Shown here piece by piece: positions 1-64,000 of a DNA stretch of 64,000 nt. Numbering within the stretch: position 1 is the first letter of the stretch; every line of letters begins with the position of its first letter. The notes beneath the pieces were generated by a model. The model searched no databases. It was not told where the DNA came from and worked only from the letters and a program-made list of their open reading frames with translations. A program made the position numbers and the translations under genes. Origin of the DNA: Adineta vaga (lineage: Eukaryota > Animalia > Rotifera); contig CP075496.1 in the NCBI GenBank assembly GCA_021613535.1, positions 8,742,001 through 8,806,000 of the forward strand, read 5' to 3'.

Positions 1-454
1 TGTCGACTAACAGTAGTAACATTGAAAAAAACGACTTCTTTACTACACTTGCCTACCATCCTTGCCATTGAATATTTACTTATTTCTATCATTTTTTGAC
101 TTTTTCGTTCCTTTTATTCCATGTTATCAACTGATAACTATTTCATTTACAACTTTGTCATATGTTCAATCTATTCTTTAACGAGATAAGTCTCATGTTA
201 ATATTCTTTCAATAGTAAATACATGAACATACATATTGGAAATCATAAAAACAAGATATAATAGTATTTTTCTTCAGTTTATAATTACATTGCATGTCAT
301 AATCCTTTTTTTCTCATTTCGATTATTTGCATTGTTATTGGAAACCATTAATTAGGTTTTTTTCTTCTTTTCTATTATTGATTTATTTTAATTCAAAAAT
401 AAGAATTTAAATCGATATTATATGATTAAATTTTCTTTCGTTCTTTTTCCTTTA

Positions 455-1219
455 GATAATCATCCAATGGTGAATATGTCTAGTAGTAATAATAGCACAC
501 CACGTTCAACATCTCGTCAATATTCACCAACAGGAATCAATACAAGTCCTGGTGCTCGTTCAACTATTGATGAATTTCGTGAAATTGTACGTGAACAATC
601 TTTTGTCCTTCCAAATAATTCGTCATCTGAACAAGTTCCAGTAAAACGATATCCACCATTACCTGATATTACCGTACCAAATAATCCCTTCTTTCGTACA
701 GAAGCCACTTTAACTACGCCAAAATCCACTCAACCAAAAAAACAAATGTTCTACCATTTTGCACCAACACAACGAGCACATTTACCAGCATTAAATAAAC
801 GTAATAATTTACCGACAATGTCTAATGTTATGGACCTAGACGAAGATCTTCCTCAATGTCATACAACTATTGCACATCGTGCAGCGACATATACATCACC
901 AGGTGACCGAGTTATATCACCGATCAAAAGACCGTCAGCACCTTCACCACCGGCAAGTGCACATTTGAAACGACCTGGTCAAAATACTTATGCTTATGGT
1001 GATGACGATGATGAGAATTATTCCGAATTAGAAGAAAACGATGATGATGATGATAGTCAATCATTTGACGAACAAACTTATCGTTATAATCAACAACCAG
1101 TAACAATAATGAATCGTCGGATCGATCATTATAGTCAGGATAACCGTTTTATAGATATGAATCATACTCATCATAATGAACGTTCGCATCCATTGAACGC
1201 AATCAGTTTTGAACCGTGA
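455..1219 (+). CDS. Coding exon of a low-complexity, probably disordered S/P/D/N-rich protein of unknown function
   Basis: Open frame after a pyrimidine-rich acceptor (ttttcctttag, ends 454); first ATG at 468; acidic tract DDDDENYSELEENDDDDD; AT-rich 3' UTR follows. Confidence 0.6.
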   Translation, partial: DNHPMVNMSSSNNSTPRSTSRQYSPTGINTSPGARSTIDEFREIVREQSFVLPNNSSSEQVPVKRYPPLPDITVPNNPFFRTEATLTTPKSTQPKKQMFYHFAPTQRAHLPALNKRNNLPTMSNVMDLDEDLPQCHTTIAHRAATYTSPGDRVISPIKRPSAPSPPASAHLKRPGQNTYAYGDDDDENYSELEENDDDDDSQSFDEQTYRYNQQPVTIMNRRIDHYSQDNRFIDMNHTHHNERSHPLNAISFEP

Positions 1220-1837
1220 AAATTGATAAATTTGTTTTATTCATAAACAGAATTTCTTTTTTTTCTTATTCTTATTATTGAAGAATGAAAAATAGATTTT
1301 GATTTTTCTTTTTATTTCGAAATTTTCTGTTAGATATATATAAATAATAATTTGATATCGGTAAATAAAAACATTAAATTTCAATGATCTAATTCTAATA
1401 AATTCTTACAACTTTTGTAGTTAATAATAACATAGAATATTGCTACTATGACGATATGAATATATTAGAAAGAAAAAAGTTGTAATTGTAAAAGTAGATG
1501 ACTTTCTCATCCATTATGTCAAATACATCAATAAAATTCAATTTTGATTTTTAAAGAGATTATTGAATAAACTATATGATACATTTCTTTTTCAAGTATT
1601 TGATAGTTTATTTATATTGATACAATAGAATTGATTGAAATATTCTTTCTTTTATATGTATATCAAGTTGTATAATCTCTCGTACATAAGCTATAAAAAT
1701 GACGAAGGTTATTGATTTCTTCTGAATGAAAGAAATATTGAGATTGATTTGTCAATACTGTATCTAGATTCCTTTTCTCATTTTACTCTAAGAGACATTT
1801 GTATTTTATGATCAATGATTTGTACATGAATTGAATT

Positions 1838-2260
1838 ATGTTGGTTGGTATCATTTTCTTCTGTATGTTTTATCAATCATTCTTTTCTTCTCTTTAAATT
1901 TTTTTCTTTCATTTTAGTAGCTTTGATTCCAATTAGTACTAGTCTTCAATGTTATGCTTGTGGATTTTGTAATGATCCATTTAATATTGAAAATGCACCC
2001 ATACTTGTTTTTCCAGACAAGCAAAAACATAGTTGTACAGTAAGAAGAAGAAAAAGACAAAATAAGAATTTTTATTCATTTTCGTATAGAAAGAACATAC
2101 AATGTATGGAATCAATCGAGGTATGACAACGTTATGTAACAAAACGAATACAGACTTATGGTGTTGTCAAACAGATCTATGTAATGGTAGTATAAAATGG
2201 TCATCAATGAAATTCCTATGTTGTATTGTAACTATTATTATAATGATTTGTTTTTTTTAA
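1838..2260 (+). CDS. Ly6/uPAR (three-finger) family small protein, probably GPI-anchored; 3 exons
   Basis: LQCYACGFCNDPF start and WCCQTDLCN end motif followed by a hydrophobic tail; introns about 1848-1917 and 2040-2088 (GT..AG); start codon uncertain. Confidence 0.75.
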
Positions 2261-2733
2261 ATAAAACTAATATTTGTAGTAGTAGAATTTTTATGTAATG
2301 ACTTTTTTGAAAATAATCTTTAATTATTTGATAAGAATTGTAGATAAGGATAAAAAGTTTTCAATTTATCAAAGAAATTATCTTTCTCTCTGAATATATA
2401 TATATATGAGTCAAACAGTCGTTGCATTGCTTTTTCGCAAATTAACTAATAGATTCGTTTTAATGATATTACGTTGGCAAATTCGTAGGTATGGTGTTTT
2501 TTTTCCAACTAAATAAGAGCATTTGTTGAAGAAATAAATTTATTTTGTCTTATCGAAAATGAAATTTCCATGTTTTATTAAAAGGAAAAAACATTTTCTT
2601 ATCACGTTATTTTTCTTCCTTTCTCGAAAAAGTATGTTGGAAAGAAACTAAAACGTAAAAGGAGTGTTTCGTTTTCTTTCAACGATAACAAATCGACGAA
2701 TACTAAGATGATTCATTGAAATTGTCAACGTTG

Positions 2734-4770
2734 ATGATGAAGAATACAGATCAAAATGAAAATCTTGAAACATACTCTCTAATTTGGTTAGATAGTTGTG
2801 TCAATCAAACAGCAGAAAACCTTCAAGCTCAACAAATTCTTCGAACTTCAATTCATCATTTATTAACATTCGATGATGATCAATTATGTCTGGAATATAT
2901 TGATCATCTTTCATATAATGATCGAATAGTATTGATTGTCAGTGGTCGATTAGGTCAAATAATCGTTCCTCAAGTTGTCCTTCTTCGACAAATCGTTTCC
3001 ATCTATGTTTATTGTATGGATAAACAAATCAATGAAGAATGGACTCAACATTTTTCCAAAGTAAAATTCTCCGTAGTGAAAGTAAATAAATATTTGTTTT
3101 CATAGGTAAAAGGTGTATTTACACGATTAAATGATCTTATCGAACGAATTCAATCTGATCAACTTCATCGACAACAATATCAACGAAGTGATGAATCTTT
3201 AACTATTAATATATTTAAATCAAGTAATTCTAAGGAAGGACAATCAACAACTGGATCCAATGGACAATTTATTCATTTTCATTTATTAATCGATTGTTTA
3301 ATTCGTATGAAGAGAACATCAAATGAGAAAATTGAATTATTTAATTTTTGTAAAGAATATTATAAACATAATCCTACTGAATTAGATCTTATTGAAGAAT
3401 TTACTAAAACTTATTCATCCAATCAAGCAATATGGTGGTATACACGAGAATGTTTTCTCTTTCGATTAGTAAATAAAGCACTTCGAGTGCAAAATATTGA
3501 TTTATTATACTTATTACGTTTTGTTATTGCTGATGTTGGTCAACAATTGATAGTTAATAAATGCTCATCATCAGTACGAGTATATCGTGCACAACAAATG
3601 TCACGAGATGAAGTTGAAATATTAAAAAATTCAATAGGACAATATATTTCAATGAATTCATTTCTCTCGACGAGTTCCAATCATCAATATGCACGAGGAT
3701 TTCTCTATTGTTCAGATGATAGCAATGATTTTGAACAAGTTTTCTTTGAAATTTATGCAAATCCTCAACTTGATCGAGTGAAAGCATTTAGTAAAATCAA
3801 TTCTCTTAGTTATTTTCCACATGAAGACGAAGTTCTCTTTATGGTTGGTTCAATTTTTCGTTTAGATCATATTTCTTGTGATTCCGAAGGTATATGGAAT
3901 ATTCGTATGGTTTTATGTGCTGATAATGATCATCATTTACAAACACTTTTTCAACATATGAAAAATGAATTCGATCATGTACAAACGAATACATTAATAT
4001 TAGGTCATTTATTAAGAAAAATGGGAAAATTAGATGATGCAGAAAAATATTATCGTCTTTCATTAGAAATCTTCTCTTATCATGATTCAAATTCAGCACT
4101 TTGTTATCATGCATTAGGACTTGTTGCAGATGATAAAGGTGATTATCAATCAAGTTTAATATGGTACAAGAAATCGTTAGATATCTTCTTGAGAATATTA
4201 GAATCAAATGATCCAAATCTTGCTCTTCTCTATAATAGTATTGCTATTATTCATCAACAAAAACGAGAATATAATCTTGCTTTAGAATCCTATGAAAAAG
4301 CATTAACAATATGGAAACAAGTTTTTGGAGAAGATCATCATCGTGTGGCTATTTGTTTGAATAATATCAGTAATGTCTATCGGAATGAAACGAAATATTT
4401 ACAAGCATTAGAATGTGTCGAAAAAGCATTAGTCATTCTTCAAAAACATCTTCCTGCTGATCATTCTGATTTAGCTTCGTCTCATGGAAGTATTGGAAAC
4501 ATACATCTTTGTCTTAAACATCATGATCAAGCATTGAAACATTATAATTTATCATTGAAAATCTATCAGAAATGTCTTCCCTATCAACATCCAGATATAG
4601 CAATAACATTAAGTAATATTGGCAATGTTTATGAAGATAAAAATGATTATCAACAAGCATTATATTATTTTAAACAAGCAGAAGCAATCTATCGAAATTT
4701 ATTACCAATAACACATCCAAATATAATTCAAATTGAACAAAATATCAAACGTGTTTCATTAAAATCTTGA
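2734..4770 (+). CDS. ADP-ribosyltransferase-TPR protein: receiver-like N-domain, R-S-E class ART domain, about 6 TPRs
   Basis: A 45-nt intron 3061-3105 joins ORF 2716 to the frame of ORF 3307. ART motifs VYRAQ, FLSTS and HEDEVLF are intact. 42-aa TPRs (e.g. HPDIAITLSNIGNVY). Confidence 0.9.
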
Positions 4771-5066
4771 GAGTGAGAGTATGAGAAGTTTTGGCACGAT
4801 TGTATAATTCAAAAGCATCGGAATATTAAGTATAGAATGTATACAAGTTCTCTCTCTCAATAAGATGAAGATAGTCTGATAAAAAAAGCCGTGTTTTGAC
4901 TCATTATATCATCTCAGTTATATAGACCTATAATCATTAAATGAAACAAAGGTTAAGAAATTTTTATTGTTAATCAAGAAAGAAAAAAAGGCTAGTATTA
5001 TGAATAAGCTACGTAATAAAGTTTCTACATAATTAATGTTTTGTATGTAGTTTTATTGAATAATTT

Positions 5067-5294
5067 TCAACCAAGTTTTGGTGTACAACAACAATAATTC
5101 TTGTGTGAAAACCAACAAGTAAGACCATCTCCTTTATTACTTTCTAATGTTTTTAAACATCCATCAGGACACGAATTGCCAACGAAACAAAATGGAGCAA
5201 TACCATGCCATGAGCATATAGCTTCAACAGATCTCATTGCAATAGTTGCAATCACGAGTAACAAAATTGTTGTTCGAAGTAATGATGAAGTCAT
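5067..5294 (-). CDS. Secreted 8-cysteine peptide, paralog 1
   Basis: Signal peptide ending VEA, then ICSWHGIAPFCFVGNSCPDGC...GDGLTCWFSHKNYCCC; paralog immediately adjacent. Confidence 0.85.
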   Translation of the reverse strand: MTSSLLRTTILLLVIATIAMRSVEAICSWHGIAPFCFVGNSCPDGCLKTLESNKGDGLTCWFSHKNYCCCTPKLG

Positions 5295-5717
5295 AATATC
5301 TGAAAATAAAGCAAAAGAAAAGGATTAGTTGACTCGAACTATAATTCATCGTCTACGAATTACTTATGTATAAGTTAAAAAGAGAAAAGATATATATATA
5401 TATATCTACGGTATATGTTATTTTCTTTCCTCGATATATGTATCACGCGTATTGGAATTGTATTGCGTCGTAGTCTAATAAACAAACGGGGTGTGTACGA
5501 GATAACCTACTATATCACTCGATGAAAGATATGTATGCAGAAAGGAAATATGTAGAATACTGATAAGAACAAGAGAGGAAAATTTTTTCTCATACATATA
5601 TGAACAGAAGAGAAAGAGTACCTATTCTTTTTTGTCATAGAAACCAAAATGATTTGTATTATAGATCGATCAAAATTGATTTTAATATCTTTATTTATAT
5701 GTAAACAAAAAAAGACA

Positions 5718-5969
5718 TCAATTTAAATTGATTATAGAATCGATCATTTGTTTTATACAACAACAATATTTCTTTTCATCAAGCCAACAAGTTGCACCAT
5801 CACCACGATTATGACTTGTGATATGCCAACAATTTTCTGGACATGAATTTCCGAGAAAACAAAATGGTGCTATACCATACCATTTACATACTTGTAAATT
5901 AGTTACTGTAGATAATGAGGTTAACAAAAGGAGAATTATAATATACATGAAACGATGATTATTCATCAT
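5718..5969 (-). CDS. Secreted 8-cysteine peptide, paralog 2
   Basis: Signal peptide, then VCKWYGIAPFCFLGNSCPENC...GDGATCWLDEKKYCCC; same Cys spacing as 5067..5294. Confidence 0.85.
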   Translation of the reverse strand: MMNNHRFMYIIILLLLTSLSTVTNLQVCKWYGIAPFCFLGNSCPENCWHITSHNRGDGATCWLDEKKYCCCIKQMIDSIINLN

Positions 5970-6324
5970 CAGATAATCTATAGTTTTGAAGCGTATGAAT
6001 GATTGCTATTTATATCCATTCATTCATCTGTGAGGTGTATATTATCTGGCGGACGGATAATGTATTCTATTTCATTAACAAATCAACGGTGAAAGTTCAT
6101 TCGGTCAAATTGTATATCTCTTCTTCATAAGACATGCACGTGTCCGACAAAGACATGATGTTTACTTGTAACGAATTGAAAATACTGATACAAAAAGTTT
6201 TATACAATATTATAATCGTGACCAAAAATTACTATCAGATTTCTTTTTCGATAACCATTATCATCTAACCTTGAGTTTCTCTCACCTATATTTACCACTA
6301 ACATCAACTACAGATAAACATACA

Positions 6325-7335
6325 ATGTTTTCAACAAAAGGACTTAAAAATGGATGTACGACATGTGGGAAAATGGTTGGTATATTCGCTTGTCGTGGAT
6401 GTTCAGAAAATTTTTGTTTATCTCATACTACAGACCATCGAGAACATTTACAAAACTCTATGAATGAAATTATTTATAATTATGAACAATTAAAACGAAA
6501 TTTAAAAGGACAAACTGTTGAACAATATCAAATTTCTTTAATCAAACAAATTGATCTATGGAAACAAGAATCCATTGATAAAATTCATCGTCTTGCAGAA
6601 AAGATTCGGCAAGAATTAGAAATCACTGTTCGACATCGTACAGATGATTTACAAGAAAAATTAGATCAATTACAACAACAATTTGATAAAGCACAACGAG
6701 ATGGTGGTTTCTATGAAAATGATTTAAAAGAATGGACAAATATACTTAATAGATTACAACAAACCTATGTTGATAATCAAACATTAAAAATCAAGGAAGA
6801 TTCTCATTCAAGGTCATTTATAAAAAGAATAACATTGAATGATTCATTTGAGAACTCATCGATACATGATCATCAGAACAATATTGATGATGATGAGGAT
6901 GATAATGACGATCAGCAACAGCACCATCAATCACAACAAAATCATATTTCTCAAAACTCGGATGAAATGAGTGGAGAAACAGAAAAATCGGAATATTCAT
7001 TTAGAATTCAAGAGTATACAGATGCAAGTTCAGTTTTATTTGGAATTATATCAAAAAGTTCATCTGATAACGAAGATCCATATAATAATCCAACATTTTT
7101 TGGTTGGAGCGATAAAGATCGTGTTTACTTAGGTGGATATTTCCAAGAAAACTATCAAAATTATCATAGTGATTTTCAATCGAATGATATTTGTATATTA
7201 ACGATTGATTCTGATCAAGATAGAATAACTTTAGAAAATAAACGAACGAATTCTATTCATGAGTTATATGTTGATAGACAAAGATGTGCTTTGCCTTGGC
7301 AAATTCATGTACGTCTTTATGATGAAACGGATTGA
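6325..7335 (+). CDS. RING-less TRIM-like protein: B-box-like Zn finger, coiled coil, partial SPRY/B30.2-like domain
   Basis: CTTC..CRGCSENFCLSH..H; coiled coil; C-terminal FGIISK, FFGW, LTID, LPWQIHV; first ATG at 6325. Confidence 0.8.
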   Translation: MFSTKGLKNGCTTCGKMVGIFACRGCSENFCLSHTTDHREHLQNSMNEIIYNYEQLKRNLKGQTVEQYQISLIKQIDLWKQESIDKIHRLAEKIRQELEITVRHRTDDLQEKLDQLQQQFDKAQRDGGFYENDLKEWTNILNRLQQTYVDNQTLKIKEDSHSRSFIKRITLNDSFENSSIHDHQNNIDDDEDDNDDQQQHHQSQQNHISQNSDEMSGETEKSEYSFRIQEYTDASSVLFGIISKSSSDNEDPYNNPTFFGWSDKDRVYLGGYFQENYQNYHSDFQSNDICILTIDSDQDRITLENKRTNSIHELYVDRQRCALPWQIHVRLYDETD

Positions 7336-7910
7336 ATGACTTTGAAAAACTTTTTATCTATTCGATTTGATTTTGTGATGATTTTATTCAAGAATAAAAG
7401 AAAATATTCTTTGAAATAATTGTGGTTTTTGTCATCTATATACTTATCATTTACATCTACCAGACCATAGTCAAGATTCTTATTATCTTATCAGTTTTTG
7501 TTACAGTTGTAAATGATATTTCGTTGTCAAAGAAAAAGTAACTTTCTGTAAAATCATAGAAAAACTTTTATAATACTATTTTCGAGTAATATAATTTTAT
7601 ATATAAGACTTTCAAAACAAACTACAGTCACAATTAGCTTATATTACTTTCGATTTACTCTCCCACACTAACGTACATAGGAGATCATTGGAGAACTTCA
7701 ATCTATTGATTCACCATTCGCTAAATTCTTTTCATCATCATCTCAAATATATATGATAAAATCTTTTCGTCATATCACCTTACAAATAGTTCCTTTTTTT
7801 TCAAATCTTTGTATTCTTTCATATTATTATCAACTTACAAAGATAAATAACATTTACCTTGTATTTTACTCTTATTCTTTTGTCTTTTTTGATATTGAAA
7901 CATCTTATAA

Positions 7911-8888
7911 ATGTCTATAGTAAGACCAAGGAGAACTTCTTGTGCATCATGTGGTCAAACAGCTGCATTATTTACTTGTCGTGGATGTTTAGAAAATTTT
8001 TGTTTACGTCATACGAATGAACATCGAGAAAGTTTGGATAAACAAATGAAACAAATTTTCTATTCACATGAACAATTACAGCAAGATTTGTTAGAACCAA
8101 AGAATGAACAATCTTGTCAATCACTTCTTGAACAAATTGGACGATGGGAACAACAATCACTGGCAAAAATTCGTCAAGTTGCAAATGAAACACGTGATCA
8201 AGTCTTAGAAATTGTTCGACAACGAAAAGATAATCTCAAAGAGAAATTAGATCAACTAACTCCACAATTATCGAAAGCTAAACAAGATGGAGATTATTTT
8301 GAAGATGATATTAAAGGTTGGTTAGAAAAATTACAAAAATGTCAACAAATCTTTCATGAACAACAAAAAGCGCAATTGTATTTTGTAAGAAGTACAGTTC
8401 CATTTATATCGAAAATATCTCTAACTGAAATGTTAAATGATGGATTTACGCAACAATTACCTGAAAGTATATATCAGAAAGATCCAAGACATTATAGTGA
8501 AGATCCTCGACCTCAAAGAGAAAATGGAGATTTTTCAGCAGGTGAACGTGCATTACGATTTCAAGTTGAACAATATGGTCCGAATAGTTCGATTTTATTC
8601 GGAATTGTATCAAAAAATAGTTTAGATCATGAAGATCTTCATGATAATTCAACATTTTATGGATGGGGTTCGAAAAATCTTGTTTACCGTGGTGGTGAAA
8701 TTCAAGTAAATTATGATGGATATAAAACTGATATTCGAAGCGATGATATTATAGTGTTAACAATTGATTGTGATCGAGAAACGATTAGTTTAAAAAATGA
8801 ACGAACACATCGAACATATGTTTTACCAGTTGATCTGAGAAAATGTCCATTTCCATGGCGACCAAATGTTCGATTTATTGCAAATTAA
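7911..8888 (+). CDS. RING-less TRIM-like protein (B-box, coiled coil, SPRY-like), tandem paralog
   Basis: CASC..CRGCLENFCLRH..H; FGIVSK, FYGW, LTIDCD, CPFPW motifs. Confidence 0.85.
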   Translation: MSIVRPRRTSCASCGQTAALFTCRGCLENFCLRHTNEHRESLDKQMKQIFYSHEQLQQDLLEPKNEQSCQSLLEQIGRWEQQSLAKIRQVANETRDQVLEIVRQRKDNLKEKLDQLTPQLSKAKQDGDYFEDDIKGWLEKLQKCQQIFHEQQKAQLYFVRSTVPFISKISLTEMLNDGFTQQLPESIYQKDPRHYSEDPRPQRENGDFSAGERALRFQVEQYGPNSSILFGIVSKNSLDHEDLHDNSTFYGWGSKNLVYRGGEIQVNYDGYKTDIRSDDIIVLTIDCDRETISLKNERTHRTYVLPVDLRKCPFPWRPNVRFIAN

Positions 8889-9392
8889 CATGACATACTT
8901 CTTTTCAAATGATTCTTATTGATTTTTGTGTATTTTAATCGAATAAAACAAACCAAGATGTAATTCTTTTTCTTCTAATAAAGTATAGAAACTGTTTTGA
9001 TTTAATAAAAGTAATTGACAGGATTCTGTTCAAGACGAAAGTATACTTTCTTTTTGATAAAGCCAACTTTGACGAAACATATTGAGGATCAGTGAAAATC
9101 TCTCTTTTAGTAGTCATAAAGATTAAAAGCAAAGGAAAATAATTTTGTATTGGTTTCGTTCCGGAATTAAGTTTCAAATATCTCCATAAATATGATTGCT
9201 CCACGATATACCAGATATAGAAGATACTGCTCGATTTTCGTCAATTCTGAAAATTCCAGAACTGAAAGACATTGCTTAACAAAATCATAATCTTCATCTT
9301 TGGCGAAACAATTTTTGAAGAAATATTGAAAGTTTCTTATCATTTATTTATTTCAAAATCATATATAAAGGAAGAAGAAAAAAGTCTACTTT

Positions 9393-10478
9393 TCATTTGA
9401 CTAAATCTGGAATTTTGTAGATTTCCAAGAGAAGATTTCCTGGTAGTTTGCCAATTATTTCTCTTTTACGTCCATGTGTTATTTGCTGTTGTTGTTGTTC
9501 TTCATCTTCATCAATTCTATTCAATTCATTAGGATCAATTTCTTTTGGTAATTTATTTGCTGTTCGTATAATAACTAAATGTGAACGATCTGTTAATAAT
9601 CTTAAATTAAGTATATAACCATTTTGATCATGTAAATTAAGTTTATTAACTTGTCCATCAGATTCAATCAGACAAAGACAATCATCTGATGGCCAATGAG
9701 ATTTACATAGCCATGTATAATCACGTAATGATGTTATAATATCAAGTGCACATGGTTCATTTGTATGAATACGTTTAAGAAATTGAAAATTCTTTTCATC
9801 GGCAATAGAAAATAGATCAATAACATGACGATTATTTGTTAATTCCACATTGATAGCAAGTATTAATTGAGGACTCAGTGAAACTGATGAAAGTAAATCA
9901 GAATTTGTATAACCAAGAGATGAACGTGTATATGTTTGAATTAAAGGAATCGACGATGACGAAGACAATGTATGATAACGAAGTGATATACCCAAACCAA
10001 GATTAACAATCAGATGAGATGACCAACAAGCCATACGCCAAAATGGTGGACTATCTAAATAACAAAAAGAAAAACAAGATAATTTTGAAAAGGAAATGAT
10101 TAGAAACGAACTTTTTTCAAGACCTAAATCTAGGTCAATTAAATTATTTTCCTGATCGTATGTTGTCAAACGTTTCGATGTTAAAACAAGAAATCGATTC
10201 AATTGTGTACTCCAAACGATATCATGAATTTGTTCATGAGTTAAAACTTTATTTGATGAAATTGTTGTTTCAATTAATTGACAATTATTTTCTAAATCGA
10301 TCGAAAATGATCGAAGTCTACCATCATCACTGAGAAGAATTGAATTCGTTGTGGAAGATAATGATATATCAAATATTGCATCATAACATGTTGAAAGTGT
10401 ATGACGATGGATAAGTTGAGATGATACTAAACTTGATGATATAAGATTATCTGCTGATGAAGAAAAGTTAGTACCCAT
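9393..10478 (-). CDS. Predicted beta-propeller (WD40/NHL-like) protein with N-myristoylation-like start
   Basis: Repeated beta-strand blades (IHDIVWS, WRMACWS); in-frame 57-nt intron 10055-10111 (GTTCGT..TTAG on minus strand); N-terminus MGTNFS. Confidence 0.6.
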   Translation of the reverse strand: MGTNFSSSADNLISSSLVSSQLIHRHTLSTCYDAIFDISLSSTTNSILLSDDGRLRSFSIDLENNCQLIETTISSNKVLTHEQIHDIVWSTQLNRFLVLTSKRLTTYDQENNLIDLDLGLEKSSFLIISFSKLSCFSFCYLDSPPFWRMACWSSHLIVNLGLGISLRYHTLSSSSSIPLIQTYTRSSLGYTNSDLLSSVSLSPQLILAINVELTNNRHVIDLFSIADEKNFQFLKRIHTNEPCALDIITSLRDYTWLCKSHWPSDDCLCLIESDGQVNKLNLHDQNGYILNLRLLTDRSHLVIIRTANKLPKEIDPNELNRIDEDEEQQQQQITHGRKREIIGKLPGNLLLEIYKIPDLVK

Positions 10479-10889
10479 GTTTACTGAAACAAAGTGTTAT
10501 ATGGACGAAGAATATTCAAATGTTCGAAAAGAATGAAAAAGAACGTGTTCGATTAAAGACGAAGAAAAATACATTCGAATATAAACATCGAGATAATTCA
10601 TAATTAAATTAAAAGATGTCGAATGAAAACATATTTCAAAAATTTCAAATTAATCGATAAATTTACCTTGAAAATATTAATATATTTCGTTAACAAACGA
10701 ATGAAAACAAATCAATAGAAGAAACATTATACCAAAACACGTGGTCATTCGTATCGAGGGAGAAAGTTTTCTTTTTCTTTTTCTTTTTATTCGTTCTTAT
10801 CATTTCATGTTATTAGACGACAATTACGCATTACATTTTAACCTCATGAAGTCTCCTGCTATAGTTACTTATTCATAAACAATAACGTT

Positions 10890-11387
10890 ATGACTTATAC
10901 ATATGTCAATGAAGATCAAATTGATGTTGAATTAAAATGTTCGATTTGTGATGAACCATTTCAATCTCCGATGAATTGTAAATCTTGTGGAAATACTTAT
11001 TGTCAAATATGTATAGAAAATTGGATGAAACAGCAACTATCTTGTCCATCATGTCGGCAAATTGGAAATCAATTTTTGCCTGTAATTAGTCGTGTTGTAT
11101 TAAATCAATTGAATCGTTTATTAGTTCAATGTACCTTATGTCAACAAACGAATATTCAACGAAGTAATTTTAATGATCATATTTCATGTACATGTCCAAA
11201 ACAAATGGTTATTTGTACGGATAATTGTGGATGGAAAGGTTTGAGAGAGAATCTTGAAGAACATGTCAGATTATGTCGATTACAGAAGACAGTTTCAAAT
11301 CAAATGGAAAAATATTTTATGAAATTGATCGTTGTTATTTTAGCAATATTCTTGTTCTTCATATTCAAACGAAGTGAAAGTAAATAA
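10890..11387 (+). CDS. RING-finger E3 ligase with TRAF-type zinc finger and C-terminal transmembrane anchor
   Basis: CSIC..CKSCGNTYCQIC..CPSC RING; CTLC..H..C and C..CGW..LEEH..C zinc fingers; hydrophobic LIVVILAIFLFFIF followed by KR. Confidence 0.88.
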   Translation: MTYTYVNEDQIDVELKCSICDEPFQSPMNCKSCGNTYCQICIENWMKQQLSCPSCRQIGNQFLPVISRVVLNQLNRLLVQCTLCQQTNIQRSNFNDHISCTCPKQMVICTDNCGWKGLRENLEEHVRLCRLQKTVSNQMEKYFMKLIVVILAIFLFFIFKRSESK

Positions 11388-14178
11388 ATAGATTATGTTT
11401 TTAAAGACTTTTAATTGAAATAAAATGGATCATGTCTATTTTTATTTATTTATTTATTTCAAAATAAGTGATGGCAAAAAAAACATCAAAATTTCGTTCA
11501 CATTCTTTTCTTCAATGATCTTAATCAACGATGGATTTGTTCGAATTCATTGCTGAATGAATAGGTTCTATTGTGTGTTTTGTTGGAATCTTGTCTTTAA
11601 CATATCGATGTATTCTGACAACAAATGAAATGGTGTTTGCGAACATACTATTGTATTATAAAGATATCAAAAAGTTAAGAAATTATTCAGTAATCTTACT
11701 TGAAATAATGCTTATTGACGTAAAAACATATACTTGTGTCAATGCCTTTTTAAATGGCGGGATTATGAGTTAATCGGCATGGAAAAATAAATAATCTGAC
11801 AAAGGCTAAAAAAACCAAAAGAAGATTATTTATATATGAACATTAATTCAGAATTTCTTATAGTTATTGCTATTCTTTGTATATAATCATTGCATAATAG
11901 AATTCATTTGAAATATTCTGATTTTAATCTGAAGCAGTAACATGGGAAATTGTTCTTACCACAGATTTGTTTATTAGATGTTGTTGATTTCTACTACGAT
12001 GTATTTGCACAGTTTCTTTCTAAATGATGAAATCAATTCTTTCGTTTTTATATTAAAAAAACTCGATAAACACACGATTGCGTTGAATTTCATGGATGAA
12101 TATTCTACTCTATCAGAAGTCGAAAATCCGGATCTATCTAGAATTTAAAAAACTCACAATTATTCAAAGTTTCAAAACATATTTCTTACATTTTTGTACG
12201 TTGGTTGGCAATTGTGACAGTTTTAGTCGATAATGTCAGCTATTTTAGAAATATATTAGTGCTAGAATTCTGAACATAGTAATTAAATGAAGTACCTGTG
12301 TATTAAAATTGTTAGTAATGCTACCATTAATGTAATTGTAGGTTTAATTGAAGTCAGCGATTGGCTGTCTGTATTTTCCTCATCATAACTTGAGAAGAAT
12401 ATGAAAAAAACTATCACATCATTCGTCATTTTTCTCTGTTCAATCGAGCATTAGTATAATTATATTGGTAACATTCATTCAATTGTATTCGATTCAACGA
12501 AGATTATTTTCATGGATAATGGTCCGAGTTGTCAAAGCGGTGGATTAATTAGAATCATTGAAATAAAATTAAAATTAATAACCAACAATGCGGTGATCAA
12601 GCTGTTGATTTGCAAAGTGAATAACAGATGTATATAGTGACAAGTAACAATAATAGATCTTTGATTTGGTTGAAAAAAGGTTAAAAAAGCCGTGATTTTA
12701 TAGAACGATTCAGAAAATTTTTGGAATATAAGTGCAAAAGGTGAGGAAGAAGCAATGATTTATTAAATATTTCCAGATAAGAATATAAAACGAATGAAAT
12801 TTGAAATGCAACTATATGTTAATGGTTTTCGAGCGAGGCAACAAGATTGCTTGTATAGGATGGTTAATGCATTTTTAATTACTAACTAATGAATTTAAAA
12901 ACACTTCGTGAAGTTTACTTCTAAAATAAATATGAAACTTTTCAATTTAATTTCTAATTCATCATCGTAAATAGTTAGTAACAAATCACAAATGTATATC
13001 AAATGATCAATATAAGTAATTCTTTGACCTCCCCTAAGATAAAAACGGATAACGATATATAAACTCACATTTTGTAAAACATTCTTTCTTCAGAAATCAA
13101 ACTTTCATTATTATACTTACTCTTCATGATTTGAAATGATACCAATATGATTATTTATCACAAAATGGTTTGTCAGAATTGCAAAATATCATAAATTGCC
13201 CATTGATTCCATTTTTAAAGAAATAATTCTTTGTAAATACTTCAGTAAGAAATTGATATTCGTATAATTGTAATAAAGAATCATTGCTTACTATTGATGT
13301 AAGATAAAGCCAACAAACACTAGCACTTGTGTGTACATAAAACGATGACAATCAATGATGGTAGATAATCAGAACACTAGCTAAAATTTAAATTCAATAT
13401 GAAATAACAGACGAAAAGTATGAATACCATGTTTCGAAATATTTTATATAGTTGCTGTTCATATATTCTTGGTTTTGCTATGATACCATAGAAGATGAGG
13501 CCCGAAATAGTATAGATATTGACGTTCAACTGGCTGCAGTTGTGAAAAGAATATGAATACGAAAAGAAAAGGATATTATACGATACGCTTGAGAGATCAC
13601 ACACAAACGATAGTTTAATAAAGAAATATATTTCTATTCAATGTAGAAGAATAACAAAAAAAAATGTTATTCATAGCCTTCAATATGAGGACAATTGGTT
13701 TATTGTTGATCAGATTTCAAACGCATGAGAATTCAGTTTGAATAAAGCTAATCATCGTCATCTGAATTCAACACGTCGTTATTTTATATTTTATCATATC
13801 GTACAATTCATTGTTCTTTCAACAAAAACTTATTCTCATTTTTGTTTTGATAAAATTGATTGTCTAGGTTATGGATTTGATTTCGTCAAACACTTGAATA
13901 TAGACAATAAATTGTCATGTGATGTTTTCTTTTCGATCGTATTTTTCAAATATAACATTCACGTTTTCAATGAAACGATATATATATTTGAGAAGTATAA
14001 CGAAGTACTCACGTACTCAAATTGCAATTCTATGATAAGGAAAAAGTATGAGAATGGATGGATTATAAATATTTACAGATTCTTTTATGATTTTTCTATA
14101 TGTATCTGGTAAAAGTAAGTATGAAAAAAGAGTCTCATTTTAGTTTTTATTGAGAGATTAGCTCGATAATTCATTGTT

Positions 14179-16193
14179 ATGAATTATGCAAAGACACATA
14201 ATGAAGATATTCTACGTCGTGCAAATGTACGTTTATGTCGATTGTTTACTTGGTCAAATTATAATGGATACGGTTTTCAATTGAAAAAATGCATACGACC
14301 ACCTCATCTTATTAACTTAGTGGAATCGAATAGTCCAGCAGCAATCGGTGGTTTGAAAATCTATGATGTTCTTCTTGCTATTAATGATAAAAATGTGTGT
14401 GATATGAGATTTACTGATGTAGTCAATTTTATAAAATCTCTTCAAAATTCTTTTCATTCAGTGGAATTACTTGTCGTAGAACAACATATTTATAAAATTC
14501 TCAAAAAGAAAAATATAACAATTGATCATTCGATAGTAAAGATAATTACTACTCCAAGGGTAATGCCAAAAGAATATATGGATTTTTCTGAAAGTATTCC
14601 ACGTACATGTCTTATTTATCTGAAATCGAAAGAGATAGAATTTGGTTTTGATATTATCAATGGGAATGATGATATTGGTTTATTCATTCAAGAAGTCCTA
14701 CCAGATTCACCAGCTTACAAAGCAGGCTTACGAAAAAGTGATCGAATTATTGCACTTGATGGTCAATGTGTCGAACATGATTCCAGTAAAATTTTAATTG
14801 AAAAATTACATAAAGCTGCAAGTCGCAGAGTTTTTAAACTCTTGGTTGTGGACACGAGCATACCTTCTAATTCTCAATTACACGATTCAAGTAAGAGGAA
14901 TTAGTTTAATTTATTTCTGTCTGGATTTTATTTTTAGACATTGATCAGGAAGATTCGTATACTGTTGATCGGATAAAATCAGATGAAGAATGTCATTCAT
15001 TAAATGAACAGAAATATCGAATCTATTCTCAAAACGATTCATCAAACTTCAATGATGATAATGATGATCATTGTAGGTTTTTTTAAATAATGTACATCTA
15101 TTCAATACGTATTATATCCAATTATAGATATTCCATTTTTTAATAAAAAATTAAATAATCAATCAGAAATTGAATATGATCATTGCAATCCAGAAGAATC
15201 TCCAGTAGATGATTTATTGCATGGTCAAAAATTTACAAAGACAAAATCAAAAGGACTGTTATGGGAAGAAGAGGATAAGTCTGATTATTTAGAACCATCG
15301 ACCACTGCATCACAACATAATGGTAATGATATGTACAAAGCAAATCAACGTTTTTTCGATGTGCATCATGAACCATTAGTAATGATGTTATCGTAAGTTT
15401 GTTATTGATAATTACTAAGTTATGTGTATATATCTTGACAACAATTCTAGAATTGAAGGCTATGAATGCACACCACTATTACCTTTGTCACTAGCGATTG
15501 AAAATTTGAAGAATCATGTACGTAATATAAAACGCAATGCTTGGATTGCATTAGAAAGAAGTATCCAACCTACAGATGACTTAACAGCTGATGAATCGGC
15601 TGCAATACAAATTTATACAATGGAAGGAAAACCGGGTTATCCATCACTATCGATGCAGCTCAATGTTGCACTAAGATCAGAAGATCGAGATAGACTTGTA
15701 CCATACTTTCCTTATTTTAAACTGCTTCTAACAGCGCTTTGGAAATTGAAATCTACGACCCGCATTGTATGGCGTGGTGTCAATGGTGATGTTAGGAAAC
15801 AATATTCAATCGGTAAACTATTTGTTTGGTGGGGATTTAGGTAATAAAACTGAATAATCTAGCAAACAACATATCAAATTCCTAATATATATATAATCTT
15901 TTTATTTCAGTTCCTGTATGGAATCTCGTGACGTACTTTTATTAAATAAATATCTTGGTATAAATGATCTTCGAACATTATTCAGTATCGAAAGTACAAA
16001 TGGAAAAATGATTCATTCTCATGCATATAACAAAACTGAAAACGAAATTTTATTCCTACCTGCTACACAATTTCAAGTTATTAAACATGAAAAATTCGAT
16101 ACTAATGTCTATATAGTTCATTTGAAAGAAATTTCACTATTTGATTCAGATTATTCATCAATATTACCTGCAGTCAATAAAACGAACGATTAA
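14179..16193 (+). CDS. PDZ-PDZ (NHERF-like) protein fused to a C-terminal R-S-E ADP-ribosyltransferase; 5 exons
   Basis: PDZ motifs GYGF..SPAAIGGL and FGF..SPAYKAGL. Introns 14891-14937, 15074-15127, 15393-15450 and 15841-15910 keep one frame. ART motifs VWRGV, WWGFSSC, ENEILF. Confidence 0.85.
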
Positions 16194-16478
16194 ATGAAAA
16201 ACAATTCATAGTTCACGATCAAAGAGTAAGATATGCAAACTCTAACTGAAGTAATGGAGATAGATTATATTACACGTAGATAATAATCAATCAAAACTGA
16301 CTTATCAACCTATTTTTCGTCGTAGAATGTAAAAAAAACATGATGACGAAACTTATCCTTCTCACATGATTATCATACTGATCTATTTCTAAAGAAGATT
16401 TTCATCTTATACTCTAAAATAATCATTCATCAATTAAAAGATTAACACATGCACTTTGTCGACAGTTTCATTTATAAA

Positions 16479-17558
16479 TCAATCAGATAATCTTATAGTA
16501 CTAATAACAACGTTCATATTTTCATGTCTTTCATTGTCTTTATCCATACAGTTCAGTCTATTTCTTTCATCTTGTGTTGCTATCCAATCTTTTCCAATTA
16601 ATTTATAAAATATCCGTTTTAGATCGCATCGAAACGCTTTTGATATAATAACAAATACGAAGAAGCTTGTTGAATATGATGTATTAAAAAGAAAAGTAAC
16701 CAATTTGTCTACAAAATTTAAAATAGCTAATTCCAAATTTGTTCGTAGTTGATCTTTTGTAATGCCTGCATAGATATAATAAATGATGACTAACGTACTA
16801 AATACAATAAAAATAACATCTTGAACGAATAAACAACGAAGTAATTGAAAATCTTTTTTTGTCATCGCACGAATTTCAGTACGTCTTCCATGTTGAAAAG
16901 TTCGTATGTGTCGAACATTTTTAAAAGCAAATAGACATAAAATAATCATTAAAAGACAAAATGTAATATTGATAACACCTAATGAATAAGTAACAAAATC
17001 ATAATACCATTTTGGAAAATTATAAGTACAAGAAAATTCTGAAGGATTGATTTCATAAATATTCATTTGAATGAGAACATGCGTATTGAAAAGGATCCAA
17101 AAGATCGAACTTGTACCGATAGAAAAGTAAGCTAAACGTTTCGAACTATATAATCGTGTATCAACATTTTGAGATGAAATTAATAAACGATCGATCGAAG
17201 CAAGAATGAGAACAGTTGGTGGAAGGGTACTAAGGAGAAACGATGTATAATATAGAAGTTTACATAGGATAACACTAGAATTTTGTAAATAAATATGAAA
17301 ACCAAAGTTAAAAATTGCTCCGAAAATAGTTGAATTCAGATAGCAGGTATTCAAAATAAGACAAACTTTGAAATATAAAACACAAACATTTTTCTTCCAT
17401 GATTTTCTCATGAATACTAATGCACTTAATATATTTCCGATATTACCCAGTAAATAGAATATGATGAGAATATATCTATTAAGATAAACTACGCCATTGT
17501 TTAGATTATTTATATGATAGTCATCATTGAATGTGCTCATTTTGAAAAAAATCTTCAC
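16479..17558 (-). CDS. Orphan class A (rhodopsin-like) GPCR
   Basis: Seven hydrophobic segments; GNIGN in TM1, LCK..SIDR in TM3, FFVF..SKAFR at TM7/helix 8. Confidence 0.9.
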   Translation of the reverse strand: MKIFFKMSTFNDDYHINNLNNGVVYLNRYILIIFYLLGNIGNILSALVFMRKSWKKNVCVLYFKVCLILNTCYLNSTIFGAIFNFGFHIYLQNSSVILCKLLYYTSFLLSTLPPTVLILASIDRLLISSQNVDTRLYSSKRLAYFSIGTSSIFWILFNTHVLIQMNIYEINPSEFSCTYNFPKWYYDFVTYSLGVINITFCLLMIILCLFAFKNVRHIRTFQHGRRTEIRAMTKKDFQLLRCLFVQDVIFIVFSTLVIIYYIYAGITKDQLRTNLELAILNFVDKLVTFLFNTSYSTSFFVFVIISKAFRCDLKRIFYKLIGKDWIATQDERNRLNCMDKDNERHENMNVVISTIRLSD

Positions 17559-17933
17559 TATTGAGATAATGATATGTTGTTGAATTTCTATTATATACTT
17601 GAGCTATTAATTATTTTCCTTTAGAAGTCATTTTTAAACCGATAATGAAAAATTAATGTTGATCGTCTTACTAAAATCTTATTTACTGCTCCTGTTTAGC
17701 CTCATCACTTGATCTTTGCGCAAGCTTAGAAAACGGATATGCATAGTTTTATCCAATTAAGTACCTCGTAAATCAATATCAGCTATTTAAAATATTAGAA
17801 TTAATATTCTTCAATAATAGATGTTACATGATTCACTATAAATTTCAATGAAATTTTCTGGTTAATGATGTATCTAGATTAACAATCATTCACTGATGAT
17901 CGATAAATACAAAAGAAAATGTGATTTATAATG

Positions 17934-18591
17934 TTAGTTATTGATCACTTTCTCACTACCAATCTTGTCGAGCAGGATGATAAGAATTTTTGTTCTTTTT
18001 ATCAATTAAATGGACCAAAATTTCTAGAAAACTGCAGATCAACATAAAACCAATAATACCGAACGCGATACAGAATGTGGCCAAATAACCATGTCCACTG
18101 GGTAAATTTGGTATAACCGAATCAATTTTCGACGTATGATAGAAACATGTATAGTTGTTACCAATCTAAATTGTAGTCAAAATTATTATACCCATTTGGG
18201 TCACTACTCATTCCCACTCAAAAAGAAAAACAGAAATTTCTGCTATTATAAAATATCTTACGTTCATATCATCATTACAAGATTGACCATATATTTGACC
18301 AAGAGTTTCCGTTGTTATTTCAGTTCCATTAGAAATAAAATATACTACCGATAGATATTCATTCCAACACGACCCTTTTCTTCTACATATATGAAGACCT
18401 GTTTCGGTTTTCATATAAGATAAGTATTCATGTGCAGCACATGTACGATTTATCACATGACAGGTTGTCTTTACATATAGACGAGATATATCTTGAGTTT
18501 TTACATACATAACAGTACCATACAAACCCACAACGATCATGGTGAAAAATAACCATATACAAATTAAAGCGTCACGTTCAGATGAAGCCAT
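17934..18591 (-). CDS. Two-TM protein with Cys-containing extracellular loop (BK-channel beta-subunit-like topology)
   Basis: TM1, then TTCHVIN...; intron 18166-18261; exon 2 reads IGNNYTCFY followed by TM2; stop at 17934. Confidence 0.6.
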
Positions 18592-19150
18592 TCTATGATC
18601 CTAAGTTTTTATATTGAATAATAATTGTTTATATGAATGTAAACAAATGACGACTATCCGACAGTATTATTAATACCTTTCTGTGCATGTCTTTATCATA
18701 GGTCAAATTACTCATCAAAATAGATTAAGTTGGAAGAAATGTGAGATTATCGTAGACCAAGAAGGAAATGTGTTTCATTCTTTCAATAGTTTAATGTTTG
18801 GTCTGATTAATTTCTATTGTTCTGTATTCATTCGATCACTTAAAATATATACAAGTTTGACTATAGTATTTGTGCGTATAGATGCTCATACAATTATTAA
18901 TTACCGATATCAAGATCATATCATAGTAGAATAAATTTTGAATAAAAAACTATAACGTGCAAATACATTCTCAATTAGACTATGGGGAGAAAGAAAGATA
19001 AATATGATTGATTCAAATGACATTATTCATCTATTGTTTGATTTCAAAAAGATTGATCTTTTATTTTACCAGAAATAGCTCGTTTGATAAATTAGATTGA
19101 TTAAAATGTCCTATAATTATATGAGATATGATATGTCCGATTGTTAATTG

Positions 19151-19807
19151 TTAGAACGAGCAGCATTTGCATACATATTGAGACCTTCATCTAGAAGACC
19201 AGTCAGACTCTTTCTAGCGAAGAGTTGTCGTTCACTTATTTCAAATGGATGAGGCTCAGGTGTCTTTCGATGTAGTAAAGGTCCATTGAAGTGTTTCAGT
19301 TCTGCCTGAAAAAGAACAAAAACAGAGAGTTGATAGAATTTTAAATACAGTTACTTACTCGTCGAGCAAGTTGCATTATGCAATCTGTTACTTGAGGAAT
19401 ATTACGTTTTTCGTAAAGATCAACTGTTTGAAATAGATCTACATCTAATAAACCGTATGCACGAGCCGCATTTTCTATTTCAAAGATTTAACTATAGTTA
19501 CAATTATGATTTTCAAAGCTATTTAACTTACGAAACAACGATATATTCTCTCGTAAGATAAATCCTGTTCCTTTTGTAGCATATTTCGGAATAGAATTTG
19601 GTTCAAGTTTATTCATCAATCTTTGTATAATGTAATAAAAGATAAAAACAAAATCATAATCAATGATTGAAAATTAACATACTTGCATAAAATGATACCA
19701 TCTGTAAGGGCATCTTCATAGGAATCTTTCGGAAATTTTTCACCGATGACTGTTTCAATCCATCTTTGTGCTTCTTTGTCAAGCTCTGGATCGCGTTTTG
19801 TCGCCAT
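19151..19807 (-). CDS. Calponin-homology protein of the transgelin/Mp20/myophilin family; 4 exons
   Basis: EAQRWIETVIGEKF..L.DGIILCK/LMNKLEPNSI; DLFQTVDLYEKRNIPQV across three short introns. Confidence 0.88.
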
Positions 19808-20832
19808 CTGGATAAATGAGATACATATATATATATATAGGCGTGTGTCAAAATGATGACAGTTACAATGCCAAGAAAATAGAAATATTTTCGTCAATAA
19901 CAGTTAGACAATACTCTCAGCAAAGTGATGACAAACTTTGTTTATCGCGCGAATGAGTCTTTATTATAACAGCATATGAAAAACTACTTATATATAATGG
20001 TTTTAGAATCAAAACGATCTACTTCGAAGTTTTCTACAAAGCAAAAAAATCAGCGACTACAACTGACGTCTCATTTTGAACATGCAATGATCAAATGCCT
20101 TGCTTACCTTTGCTAGATTACTAGCAAGTGTTCCATATGATGGTCCATAATTAGCCATTGTCTTCAATCAGTACAAATACTACCACAATCGAAACAACAG
20201 AAAAATAATAGTACGACGTCTATGTAACTATTGTCTATGTATATATGCACTGTCGTCAAAACAAGTAGCTATGCGAAAAGAATACAACAAGAGAACCTTC
20301 TCCACTGATAATATATACTGATTAATTTTCTTTTTTTTTGGTATTGTATGGGCGGGTGAGAGACCGAGAGAAAGAAAAAATGAATCAACGCGACTTCCGC
20401 CATACAACCATGATAGAGACAAATAGAATCATGTATATGTTGCAACATACACTCGTTTTCTTTTGATGCATACATGATATAGTATTACTAACAAGTATAT
20501 TGTTATTTGAGAGTTATCCATTTCAATTAAAAACTAGAAATAAATATAATTGGAAGTTCTATGCTATCTTCCATCTGTAAATATCATATCGTTTGTCATT
20601 TATAACAACAAAAAAACAACATACATTATTTTATCTATTTCCTATTTGATACATATTCGAAGATATAGTTAGATATAATTTTAAATTTTAATGACAACAT
20701 ACTACGTCATTCTATCCTGAGATAGAAGTTCTTATCTTAAATCGTAAGATTTGTTCTTGCACAACATTGATGCAATATCTTATCTACATGTATATAAATA
20801 TCTAACTACGAAATACAAGATTTCATTTTAAA

Positions 20833-22841
20833 ATGTTGTTCCTTTTATTTCTACTTGTTAGTAATACATTTTTCAGTCAAGCAGCGATTCTTGAATGTGA
20901 TTTCGAGACATCTTGTAATGATTTTTCTACAGATTCAAATTGGGGTTTAACAAATGGTTTAAATCCTCAACCTATTGATCATGATCATACCTTAGACAAT
21001 AGTTCTGGTCATTATATTTTTTACAATCCACAAGATACAGGATTTCAAATAGCTGAAATAAAAACAAGTGATTGGTTGGAGTTATCTAATAATCGAACTG
21101 TTTGTTTTCGAATGTGGTATTATACTCCTCGTATCAATCTTCCATTTTATATACAATTGATACAAGGGGATGATGAACAATTAATACGTGTAATTGATTC
21201 AATTATAGGAAAAGATCCTTCGACGAATGATTGGGCTTTAGTTAATATAACATTACCGAGTGAAAAATTTAAGATAGCTATTCGATTGAATACTACAGGA
21301 CGGCCGTTGGCATTTGATGATATCTCTGTTGATTATTGTGATGAATCACATCCTCCACCACCTTCAAAAGTTCTATATCAATGTAATTTTGAATCATCTT
21401 GTTCAGATGATTTTGTTTCTCTACCTGCCTATCCATATCAATGGTCGATTTTAAAAGCAAGTGATGCAATTCAAATAGAAAATCAAGCGCCCAAAACTGA
21501 TTATACATTTGATAATAGTTCAGGTCATTATGCAATATTACCTAATTCAAAACAATTTGTTAAAGGCAAAGTAGGCTATCTTCATTTACAATCAGAATTG
21601 AATATTACATCCGAAGAATCTTATTGTTTAAATTTGTATTATTATGCTTTTGGACGATCCTATGCCAGTGATTTAAACGTTTATTTACAATTATCAAATG
21701 AATCTAAAATAATTCAAAGAATATGGCCACTTAGACCTGGTAGTTATTACACGTAAGTACTATTAAAATGTACATCATATGATCTTTCTTTCTTTTTTTC
21801 TTCTAGATATAACCGTAATCAATGGTAAGTTATGGTTAAAGATGACATTTAAAGGTAATATATATATATATATATATCTATTGTTTATGTCTATAGGACT
21901 TGGGGTATTATCAATTTACCTATTGGAGAATATACTCTTCTCTTTCGTGCTGATTCTACAGATGTGATTCCACTCTCATTTGCTCTGGATAACATTGCTA
22001 TCCTATCATGTGCATATCCTTCAACTGAACGTAGTTCCTATGAAAATCTTCTTTCATTTTCATGCACATTTGATGATTTGACTATGTGTAATATGATAAA
22101 TGATGCAGATACAAGTGTTTCTTCGAGATTTAATTTTACTGTATTTAACGGTGAAACATTACCAGATAAAGAACTAGGTCCTAGTCGAGATCATACAACG
22201 AATTCAACAACAGGTGGTTTTCTTTACTGGAATCGAAACTTACCATTTACTGCAAAAGACGTAGGTCGAGTCTATCAATCAACATCAATCGCACAAAATC
22301 TTGGTATGTGTGTTAAATTTTCTTATTATGTTAAATCAGCAACAGTGAGAAAGAATGGAACACAGATATCATTATCAGCTGGTGGATGTTACGGAGCATC
22401 CTTGTGGTTCGGACATTGGACAATAGTGAAGGTTGGCAAACAGTAATTATTCCTGTATTAAATCTTGCATGTGCTGAAAAATACTATTTTGATGTATATC
22501 AAACTCTACCAATAGCTGTATCTGTTGCTTTTGATGATATTGAAATCGATCAATGTACTTCTCTTACACCAACAACTACGAGTACAATAACATCAACAAC
22601 TACACTTTCAACCAGTACAAGTAGTTCTCGTACTTCTGTTGTTTCATCGTCAACAACACAATCATCTTCTTCGATTTCAACAAAAACTACTACGACAATG
22701 ACAACAGCAACAACAACAACTTCAATACTTGTCAGTTCTACTACGACAAGAGTAGCAACAACTACAAATAATGCCTATCGACTATTATCTTCGATGAATA
22801 TCTATTGGATGATTATTTATTTTCTTTATCGATTGATTTAA
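20833..22841 (+). CDS. Secreted or GPI-anchored protein with three MAM domains and a Ser/Thr-rich stalk (1-nt frameshift near 22408)
   Basis: Signal peptide; three CxFE/D..DHT..G.Y..C..F.YY..A.D.I units; introns 21753-21806 and 21825-21896 flank an 18-nt exon; hydrophobic C-terminus. Confidence 0.88.
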
Positions 22842-22946
22842 ACATTTTTGTTTTCATAATACAATTTATTTTTATTGATATAATTATGTTACAATAAATG
22901 ATCTTTTTTTTTACAAGTTTCTAGTTGATATTTTCTTCGCAAATTA

Positions 22947-23963
22947 TTAAGCTAATTGTAAACGAATTTCATCATTTGCACCATATAATCCAATATAAAG
23001 TACCCATGGAAATGGACATTTGATAATTGATACATCAATTTCATGTGTCATTGCTAATGTTTCATTTGTTAATTGTATTTTATTTTGATCACAATCAATC
23101 AATAATTCAATAATATGCTGATTAGCCATTTCACATTTGAAACCATCATATTGATGATGATGATTTCCATTTAACCAAACTTGATGATGACCTGCCCATC
23201 CATAGACTGTAGGTGTTTTATACAAACTTGATTGTAAAGCCGTATTTTTTGATATAATACCAAAGAATACCCATTTAGGTATACCTAATTGATAGATATG
23301 AAAACGAAATTGATATCTACCAGAAAAAAGTTCTTGTTTGCCACGAATTGTTGCATCACCACTTGTTGGTCCATGTAAAATTTTGTGAATATCATCATCC
23401 GAATGAATATCTCCAATTGATTGATGAAATGTATCAATCGATATATGATGAATACTTATTTTATTAATAAATGCATGTGCATAATCATCTTGTCGAATAT
23501 TGATTGTTTTTGGTGTACGATAATCTTTTTTTAATTCCATGAATTTTTCTAACCAGATTTTCATATCATTTTCTATACAATTGTTTTCTAGACGAGCTTT
23601 ATTTATTTGTTCACTTATTTGTCGAAATGTTTCATGCATATCAATCGTATATTTAGTAAATGCAAGTTTAAATTGATGTCGAATTTCTTTTGCTGTTTGT
23701 TGAATTTTATTGATTGATTGTTGTTCCCAATCATCGATTTGTTTCATTAAGGAATGATTGGAAATTCGTTTGGTATCATCAAATAATAATTTTTGAAGTT
23801 GATCATGATATAAATAAACTTTTTCCATTTGTTTTATCAATCGATCTTGATGTTTTATGGAATGACGTTTGCAATAGGATTTTCCACAACCATCACAAAA
23901 TGTATTACTAGAAGAATTACATGTCACTGAACAGGATAACTTTTCTGATAAGATTGACGACAT
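22947..23963 (-). CDS. RING-less TRIM-like protein (B-box, coiled coil, SPRY-like)
   Basis: C..C..CDGCGKSYCKRH..H; FFGIISK, VYGW, LLIDCD, CPFPW; homologous to the 6325 and 7911 genes. Confidence 0.85.
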   Translation of the reverse strand: MSSILSEKLSCSVTCNSSSNTFCDGCGKSYCKRHSIKHQDRLIKQMEKVYLYHDQLQKLLFDDTKRISNHSLMKQIDDWEQQSINKIQQTAKEIRHQFKLAFTKYTIDMHETFRQISEQINKARLENNCIENDMKIWLEKFMELKKDYRTPKTINIRQDDYAHAFINKISIHHISIDTFHQSIGDIHSDDDIHKILHGPTSGDATIRGKQELFSGRYQFRFHIYQLGIPKWVFFGIISKNTALQSSLYKTPTVYGWAGHHQVWLNGNHHHQYDGFKCEMANQHIIELLIDCDQNKIQLTNETLAMTHEIDVSIIKCPFPWVLYIGLYGANDEIRLQLA

Positions 23964-24407
23964 TAAGATCTAGTAAATGAATGAAATGAAAAGAGAATTA
24001 AAGTAGGCTTTTCTTTTATACTCCGAGAAAAAAGAGAATGTCATTTCTGGTAATGGAAAAAGGAAATATAATCATCACTAAGTCCTTAAAAGCGGAAAAA
24101 AAGAAGTGACATTATACTCGTGTTGAGATATCTGCAGGTGAAGGAAAATCACGCTTCAAATGTAATAAGAAAAAGAAAAACATTTCTCAAAAAGTCTTCT
24201 TATCAGATTAGACATCATCTCACTCTTATATTACTACGCGATGGCATATTTTTTTGTCTATAAATATTAAAAAATTAGTTTATTCAAAAAGAAAAGCATG
24301 ATTTTATGTATGAAGTATTATTTATGACAACTTGTCGAATATCATTTCGTTGTTAGATGGTTAATCATTTGATATGATAAAATACAAAAAACAGACGATG
24401 AATGCTC

Positions 24408-25798
24408 TTAACAAGACATCGGAAGTATATCCGAAAGAGCTGAAATATAATAAGTACCATTTCCGATAGATGGAATTAGCGAAGCACCATTTTCGCTGTT
24501 TTCATTCCAAGCATAAACAATTACTGTTTGAGCTTCGGTTACATTTCGATTTGTACATGTTAATTCAATAGAAGTTTTGAAAAAATTTTGTAATTCCTCC
24601 GCTGTTGGTTGTAGAAAATGTTCAGGACCTTGATCAACCCAGGGAACTGGATGTTCAGATCTTGGTCGAGGATCCCAACCGGTGGGAAGTGGAATCACAA
24701 CTTTTGCTCCACTTTGAATTGCTGCATTCCACCATCTATTGCACATACATATATTCATATTCAAATTTTTGAAAAAGAAAATACAAATCAGTGTAACTTA
24801 CTGTACACTTCGTTGAACTTCATCACTAAATGGTGAACCCTACAGAATGAATACTTTCGTCATTATATATATATATATATATATATAATATTCAAAAGAT
24901 GATTTACTTGAACAGTACCACCGCCACCAACTCCGTATGATGAAATAGCATCGAATCCAATTGCTGCAGCACGAGTCTTACATCGTTGAATATCACCATC
25001 CATCAAAACTAAATATGGATTTTGTAAACCTAAAAGCATCTTCATAGAATTCGAGTAGCACAATTTCAATCTTATACCTCGATTAATAACTTTCTGACGA
25101 AAATTATTGAATACACGTCCACTACCTTCCCATCCTCCGCCACAAAGTTGCGCTTCTTGATCATCAAATTGAAATAAATATAACAATGGTCGGCCACCTA
25201 AAACAGTTTGAAATTGTCGATGCATCATTAGTTCAATATAATATTCTTGAAATTCATCTCCGCATGGTGAAGATCCCAATAGAACGAATGTAAAATTAAT
25301 TAATGCAATATATTTGCTTGATAAATAACGATATAAACCATAAGCTGGATTTTGTGGACAATAACGATTCGATGTTTGTTGATAATATTGAGCACAATAT
25401 GGTGAATTGGTTGTACAATTAGGACCAAATGCACAATACGTATCAAATGCCCAATAATCAAAACCAGCGTAACTTGCATATAAAATTTCTTGATCCATAA
25501 TTTCTTGTGTATCACCATTGATCGTTACATTTGTATCCGAATTAACTTTTGCAAAAAATGGTAAACGATAATGAAAATGTTCGGGACTCATTGCTCGATG
25601 AGAATAAAAAGAAATTTCATCATATTGACCATTTATTAAATTCCATGCATCCCAACGAATAATTCCAACTGTTGGTTGATTTATATCATTACTTTTACCA
25701 TTTACTACGAACGCTCCTGTAAATATAAAGACATAGCATATGGTGAGTAACAGTCGCATGTTTAACATGAGTTTTGATTCTGTTTTGTGACTTACCAC
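24408..25798 (-). CDS. Secreted GH99-like/WbsX-like TIM-barrel glycoside hydrolase of bacterial type; 4 exons
   Basis: Motifs VGIIRWDAW, MDQEILYA..AGFDYWAFD.Y, GRPLLYLF, TGWDPRPR, VYAWNENSENG; introns 25030-25077, 24840-24907 and 24736-24801 give a continuous frame. Confidence 0.75.
24865..24886. repeat. (TA)n microsatellite, intronic
   Basis: About 11 TA units; shorter runs near 2395, 5392, 19826 and 21858. Confidence 0.85.
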
Positions 25799-26009
25799 AT
25801 ACTGGTTTTTATCTATGCTATTATCTCAAAGGTGAGTACTTGTATATTAAGATTTCAGAAAAAAAGAAAGATATAAAAAGAAACATTGAATTTATTTTCT
25901 TTAAATAAACATGCAAATAATAAGATACGAAAGTCATGCACGAAGTTAATTTATTTTGATCTTCTATGTTATTGTAAATTTAATCTGCATAATTTATTCA
26001 AATTTTAAA

Positions 26010-26736
26010 GCATGACCGTATTGGAATACTATCTTCACCTGCATAAAATGTAATTAGGTGAACGATAATTGATACCTAATCTGCGTTCGTTTAACTTAAC
26101 AAGAAAACATACTGCAATAATATATGAAAACGTTTTAATATATTCGATGATATGCTGCATATTATGATCATCTTATTCAATACCACGAATATCAGAAAAA
26201 ACGGGTGCATTTATAATACGAATTGTTTTTCTGGCTGTATCATTTATCTGAAATTCATAGAATTTACAACGTTGGGGTGATTGGATGATTGAAATCTCCA
26301 TCTTTCGGCTCATCTACTCAGCCAAAATACATAGCATGCTCTTCGAAAGTAAAGCCAGTTGTGATAATAAATGAAATAGCCATAATTACCAGTGGTTGAC
26401 TTGTTTGTGCATTATCGAGTGTATGAAATCGAAGATAGTTGGCTAATATATTAATAAAAGTAGATTTCCCAAAACACTTGTTTCACCAATTAAAAGAACT
26501 ATCATGGTTTTTCCTTCTGATACTGGTTCCAAATTTGATGTTTCACTAGTAAGAACTCTATCCGAAACTGACAGAACTGAAGTATGTAGTTCAGTTACAT
26601 AGAAGCAGTTAAGGATAAAATGGGATCATTCATGTATACAGTCATCATAGTGCGATTTAAGTTGTCCGTTTGACTCAATAGCTTTGCGAGTGATTTCGAT
26701 CGGAGATGATCGGTTTGAATTATTTTCTATTTCCAT
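26010..26736 (-). pseudogene. Degenerate, internally deleted copy of the MACPF-GTPase gene
   Basis: Start resembles the paralogs (ITRKAIESNGQLKSHYDDC); then LLIGET../GKSTFINILANYLRFHTLDNAQ nearly identical in DNA to 27860-27945; stops and frameshifts; 3' boundary approximate. Confidence 0.8.
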
Positions 26737-27158
26737 TGCTCTTGTAAACATATAATTTTCTACAATATCAACTCAAATAAACGATCACATAGTTGGACCT
26801 AGTAAGACTCTATACCTACTTCAACGAAACTTATTCTTCTAAGTCTATTTTTTATAAATTCCGTGTAAATGCTATCAAAAACTTGCTATATGACTTTCTA
26901 CCCGACAGAAAAACAAGTTGTTTGTTGGATTTTTTCATTCTTTTATGAGTAAAACACATAAGAAAAGTTTTACTCTCTATCGGCAAACTTCTAATCGATA
27001 TATGTAAAAAAATCCAATCTATTTCGTACAAATTTTGATTATTTATCCATATAAAAACAAACAAAACAAATATTCAACAGAAAAAAACATCTCTAACATA
27101 CAGTATTCAAAAGATTTGTATTTTCGTTTTCTGAATCAATGTTTCATCTTCGTGTATA

Positions 27159-29673
27159 CTATAGGCGATAAGTGGTGAGATTATTGCAAATATAATGAAT
27201 GAGACGATTGGCTTCTTTTCGTGAGATTGTCCAACTCATATCGTATTCTTTCTTCTGATCAGCACTAAATGTAATATTGTTTTTTCGAGCAACCAAATAT
27301 CGAAATGATTCGCTGTCAAAACAGAACGTATTCTCTTTTTTGAATAATGTGTTACCCATTGATAACGATGCAAGCATTTTTTTCAATAATGGGCCTGTAT
27401 TTCCAGGCGTATAGAATGTTGAACGAGAATTAGTAAAGCAAAAGCTAATATTATTACTAATGTTGGGTCCTAGTACAGTGAATAATTGAGTGAGGCACGA
27501 TCGAAAAAAGATATTTAGTCGTGTTTCATTTGGTTTGAGAAGAACACAAACAGCATTTACGTGTGAAAGCGTTTTAGCATAATTGAATATTTCTTTCATG
27601 TTACGATCATCTTGTTCAATACCACGCGTATCACCGAAACCGGGTGTATCTATAATACGAATTTTTTTCCCAACTGTGCCATTAATCTGATATTCAAATT
27701 CATAGGATTTGCAACGTTGGGTGACTGATTGACCTGGATGATTGAAATCTTCATTCTTTGAATCATTCACATCACCAAACTTGACAGTACGTTCCACAAA
27801 AGTATCACCAACAGTAATAATAAATGAAACAGGAATAAGTACGAGTGGTTGATTTGATTGTGCATTATCCAGTGTATGAAATCGAAGATAGTTGGCAAAT
27901 GCATTGATAAAACTAGATTTTCCAACACCTGTTTCGCCAATTAAAAGAATCGTAATAGTATCATGATCTTTCGATTGTATAGATGATGAACGAATCGACT
28001 GTAGTACTGCCGTGGGCGAAGTTCTGTGTGATGCTTTGTTAGATAGTTCTTCATGATCCGTTAGTTTTACAGAGCTTTGACATAGCGAAGTATTAGATTC
28101 GGATTTTCTTAGTGGCGATATAAATGTGCCTGTTGTCTCGAACGACGCAAAAGTTCGTGTCTCTTGGATGACAGTTTGTTTTTTTGTGTCTACCGGTTTG
28201 AGATTTAGTATCTCTCTGGAGGATATAGATGTTGTCTGTTGCCCACTTTTGTTTTCATTTTGTTCCTGGTTCAAGGGTAAAACGATTATTTCACGAAGAT
28301 CATATGAAGAATATGAAAAATCTGCATAAATCAAACGTTTATTGGGATTATTTCTATATTCTTCCACTAGATTTTCACGGTGTTTTTTGAATTGTTTTGC
28401 GTACTTTTTGTTTAAAGCATCTGTAGAACAGATAATCCGATCAGTGTTACCAGTCTGTATTAATTTTTGTTGCATCGTTCGTTCTTTATCAGCAGAATCA
28501 ATGCCACGCTCACATACATCGACATATACAAATTTTAATTGATCTAATTCGGTTATAAAATTTACTTTGCTTTTTAAACCGTCTAGCTGGCGAATTAAAT
28601 CGGTACAGAGATTTTTCACACTAATTTGTTCATTATTCTTCAATTCTTCTTCTAGCTTAGACATCGATATACGACCACTTCGAACATTAACCAATAGTTT
28701 ATATAACTGTTGGATCATGCTAGTATATTTAACCTTCACATTCGAGACTTGTTTTCGAAAGTTATCAATATAGTTTCGAAGGTATCCACAAGATAATTTT
28801 GGTATTTCTTCCTTTAAAGAAGTTTCCATCTTTGCTATATTTGCTTTTATATAGAATAGATGTTCTTCGATTTTTCGATTGAGCTCAGACAGTGGCACAG
28901 TAAATTTGGTACCTGTTTCCCTGTAGGAAGGGTATAACCAGTTAATGGGTCGCAGAATATAAGATACTGGACGATCGACCGTACTATTTTTATTTTGTTG
29001 TATATATCGGCAAATTTCTTGAAGTGACGTGCAACTTTGTATATCTGATATAGTAGAATAAACCATTCGTATTACGAATGTTTCCAATCAGATTTTCTTC
29101 ATCTGAGTTCCATATAAAATCATCGTCTTCATCCCGCAAGAAAGTTTTAATTCGTTCAAGCATCTCATCGATTTTTCTTCTTAATTCCTCATCGAACGGC
29201 AACTGGAGAATGACAGCAACAACTGTTCCCCACGAAACAGAAGTAACAATATGAGTGGCGTTCGTTTCAGATATTTCTGACTGAATGAATTCTTGGGCAT
29301 CTTCTCTTGTGTCAGGAAGTTTTTCTATTCGATGAACGTACGTATAGTGTAATATTCGAGTGTATTCATTGATTGCATCTGAATAATCAACCATCGTCCC
29401 GATATTATTCTTTTGTTCTACAGACAAGAGCATGGTTAACCGTAAGTTCTCTTCGATTTCAATCAGTTTTAGAAAGTTGTTTCGACTAGTCTGTTTGAAT
29501 TCATTCAGAATTCTACAATGTTGCACGTCGCGTACATGACTAATGATTGGGTTTTTCTTTACATTCAGTTCACCAAGTAATTCATCTCGACATGCATTAT
29601 ACAATGAACCCAAACGACCAGACGAATCAATAGCTGTACGATTGATGAGAACATTGACTGATTGTTTTTCCAT
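27159..29673 (-). CDS. Stonustoxin-like MACPF/CDC scaffold fused to a septin/AIG1-like GTPase, copy A (1-nt frameshift near 29065)
   Basis: GRLGSLYNACRD, ATHIVTSVSWG, YILRPI, LVNVRSG; GTPase motifs GETGVGKS, SVTQ, IIDTPG, FTNSR. The two ORFs are colinear with intact 32747..35707. Confidence 0.8.
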
Positions 29674-30541
29674 TGTCTTTGCTTTGATCGATGATATTTT
29701 TTGTAATCATAAGTCTAAACATGTTTTACATATAATGTTTCGTAAAAAAAAGTATGGTTTCAAAGGGAGCGCAATATTGTAGACATCATGTAATTCACTT
29801 GACTACATTTGCAACTAAAAGAAACAGGAGTTTTCTTCAACATATTTCTAATTTAGTTACTGTAGGGTATAAAGTTTAAAAATTCGATTTTAATGGTCAG
29901 ACATCAAGTTTTCGCATTCTGTACGTTGCTTGACAACGGCCTTCATTTACGTTCTTAACAAGATATAAAATCCTATAGTTTAGTCTCATCTGAGCTTGAT
30001 TACCTACGACTACATTAGTAATGAAATTAAATGAATAACTCTACGTTTAATGTCATACAACATCTATGTAACTACAAGAAGAGATTCATTTTTGTCGATC
30101 ACATATACTACTGACATTAATTCTACAAAGTATTGCTACATTATATAAAACTAATCAATATCCTAATAAAACTTACGAAATTTCATTGTTTTGTTTTAGT
30201 TTCTGTCTCGAAAACGAGAGAATACTTTCATTTTTCTATCGTTCTTATAGAATTTGTAAAAGAAAAAAACCTCTCCACTTTTTTTGTATGATATAACAAA
30301 TTAAAAACATTATTTTTGCTGAAGAAAAAACCAACAAACGAGACACGTCATCAGAAGAATTAGGAAGAACAGAATACTTCTCTTGCTTTAAATCAAATAT
30401 ATATATATATGAAAATATTGTAGTCAAATAAAAAGCAAGAGCTTATTTTCTTATCATATTGTTTTTATATAAACAGGTGGAAAATTTCAAATTTCTTGTG
30501 CATATTCATTGGATTGAAGAATAATTTGTGAAGGAATTAAC

Positions 30542-32497
30542 ATGAGTTATTCTAAACGTTATAGATCGATATCAAGTCGATTTAGACAATCACTACCTGA
30601 TATAAATATTTTGATCTTAGGTGAAACAGGATGCGGAAAATCAACGTTTATTAATGCATTTGCTAATTATCTTATTTATAATACGCTAGAGGATGCAGTG
30701 AGAGGTGAAATGAAGGTGCTTATACCTTCCTCATTTAGTGTAACTGATCCAGACTCATGGGATCAAGAGTCAACAATGATTTGTGTCGGAGATCAATCGG
30801 ATAATGAAAAATGTGACGAAATTGGTCAATCAAGTACACAACTCTGTCGAAGTTATACTTTTCAATTGGAAAATCGTATACTACGTTTAATTGATACGCC
30901 TGGTATTGGTGATGTAAGAGGTATAGAACAAGATGCGATAAACTGTGATCATGTGCTTAACTATTTGAATCGATATGAACATTTGAATGGAATTTGCATG
31001 TTATTCAAACCAAATATCGAACGATTAACAGTTAGTTTTCGTTTTTGTTTCAATCAATTATTATCACAATTGAATCTAAGTGCCATTGATAATCTTATGT
31101 TTGTATTTACGAATGGAAGAGCAGTATTTTATCAACTAGGTAGCACTGCAGATCTAGTAAAAACACTGATTAAAGAATTAAAAGAAACACGAAACGTGAC
31201 TGTACCATTCGATCGTCGAATAAACGCATTCGTTTTCGATAATGAAGCGTTTCGATTTCTAGCTATGAAGAAAAAAGGTGCCTCAATTTCAGAAGATGTA
31301 ACAAGTAGTTATAATGCAAGTTGGGAAAAGTCTGTAAAAGAAGTTATTCGACTCCTTGAACGAATTAGTCAATGTGGACAACATGCTGTACGAGATACAT
31401 TATCAATAAATGCTGCTCGACAACTTATTCATCAACTTACACGTCCAATAGGTGAAATTGCACGACTTATTCAAGAAAATATTGATCTAGCTGAAAAAGC
31501 TAAACGAAATATTATGAGAAAATCATTGTCTTTTATACCAAAACAGATATCGCAAAAAGCAGGAAAGATTCGACATCTTGATCATCCAAGAACAGTTTGT
31601 ACAGCGGAAAATAAATGTACAGAAATTATTACTGTCGATGGTGAAAAAAAAATGAATTATAAATCTTATTGTCATCCCCATTGTTATTTACATGATGTTG
31701 AAATAAATTGTATTGGCCATTCAATTTTAAGATACTGTGCTGCTATCAGTAGAAGAACAGGTTAGTTTTAAATCGATGAAACAGTATGCCCTCATCCGAT
31801 ATTTTATTTAAGCATCTATATTGGAGTATAGATTTTTCAGATTGATATAAAAATTGAGTCAGAAAATCTTACGATCATATGCTTTGTTTTAGGTATATGT
31901 AAACAATGTGGATGTAAATGGGACAAACATATGCATATTACATATGAATATGACACATATAACATGAACTTCAATATCGATAATTCTAGTTCACGTTCAG
32001 CATTAGCAGATATCGATCGACGACTTAGTGCCTTGCGACAAGAACAAGAAGCTATTCTTAAGGTTTGTAGTCAATTTGCACTATATGTACGACGAAATTG
32101 TGTGATAGCTTATAATAATGATATCACTGAATATATACGTTATTTTATTCGTGAAGAAGAACAAAAACGAAGTGCTGGTGCCGACAATGAACGTGTTATT
32201 CTAGGATTGAAGAAGATGATCGAAGATTTTGAGAAAGAAAAGAAAATACTTGACGACGCTTCTTCTAACGCTGCTTCATATTCTATTCAAGATTTCTCTG
32301 GACCCGAAGATATATTTGCTTTCGCAGCTAAACTTTATAAATTACCTATTAATGGTCCAAGTATTCGAGATCAAGTTGAACAAGTAAAAGAACAACAATT
32401 GAAGGTTCTTCAACAAAAAGAATATCCTATGGATATTCCAAATTTTACTAATACTCCAGTAATGAAATGCATAAATGAAATGAACAGTTCTCAGTAG
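30542..32497 (+). CDS. Stand-alone septin/AIG1-like GTPase with Cys/His-rich module and coiled coil, copy 1
   Basis: GETGCGKS, SSTQ, LIDTPG, FTNGR; intron 31761-31892; CHPHCYL..CKQCGCKWDKHMHITYE. Confidence 0.88.
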
Positions 32498-32746
32498 AGA
32501 AACATTCAATGCTTCTTATTAAAAATCTAACACAAAATAAATCATTATCATCGAATTGTTTGATAATTTATTTTTGCTATATTCTAGATCAGAGGTACTT
32601 CTAAAATCTCTTGTTATCCATAATCCTAACTATTATATCATCTTTTGTAATATCTTTATTATTTCTATAATGTCTACCCTAATCATAAAAAAATAGTGAT
32701 ACTTATAATCAAATATTTTTTAATAAACATATGATGTTTTTCTTTC

Positions 32747-35707
32747 TCAATATATTCCATTCGATGTTCGTTGATCTTCAATAACATAGGCGGATACTAA
32801 TGGATATGTATACATATATCGAATTCGTTCTTGAATCTCCGATAATCTAAAACGTTTTCTATCACTTTTAAATGTTTTCATACATTCTTCATAATTAAAT
32901 GATAATGCTTTTAAACTTTCAACGAGTTGCATATTCATATAGCTTCGACTATATTCATCACAAACATTCTTTTCTTCTGTCATTAATCGAAATAGACCAG
33001 TTAAAAATGGATTTCCATTCGAATAAACTGTACAATATGCTAAAAAATAACCAAATTCCGCACTTGTATCATATAAAAATGAAAGATGTTTAATCATTTC
33101 GTTTTGTTTTTTTGCCAATGGACAATTTGAAACATCATAATTTTGTAAGAAGTCCAGTGGAGTTGGTTGATATGGAAGATGTTGATCTTCATAATTATCT
33201 TTTTCTCTCTCATCCAATGGTATATCTTCTGAATGTAATTGAATTGATACTTTCATTGAATTGATTTTTCGAATGATAATATTTCGAAGAATATGTCGAA
33301 TTGTTTCTAATAACGGATGAATCAATTGAGCAATTTCAATTTGTGCACGTTTTATCGCTTCCCATTCATTAGGTACAGGAATAGCAGTGAGATTTTTTCG
33401 AATATAACGAATCAATCGATTCGCTTCCAGGACAGATTTGGTCCAACTTGTTTCATATTCTTCACGATTTTGATCACTAAATGTAATATGATTTTGTAGA
33501 GCAATTAAGTATCGTAAGAATTCATTATCAAAACAGAATGTATTCTTCTTTTTCAATGGAATTTTACGAATTGGTAATGATGGAAGTAGATCTTTTAATA
33601 ACACGCCAGCATTTCCTGATGTATACGAACTTGAACGAGTATGAGTAAAGCAAAAGATAAGATTTCGACGAATACTGGATCCAAAATATTCATACAATCT
33701 CTCCAAACATATCGGTAGAAAACTATTCAATTCGGTTTGATTTGATTTCAAAAGTATACATATCGCATTGAGATGAGATATTTTTTTGATATATTCGAAA
33801 ATGTGTTCCATAATTAGATGATCTTGATCCACACCACGTATATCACCAAAACCAGGTGTATCAATAATACGTAATTTACTTCTATCATTATGATTTGGAT
33901 GAAAAACATAGGATTTACATTGTTGTGTTACAGATTGTCCAGAATTATCGAAATTTTCATTTTTCGAATCGTTTTCATCATCGTATTTTACTAAACGTTC
34001 TTCAAAATTATCACCAACAGAAATAAAAAATGAAACAGGTATAGGCACAAGTGGTTTTTCCATATGAATCCTTTCGAATGTATTAAATGTTACATAATTA
34101 ACAAAAGAATTAATAAACATAGATTTGCCAACTCCTATTTCTCCGAGTAGAAGAATATTGATCGACTCATTTGTTGGTACTGATGCATTCATTGGTATCG
34201 ATGCAGCTGTTGTAGAAACCGAAGACATAGAACTATTGATATCGGCATTCAGAAGTTGATCTGATTGTTTTGGTATTTTTTTCATATAATATTTACTAAG
34301 TGGTATGACAGCCATATTTGGTAATTCAAAAGAAGAATAAGAAAAATCTGCATAAGTTAAACGTAATTTTGAATTTCGTTCCAATTCTTCAACTAAAGCA
34401 TGACGAAGTTCTTTTAATAATTCAGGATTTGCTTTATTCAATTGATCATTCGAACATAGAACTCGATCACTATTTTGATCGATAATTAATTTACTTTTTA
34501 ATGATTCTTCGTTATCATTTTCATTAACATGTCGTTCAATAACATTACAATATTGAATTTCTTGATGACCTAAATCACTTATCAAATGTCCTTTCGCATT
34601 TAAATCATTAACATCTTGTGTTAAACTTTTAATATGATTTTTCATTCGTATCTGTTCTTCATTTTGAAGTGTATCTTTAAGTGACTGATAAAGTATGGAA
34701 CCTGAACGCATTTCAGTAACTAATGACGCAAGCTCATCAATAGTACGATTGCATTCAGTTTTTAAATCGTACCATTGTTTATAAGCATTTGATAATCGAT
34801 CTTTAAAATGACCACAGAGAAGACTTGACATATCTTCATCAAAATAATTTTCTAAGGTTTTTAATGAACGTGATAAATCGAATAAATATTCTTCGAATTC
34901 ACCTTCATTACTTATATCATGAACTATATAAGTATAATGTGTTGATGGTAATGATTGAGCAAAAATAGATTGTAAAGGACAAAGAGTATATGCTATTTGT
35001 TGATGCTCACTATGATTGAGTTTACGTCGAGTAATATTATGAAATATATCATGTAAAGTTGAATTTTCATTTAGAACAGGTATATTTGAATAAACTTTTG
35101 TATGAACAAGTTTCGTATATGAAAAAATATCGTCTCGTGTTAATTTAAAATGATCACAATCACCATTTAAATAAGCTCGATATTTGTCTAATGTAGTATC
35201 AATGATTGTTATTAGATTTTCATCCGTTGGTAATTGTAGAAAGATAACAATATCAATACCCCAACTAACACCAGTAATAAAATGTGTAGCATTCTTACCG
35301 GGATTCATTGTTTCAAGCCAAGTTTGAATTAATAGAAAATCATTTGGTAATTCCTCTTCTTGATGTATGTAAGTATAATGAATGACACGAGTATATTGAT
35401 TGATGATATAGGGATAATTCATTGCAGATGTAATACCATGTTTTGATATGATATTCAATGCTAAACTCAAGCGTAAATGTTCGTTAATACCGATTATTTC
35501 TAATGGATTTCGTTGTTGATTGTGATATCCTTTTTCAATAATACATTTTGTCTTTTGAGGAAAATGAATGGGAGGCTTTTCAAAAGATATATCTAATGGT
35601 TGAAGTACACGATCTTGACATGTATCATACAATGAACCAAGACGTCCAAAAGGATCGACAGCTGTACGTTTAATAGACACGGATAATAGATCAGGAATTT
35701 GTGCCAT
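32747..35707 (-). CDS. Stonustoxin-like MACPF/CDC scaffold fused to a septin/AIG1-like GTPase, copy B (intact, 986 aa)
   Basis: GRLGSLYDTCQD, ATHFITGVSWG, YTLCPL, LVTEMRSG; GEIGVGKS, SVTQ, IIDTPG, FTHTR; helical C-terminus without the Cys module. Confidence 0.85.
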   Translation of the reverse strand: MAQIPDLLSVSIKRTAVDPFGRLGSLYDTCQDRVLQPLDISFEKPPIHFPQKTKCIIEKGYHNQQRNPLEIIGINEHLRLSLALNIISKHGITSAMNYPYIINQYTRVIHYTYIHQEEELPNDFLLIQTWLETMNPGKNATHFITGVSWGIDIVIFLQLPTDENLITIIDTTLDKYRAYLNGDCDHFKLTRDDIFSYTKLVHTKVYSNIPVLNENSTLHDIFHNITRRKLNHSEHQQIAYTLCPLQSIFAQSLPSTHYTYIVHDISNEGEFEEYLFDLSRSLKTLENYFDEDMSSLLCGHFKDRLSNAYKQWYDLKTECNRTIDELASLVTEMRSGSILYQSLKDTLQNEEQIRMKNHIKSLTQDVNDLNAKGHLISDLGHQEIQYCNVIERHVNENDNEESLKSKLIIDQNSDRVLCSNDQLNKANPELLKELRHALVEELERNSKLRLTYADFSYSSFELPNMAVIPLSKYYMKKIPKQSDQLLNADINSSMSSVSTTAASIPMNASVPTNESINILLLGEIGVGKSMFINSFVNYVTFNTFERIHMEKPLVPIPVSFFISVGDNFEERLVKYDDENDSKNENFDNSGQSVTQQCKSYVFHPNHNDRSKLRIIDTPGFGDIRGVDQDHLIMEHIFEYIKKISHLNAICILLKSNQTELNSFLPICLERLYEYFGSSIRRNLIFCFTHTRSSSYTSGNAGVLLKDLLPSLPIRKIPLKKKNTFCFDNEFLRYLIALQNHITFSDQNREEYETSWTKSVLEANRLIRYIRKNLTAIPVPNEWEAIKRAQIEIAQLIHPLLETIRHILRNIIIRKINSMKVSIQLHSEDIPLDEREKDNYEDQHLPYQPTPLDFLQNYDVSNCPLAKKQNEMIKHLSFLYDTSAEFGYFLAYCTVYSNGNPFLTGLFRLMTEEKNVCDEYSRSYMNMQLVESLKALSFNYEECMKTFKSDRKRFRLSEIQERIRYMYTYPLVSAYVIEDQRTSNGIY

Positions 35708-37217
35708 GAATTGTCGATCTATATCTACCTGATTATAGAGAAGAAATTTCTAACAAATATTAAAAATTTCGATCAATTCTATTTCTTCATACAGCATACA
35801 CTTATACTATTTTGCAATTTGAGATGTTAAACAATCTTCTATTACTATTTGTTGTAGAAAAAAAGCTTCTAAATGATGTATGTATGAAGAACTTGGCTTC
35901 CTACCTTTACGATGGTCGATTTCGTATTGTTATGTATGATGAAAACATGAAACGCGTGTCTATTTTTTTTCTTTTAATGCAATCCATATTATTCAACATA
36001 AAAATGCTTTTTCATGTCCTTCAAAAGTAAAGAAATAAAGGAACACCATAATACAATAATGTTACCATTAGAAGAAAAAAACAGAATTGTAAGATTCCTA
36101 TTATTTTCTAAATGAAAAAAGAAAAACGACAAATAATAAACATTAGACGTATTTGAACTTTGAAGGATTTTCTTTAGATATTATCCTAATAAACATCGAT
36201 CTTATTAAATGTATAGTTTTATATTGAACTCGAACGTTAATTGTTATTTCATCTTTGCTTAAATTGAACTGTACATATTATTGATGAAATTATATTCTCA
36301 TAGTAAATGCGACATACTGAATTCTTCATATCAGATCAATTATAAAAGTAATTTTATGATATGGATGTCTAATAGTGATACATGTGTGTGATGAATGCAT
36401 TTTAATAATATACATAAAATCAGTTACAATGACGTTTACTTGAAATTTTTTTGTGTTCTCATCCGTTGGAAGTGACTAATAGACACACCTTCATAATGAC
36501 GCAAATCCTTTTTTTTCGAATACACATGACTGCATTTTTCACGTTAATTATGTTTCCTTTTCTGTTTATAATCTTGAAAAGGTGTTGTAATGTTTACTGA
36601 GCAAATGGCGACAGATCTGCAACTATAAAAGACACAGCGCGATTCTTTCATTATTTTATTTCATATTCGCATAGTCGTATTCGTTCTTTTTTCTTGTCTT
36701 GTGTCTACGAATGGATATATTGAAAAAACTCTGTGGCAAAATAGATATAGTTCGTTGGTCTCGATCTATAGAATGTGTTATTGATTTGTGGAGTATTAAC
36801 ATAACATACGATTCAATCAATAATTCATCATCAACATCACATCCTGTATCATCCGAAAAGAATGAATCGCCGAAAATTTAGACAATAAAAATATTTTTAT
36901 TTCATCTCGTTTTGTTTTGTATCAAAAAATAAACCTATTCCTGCTAAATCATCAATCAGACATAGAATAAGAAAGAGTTGCATCATATTTTATTAGATAT
37001 GAATCATTGTTGAACAAACAACACATACAAGAAACAAAAACCAGTTAGTGTAATGTAAATAAACGACCAAAAAAGTTGGCAATTTTGTGTTTCTTTTCTA
37101 TTTCAACATTCCAACTTCACAAAAGCATTCATATTGTCAAGTCCGGATTCATTCGAGATGACATATCATCACTGTGATTTTCTTTCTCTCTGAATAAACT
37201 ATCTTTCTAATGTGATT

Positions 37218-40200
37218 TTATGAAGAAAATAAACGTGTTTTTAATTTCTGCACATATTTTCGTCCATTTGATATTAGTGTTTGTCGAGATTTTTGTGCTT
37301 GAAGAATATTATTCTCGGTTGTACTTATTAATGAATCATCTGGAGAAAGTATTGCCTTGAAAAGATTTAATGCATCTTGATAATATGCCATTGCCATATT
37401 TTGATTATTTAAATTTGTATAACAATAAGCAATCAAATCATAGGTTATTCCAATATCTCGATGTTGTTTTGGTAAACATTGAGAACGAAGATCTAAACAT
37501 TCTAAAGCACATTCAAGTGCTCGATCAAAATCAGTGATATCACAGTAAACAATAGCTAAACCTTCCAATGTTGAAGAGATAGTAAGGAAATTATCTGATG
37601 CAAATTTTCTTTTTAAGATAAGTGATTGTTGAAGAACTTCTAAAGCTTGATCATTATTAGATTGCGAACGATGAATAAAACCTATCAAAGTCAGATTATC
37701 AGCTTCATCTAAATCACCATGTGGAAATTGTTTTCGACGAATAATCAGAACTCGTGTTAAATATAAAAGTGCTTCATCAAATTTTTCATATTCATAATAT
37801 GTTTTAGCAATATTTTCACAACTAATAGCAATATCAGGATGTAATGGAGGTTGAAACACTTCTTGAAGTCTTAACGCTTCATGATGATATTCTAAAGCTG
37901 CAGAACGATTTCCTTTCATTGATATTAAAATACCGATCATATTTAAACATTGAGCAGTATCCGCACTACCATATTGATACCAATTTAGTTTAATTATCCT
38001 CGCTTTTTCAAAGCATTCCATCGCCAATTCATTCTTTTTGTTTGCTAAATGTACTAAACCCAAATTGTAGAGACTAAATGAAAGTTCTATATGATCCGAT
38101 GGATAAAATTTTTCTTTCATATCTAACGATTTTAAACATAAAAGTTCAGCTTCAGCATGATTAGCTTTAAGAGAATAGACCAAACCAAGATAGGAAAAAC
38201 TAGAAGCAATAGAAATATGTCCTAATGGATAATGTTTATCTTGAATTTGTAATGCTTTTTTATGATATTGTAAAGCATTATTATAGTCTCGTAAATGTCG
38301 ATAGATACAACCAATATAATGACAATCCTCAACAAGATTAAGATCATCTAGAGAATAACATTCTTCTCTCAAATTTAAAGATTGTTGAAAAAATGTTAAA
38401 GCATCTGGATAATTTCCTTGTAAATAATGAACAATACCAAGAGAATGAAATGTTTCAGCAATATCAGGATGATTTTCAGATAGATTATTTTGACGAATAC
38501 GTAATGTATTCGAACATAAACGAAGTGCTTCTTCGAATTCACCAATATAACATAAAATAATACCATAATTATTCATACTATCAGTAAGATCAATATGATC
38601 AATTGGATAATGTTTACTTTGAATTTCGAATACGCGTCGAAAACATCTAGCTGCTTTATCATATCGACATTCTTCATAGAGAATATAACCAATACGATTA
38701 AGACTTTCAGCAATACGCATATCATCTGGAGAAAGATATTTTTCTCGAATATTCAATGCTCGTCGATGATAATCTAAAGCTAAACGTGAGTTACCTTTTT
38801 TCAAAAATCTATCACCAAACTGTCGTGCAATTTCCGCAATATCAATATGTCCCAAAAGATAAACTGTTTCTACTAATCGCATTGTTTTTTGATAATAATC
38901 TAAAGCATCATCATGCTTTTCTTCAATATAAAGTATACAACTTATCATATAAAGATTCTTTATCATACTTGAATAATCTGTTGGTGCACATTGTTCTCTC
39001 ATTTGTAATGCACGATGAAAATATTTTAATGATTGTGTATAATTAGTTTGATTTAAATAAATTTCACCGATACTAGTCAGACTATGAACAATGGAAATAT
39101 TATCTTGCGGATAATGTTTTTTTTGTATTTGTAATGCTTGTTGGTAGAATCGTAAAGCTTGTTGAAAATGTTCTTGTTTAAAAAGAATTTCTGCGATATT
39201 GATTAAATTCATTGCTAAACGAATACTTTGTCCACTTTGAAAGATTTCACGTAGAGTTAATGCTTGCTGATAATAATCTAATGCACGAGAATAATTCTCT
39301 TGATACGAAGATATTGTTCCTAAAATTTTTAAACTATTCATTATATTTGTATACGTTAATGGATGATATTTTTCTCTCATTTCTAATGATCGTTGATGAT
39401 AATGAAAGGCTTCTTGAAAATTTTCAAGATGACAATAAATATGACCAATTATACTTAGATTATTCACAATTGTTATTTCATTTATTGGTAAATAAGTTTC
39501 ACGTAATTTTAAAGCTCGTTGATAATGTTCGAGTGATTCAGTATATTGTCCTCTATCAAGTAAAACTAGACCAAGATTGGTAAGATAAGTTATTAAATTT
39601 ATATGATTGGATGAGGAATATTTTTCTTGAATTTGTACAGCTTTTTGAAAATAATCTAAAGCTTCATTATATTGAATTTGTCGATGATAAACAACACCAA
39701 TACCATGATAACTTGCTGCATTTTCAATATGACCTTTTGGATGAATATCTTGAATTATTTTCAATGCATTTTTATAATATTCTATAGCTTGATCATAGTA
39801 TTCTTGATCAGTAAAGATCAATGCAATATTATTTAAACAGCGCGCAACATCTACATGACCCAATGGATAAACTTCTTTTCGAATTTTTAGAACTCTTTCA
39901 TAATAATCTTTTGCTTGATCATATTTTGCTTGTCGATGATAGAGAATACCAATATTATTAAAACAAACAGCAATTTCTAATTGATCATTTGAATATAATC
40001 TTTCTCGAATTTCTAAAGCTTTTTGATAAAAATTCAAAGCTATATCATATTTCCGTTGATCACAAAGTACTAAACCAATATTCGTAAAACTTTGTGCAAC
40101 ATCCATATGACCATTAGGATAGAATTTTTCTCGAATATTCAATGCTTCTTCATAGGAATTAATTGCTTCTGTATATTTCATTTGTTGATGAAGTATAGTA

Positions 40201-43200
40201 CCAATTCCATTTAAATTTGAAGCGATATCAAGATGATCAGATGAATATAAGAGTTTAGCTAAATTTAATGCTCGATATCGATAATCTAACGATTGATCAT
40301 ACTGATTTTGATCGTAAAATACAAGCGCAATATTATTCAAAGTTTGTATCATTGTTATATGACCAGTTGGATAAATATCTTCACGAATTTGAAAAGCACG
40401 ATTATAATAAATTAAAGCTTGATCATAGTCCATTTGTCGATAATATGCAACACCAAGATTATTCAATGTACTGGCTATTTCAGAATGTGTTGATGGTAAA
40501 AGTTCTTCACGAATTCGAAGTGATTTTTTATAAATTTCAATTGCTAATTCATGTTTCTTTTGATGAAAATAAATTATACCAATATTACCAAGATTGATTA
40601 AAAGATTTTTATATCCTAATGGATAATGTCGTTCTTGCATATCAAATGCTCGATAATAATAAATGAGAGCTTCGTCATATTTTAATGTTCGATAGAGAAG
40701 AATACCAATATTCATAATTACTTCAGCAATATCTGTATGTCCATATGGATGGAAACGTTCTCGCATTGTTAATGTTCTTTGATAGATTTCTATCGCTTCA
40801 TTACTATTACCTTTATCCATTAGAACACGGCCAAGATTTCCAAGACTTTGTGCAACATCAATATGTCCTTGAGGATACATTTGCTCACGAATTTCCAATG
40901 CTTGTTGATGATATTTCAAAGCTTCATCGTAATTCAATTGTCGATAATAAACAACACCGATTCCATTTACAGCATGTGCAATATCTATATGATTTGAAGA
41001 ATAATTTTCTTCAATCATTTGTAATGCTCGTCGATGATATTCTAGAGCTTCATCATATTTTTCTTGATCACAAAGAACAAAACCAATATTATTTAAACAT
41101 TGAGCAATATCAACATGACCCGAAAGATAGAAATCTTCTCTCATACGATATGCTTGTTGATAATACACAATTGCTTCATCATATTTTAATTGTCGATAGA
41201 GGGTCAAACCAATATTATTTAAACTAGCAGAAATTGTCTCTAATTTAATGGAGTTAATTCTTTTCGAATATTTAATGCTTGATGATGATATTTGAGTGCT
41301 TCAGAATATTTCATTTGATTGTATAAGATCAAAGCAGTGTTATAAAGATTAAGTGCAATATTGATATGACCTTTTGGATAAAGTTTTTCTAACATTTGTC
41401 GAGAATTTTTATAGATTTCTATTGCTTGAGTATAATTTCCTTGTCGATGAAGAACAATACCAATATTCGTCATAGTTGATGCCACTAGAATATCACCTGT
41501 TGGATAAAGTTTTTCATTGATTTGAAGAGCTTTTGTAAATAGTTCTAATGCGTCATCATAATTACTTAGATCTGTTTGTAAAAGAGCAATATTATTAAAA
41601 CTTTGTGCAAGTTCACTATGATTTGAAGGACATATTTCTTCTTTTATTTTCAATGCTTGTCGATAATAATCAATTGCTTCCTTGAATTTCTTTTGTCGAT
41701 GATAAACTGTTCCGATACCATCGAGACTATTCGCGATAAAAATCTGATGATGACGATTAGATAATCCATATTCTTTTCGAATATCTAATGCATGTTGATG
41801 ATATTCAAGAGATTGATCATATTTTCCTAATTCAGTATAAATACTTCCAAGAAAAGTCAAACTAATTGCAATATCAAGACGTTCGGATGGATAATATTTT
41901 TCACGAAGTGCAAATGCTCGCTGATAATAAACAAGTGCTTCTTGATTTCGTTTTAATTTACTTAACATTAAAGCAATATCATCCAAATTACGAATTAGAT
42001 CTTTATCTTCCGGACGATAATGTTCTTCTCGAATTTTCAATGCTTGATTAAAAAAATTCAAAGCTTCTTCATATTTCTTCTGTCGATAAACAAGATTTCC
42101 AATACTACTTAATACATTTGATAAATCTTGTGCTGGTGGTATCGGATATGTATTCATGATCAGATGATAAGCTCGATCATAATATTCTCTTGCTACATTG
42201 AATTCTTGTTTTTCATAATGATTTCGACCAATATTATATTGACTAATATAACAGTTCAAACTATCATTTCCATATGAAATATATTCAAGATATTTTTTCG
42301 ATTGCTCATTATTACCAAATTGATCTAAAAGTCTTCCTATCGTTTTTCCGATTGATTCATTATCATGACGTATATGTTCAATATATTTATCAATCATCGC
42401 TTGTCTTCCATTTGATAAACTAATTTTCATTACACAAATATCTCCATCATAACTAACATCATTCAATCGAAATATTGTTCCTAAATCAAACATAAATTGA
42501 TTTTCTTCAGCATTCTTACTGTATTTCGATATATCTGCTAAGATAATACTTCCATCATTATCTTCCATATTGCATTCAATTTCCATGAGAGCAGGTGTAT
42601 GATCTTTTCGTTCAATACGTTTCGTAATATAAGCAAGTGCAAATGAACGTATTCGATTAGCAAACATATATGAATTAATAGAAAAATATTGACCAATTGC
42701 TTTTTTAATTCCATTTATTTCATTTGTTAATAAACATGATGCACGAAAGAGAGTTAAAGATTGATTAGATTGTTGAGATTCTCGAGCAAGATTTTCTGAA
42801 AGATCTCGAAGATAAAATCGAAGATTATACAATTCATCGATATCTAATGTCCATAATGCTTTATTGATTAATTTCGAGATGAATGATCGATGTATATACC
42901 AACGTATTGCTTCATTTGATTGGTAAGATTTTTCAAAATCATCTATTAATTTTTGTTGATGAGAATTATTACGATAGTATTGACGAAGATGTTGAATGAA
43001 ATGTGATTTTTCTTGATTAATTTGTGGAAAATATTTAATGATTTCATTTAAGAAATGAAATGATGAAAATCCTTCCAATATCGATTGAGATGGATTCGGA
43101 AATATTTGAATTTTTAATTGTTTACTATTCAATTGTATTTGTTTTTCTATATCAACACATAAGACATCAAAATTATCATAAATATTAATAATTTTTGGAT

Positions 43201-43543
43201 AATCATTTACTAACGAATGAACTTGAATTTCATCGAAATTAAATAAAAAAATCGATTCAATTTGAATAAGTTTATGAATACGTAATAACATTTGAGCTGT
43301 ATCAATTCCCGAGATGATTAAATAAATCACTTCTTTTTCACTTGTTTCAATAAATGATATACATGATTCAAGTTCCGAATAAATAACAACATGATCATTG
43401 ATAAGTTGTAATTGTTTTTTTGCTTGTTTAAATCGACTAAAAATACTAATCTTAGGATTTAACCAAATAATTGTACTGATTTCTTTGTTATCATTATGAT
43501 TGGTTTTTGAAATGTATGGAAATGTTTTTTCAATTGTAACCAT
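37218..43543 (-). CDS. Giant ART-like/TPR protein (about 2100 aa, about 40 TPRs) with degenerate catalytic motifs; 1-nt frameshift near 41240
   Basis: N-domain IIWLN..YLIISG, AIRWY, ART-fold remnants LFRA and FMFDLGTIFRL; the 42-aa TPR register continues across the ORF junction (..ELTPLN/ETISASLNNIG). Confidence 0.85.
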
Positions 43544-43870
43544 ACTCGTACGCTAGTAATTTACTTTTTGGTACGATATGTCAAGAGAGAAAAAAAACGT
43601 GTTGATGACTATTTATGAATGTTGGTTATGATATTAGAGGAAAGGAAGTAGTTTTTGCTATACTTATTAAGATGAGAAAAATATTGTTTTGACATGATTT
43701 TGTACCTTTTCGTTTTCGTACGTTGGAAAGAAACCACACGTGTTAACTTTGCTATCATCTATCATATGTCAACAAGGTGAATATATCATGAATATAGAAT
43801 ACTGTACAAGTCAGGAAGAAAAACATACATATCTATGCGAATTTTATTAGATTTAAATTAGTTCAATAAT

Positions 43871-45713
43871 CTATAAAACACTTTTGGTGATTGTTTCTGG
43901 TGAAATAGTATCTCGTAATTTGGACATTAACTTGGATTTTGATGCTTTATCTGACAGATCGATATACGTTTCTGTTTTTGTACAGCTCTGTCTTCGGTTA
44001 CTTTTAGTAGTTCGACTTCTTGACGAATTTGTTGTCCGTTAATTGGTAAACGATATAAAGTACCAAGTAAAACAAATGTCTTTTCAACATTAGACACATC
44101 GTTCGACTCCCTAGAATTGTTTTCATGAGTTATTGTTTTTATAAAAGCATTCATATTCTCTTCATATGTCAACATAATTTTTTGAAGGCCTTCAATTATC
44201 TGATCATTTTCAGCACCTTGACTCTTTTTCATTTCTTCTTCTTGAATAAATAGGCGAAGATAACGAACAAAATCATCGTCCATTGGATGTATTGCATGGA
44301 TATAAAGAAATTGTGTTAACTTCTTATAAGTATCTTCAATATGTGCTTGTTCTTTTTTTAAATTCCTAATATGTTGATCAATAGTTTCTTCGTCTTCGAT
44401 CGATTTCGATTCTATACGGGTTTTCTGATTGTAAGTCAGATGCATATGATTATTGGCAGGACAATCACATTTGTCACATATACCTGAACAATTGCAGACG
44501 ATTAGTTATCATTAAAAATAACAATGAGTCTCTCACCTGTTTTTTGATCGATCTTTTCACATTGAGCTATTCTTAATTCATTAATTGTTTCCTGTGCAAT
44601 AGTTTTTAAATAACATTTCTTATGGCAAATCTGCTTATATGTGTCTTTATTCTCATCGTTGTCCGGAACGAATTGTAAACATTTTTTACTTACACAGACT
44701 AATCGTGGAGATTGACAGAGCTGAATGTGCAGGACTTTCTGTGTAAATTGTGAATGCTGTTGACTTCTTTTTGTTGATAAACGATGTTTATATTCTTTGG
44801 CTAGTTGAAGATTTTCTTGAATAAGTCTTAATATCCCTGCAATTGGACGTGGAAGTTTTCGAATCACTTGTTCAATTTCACTCAATGATAATGTATTGGC
44901 AACAGCATGAAGTGGAAGTTTGAATATATAACTAAAAAGACGTTCATATTCTCTTGAAGATTGTTCCCAACTTCTTTCGTACGATTGAATTTGTTCATGA
45001 TCAATTTTAATATGATTCTTTTGCATTGCTATATAAGAAAGAGGTTCATTATCTAATAGAAATGAATTTTCTTTATTAAATGGTATATCAATGTTAAAGT
45101 TTTCACGAATATCTTTGAGAATAGCTTGAAGAAGATTTTTCGAACTACCCATTCTATAGAATGTTGATCGAGCATTAGTAAAAATAAATATAAGATTTTC
45201 ATGTACAGTTACACTTGAAAATTGCAGAAGTTGTTTTAGATAGAATCGAAATGTAATAGTTAAACGTTCTTCATTTGGTTTAAGGAAAATACATATACCA
45301 TTTAAATGTTCAAAATGTGATATATAAGAAAATATTTCAAATAAACGTTTCTTATCTTCATCTAAACCTTTCACATCACCCATACCGGGTGTATCAATCA
45401 ATCGTATATTTCGATTACCAACAGGAAACATATAACTTCGACATTGTCGAGTATTGGATTCATTATTTTCCGTCTCACCAAGTTGAATAACTTTTTCTTC
45501 AAATGTATCAGGATCAGAAATCGTGAATGAAGTTGGTATAATGACTTTAAAATCATCTTCGAGTGATTCATTGAGTGTATTGTTGTTCAAATAATTAGCA
45601 AAAGAATTAATAAACATACTTTTTCCAATTCCACTTTGTCCTAATAAGAGAATATTTATTTCTTGTTCTCGTGGACAGTTTCGATTAGCATTGGAATTAT
45701 TTGATTGACTCAT
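43871..45713 (-). CDS. Stand-alone septin/AIG1-like GTPase with Cys/His-rich module, copy 2 (probable frameshift near 43972)
   Basis: GQSGIGKS, LIDTPG, FTNAR; intron 44484-44536 at the same codon position as in copy 1; CHKKCYL..CDKCDC..HMHLTY; LYRLPING. Confidence 0.85.
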
Positions 45714-46109
45714 TTTGTTCACTAAAATGAAAAGTAAAAGATGACTAGTACGAGAAAATAAATGCGATTGTTTTTTCCAACTTACATGTTGTCTCCGTCT
45801 TGTTAAAAACCAAAATAACAGAAAGGAAGAATTACTCGACTACTGTTGCAAAAGTTAAAAAGAAAAATATATTTGGTCATAGACTTTTTCTTTCCTACAC
45901 AGAACGAAAGGAAGAAAAAAATCTGCTTTCGTAACAGACTCTATGCGATAAGACATTTATGATAACTAAAATCAAAAAATGATATACAAAATCGGTGAAT
46001 TAATCATGTTGACAAATGTCATTCATATCTATTACGTAATTACTTTTATTTTTATAGAGCAGATACAATGGAAGTAATGTGTCATTCAAACGAAGTATCG
46101 ACTAAAAAC

Positions 46110-47618
46110 ATGTCGTCAACATTTGAAACTTTATCAGATGAAATTCTAATGATTGTCTTTCAATACATGGGTGATATGTGCACAATTTTACGAACATTTT
46201 ATGGTTTAAATCAACATCTAAATGATATTCTACTGAAGAAACTACCACACACAATACAATACCTATTCTTTGAATTATCTTCCTCCATTGAAATTAATTC
46301 AAAACTGCATCTGTACCTTCAATTCTTAATTAGTAATTACATCAAAGAACAATATCTAGAAATAGACAATCAAGTACGATCACTTCGTCGTACATTTCAA
46401 ATAACACGTGAGAAACTCTCCGAGATCGAAATGCTTAACATAGATAATGAATTACAAGCGGAATTTTTCAATTTACAAACTACGGTTCCAACTATTCAAT
46501 CAATAAAACATATTCAATCACTAGTTTTTACTAGTGCAGCATGTATTCAATGCGATAATCACGAACCGAATCAATTCAATTTTACTAAAGCTCTCAATCG
46601 TTTCTTACTTTGCCGTTTGAATGATACAAATCCTGCTAATGATTTATTAATCCAACCATTGACTCATATGTTCCAAGCACTGATTCTTTCAAATATCGAT
46701 GTTCTATTAGATCGGGATTATACAGAAATCGAAGAGAGTTCAACCGCTTGGCATTTTCTTTTCTATTCAATTTATCAATTACAATATTGGTACTATACTC
46801 CACCGGATATTTCTATTAATATGAAATGTTATCAAGCAATAACACAACTATTACTTTTTGCTATCCAATGCCATAAACAAAATAGAAATGTTAATCAAAA
46901 TTGGGCTCAAGAAAGTCTCTTTAATATATTGAAAATGATTGGTGAGAATCAAATGATCAAACAAAATGAAACATTGATTCAAGCGGTTCAAAGAGAAATT
47001 TTGAACATCATCATTGAAGAAAATGTTTTAACATCAATACTATCTTGGCAAGATGAACAGAACAATACATTTCAATCGATTTTTTCAAAATTAATTCAAC
47101 AGAATCAAGTGGATATCATACTTCAACTTTATCGTGAGCTTCCTACGGTACGTTCTTATTTTAATCAATCAAAACATCTGATAAGAAATGTAAATATCCT
47201 TACTGGAAGTTCGACAGGTCGACAAATATTTAAATTATTTTTTGATGAAGAACCATTGCAACCTTGGTTGGTTAATCGAGAATTATTTTTCTTACTTTTA
47301 TCGAAAAAGGAACGTCAATTCTTAGAAAAGATATTAAAATTATCTCCAGATCTCATACATACCAAGGATGAAAATGGAAATAATCCATTAGTTTATATCT
47401 GTTTGAAAGTTCGTGGTTGTCGAGAGCGAATAATTGAGTATTTAATTCGAATTGGATGTGATACACAACAACGCAATCATAATGGTGAAAATTTCTTTGA
47501 TGCAATACAAATGAAAAGCAATCAAAATCTTTTGAAAGATGTCTTACAAAACAATCAAAATCAGTTATTGGAAATTAATTCATCATTAGTTCCCTTGTTA
47601 CTTGCTACTAAAGTTTGA
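46110..47618 (+). CDS. N-terminal F-box-like plus C-terminal ankyrin-repeat protein
   Basis: STFETLSDEILMIVFQYM (F-box-like); KDENGNNPLVYIC..IIEYLIRIGCD..RNHNGEN (ankyrin); alternative start at 46068. Confidence 0.7.
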   Translation: MSSTFETLSDEILMIVFQYMGDMCTILRTFYGLNQHLNDILLKKLPHTIQYLFFELSSSIEINSKLHLYLQFLISNYIKEQYLEIDNQVRSLRRTFQITREKLSEIEMLNIDNELQAEFFNLQTTVPTIQSIKHIQSLVFTSAACIQCDNHEPNQFNFTKALNRFLLCRLNDTNPANDLLIQPLTHMFQALILSNIDVLLDRDYTEIEESSTAWHFLFYSIYQLQYWYYTPPDISINMKCYQAITQLLLFAIQCHKQNRNVNQNWAQESLFNILKMIGENQMIKQNETLIQAVQREILNIIIEENVLTSILSWQDEQNNTFQSIFSKLIQQNQVDIILQLYRELPTVRSYFNQSKHLIRNVNILTGSSTGRQIFKLFFDEEPLQPWLVNRELFFLLLSKKERQFLEKILKLSPDLIHTKDENGNNPLVYICLKVRGCRERIIEYLIRIGCDTQQRNHNGENFFDAIQMKSNQNLLKDVLQNNQNQLLEINSSLVPLLLATKV

Positions 47619-47784
47619 TAAATAATAAAAGATTTGTTATATAGACGATTCTCTCTCTCTATCTAGAGAGAGGATCGATGTTATTCGTTCGTATGAAAAT
47701 CAAATGAATAAAAATTATTCTCATACTTATAGATGAATAGAAGTAAAAAAAAGTATGGATAAAAGTTAATGTTCATATGATAAA

Positions 47785-49160
47785 TCAATCAAGTTTTGGT
47801 ATACCAGCAACAACACCATTTTCAATACCACATTCATCATGACCACGAAGAATTTTGAAAAAACCTTTGTCACCCCAATCTTCGTTCCAAGCTAGAAGTA
47901 AAAGGGAATATACACTACACAGTTTTTATACAATGATATTAATACGAACAATTAGCAACAAGCCAATAGGGTGTATCATTTTCTACACCCCAACCAATGA
48001 TTTTGATGGCTAAAATTGATACATATATATACATGATGTGATTGATTCTTAAAAATTATACTAAATACCGTGACCACCAAGATGTGAACCTGCCGTATGT
48101 TTATAAACACCTGATTTATAGGCAAGAAAATCAGAATACACTGTAAAACCAGCTTCAACAGGACCATTTTTCATAATTTCAGTTTGAATTTGTTCTTGTT
48201 TGAAATGTATGGAATGTACACTAGCACCGTAATGTTTATCATTTGCATATGGTGTTGGATATCCATCGATACATTGACGAGTACAATGAGGTGTTGGTTG
48301 TGAGCCTTGGCACTAATTTCAATAAAAAAAGAAAAGCTTTCTATTAACCCTCGAATACAACAATTCAATTACATACTGGTGGTAATGTTCCATTGACACT
48401 AACAAATAAATGATTAGATAGTATGAAATTCACCGAATACAACTTACTGATGATCACACGAAGGAATCGTATATGGTTCACAGCCTTCATTAGATTTATA
48501 ATTACCACCGGTTACTAAACCAGAAGATTTATAATGATTCCAAGCAGCTACTGGATAACCACCATTACAGCCCATACCACATAATAAGCAACAAGCTATG
48601 TAAGATTTTATTTTGTTTTTTCTTAAATTCCATATAGAAGCATAATTTTAACTTACAGACAAGATCTTCAGCAGAAATACGAACAAGTTTTGATCCATTT
48701 GAGGCTATACAAATCCGATCAGACATTGCTTCAACAGCACCAAATGCCCAACAACTACCACAACTTAAATCAAGACAAATATTCAAAGTCAATGAATATG
48801 TATACATTTTTATTCCTTAAGAACATACTTTCCTTGATCACGAATTTCTCTAATTGATGGACAATTTGACCATTGTTCACGTGAATCAAAATTAGTCGGT
48901 AAATCATTGGGTACATCATGTATAAGTGGAACAAGTTGTTTGACTTGTTTGAAATGATCTGGACGAAGTCCCATTAAACGTTTAAGAGAAGATTTTGACC
49001 ATGACGTAAATTTTGATGGACCCGCTTTCCATGTTGACTGTACGGAATTAATATGCGTAATAAATTCATCGGATAATAATGATCTTTTCGATAGTTGAGT
49101 TTTTTGACCATAAGCAATTGTCCAAACAAAACAAAGAAACAAACAAAACCGGACATGCAT
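47785..49160 (-). CDS. CTSB: Cathepsin B, multi-exon
   Basis: Signal and propeptide; [33 protein letters not shown], occluding loop [35 protein letters not shown]. Confidence 0.95.
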
Positions 49161-50199
49161 CTTTGAGTGACGTAGCAAATAGAAAAATGAAATGTAATGT
49201 GCAAGATTGTTATTATCTTTTATAACATCATGCAATTCTTTTTCTTTCTTATGAAGATAACTAATATTGTTATCTTATAGGAAAGACAAGACATGATACG
49301 TTAAAAATGTATGAGAAGATTCGGTTCTAACTTTTCTTAATACGGCTCTTTACAAAAAACAGGATAATCTAGCGTTTTACGATGTGGATATTTCTTCCGA
49401 GTCTATATCCACACTGATCTGCTCATACTCTCAAGATGAGAGTTGAGAAGAGGCAAAAATCAGAAAGCCTAGTTTCTATCGAGATAATCGTGTCTTTAAC
49501 AGACGATTTTATGAATAAAAGTATTTCATATATTCTTTATTTATTTGCTCACAACTTATACTTTTATCCCAACAAAATAAGCTGACTCTATGTCTCGATT
49601 GCAATAACATAATTAAAAATTTTAATATCGAATTGTAACTCCTTCATTAGTCAGATATGGCAATGATCAGTTTATTTCGTTTAGATAAATTTTCATCTAC
49701 CTTTTTCATTAGCCACTTTTACCAGTGTAGGCTTCTAGAAAAAGATTTCTTTTCTTATTAGTAATATTACATGCATTGCTCGACGATGCAATAGACCACA
49801 GTTGATTGATTGAATTCGTTCGACTTTTCTGAATGAACTTCTCACTACTTTCGCATATTCATAACCGTTTACTTTGGACATTGACAATGCTATACCACGT
49901 GACATTATTCGACGGCGAATCTTTCTCCAGTATCACATATATCTGCCGATACTATCGGACGGCTCTACAAAAGATTATATTAAAATAGAAGACTGATAAA
50001 TATAGAAACTCGAAAAATATTTTGGACCATATTGCACAGAAATATTAATTCCAATATCTTAAGCAATACTATGCTTTTGGTTTCTAATTCACGATAACTA
50101 ATTCACAAACCAACAGCAGCATTTTATTTGAAACTACAGTATCATTACTTACTCCTTTTTCATCTGCTTCTGAACAGTAAACAATCGATGCTATCTTTC

Positions 50200-51100
50200 T
50201 ACTTCACGCTCAAAACATATTTTCTTACCATTGTAGTTTCTGCTGTACTAAGCCGACTTGTTGTCGACGAAATTTGGCTGCTAGTTACAGATTTCACAAT
50301 TGCTGTGAACGCAGATGTAGCAGTAAATTTCATTTCGCCTATTCATCCAGACGCTATCGTAACATCGGTTCCTGTAGTAGAATCAAAGCCTGTGATAGAA
50401 CTAGTGTATGCGGTGTGAACAGTCGGTGCAGTGGAATTAGTATCTTCGTTAACTTATGATAATACACTGGAAATTGAATCAGCAGTACATTCGGATGCTG
50501 AAGTAGTATCAGCGTCGGGCCTAGAATGGATTTGTATAAAGACATTGGAATTCATTACTACGGTTCATGTGCCTGATAAAAGCAGAAGCAAAATAAAGTA
50601 ACTTCAAATAAAAGCAGCATTTCTTCGACTAGCAATAATCGAATATTGTAGACAAATATAGATAGAAGCTACTTACATGTGAAACAGAACACTATTCACT
50701 CTTAAGTAGCTATAGTTCGAAAAGATCTGTTGGTCTTGGTAAAAGAAACTAGTCTTATTGTACGATTGAAAGTACAAATGATGCTAATATGTTTGATTTA
50801 TTTACAATATATTGTACATATGATAGTATGCGATAGCCAAAATGTTTCAGTTTGAATATTAATATAACAGATGTACTTAATGAAGCAACAATAACTTTTC
50901 CATCGAGTTACTACAGCCAAACTGCACACATTTGAGATTGAATTGTTACTACAAATCTCAGGTTTCTTGAACCAATTGTAAAAGATTTTCGTCATATAAT
51001 TGTTCCAACTTGAATATCTAAATTCAACAAAAGCGATTTCCAAATCTTGGTAAAATGTATCCAGCAAATATCCAAGATCATAGGAATATTAAAAAACCAC
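50200..51100 (-). pseudogene. Possible degraded Ser/Thr-rich (mucin-like) gene
   Basis: The minus frame gives TSSITGFDSTTGTDVT..VTSSQISSTTSRLSTAETT with an internal stop and a GTAAG donor near 50225; boundaries approximate. Confidence 0.3.
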
Positions 51101-53023
51101 CATAGCAGAAGAAATGTATCATTAGATCTTCACTTGATACGAACGGATTGTCATAAAAATTAGAATTTGAATAAAAAATATCAGCATTGTTCTCATCCAG
51201 TATATCACTACATACAATAAAAATCTGTAAAAGACAATATAAAGCAAATTATGATGCGAAAATTGATAGATGAGTTATACTAGTGAATAGATAAATAAAT
51301 ATGCTCGCATTCAGAAATAACATTACGCTGTTAGTAGATAATGTAAACATCAATTACGATTGTATTCAAATAGTATTGATATCTACAACATAATAGTGGA
51401 AAATATATTATTTAAAATGATTTATTTAACCGTTGTTTATTATCTACAAAGCATATTTTTCTATCGCAAGTCTTAACTTCTTCATACATTCAATTTTAGT
51501 GAAAAAAACGAAACAACGAATTGTTTTCAAATTGCGAAATCTACTTGTATTTTCTTTTACTATAGAATATTGCTTTAACATAAGGTATATATAGTTCGAA
51601 ATATAAAAAGAAAGAAACTATATGTAAAAACAAATCTATCCAAGTATTTGATAAAATATATCAATCTTGATTGTACTACATAGACAAGTTTTTTGTATAT
51701 TGATCATTTTTAACATAAAAATTTTGAACAAATTTATAAGTCTTTCATGTAAATGATTAAATGTGAATATGAATTCAACAAAATCAGTTGTTTAATAACT
51801 ATATTTATCGAGTTTCAAATGAACGTACATATTTATAATCCGTTTGCGATTTCATACATATTCGGATACTAATTTCCATCTTCTTTTAAACATGAATTTC
51901 AAACATTGATGTAAGTAAGATATGAAACAAAAATATTTCTTTGTATTTTTCAAATGAAATCTTTCACGCTAATACAATGGTTGTTACTGCATACTAATAT
52001 AAAAGAGATTGAACACAGTGATGCGTTTTTGCTGTTTTATTATTTACACACAACACTCTAACATAGAAATAGAAATATATTTAATTTCATTGAATTAGAA
52101 ACAGCTCTTTTAGAACATCATTTACGATGAAACGAAGGTTAACCCTGTGAACAATTTGACGCAATATTTCCGCATTTAAATCATGATTATCGCTATATAA
52201 TCGTTTATTAATACTGGAAACGTATTATTGTCATTTTCATTCTTTCTTTTTTTCACGCAAAAAATGCATGACAGTTAAAGGCACATTTCTTCGTTTTGCC
52301 TTATGTCGTTAATTGTAGATGAAATAATGTTCCTAACAGAACAATTATAATTGGGACAAAGAACGTTTACAAGTTGATATTCTTTCAAGTACGTTTCTAG
52401 TTGATGCAGTTGTATTATCATCAAAACAATTAAAATATACCAGTCGAATTTATTTTCGTCTGTGAGCATACTGAGTACAAGTGTCCGAAAATAGTACAGA
52501 GTCATAATATTCATTTTTCGCGTGTTTATTAAGAATATAGTTAACAAAGAGAATAGATATATAGAGTAATAAATTATTTACACGTTAATCATTATTACAA
52601 TAAGTGTGATGAGTTATTTAGTCGTCCTTGTATAGAGAAGAAATAGATACTTGTCAAGAGAGGATTGAATAAGATTCATGGAAGTTCAACGTTAACTCAG
52701 TGCAAGAGTACTTCGCCATTTCTTCCACGATTTGGTCGTTAATTGTCGTTAAGTCTGTCATAAGAGTATGCGTGGACAATTACATTTGAGTAAATATCAT
52801 GTTGATCATACGCAATGCATTATTCAAAAACTAGAAAATATTCTTCGAGATATGCTTAATAAATAGTATAATGAATGTTTTAGAGGGATTTTATTTATAA
52901 TATAAGATAATTAGAGAAGTAGAACGCAATAGAATAAATCATTTAAAAAAAACTATTTTCTTCTCATCTAACAAAATGCATGCTGAAAATGTCTCGATTT
53001 CATTTTAGATTGATTTCAATAAG

Positions 53024-54170
53024 ATGTTAAATGAAAATTATGGATCATCGCTTTCTCCGTCAGTTGATTTGCAAACACAACTAACAGATATTTTATGTTT
53101 TATTTTATTCATTATGGGAATTGTTGGAAATATATTCGGTTTGCTTTTCTTTTTTTCAATTCGTCGACGTTGGACGATATCGTCGGATTACATTGGTTCC
53201 GCAATATCGAGTTCAATTACTAATCTTCTTTGTCTCATACGATATTCATCGATTCTTTATTCTGTAACTCGTCATCCACTTCATCAACTTGTTCAAAACA
53301 ATTGGTGGGCATGTAAAATCTATGAATTCTCATTTTCATTTCGAGTCATCTCAGCTTGGATTATATTATTTTGGATGTTTGAACGATTGATGTGTGTATC
53401 AAGCGGACTGCGAACTTTCTTTAATCGATGGTTATCATTTAAGTTTAATTTTATGATTCCAATTACTACGATTATTGTCATTATTGGTTGTGTTGTCGGG
53501 CCATCTGTTTTCATGTTTGAACCACAACTATTCTAGTAAGTTAATATAACCGATTTTCTGTAACCATTCAGCGATTCCTTTTTTTTTCAATAGTGACAAA
53601 CAAGCCGCAATGATCAAAAGTACCAGTGTATCATATTGTGGACTTTCCTCAAATTCGTCTGTTTGGTGGCAAATATACTTCTATCACATTGGTTTTGGTG
53701 GAAATCATCATACAATTCGATGCTTTCTCTCAGAATTAATTCCTGCTGGTTTAATCATTTTTTGTAATACTTTTATTATCTATAATCGTTATCGAACAAA
53801 TCGACGTTTTCATCAAATCTATAGTTCTAAATTGAATCAAAGTCGATTACAATCAACATCATGGATGAATATTGTACTTCTTCTTCATTCATCTCTATTT
53901 CTTTTACCACTACTAGTTCATATTCTTGTACATTTTTTTACGAAACATCTTCATGGAACATTGTGGACATCATTCTCTATTATGATTAATTGTTCATTAA
54001 ATTTTTATCTCTATTGTCTATTTAGTAAAGCATTTCGAAATCAAATTTATCGACATCTACCACAAACCAAAAAAAATTCTTCTTGTACTTTTCAAGAACA
54101 ACATTGTCATCGCATTTATCATGCAAACTATAAAACGCGTATAGTTTACAAAAATTCAGCTGTGAAATAA
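53024..54170 (+). CDS. Orphan class A GPCR; 2 exons
   Basis: GIVGN, WACK..MFERL, NFYLYCLFSKAFR; intron 53536-53593 joins the two ORFs in frame. Confidence 0.9.
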
Positions 54171-54680
54171 AACGTTTCTAAAACATCAATTCATTCGAAT
54201 TTAAACATAATTAAAGTGGACTAGCTGTGGAACTTTTGTTGATAGAGATACATGTACTTTTTTCCAACTAATTAAAAAGTCGATGTAAATTCATCGAGAT
54301 TAACCGTTCATTTTGCTCTAATTATGGAAAACCTTCAATATTATATTCTTCATGTACCCCGATGTATGAACAAAACGGATATTGTTTCTCTAACAGAAAT
54401 TTATACGGAACCTATAGCATGTAAATATAAAATCGTAATTTATAATAAAATTAATTTAATTCTAAATTAAATCGTCTTTTTTAGCTATATATAACTGATA
54501 TTTTTTTGTCCGCTAATATCATATATCTAACACTATGTGAAAGAAAACTAATATTACACATAAGCAATGTTTAATAATGAATATGAAAAAAAAAATCTCA
54601 ACCTACAGTTTATTTATAACACAAAACATTTTTTTCATATCTCAACTCTTGAAGTTATCTATCACTATTTTAATTAATCC

Positions 54681-55225
54681 ATGTCAACATTAAGTGATGT
54701 ATTAATTCACATTCAACAACAAACTACGCGTTATATTTATTCAATCTATCTTAGTCTCAATGTTACTGGCTTTTGTCTGAATATGTTACTTCTTTCCCGA
54801 CGACAATTTCGTACGTCATCATGTTGTATATGTACGTTTTTGTATTAATAAATCCATTAATGGGCTTATATTTTTATAATGCTGCAACATTAAATATTTC
54901 AAATAAATCAATTGATCGTCTTGCTATTGAACGATTTGCTGTTTACCTGTCAGAATTAATTCTTATTATTTTTCCTGTTTCATCCTTTTGTTTATATACA
55001 ATGACTTCACGACTGTGAAGAAATGAGTTGATAAAAATGTTACGATCATTTTTCTTTTATAAAAACTTATGGCTTTTTTCTCGTCCTCGTTGCCGCACAC
55101 AGCCAGCTATAAATGAAATGAATATGGGAACAATTACTATACAACGTAGCGTACCAAACACAGTACCATTGTCTCTTATGCCACTTGGAAGACAGAACGC
55201 TGTATGGAACGAATCGCTGAGATAA
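54681..55225 (+). pseudogene. Internally deleted GPCR pseudogene
   Basis: TM1-like start (..LNMLLLSRRQFRTSSCCI) runs into TM6/TM7 (SSFCLYTMTSRL); TM2-5 are missing; in-frame TGA at 55016. Confidence 0.65.
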
Positions 55226-56108
55226 TTACTGTTGTTATATAGATAGACATACATGTGTTTTATATTTAATAGAAAAGATTATATAAATGATTATTTGAAT
55301 GTACTAACATTGTTTCAAAGAGAATTTCTTTCCAGTAATCGAGAGATGAACGAAACATTACTATTTACTATCTGTAGATTATTAATAGAAATATAATATA
55401 GTTGTTTTTGTGTAGTTTTAGAAAGTTTTTTAAAGATGTAAATTATAAAACGTAGTTTATATGTTACATGATATACTTGAAAGATGTATGTATTTTGAGA
55501 CAAAAGGTTTCGACTTTCTTTTACATGAATGAATGAATGAATCGAATGAGAAACCTAAATTGAATAAAAATACCAGGATATATTTGAGACAAATAGCAGA
55601 AGACATTGTGTTAAATGTCATTTTCATTTCAAAAGAAGATTGAAATAAACCATTTATGTAATTAGTTTTTTTCTCGTATAAGTGCCTCAATCGTTGTATG
55701 TTTCCTGTTTTTCCATAGCTGTGCCAAGTACTTTATCATCAAGAAAAAAAAGTGAACTTATATCTAGAACAATCAGGTACTCTTAAATAATTTACACTAG
55801 ATGTAGAACATTTATTTAGTACCTGACTCTAATTAACTTAGTTACCTATGTTGAATAAGTCTAAAATAACTATACATGATGAAAATAGATAAGTAAGACG
55901 ATTATGTACCCTGAAAAAGAAATTAATTTTCATATACCTCTCATCGCATTACACGGAAGAAAATTCTCTTTATAAAATGATTATCTCACATATGAACATA
56001 CTATTTTTACCGATGATAATAATATAGATAATCATAATGTACTTTTTTTCAAATACTAAGACATATATTGAAATTTCTTCTGATGATTTAAGATAAAATT
56101 AAGTTACG

Positions 56109-57188
56109 ATGTTACATGATGGATATGCACATTTGTTATCTCAGAATGCCGATGATTTTTCTTTCTACACACAACTTCTGAATTTTATCTGCAGTATTCT
56201 GTTCATTCTTGGTATTATTGGAAATATGTTAGGTCTACTTATTTTCTCTTCATCTCGACGATCATGGCAGATATCATCCGTTTATACCTGTCTTGCAACA
56301 TGCAGTTCAATTACTAATCTCCTTTGTCTCATACGATATTCATCGATTCTTTATTCTGCAACTCGTTATCCAATTCATCATCTTGTTCAAAACAATTGGT
56401 GGGCATGTAAAATCTATGAATTCTCATTTTCATTTCGAGTCATCTCAGCTTGGATTACATTATTTTGGATGTTTGAACGATTGATGTGTGTATCAAGCAA
56501 ACTACGTTATATCTTTAATCGATGGAATTCATCGAACGTTAAATTCATTATTCCATTGATGATAATCACACTGATTTTATGTGGCGTTGTTGGTTTACCT
56601 ATTTACATGTTTCAACCACAAATATTCATGTATGTTGATCGATCGTTCAAATTTTTTTTCGATTTGTTTCCATTTTTTGTATGTTCTAGTGGAAAGATGA
56701 TGAATGGAACGATGATGAAAACAAAAAGATATTGTGGAATTTCACCAAATGCATCTGTTCGATGGCAAAACTATTTTGAACAAGTTGGTTTCGGTCAAAA
56801 TCATTATACAGTTCGTTGTCTCTTTTCAGAATTAATTCCAGCTGGTACCATCATTTTAATTAATACCTATATTATTTATTATCTTCGAACATATCGTCGA
56901 TTTCATCGAACATTAGAATATAATTCAAGTCGAAATCTATCACGTACAACAACATCGTGGATGAATATTGTGTTGATTCTTCATTCATCCTTATTTTTAT
57001 CATCATTATTGTCTCATATTGTTGGACATTTCATGAATTTAGAAGCACATGAAACATGGTGGGTATCCTTAGCAGTGGTGATTAGTTGTTCATTAAATTT
57101 CTACCTTTATTGCCTGTCTGGAAAAGCATTTCGAAGTGAAATTCGACGATTTGTTCAACGATTTGAAATGCAACTATTTTATCATTAA
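56109..57188 (+). CDS. Orphan class A GPCR, paralog of 53024; 2 exons
   Basis: GIIGN, WACK..MFERL, NFYLYCLSGKAFR; in-frame 60-nt intron 56630-56689 at the same position as in the paralog. Confidence 0.9.
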   Translation: MLHDGYAHLLSQNADDFSFYTQLLNFICSILFILGIIGNMLGLLIFSSSRRSWQISSVYTCLATCSSITNLLCLIRYSSILYSATRYPIHHLVQNNWWACKIYEFSFSFRVISAWITLFWMFERLMCVSSKLRYIFNRWNSSNVKFIIPLMIITLILCGVVGLPIYMFQPQIFMYVDRSFKFFFDLFPFFVCSSGKMMNGTMMKTKRYCGISPNASVRWQNYFEQVGFGQNHYTVRCLFSELIPAGTIILINTYIIYYLRTYRRFHRTLEYNSSRNLSRTTTSWMNIVLILHSSLFLSSLLSHIVGHFMNLEAHETWWVSLAVVISCSLNFYLYCLSGKAFRSEIRRFVQRFEMQLFYH

Positions 57189-58689
57189 TCGACTTATTAC
57201 ATAAACAGCGATGTTATCATGATTTCATTGTACATGGATCTGCAAGGAATATAAATAAATGATCAACGCAATGATTGAGGGATATTGTATTTGATTCTAT
57301 GTCGATACAAGACGAAATATATTATTACTTTTCATTAAAATACAGTTTATAATAAACATTCAATTGAATACGTGAAGTAAGAGTTATAGCATCTTAAGAA
57401 TATCCCCAATAATTTCAATGCTGAAAAAGAATGATTGATTATTCCCTACACTGAAAGGAGAGTGATGCGCAGAAAACTGGAAATACGTTTGTGTGTTCGA
57501 TGTAGATAAAAGGTCATCAATGAAAAAACAAATCGCAGGAAAAGCATCCTGTAGGAACGTTCGTGGTACTCCATATTGCAAATTTGCGAGCATTATTGGA
57601 CTTGATGAACTCTGAGATCCAAATGTACGATGAAATAAACTATCTAACTGTAAATCTAAATATAGGAATTTGCTTAGAAAGGTGTTTAAAAAGGTGACTG
57701 ATTAAGTTTTGACTGAGTCGTCCTATGCATTAAGTCGTGGTAAAATTCGAGGAGACAAAGATCTTTACAGAGTCATCGAGTCATGTATTCTATGCATGGG
57801 TGTTCAGAAAATCGTTCTCCTTTTTGAATTTCTCTCCCAGATTATATTGATAAAAGATCAGAAGCTACTGAAGAAACACCGAAACTCGATTCAGTTATTC
57901 TTCTCCAGTCTGGATTCTTAGTGACCAATATATTGAATAGAAAAATGGAAACTGCTCACCGTGAGTGACCGATCAAAGATAGACCGACGAACAACCAGTC
58001 GTTTATAGAAAAGGTTATTTGAGAGATCCATCGTTATTGCAATAGGTGAACGTCATGATGTTTGAGAAGCTATCAAATGGTTCGATCTATAAGCAAAAAT
58101 AATTCTTGGAGAGAAATTACACGCAACAAAATCTTTTGATTGACGTGAACATGATGTTGTTTACTTATATTTAAATTTCGAAAATATTTTATTCTTTAAA
58201 GTGGTAGGTGGTTAATCTTCCAAAGATATGCCATCACTCTGAATACACTCATCAGCTTGCAATACGCGCTGAAGCATAGTAAAGATTTAGCTACCGTTCC
58301 TAGTACAAACCGCAATATAGCGACAATGATTGTGCTCAAAAAGTAATAGATGCTTGTATTTGCCTATTCATTTAACACTTTATTGCCTTGTATGATTGCT
58401 GTCTTTTTCCTATCCATGGCTTAATCTCAGTTGAGTATATCAGATAATTCACGAAGTTAAAGTTTTTTTTAAATACATATCATATTATAATGCTACCGAC
58501 GAATATTAACAAGGATGTGTTGAAAAAAGGCAAACGATATTATGCGATAATAATTATAAAAGATTTATTTTCAAAACAAAAATCTTTTCGGCAAAAATAG
58601 TCACTAAATTTCGTTTGGTTAATCCTTCAGTCGAGGCTCAAGCGAGTCGTCCTCGACGAGCGTAATTTATTATATTTTTATAGAAGATA

Positions 58690-60178
58690 CGGTGACTGAT
58701 ATACAAGCAGATATCAGTGTGGCTATGTTACGTATGATAATAGGAAATGAATACAATCGACGTTTTAGTAAGAGAACGACTTATCGTTTATTGAACGGTC
58801 TCGTCTCATCGATCATATTGATAATGAAACAAATGCAATTGAAGGACAACAACCATCACTAGTTATTGTCAATGGTAGTATTTATTTTATGATGAATCAT
58901 ACGAAAGAGCAAATTCGCCAAGCGATATAAGAGTATACTAGAAATATTGTTCTTCTCACGTACGACGACCATCTCAGTTCAGGAAAAGTTGTTATATCAC
59001 ATACATTTTCAGTTTTTACCGATACTTTCCCATGCAAATACACAGTTGATAATGTGAAGAAACTATATTCAATGGGTTTGTCCGATGACTCTGCTACATC
59101 GCCTACAAAATGAATTACTCCTCTTCCGATTAATTCTAATGCAATTTCACTGTCATCTATTACTAATAACTTAGAAAATACTACTGTAATGACTAATTAT
59201 ACTATCAAAAACAATACTTACACAAACACGAGTGATCCAACTCCGACTATCATACAAACTGATTCAACTGCGAGTATCACGGAAACTTATAGCAATTTGA
59301 ATGATACAACTGTTACTCTTACTACAGAATTAATGAACCTTCCATGTTCTGTCATCTCTGAATCAAGTTCTCAGCTGCGATTAAATCGTATAATGCAAAC
59401 ATTGGAATCATCACTATTTTATAATATAACTTCTACATTTCAATAATTATCCATAAGTCTTACGAAACATATTATAAGAAATTTTTCGAATAAATTTCTT
59501 AAAACTGCCATCACAGAAATAACAAATACACTACTATTATCCAATAATGGTCAATCAAGTTATATAAATATCACTGGCCAAATCTATTCGGCTAACATTT
59601 ATAGTGAACTCCGACTATACAATCTTCTTCGTTCATATGAATCAATGATAACTTTTAAAAATATGGTAAAACAAACTAGTGCACACATAGGTAAAACTAA
59701 TTCTGTCACCATATCACTGAAACCGAAGGTCTCACTTGAGAAAGAAACAGGTCATTTTTATATGTGTTACTTTTTATCGTCTTTCTCTTTATATAACAAT
59801 AAGTCTGATAACTTTACTACCATTTGTCAATTCTTTTTCAAAATGACCATTATTATTGAAAGTCGGTTTCTTGTCTATCATTCAAGTTCAGTTGGATACA
59901 ATAATCGAGTAAATGCATTTGAACATCTTATTGAAATATTGATTACAATTTCCGGTGCATATTATTTCTTGTTAGAATGTACAAAAGAAGAAATTCGTGC
60001 AATTCCTAATAAGTATACTACAATACTCGATTTTCAATCAGCAACTGGCGATATATTTTCCGTAGTAAGCAGTTTTTCAAATGAAGATTTGTTAATATCA
60101 TCGGCAGGGTTTTCTCAAGTTTCATTAAGAGAAAATACGTTGTTTACTTGTCAACGAGTTGTTCAATATTCATCTTAA
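58690..60178 (+). pseudogene. Disrupted paralog of the 61387 repeat-domain membrane protein
   Basis: PSLVIVNGSIYFMMNHTKEQIRQAI*EYTRNI aligns with PSNVVLNVTVFFNQSYTAEEVRAALINYIRII; several in-frame stops; T-rich linker. Confidence 0.6.
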
Positions 60179-61386
60179 TGTCATCATCAAACACGATATT
60201 GTTACCACTGTCAATATAGTTATAATATCAATTTCTATTTCAGTACAACCGACTTGTTCTACGGATGAATAATTCATTTATGTACAATAAATAGTTGCAT
60301 ATATTACGATTTTAATTAGAAAATTTGTTTGAAACGATTTGTAAAATACAATTAAAACATTTCTGGATAGATGGTTGTTATTTTATGTTACTATATTCAC
60401 ACAATTTTATTTAATTATACCGTATAATCCGTTTTCTCCTGCAATTAATAGAGTATTTTATTAATTAGTTTGATTTTAAGGACAAAGAATTTTCGATGAA
60501 ATAATGTGCAATACAATCTTCATATCTATTTATGACATAAAAACAGACAGAAAATGACAGATTTTGTTTTATTTTCTTCTTATTTAACTATTCGTCAATG
60601 AGAATTTATCGTCCAAAAAATACATGATATAGGTAAAACGGCAAGCCGAAAAACAAGTTTTTATATTCGACAGTTCAGAGGGTAAGAACGAAATATTATT
60701 ATTTATATTGATAATGCAAATACTAGATAAGTGCAGACGATTTCTATCGGAAGAGAAAATGCATTTGACTCTTTTTTTTTCGTTTGCAAGTAATCCTAAC
60801 TTGTGTATGAAAACTTCACTACCGATCGTAATTTTCGCTTATCATTAGTGTTCTTCCGAGTTTTTTCATATGAAATACGAATTATAATTATCCAGAAATA
60901 TTTATTCGAAATCATGAGAAAATAAATGTCATTCTCTTCATTGATACGGAAGAACTGTATTACTTATTTGGTAAGATACAAAAGTCCAGTTTCTTTCATG
61001 AAATTATTCATTAGTTTTTTATTCTACCATTAAAAAAAGAATTTTTTTATCAAATTATAACAAAAATCGTCTTGAATGATATGAAAAAAGTAAACGAATG
61101 TCTATGTCATGTTTAATTATTTTATTCTGATATCTTTGTATTACTTTTAGACACAAAAAACTAAGAAATACTGTACTTATTATACAGAAAAATATTTGTT
61201 TTCCTCTGTTTTTCAGGTGATGATGATACGCTTGTCGTATCAAGACTTATGACTTTTGATTACGAATCGATGAATATCATCGTTGACAGATAGATAAGTG
61301 AAAGCAAATAATGTATAAAGGTATATGTACCTTTCGTGAAAGCGTTATAATAAATTACTCAGAATCCACAAGGAGGTGGACGCAAA

Positions 61387-63360
61387 ATGTTTGATCCATC
61401 TTTGGCCCTTCGATTTATTGTGATTGGGCTTACTGTTGGTATAATGGCATCTATAATCGTTTCGACTATAATAATCACACAGAAGACTCAAGAATTACCA
61501 CCAGTTTATGAATCGAATATCCATTTAGTTCTTGATCGCTCCATTGCTGTCTATGAATTAGATTTGTTCTATGATCCAAGAGCAACGTTAGAAGATTTTA
61601 TTGAAAGTCTGAACTTTGAATACAAATCCTATTTTTCATTAACATGTCTTAAACTTATTGTTACTGCATTTAAGTTAAAACCAATTGCACTTGAAAAACT
61701 TCCGAGCCCAATCGAACAAATATCGAAAGATACACCATCCAATGTCGTTTTAAATGTAACGGTTTTTTTCAACCAAAGCTACACTGCTGAAGAGGTTCGA
61801 GCTGCTCTTATAAATTACATACGTATCATTTATCTTATTAATAAATATAATGGCAAACCAAGTGGAAGATTCGCAACTATAAATTTGGAAAAGTCAATCT
61901 TTACAGCTACCATTCTTTCCAGCTTTAAAAAGAAAGACGCATTGATGCAAAAAGATGTTGAAATCAATATGTCACCGCAAGATTATGTTCTCGAAACGAT
62001 ACAAGGAAGCAGCAATAGTTTCCCTACTTCTCCACCGGTTCAAGAAAAAACTTGTGACTCTTTTGTTCCAGCATATATGAGCATAACGTTTGAACGTTCT
62101 TTTCCTACTACAGAAAAACGTCAGTTTGCTGATCTAGCATCCACTTTACAAGATCTTGCTACAAATGTTCAAAATCGAATTAAATCAAAATTCGGTTCAT
62201 CATTCATCAAACTTGATATTTTACTGTTTTCTGATCAGCCAATTTTATTTTCAAATACTCAAACAGTACTGACAACCGTTGTTTGTAGGATTTACCTAAC
62301 ATCAAATCAACGCGCCATTTTGATAGAACAAAGTTTCAAAGATGATACACAATCGATTGCTCTATTGGATGTTACCAATGTCCCAAGTTCAGCTCTCGCG
62401 TCATTCTCATCCAAATACTCCATCTTTACAGACACCACTAATCAATCACTAACAAATAAGCTAACAACTGAACTGACTAATCTTTGCGACAAAGACTTAT
62501 GGACAGTCTCAATGACGATTCCGACGATAATACTATCCAAGCCGATCACATCCATGAAAAATACTTATGGGCGTACCGAGGTGCCAAAGGCAGGGGGAGC
62601 GCAGCAAAAAAAACAAAAAAAATTCCGAAGTATGGGGAGCGTTAAGTATCCCGCCCCCCTTCTTCACTCTGCTCATGAAAGCACAACTGCCGCCCCCACC
62701 ATCATTAGCACTGTCATATTCGAACACACCTACGATGGCTCTACTTCAAACTTTATGACGATCATCGAAACAGATTTTGTTAGAACGGTGACACGCACAC
62801 CAGAAATAACAGTATCTACAATTACAACAACTGCACGTAAATCATCAACACACGTCTCTGAGATACTGACTACAACATCCAGATGTCACTTAAACGATCA
62901 AGTTTATGAAGCATATATGAGCATTAGTCTTTTGCTTTCCGCTACTAATGATGAAATGGCTGTATATTCTAATATAGGTACAACAATTGAAGCTATTCGA
63001 GTATCGTTAAATGTCGAATTGAAAGTAGCATTTCCATTATCATTTTTAAAATTTAATTACATTATGATGTCAAATCAACCGATTGTATTTTCGACTACGA
63101 AGAGTAGACGAAGAAAACGTCAGCCAGATCAAACAGCGGTGATTATTGTGATTGGTAAAGCTTACTTTACAAAAAGTCAATCACGATTCGAGTTACGTAC
63201 GTCCCTAAAAAATTATAAATTGGGCATAGATGTTCTAAACAAATACGGAACATCAAATACAAGACTTAGTTCTTTTTCTGCAGATCATTCTATATTCGGA
63301 GATACATCATCAATTGAATTAACTTCAGAAGAAATCGTCGATTTGACTGCATACTGTTGA
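61387..63360 (+). CDS. Type II membrane protein with three SEA-like repeats and a Thr-rich linker
   Basis: N-terminal TM; three repeats (AYMSI..SxQPIxFS..YF..SIF.D); furin-type RRRKR. The SEA assignment is an inference. Confidence 0.65.
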   Translation: MFDPSLALRFIVIGLTVGIMASIIVSTIIITQKTQELPPVYESNIHLVLDRSIAVYELDLFYDPRATLEDFIESLNFEYKSYFSLTCLKLIVTAFKLKPIALEKLPSPIEQISKDTPSNVVLNVTVFFNQSYTAEEVRAALINYIRIIYLINKYNGKPSGRFATINLEKSIFTATILSSFKKKDALMQKDVEINMSPQDYVLETIQGSSNSFPTSPPVQEKTCDSFVPAYMSITFERSFPTTEKRQFADLASTLQDLATNVQNRIKSKFGSSFIKLDILLFSDQPILFSNTQTVLTTVVCRIYLTSNQRAILIEQSFKDDTQSIALLDVTNVPSSALASFSSKYSIFTDTTNQSLTNKLTTELTNLCDKDLWTVSMTIPTIILSKPITSMKNTYGRTEVPKAGGAQQKKQKKFRSMGSVKYPAPLLHSAHESTTAAPTIISTVIFEHTYDGSTSNFMTIIETDFVRTVTRTPEITVSTITTTARKSSTHVSEILTTTSRCHLNDQVYEAYMSISLLLSATNDEMAVYSNIGTTIEAIRVSLNVELKVAFPLSFLKFNYIMMSNQPIVFSTTKSRRRKRQPDQTAVIIVIGKAYFTKSQSRFELRTSLKNYKLGIDVLNKYGTSNTRLSSFSADHSIFGDTSSIELTSEEIVDLTAYC

Positions 63361-63649
63361 ATAAAATATTCATTTGAACTATTCTTTCTTTTATAGAACG
63401 TTTTCTCATAATGATCAAATTGTCTTTAATTGATCAATATATTTATATGATGAATCCTTTTTACTTATTCGTAGTTTTACATTCATAATAAAAACTGAAA
63501 GAAATAATAGATATTCGTCGGATCTAAGAAAAAGATAATTAAATCGCTTCGTGAAAATTTCGAAACAACTCTTTAATTATGATAAAAATTGATGGAATAG
63601 TATCGTGTTCATAGTATAGAAAATTCATATTTATTAATAAAATAATTTC

Positions 63650-63913
63650 TTACATAAAAACACAAAACAAAAGATATTGACACATCATAATCATAGCAAT
63701 CAATAACACTGATGCTAAATGACGTGATGTATTTGAATCAAATGGCATTGAATCCGCTAACGTTTTTACAGCCATCGTTGGTAACTGTTTATTGCAACTA
63801 TCTGTATAACAACAAAATCGTCGATGATAATGTTCATCAATTTCTTCACAATATTTTATACCACGTAAAATAACTTTGGTTATATCGGTTTTTGGATCCC
63901 ATGATTGCTCACT
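63650..63913 (-). CDS. Last exon of a Ly6/uPAR-like GPI-anchored protein (gene continues beyond the window)
   Basis: After acceptor ttctag: ..ILRGIKYCEE..FCCYTDSCN..hydrophobic tail, then TAA. Confidence 0.7.
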   Translation of the reverse strand, partial: SEQSWDPKTDITKVILRGIKYCEEIDEHYHRRFCCYTDSCNKQLPTMAVKTLADSMPFDSNTSRHLASVLLIAMIMMCQYLLFCVFM

Positions 63914-64000
63914 CTAGAAGATATTAAAAAATCTTTAACTGTATCGTATCTATTGGTTTATTTCGTCTCAACATACGATTTTGTCCAGAACAAATAACTT

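Follow-up and report, generated by a model that had tools for sequence, protein, structure and literature searches.

P0001, the gene studied here in a window of 64,000 nucleotides (the whole stretch of DNA that was analysed), is a transcribed bdelloid rotifer gene, and its product carries a GTPase behind a stonustoxin-family MACPF-FAT-thioredoxin module, an assignment that is supported for aa 1-480. From the N-terminus, the domain order is stonustoxin-type MACPF, FAT-like helical bundle, thioredoxin-like domain, linker, AIG1/GIMAP-like GTPase and helical tail (Table 1). Stonustoxin-like proteins have mainly been known as lytic components of venoms, and GTPase-fused relatives are present in the databases from rotifers, Daphnia and chordates. 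In the family described here the fusion is kept and expanded while the pore hairpins erode. Our preferred reading, which we regard as evenly poised between right and wrong, is that P0001 is an immune GTPase, non-lytic or weakly active on membranes, with a MACPF part that serves oligomerisation and docking. The family thus offers a test case for whether the MACPF fold can act as a scaffold under GTPase control or breach membranes with a single hairpin.

The frame is intact and intronless with no internal stop, and it is spanned by RNA-like contigs that show no GT..AG joint and have a poly(T) end before position 32638. None of the sequencing runs is recorded as RNA; the status of the contigs is deduced from a spliced intron, gene-only cover and the poly(T) end. 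A pseudogene is ruled out by the open frame together with this cover. The preliminary description had noted the absence of a signal peptide, and indeed there is no N-terminal hydrophobic stretch in P0001 (best 10-mer KD 1.06). Its use as a contrast to secreted stonustoxin falls away, since stonustoxin likewise lacks one according to the available text of PMC4202326. A search for a transmembrane anchor was also negative (best 19-mer KD 1.43). A secreted venom was rejected as a candidate: the GTPase argues for the cytosol, and the signal peptide is uninformative either way.

Table 1. Features of P0001 and of related loci in the window
Feature	Residues (aa)	Position	Strand	Basis or remark
P0001, open reading frame of 986 aa, one exon		32747..35707	-	ORF call
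MACPF/CDC domain, stonustoxin type	11-247	34967..35677	-	profiles, model, Foldseek
TMH1 helical cluster	60-104	35396..35530	-	i,i+2 apolar alternation kept in first strand; second strand broken in stonustoxin register
TMH2 helical cluster	159-201	35105..35233	-	helix-type amphipathy
FAT-like helical bundle	264-381	34565..34918	-	profiles, model, Foldseek
Thioredoxin-like alpha/beta domain, without CxxC	382-472	34292..34564	-	model, Foldseek, Atlas
Ser-rich linker, low model confidence	473-512	34172..34291	-	length and sequence variable
AIG1/GIMAP/septin-like P-loop GTPase	513-774	33386..34171	-	Pfam, Foldseek, motifs
Helical C-terminal domain	777-975	32783..33379	-	without the Cys-rich insert of more distant paralogues
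Decayed GTPase relic, three short frames		26059..26473	-	no RNA-like cover
Tandem paralogue, same domains without tail		27159..29673	-	two frames, break near 29065
Convergent GTPase-only paralogue, Cys-rich tail		30542..32497	+	two exons, 132-nt GT..AG intron near 31758-31891
Second GTPase-only paralogue with tail		43927..45839	-	two ORFs

The stonustoxin-type N-terminal half

Searched alone, P0001 gave no stonustoxin match in the PDB (phmmer; a septin P-loop and chance HKT matches only) and no MACPF_SNTX in Pfam, where only GTPase families were returned. The stonustoxin Pfam families (MACPF_SNTX PF24674, Stonustoxin_helical PF21109, Thioredoxin_11 PF18078) score under the Pfam cut-offs in P0001 and its relatives, and MACPF_SNTX is matched weakly by 10 of 19 close relatives (best E 1.5e-4). 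With family profiles, stonustoxin beta and alpha were the top two PDB matches (E 1.5e-9 and 2.5e-7; in a second search 1.3e-12 and 5.1e-10), and the match extends through the FAT region; the next-best PDB match in N-terminal-only profile searches came at E 0.033 and 0.088. Five motifs that had been likened to stonustoxin in the preliminary description, GRLGSLYD (aa 21-28), IGINEHLRLSL (72-82), ATHFITGVSWG (140-150), YTLCPL (240-245) and LVTEMRSG (329-336), are present in order and align in register with the named stonustoxin motifs when the family profiles are compared with PDB 4WVM in HMMER. Judged from these alignments, the resemblance exceeds chance.

The predicted model of aa 1-480 (pLDDT 89.8, pTM 0.84) contains four long strands in antiparallel arrangement (52-59, 106-119, 142-158 and 202-207), separated by helical clusters and followed by a helical bundle (265-381) and an alpha/beta domain (384-468). 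Both the model and its Foldseek alignments show the bent sheet of four antiparallel strands and the two helical clusters that the preliminary description had set as its test. Its two best Foldseek matches are 4wvm_B (E 1.1e-13) and 4wvm_A (4.2e-12), over 490-508 aligned columns at about 11% structural identity, ahead of CDCs, GNIP1Aa, C8, perforin and MPEG1, and in the Atlas the P0001 family lies at 0.95-0.96 to SNTX clusters. The likeness to stonustoxin alpha/beta comprises the MACPF-FAT-thioredoxin order and the fold over about 500 columns. The thioredoxin-like stretch, also foreseen in the preliminary description, is seen in the model, in the Foldseek alignment and through an Atlas family lead, and its label comes from the latter two, with no Pfam match.

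When the 10 closest relatives are compared, this domain ranks as the best-conserved N-terminal region in 8. Within the MACPF domain, G150 is unchanged in 131/131 relatives, and in at least 128/131 the next position is I, V, F or L, as opposed to A in stonustoxin. Identity in the MACPF core amounts to 49-66%, against 48-74% in the GTPase (10 close relatives), and because core conservation comes near the level of the GTPase, the fold is retained for some purpose.

Helical clusters and the question of a pore

In known pores, TMH1 and TMH2 both turn into amphipathic hairpins, as stated in the available sections of PMC7593815 and PMC4318580. The family lengths of the two clusters (medians 45 and 43) are close to those of stonustoxin. 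We scored the hairpin faces at columns aligned with the alternating apolar residues of stonustoxin, read by eye from the profile alignment; the positive control consisted of the two stonustoxin chains, assessed by eye and outside the script, and in neither of them does any of the four faces carry a polar or charged residue. Among the 131 rotifer sequences, which are related so that the counts are not independent, clean faces in the stonustoxin register number 14/130, 34/130, 21/130 and, for the second strand of TMH2, 1/111, and no sequence has all four clean. In P0001 this last strand carries N181, D183 and D185.

The polar look ascribed earlier to both clusters applies to TMH2, and to TMH1 in part only; amphipathic alternation is found in TMH1, off-centre, and in the family does not exceed shuffles in TMH2. 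The TMH1 hairpin with shifted tip (86-92 in P0001) occurs in 94/130 sequences at tolerance 7, where shuffles give 33.2, and the beta moment of its first strand is 2.06 against 1.27. Position 89 is K, P or R in 76/130, which interrupts the centred register. For TMH2, hairpins above shuffles were absent at each of three tolerances (4, 9 and 17 clean of 129, versus 5.4, 10.2 and 15.2 expected), and in the family the helix moment stands at 2.17 (1.68 in shuffles) and the beta moment at 1.52 (1.69 in shuffles); for TMH2 of P0001 itself the values are 1.98 (beta) and 1.75 (helix). No sequence tested combines two clean hairpins whose tips lie within 2 residues of the centre. At tolerance 7, 12 proteins have both hairpins clean; P0001 is among them, its five closest relatives P0002-P0006 are not. 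In the sequences compared, the apolar TMH2 hairpin face is lost across the family. Judged by sequence, the two clusters do not both form amphipathic beta-hairpins at the level of the family; P0001 itself passes at the loosest tolerance.

The claim of a pore-former is not supported: both stonustoxin chains have an alternating apolar TMH2 face, which is gone in the family. Since the hairpin faces are lost and TMH2 is at shuffle level, a canonical pore is disfavoured, and we consider it unlikely that P0001 is an intracellular pore-former that the GTPase keeps closed until nucleotide is bound or hydrolysed, whereupon both TMHs would refold as a beta-barrel. The full MACPF fold, the near-stonustoxin length of both clusters, intact G1, G2 and G3, and the two clean hairpins available to P0001 with tips up to 7 residues off centre would suit such a pore, as would PMC12107551, in which stonustoxin-like genes of non-venomous fish are discussed as pore-formers in defence. 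Against it stand the TMH2 counts at every tolerance and in the second strand, the want of paired centred hairpins, and the long variable linker between the modules, across which coupling would be putative.

Besides a full pore, one-hairpin damage has to be weighed, in which oligomeric arcs insert TMH1 alone, with its shifted tip, and thin or leak the membrane of a pathogen vacuole or organelle; TMH2 would remain a helix, and targeting would fall to the GTPase. The conserved off-centre hairpin, the first-strand beta moment and a TMH2 that is a conserved amphipathic helix favour this idea. We nevertheless rate it as quite unlikely, given that the apolar TMH1 residues could be the buried core of a soluble cluster (residues 76-83 are helical in the model) and that position 89 breaks the centred register. 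To our knowledge, no MACPF has been shown to work through one hairpin, and a one-hairpin, GTPase-controlled MACPF mechanism would, if true, be previously undescribed. As a speculative extension to the whole family, which we also think improbable, a cytosolic, GTPase-driven perforin-fold family of bdelloids would assemble mixed paralogues into arcs or rings that are switched by nucleotide, insert TMH1 only and breach pathogen-containing or damaged membranes.

GTPase, helical tail and proposed mechanism

The C-terminal half contains the expected P-loop GTPase and no PRYSPRY, according to Pfam AIG1 (35 bits versus a cut-off of 27) and Foldseek, in which GIMAP7, 5, 2 and 4 occupy ranks 3-14. Like GIMAP/IAN (AIG1) GTPases, which are its best structural match, it has helices after the G domain; septins and Toc34 are the next relatives. 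It differs from GIMAP/IAN in its low identity (12-18%), the long insert between G1 and G2, the G4 motif THTR, the missing transmembrane anchor and the MACPF module in front. A profile of the four GTPase halves in the window aligned with GIMAP7 around G2-G3 only (E 0.16). The roughly 200-aa helical tail behind the GTPase had been overlooked in the preliminary description.

G1 (GEIGVGKS, with K528 and S529), G2 (T594) and G3 (DTPG) are intact in P0001. G4 (T688-R691) lacks the Asp, whose position is occupied by R in 90/91 members in the motif register, so that specificity for guanine is only putative; Toc34 also has a deviant G4. Two further positions depart from the family: M530, common to P0002, replaces a T found in 85/91, and E659, common to P0002 and P0003, replaces R (60) or K (15 of 91). 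Column 659, which may correspond to the GIMAP arginine finger of dimer-dependent hydrolysis, differs from consensus in 31/91 members, and three neighbours in the window, transcribed or intact, keep the R. In P0001, hydrolysis may be slow or partner-dependent.

The same changes could mean that P0001, its catalysis weakened, serves as a regulatory subunit or decoy that binds intact family members nearby (the tandem paralogue or the GTPase-only genes) to tune or inhibit them. Besides M530, E659 and the R of the three neighbours, this is in line with the still more eroded P-loops of P0013-P0015 and with an 11-member subclade including P0001 that has 2-5 Cys in the last 260 residues (SH-aLRT 97, quick tree). 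K528, S529, T594 and DTPG are intact, however, and column 659 varies with only a presumed arginine-finger identity, and we find this reading rather improbable; it can be compatible with the scaffold explanation. The Cys counts, together with the alignment, were preferred to a regular expression for the Cys motif, which found 37 of 69 tails and missed clear clusters, e.g., those of Daphnia.

For the preferred reading of a non-lytic or weakly membrane-active GTPase, we propose that P0001 acts inside the cell, presumably in the cytosol, where its MACPF parts would pair side by side, alone or with paralogues, like stonustoxin alpha and beta. They would form rings or arcs that dock on membranes without a classic pore, possibly with shallow contact via the apolar face that TMH1 has kept. 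The GTPase domains might pair in a nucleotide-dependent manner, as those of GIMAP, septin and dynamin-like GTPases do, and so switch this assembly on or off. A defence role would complete the scheme, and the immune part of the reading is drawn purely from analogy. The real off-centre signal in TMH1, the TMH2 beta moment of P0001 and the near-stonustoxin TMH lengths point against a non-lytic scaffold.

Family context and known systems

P0001 belongs to a large family in bdelloids, several members of which lie close together in the window (Table 1). For the tandem paralogue, contigs of 7/8 runs read through without the break, and the eighth run has no cover there. In the wider searches, 672 clusters match at E<=1e-3; at 50% identity the family may run to hundreds of clusters, of which all the named ones checked are bdelloid. 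Word-based homologue searches returned 22, 22 and 24 proteins; those with a name come from bdelloids, apart from two of Daphnia. In a quick tree of 70/93 GTPase domains (proteins of at least 880 aa), in which 31/66 inner branches are left open, bdelloid members form their own expanded clade. Both domains are present in 77/82 matches of at least 700 aa and in 93/150 overall, among the matches listed, and the fusion of MACPF module and GTPase is by this measure stable across the family. As the order is the same in these 77 long matches, a fusion made by the assembly is ruled out. The expansion, the tandem copies and the relic agree with a role in defence; PMC12373286 links AIG1 families to immunity and describes their repeated expansion.

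Similar architectures had been mentioned for fungal and arthropod annotations, and they do exist elsewhere, so the fusion of MACPF and GTPase is not new, occurring in Daphnia, chordate and rotifer sequences. Daphnia P0209 has a stonustoxin-like N-terminus (E 8.8e-15) with AIG1 downstream, and with P0208 and the Atlas clusters it shares the AIG1/septin-like GTPase and a related tail with P0001. Atlas clusters join stonustoxin domains with AIG1, MMR_HSR1 or septin, in one combination as MACPF_SNTX, MMR_HSR1 and DUF8206. Chordate clusters named AIG1 family combine Stonustoxin_helical, Thioredoxin_11 and fn3, whereas P0001 has no Pfam fn3 match. Compared with relatives annotated as G domain or AIG1-type, P0001 lacks the Asp of G4, and its subclade has lost the Cys-rich insert. 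Our literature searches found no publication that treats stonustoxin-GTPase fusions or stonustoxin-like genes of rotifers, and no published function for GTPase-fused stonustoxin-like proteins of rotifers, Daphnia or chordates. Pfam annotation labels these proteins only 'G domain-containing protein', which hides a candidate immune family of bdelloids.

With regard to stonustoxin itself, P0001 carries the GTPase and helical tail in place of PRYSPRY, and its family has lost the apolar hairpin faces, above all in TMH2. Astrotactins and BRINPs have non-immune, apparently non-lytic roles and are either secreted or membrane-bound. As in our reading of P0001, they use the MACPF fold in a role other than proven lysis, but they belong to other MACPF branches and have no GTPase; developmental roles are given for them in the available text of PMC7593815. 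Within the stonustoxin-like proteins, the GTPase-bearing form could predate the PRYSPRY form, the reverse of the order implied when PRYSPRY is described as replaced by a GTPase.

Stonustoxin-like N-terminal half

As a single sequence, the N-terminal half of P0001, the gene under study, has no match in PDB or Pfam. Family profiles of 19, 14 and 43 sequences ranked stonustoxin beta and alpha first in the PDB (E 1.5e-9 and 2.5e-7; 2e-9 and 7.4e-8; 1.3e-12 and 5.1e-10), Pfam MACPF_SNTX weakly matched 10/19, 17/43 and 10/44 members of three family sets, and a language-model search with aa 1-480 returned MACPF_SNTX, Stonustoxin_helical and Thioredoxin_11 clusters (scores 0.95-0.96). The AlphaFold model of this region (pLDDT 89.8, pTM 0.84) matched both chains of the stonustoxin structure (4wvm_B, E 1.1e-13, 508 columns; 4wvm_A, E 4.2e-12, 490 columns; TM about 0.5, rmsd 9); CDCs, GNIP1Aa, C8, perforin and MPEG1 came next. 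Stonustoxin domains are delimited in PMC8704401 as MACPF 1-265, FAT 266-385, thioredoxin 386-517 and PRYSPRY 518-703.

The preliminary description had proposed a stonustoxin-like, nucleotide-gated pore-former with a GTPase in place of PRYSPRY. Its five motifs each align with the corresponding stonustoxin motif, the fold and profile matches set beforehand as its check were both found (E 1.1e-13 for 4wvm, profile E down to 1.3e-12), and PRYSPRY is indeed absent, a GTPase and then a helical tail being present instead. By predicted fold and sequence homology, P0001 is a divergent member of the stonustoxin-like branch.

Features of P0001 and of its neighbourhood in the window
Feature	Position	Strand
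P0001	32747-35707	minus
P0001 MACPF	about aa 11-247	
P0001 FAT	about aa 264-381	
P0001 thioredoxin	about aa 382-472	
Tandem paralogue, MACPF-to-GTPase domains as P0001, no tail	27159-29673	minus
GTPase-only paralogue, Cys-rich tail, spliced	30542-32497	plus
GTPase-only paralogue, Cys-rich tail	43927-45839	minus
Decayed GTPase relic	near 26059-26473	minus

TMH hairpins and pore competence

MACPF/CDC proteins form pores by unwinding both of their TMH clusters to amphipathic beta-hairpins (PMC7593815, PMC4318580), and both stonustoxin chains, in alignments read by eye, have four unbroken alternating apolar faces with tips mid-TMH. We scored 131 related family MACPF domains (the near-complete matches among 167 proteins) by sequence only, with these two chains, read by eye, as the positive control. 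In the stonustoxin register, polar, charged and proline residues were absent from the four faces in 14/130, 34/130, 21/130 and 1/111, and none of the scored sequences had all four clean; P0001 reads I-E-L-L-L, I-K-G-T-A, T-I-T-L and Y-N-D-D-F. In free register, TMH2 (aa 159-201) amphipathy in the family is of the helix type (alpha moment 2.17 vs 1.68 shuffled; beta moment 1.52 vs 1.69), and clean TMH2 hairpins are no commoner than in shuffles (4 vs 5.4, 9 vs 10.2, 17 vs 15.2; n=129). For TMH1 (aa 60-104), the centred clean hairpin is below chance (4 vs 12.7 expected) and the off-centre one above it (42 vs 22.0 at tolerance 4, 94 vs 33.2 expected at tolerance 7; n=130 throughout). Membrane damage by one hairpin is, as a rival reading, rather improbable. 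At tolerance 7 both hairpins are clean in 12 proteins including P0001, which speaks against a non-pore reading. Since its five closest relatives (P0002-P0006) are not among the 12, chance is suggested for P0001. A full GTP-gated pore is unlikely. The stonustoxin-type fold and homology and the GTPase fusion of the preliminary description are confirmed; its pore-former, with the TMH2 hairpin at chance, is not supported.

Whereas lytic fish cytolysins carry PRYSPRY, P0001 lacks it and its TMH2 is without amphipathic-hairpin character; judged on these two features, it is outside that group. The hinge glycine G150 is invariant in the family, and the next residue is bulky in at least 128/131 (Ala in stonustoxin). 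In the Daphnia carinata homologue P0209, the TMH2 region is likewise highly charged and aligns to stonustoxin with insertions, a hint that, beyond a single lineage, GTPase fusion may go together with eroded hairpins.

GTPase half and proposed mode of action

A disordered linker (pLDDT below 50 for aa 474-512) leads to the P-loop domain, which scores above the Pfam AIG1 cut-off and has structural matches to GIMAP7, 5, 2 and 4 and, after these, to septins and Toc34; the helical tail is the last part of the protein. Across the 91 family G domains compared, P0001 is one that has retained G527-K528-S529, T594 and D616-T-P-G, and has M530 vs T in 85/91 and E659 vs R in 60/91 or K in 15/91. Its G4 is T-H-T-R, the usual Asp position being R in 90/91. 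Column 659 may correspond to the GIMAP arginine finger. A Cys-rich tail insert of more distant paralogues is missing from P0001 and its 10 closest relatives, and these 11, a subclade (SH-aLRT 97, quick tree), have 2-5 Cys within their final 260 residues. The family members P0013-P0015, with a broken P-loop (GK replaced), no G1-G2 insert and MACPF and tail retained, are candidate pseudo-GTPases.

Among close relatives, identity is 49-66% in the MACPF core and 48-74% in the GTPase; the core is conserved about like the GTPase, and therefore the fold is under selection despite the eroded TMH2. Of the two MACPF jobs, ring assembly and insertion (PMC7593815), the former is likelier to survive in P0001. 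For this reason, we give an even chance to P0001 being a GIMAP-like defence GTPase of the cytosol, with the MACPF-FAT-thioredoxin module as its scaffold: the module would oligomerise, the oligomer would dock on membranes, perhaps via TMH1, and the nucleotide state would govern assembly. A weakened regulatory subunit for paralogues, compatible with this scaffold, has a small probability. That P0001 has no signal peptide says little about its location, since stonustoxin and Glycera homologues also lack one (PMC4202326), and the GTPase is the better argument for the cytosol. AIG1 families are described as immunity-linked and often expanded (PMC12373286) and a defence role is discussed for stonustoxin-like genes of fish (PMC12107551); by analogy with both, and from locus structure, P0001 may have an immune role.

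Family spread, transcription and locus

An N-terminal profile search matched 672 clusters (50% identity) at E<=1e-3. Of the 150 of these that were listed, 93 have both MACPF and GTPase, 52 have MACPF without the GTPase (most of them short or partial), 4 have the GTPase without MACPF and 1 has neither; at 700 aa or more, 77/82 have both. Twenty listed clusters were looked up, and the five with a species name are all bdelloid. Outside rotifers, P0209 joins a stonustoxin-like N-terminus (E 8.8e-15) to an AIG1 domain, its UniRef relative from D. galeata bears the name 'AIG1-type G domain-containing protein', and an Atlas cluster (131 members, score 0.95) carries MMR_HSR1 (87%), MACPF_SNTX (64%) and DUF8206 (61%). 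The architecture is thus already catalogued in databases, as the preliminary description had suspected. Chordate Atlas clusters, at scores under 0.9, are leads only; one (272 members, AIG1 name) has Stonustoxin_helical (97%), fn3 (95%) and Thioredoxin_11 (93%). A literature search, which did not cover the stonustoxin structure paper, found no printed description of the fusion, which is catalogued in databases yet apparently unstudied; the new part is the bdelloid expansion with eroded hairpins. Besides, nine homologues of about 480-495 aa, some on long contigs (P0110, P0112, P0113, P0120, P0133, P0139, P0152, P0154, P0158), comprise MACPF-FAT-thioredoxin only and are either stand-alone forms or first exons. 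P0079, P0111 and P0024 carry an extra domain ahead of the MACPF module, ADP-ribosylglycohydrolase (E 5e-71, 2e-45) or ADP-ribosyltransferase (E 3e-9), and may represent either genuine effector fusions or separate genes joined in gene calling.

P0001 is a single open frame of 986 codons in DNA of ~30% G+C. Among its close relatives, those with names come from bdelloid rotifers, namely Adineta ricciae (70%), A. steineri (60%) and Rotaria (47-51%), which points to a bdelloid, probably Adineta, as the source of the window. Contigs of seven sequencing runs cover genes and skip most intergenic DNA, five of the seven join a neighbouring gene's GT..AG intron, and a poly(T) contig end lies just beyond the P0001 stop, before 32638; no GT..AG joint was seen inside P0001 in the run contigs. 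One run is DNA-like (cover in all 30 bins, neighbour intron retained). Gene-only cover, joined intron and poly(T) end, in three studies, therefore indicate that P0001 is transcribed, RNA status being read from the cover pattern of runs without an RNA label on record.

The tandem paralogue is in two frames in the window, with a break near 29065 that is missing from the contigs of 7/8 runs, the DNA-like one included (the eighth has no cover there), and therefore probably is an assembly error or rare allele. The spliced GTPase-only gene consists of two ORFs separated by a 132-nt GT..AG intron and is convergent with P0001, with some 250 bp between the two stops. In its make-up, the locus resembles a birth-and-death cluster. 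At E 0.01, Pfam gave no match for the long ORFs 45999-47618 (+), 61354-63360 (+) and 56103-57188 (+). Large TPR-repeat genes lie at 37218-43552 (-) and 3106-4770 (+), the latter with a weak ADP-ribosyltransferase match (E 8e-4) ahead of its repeats; by eye, a similar N-terminal half is seen in 41240-43552, for which no such match was listed.
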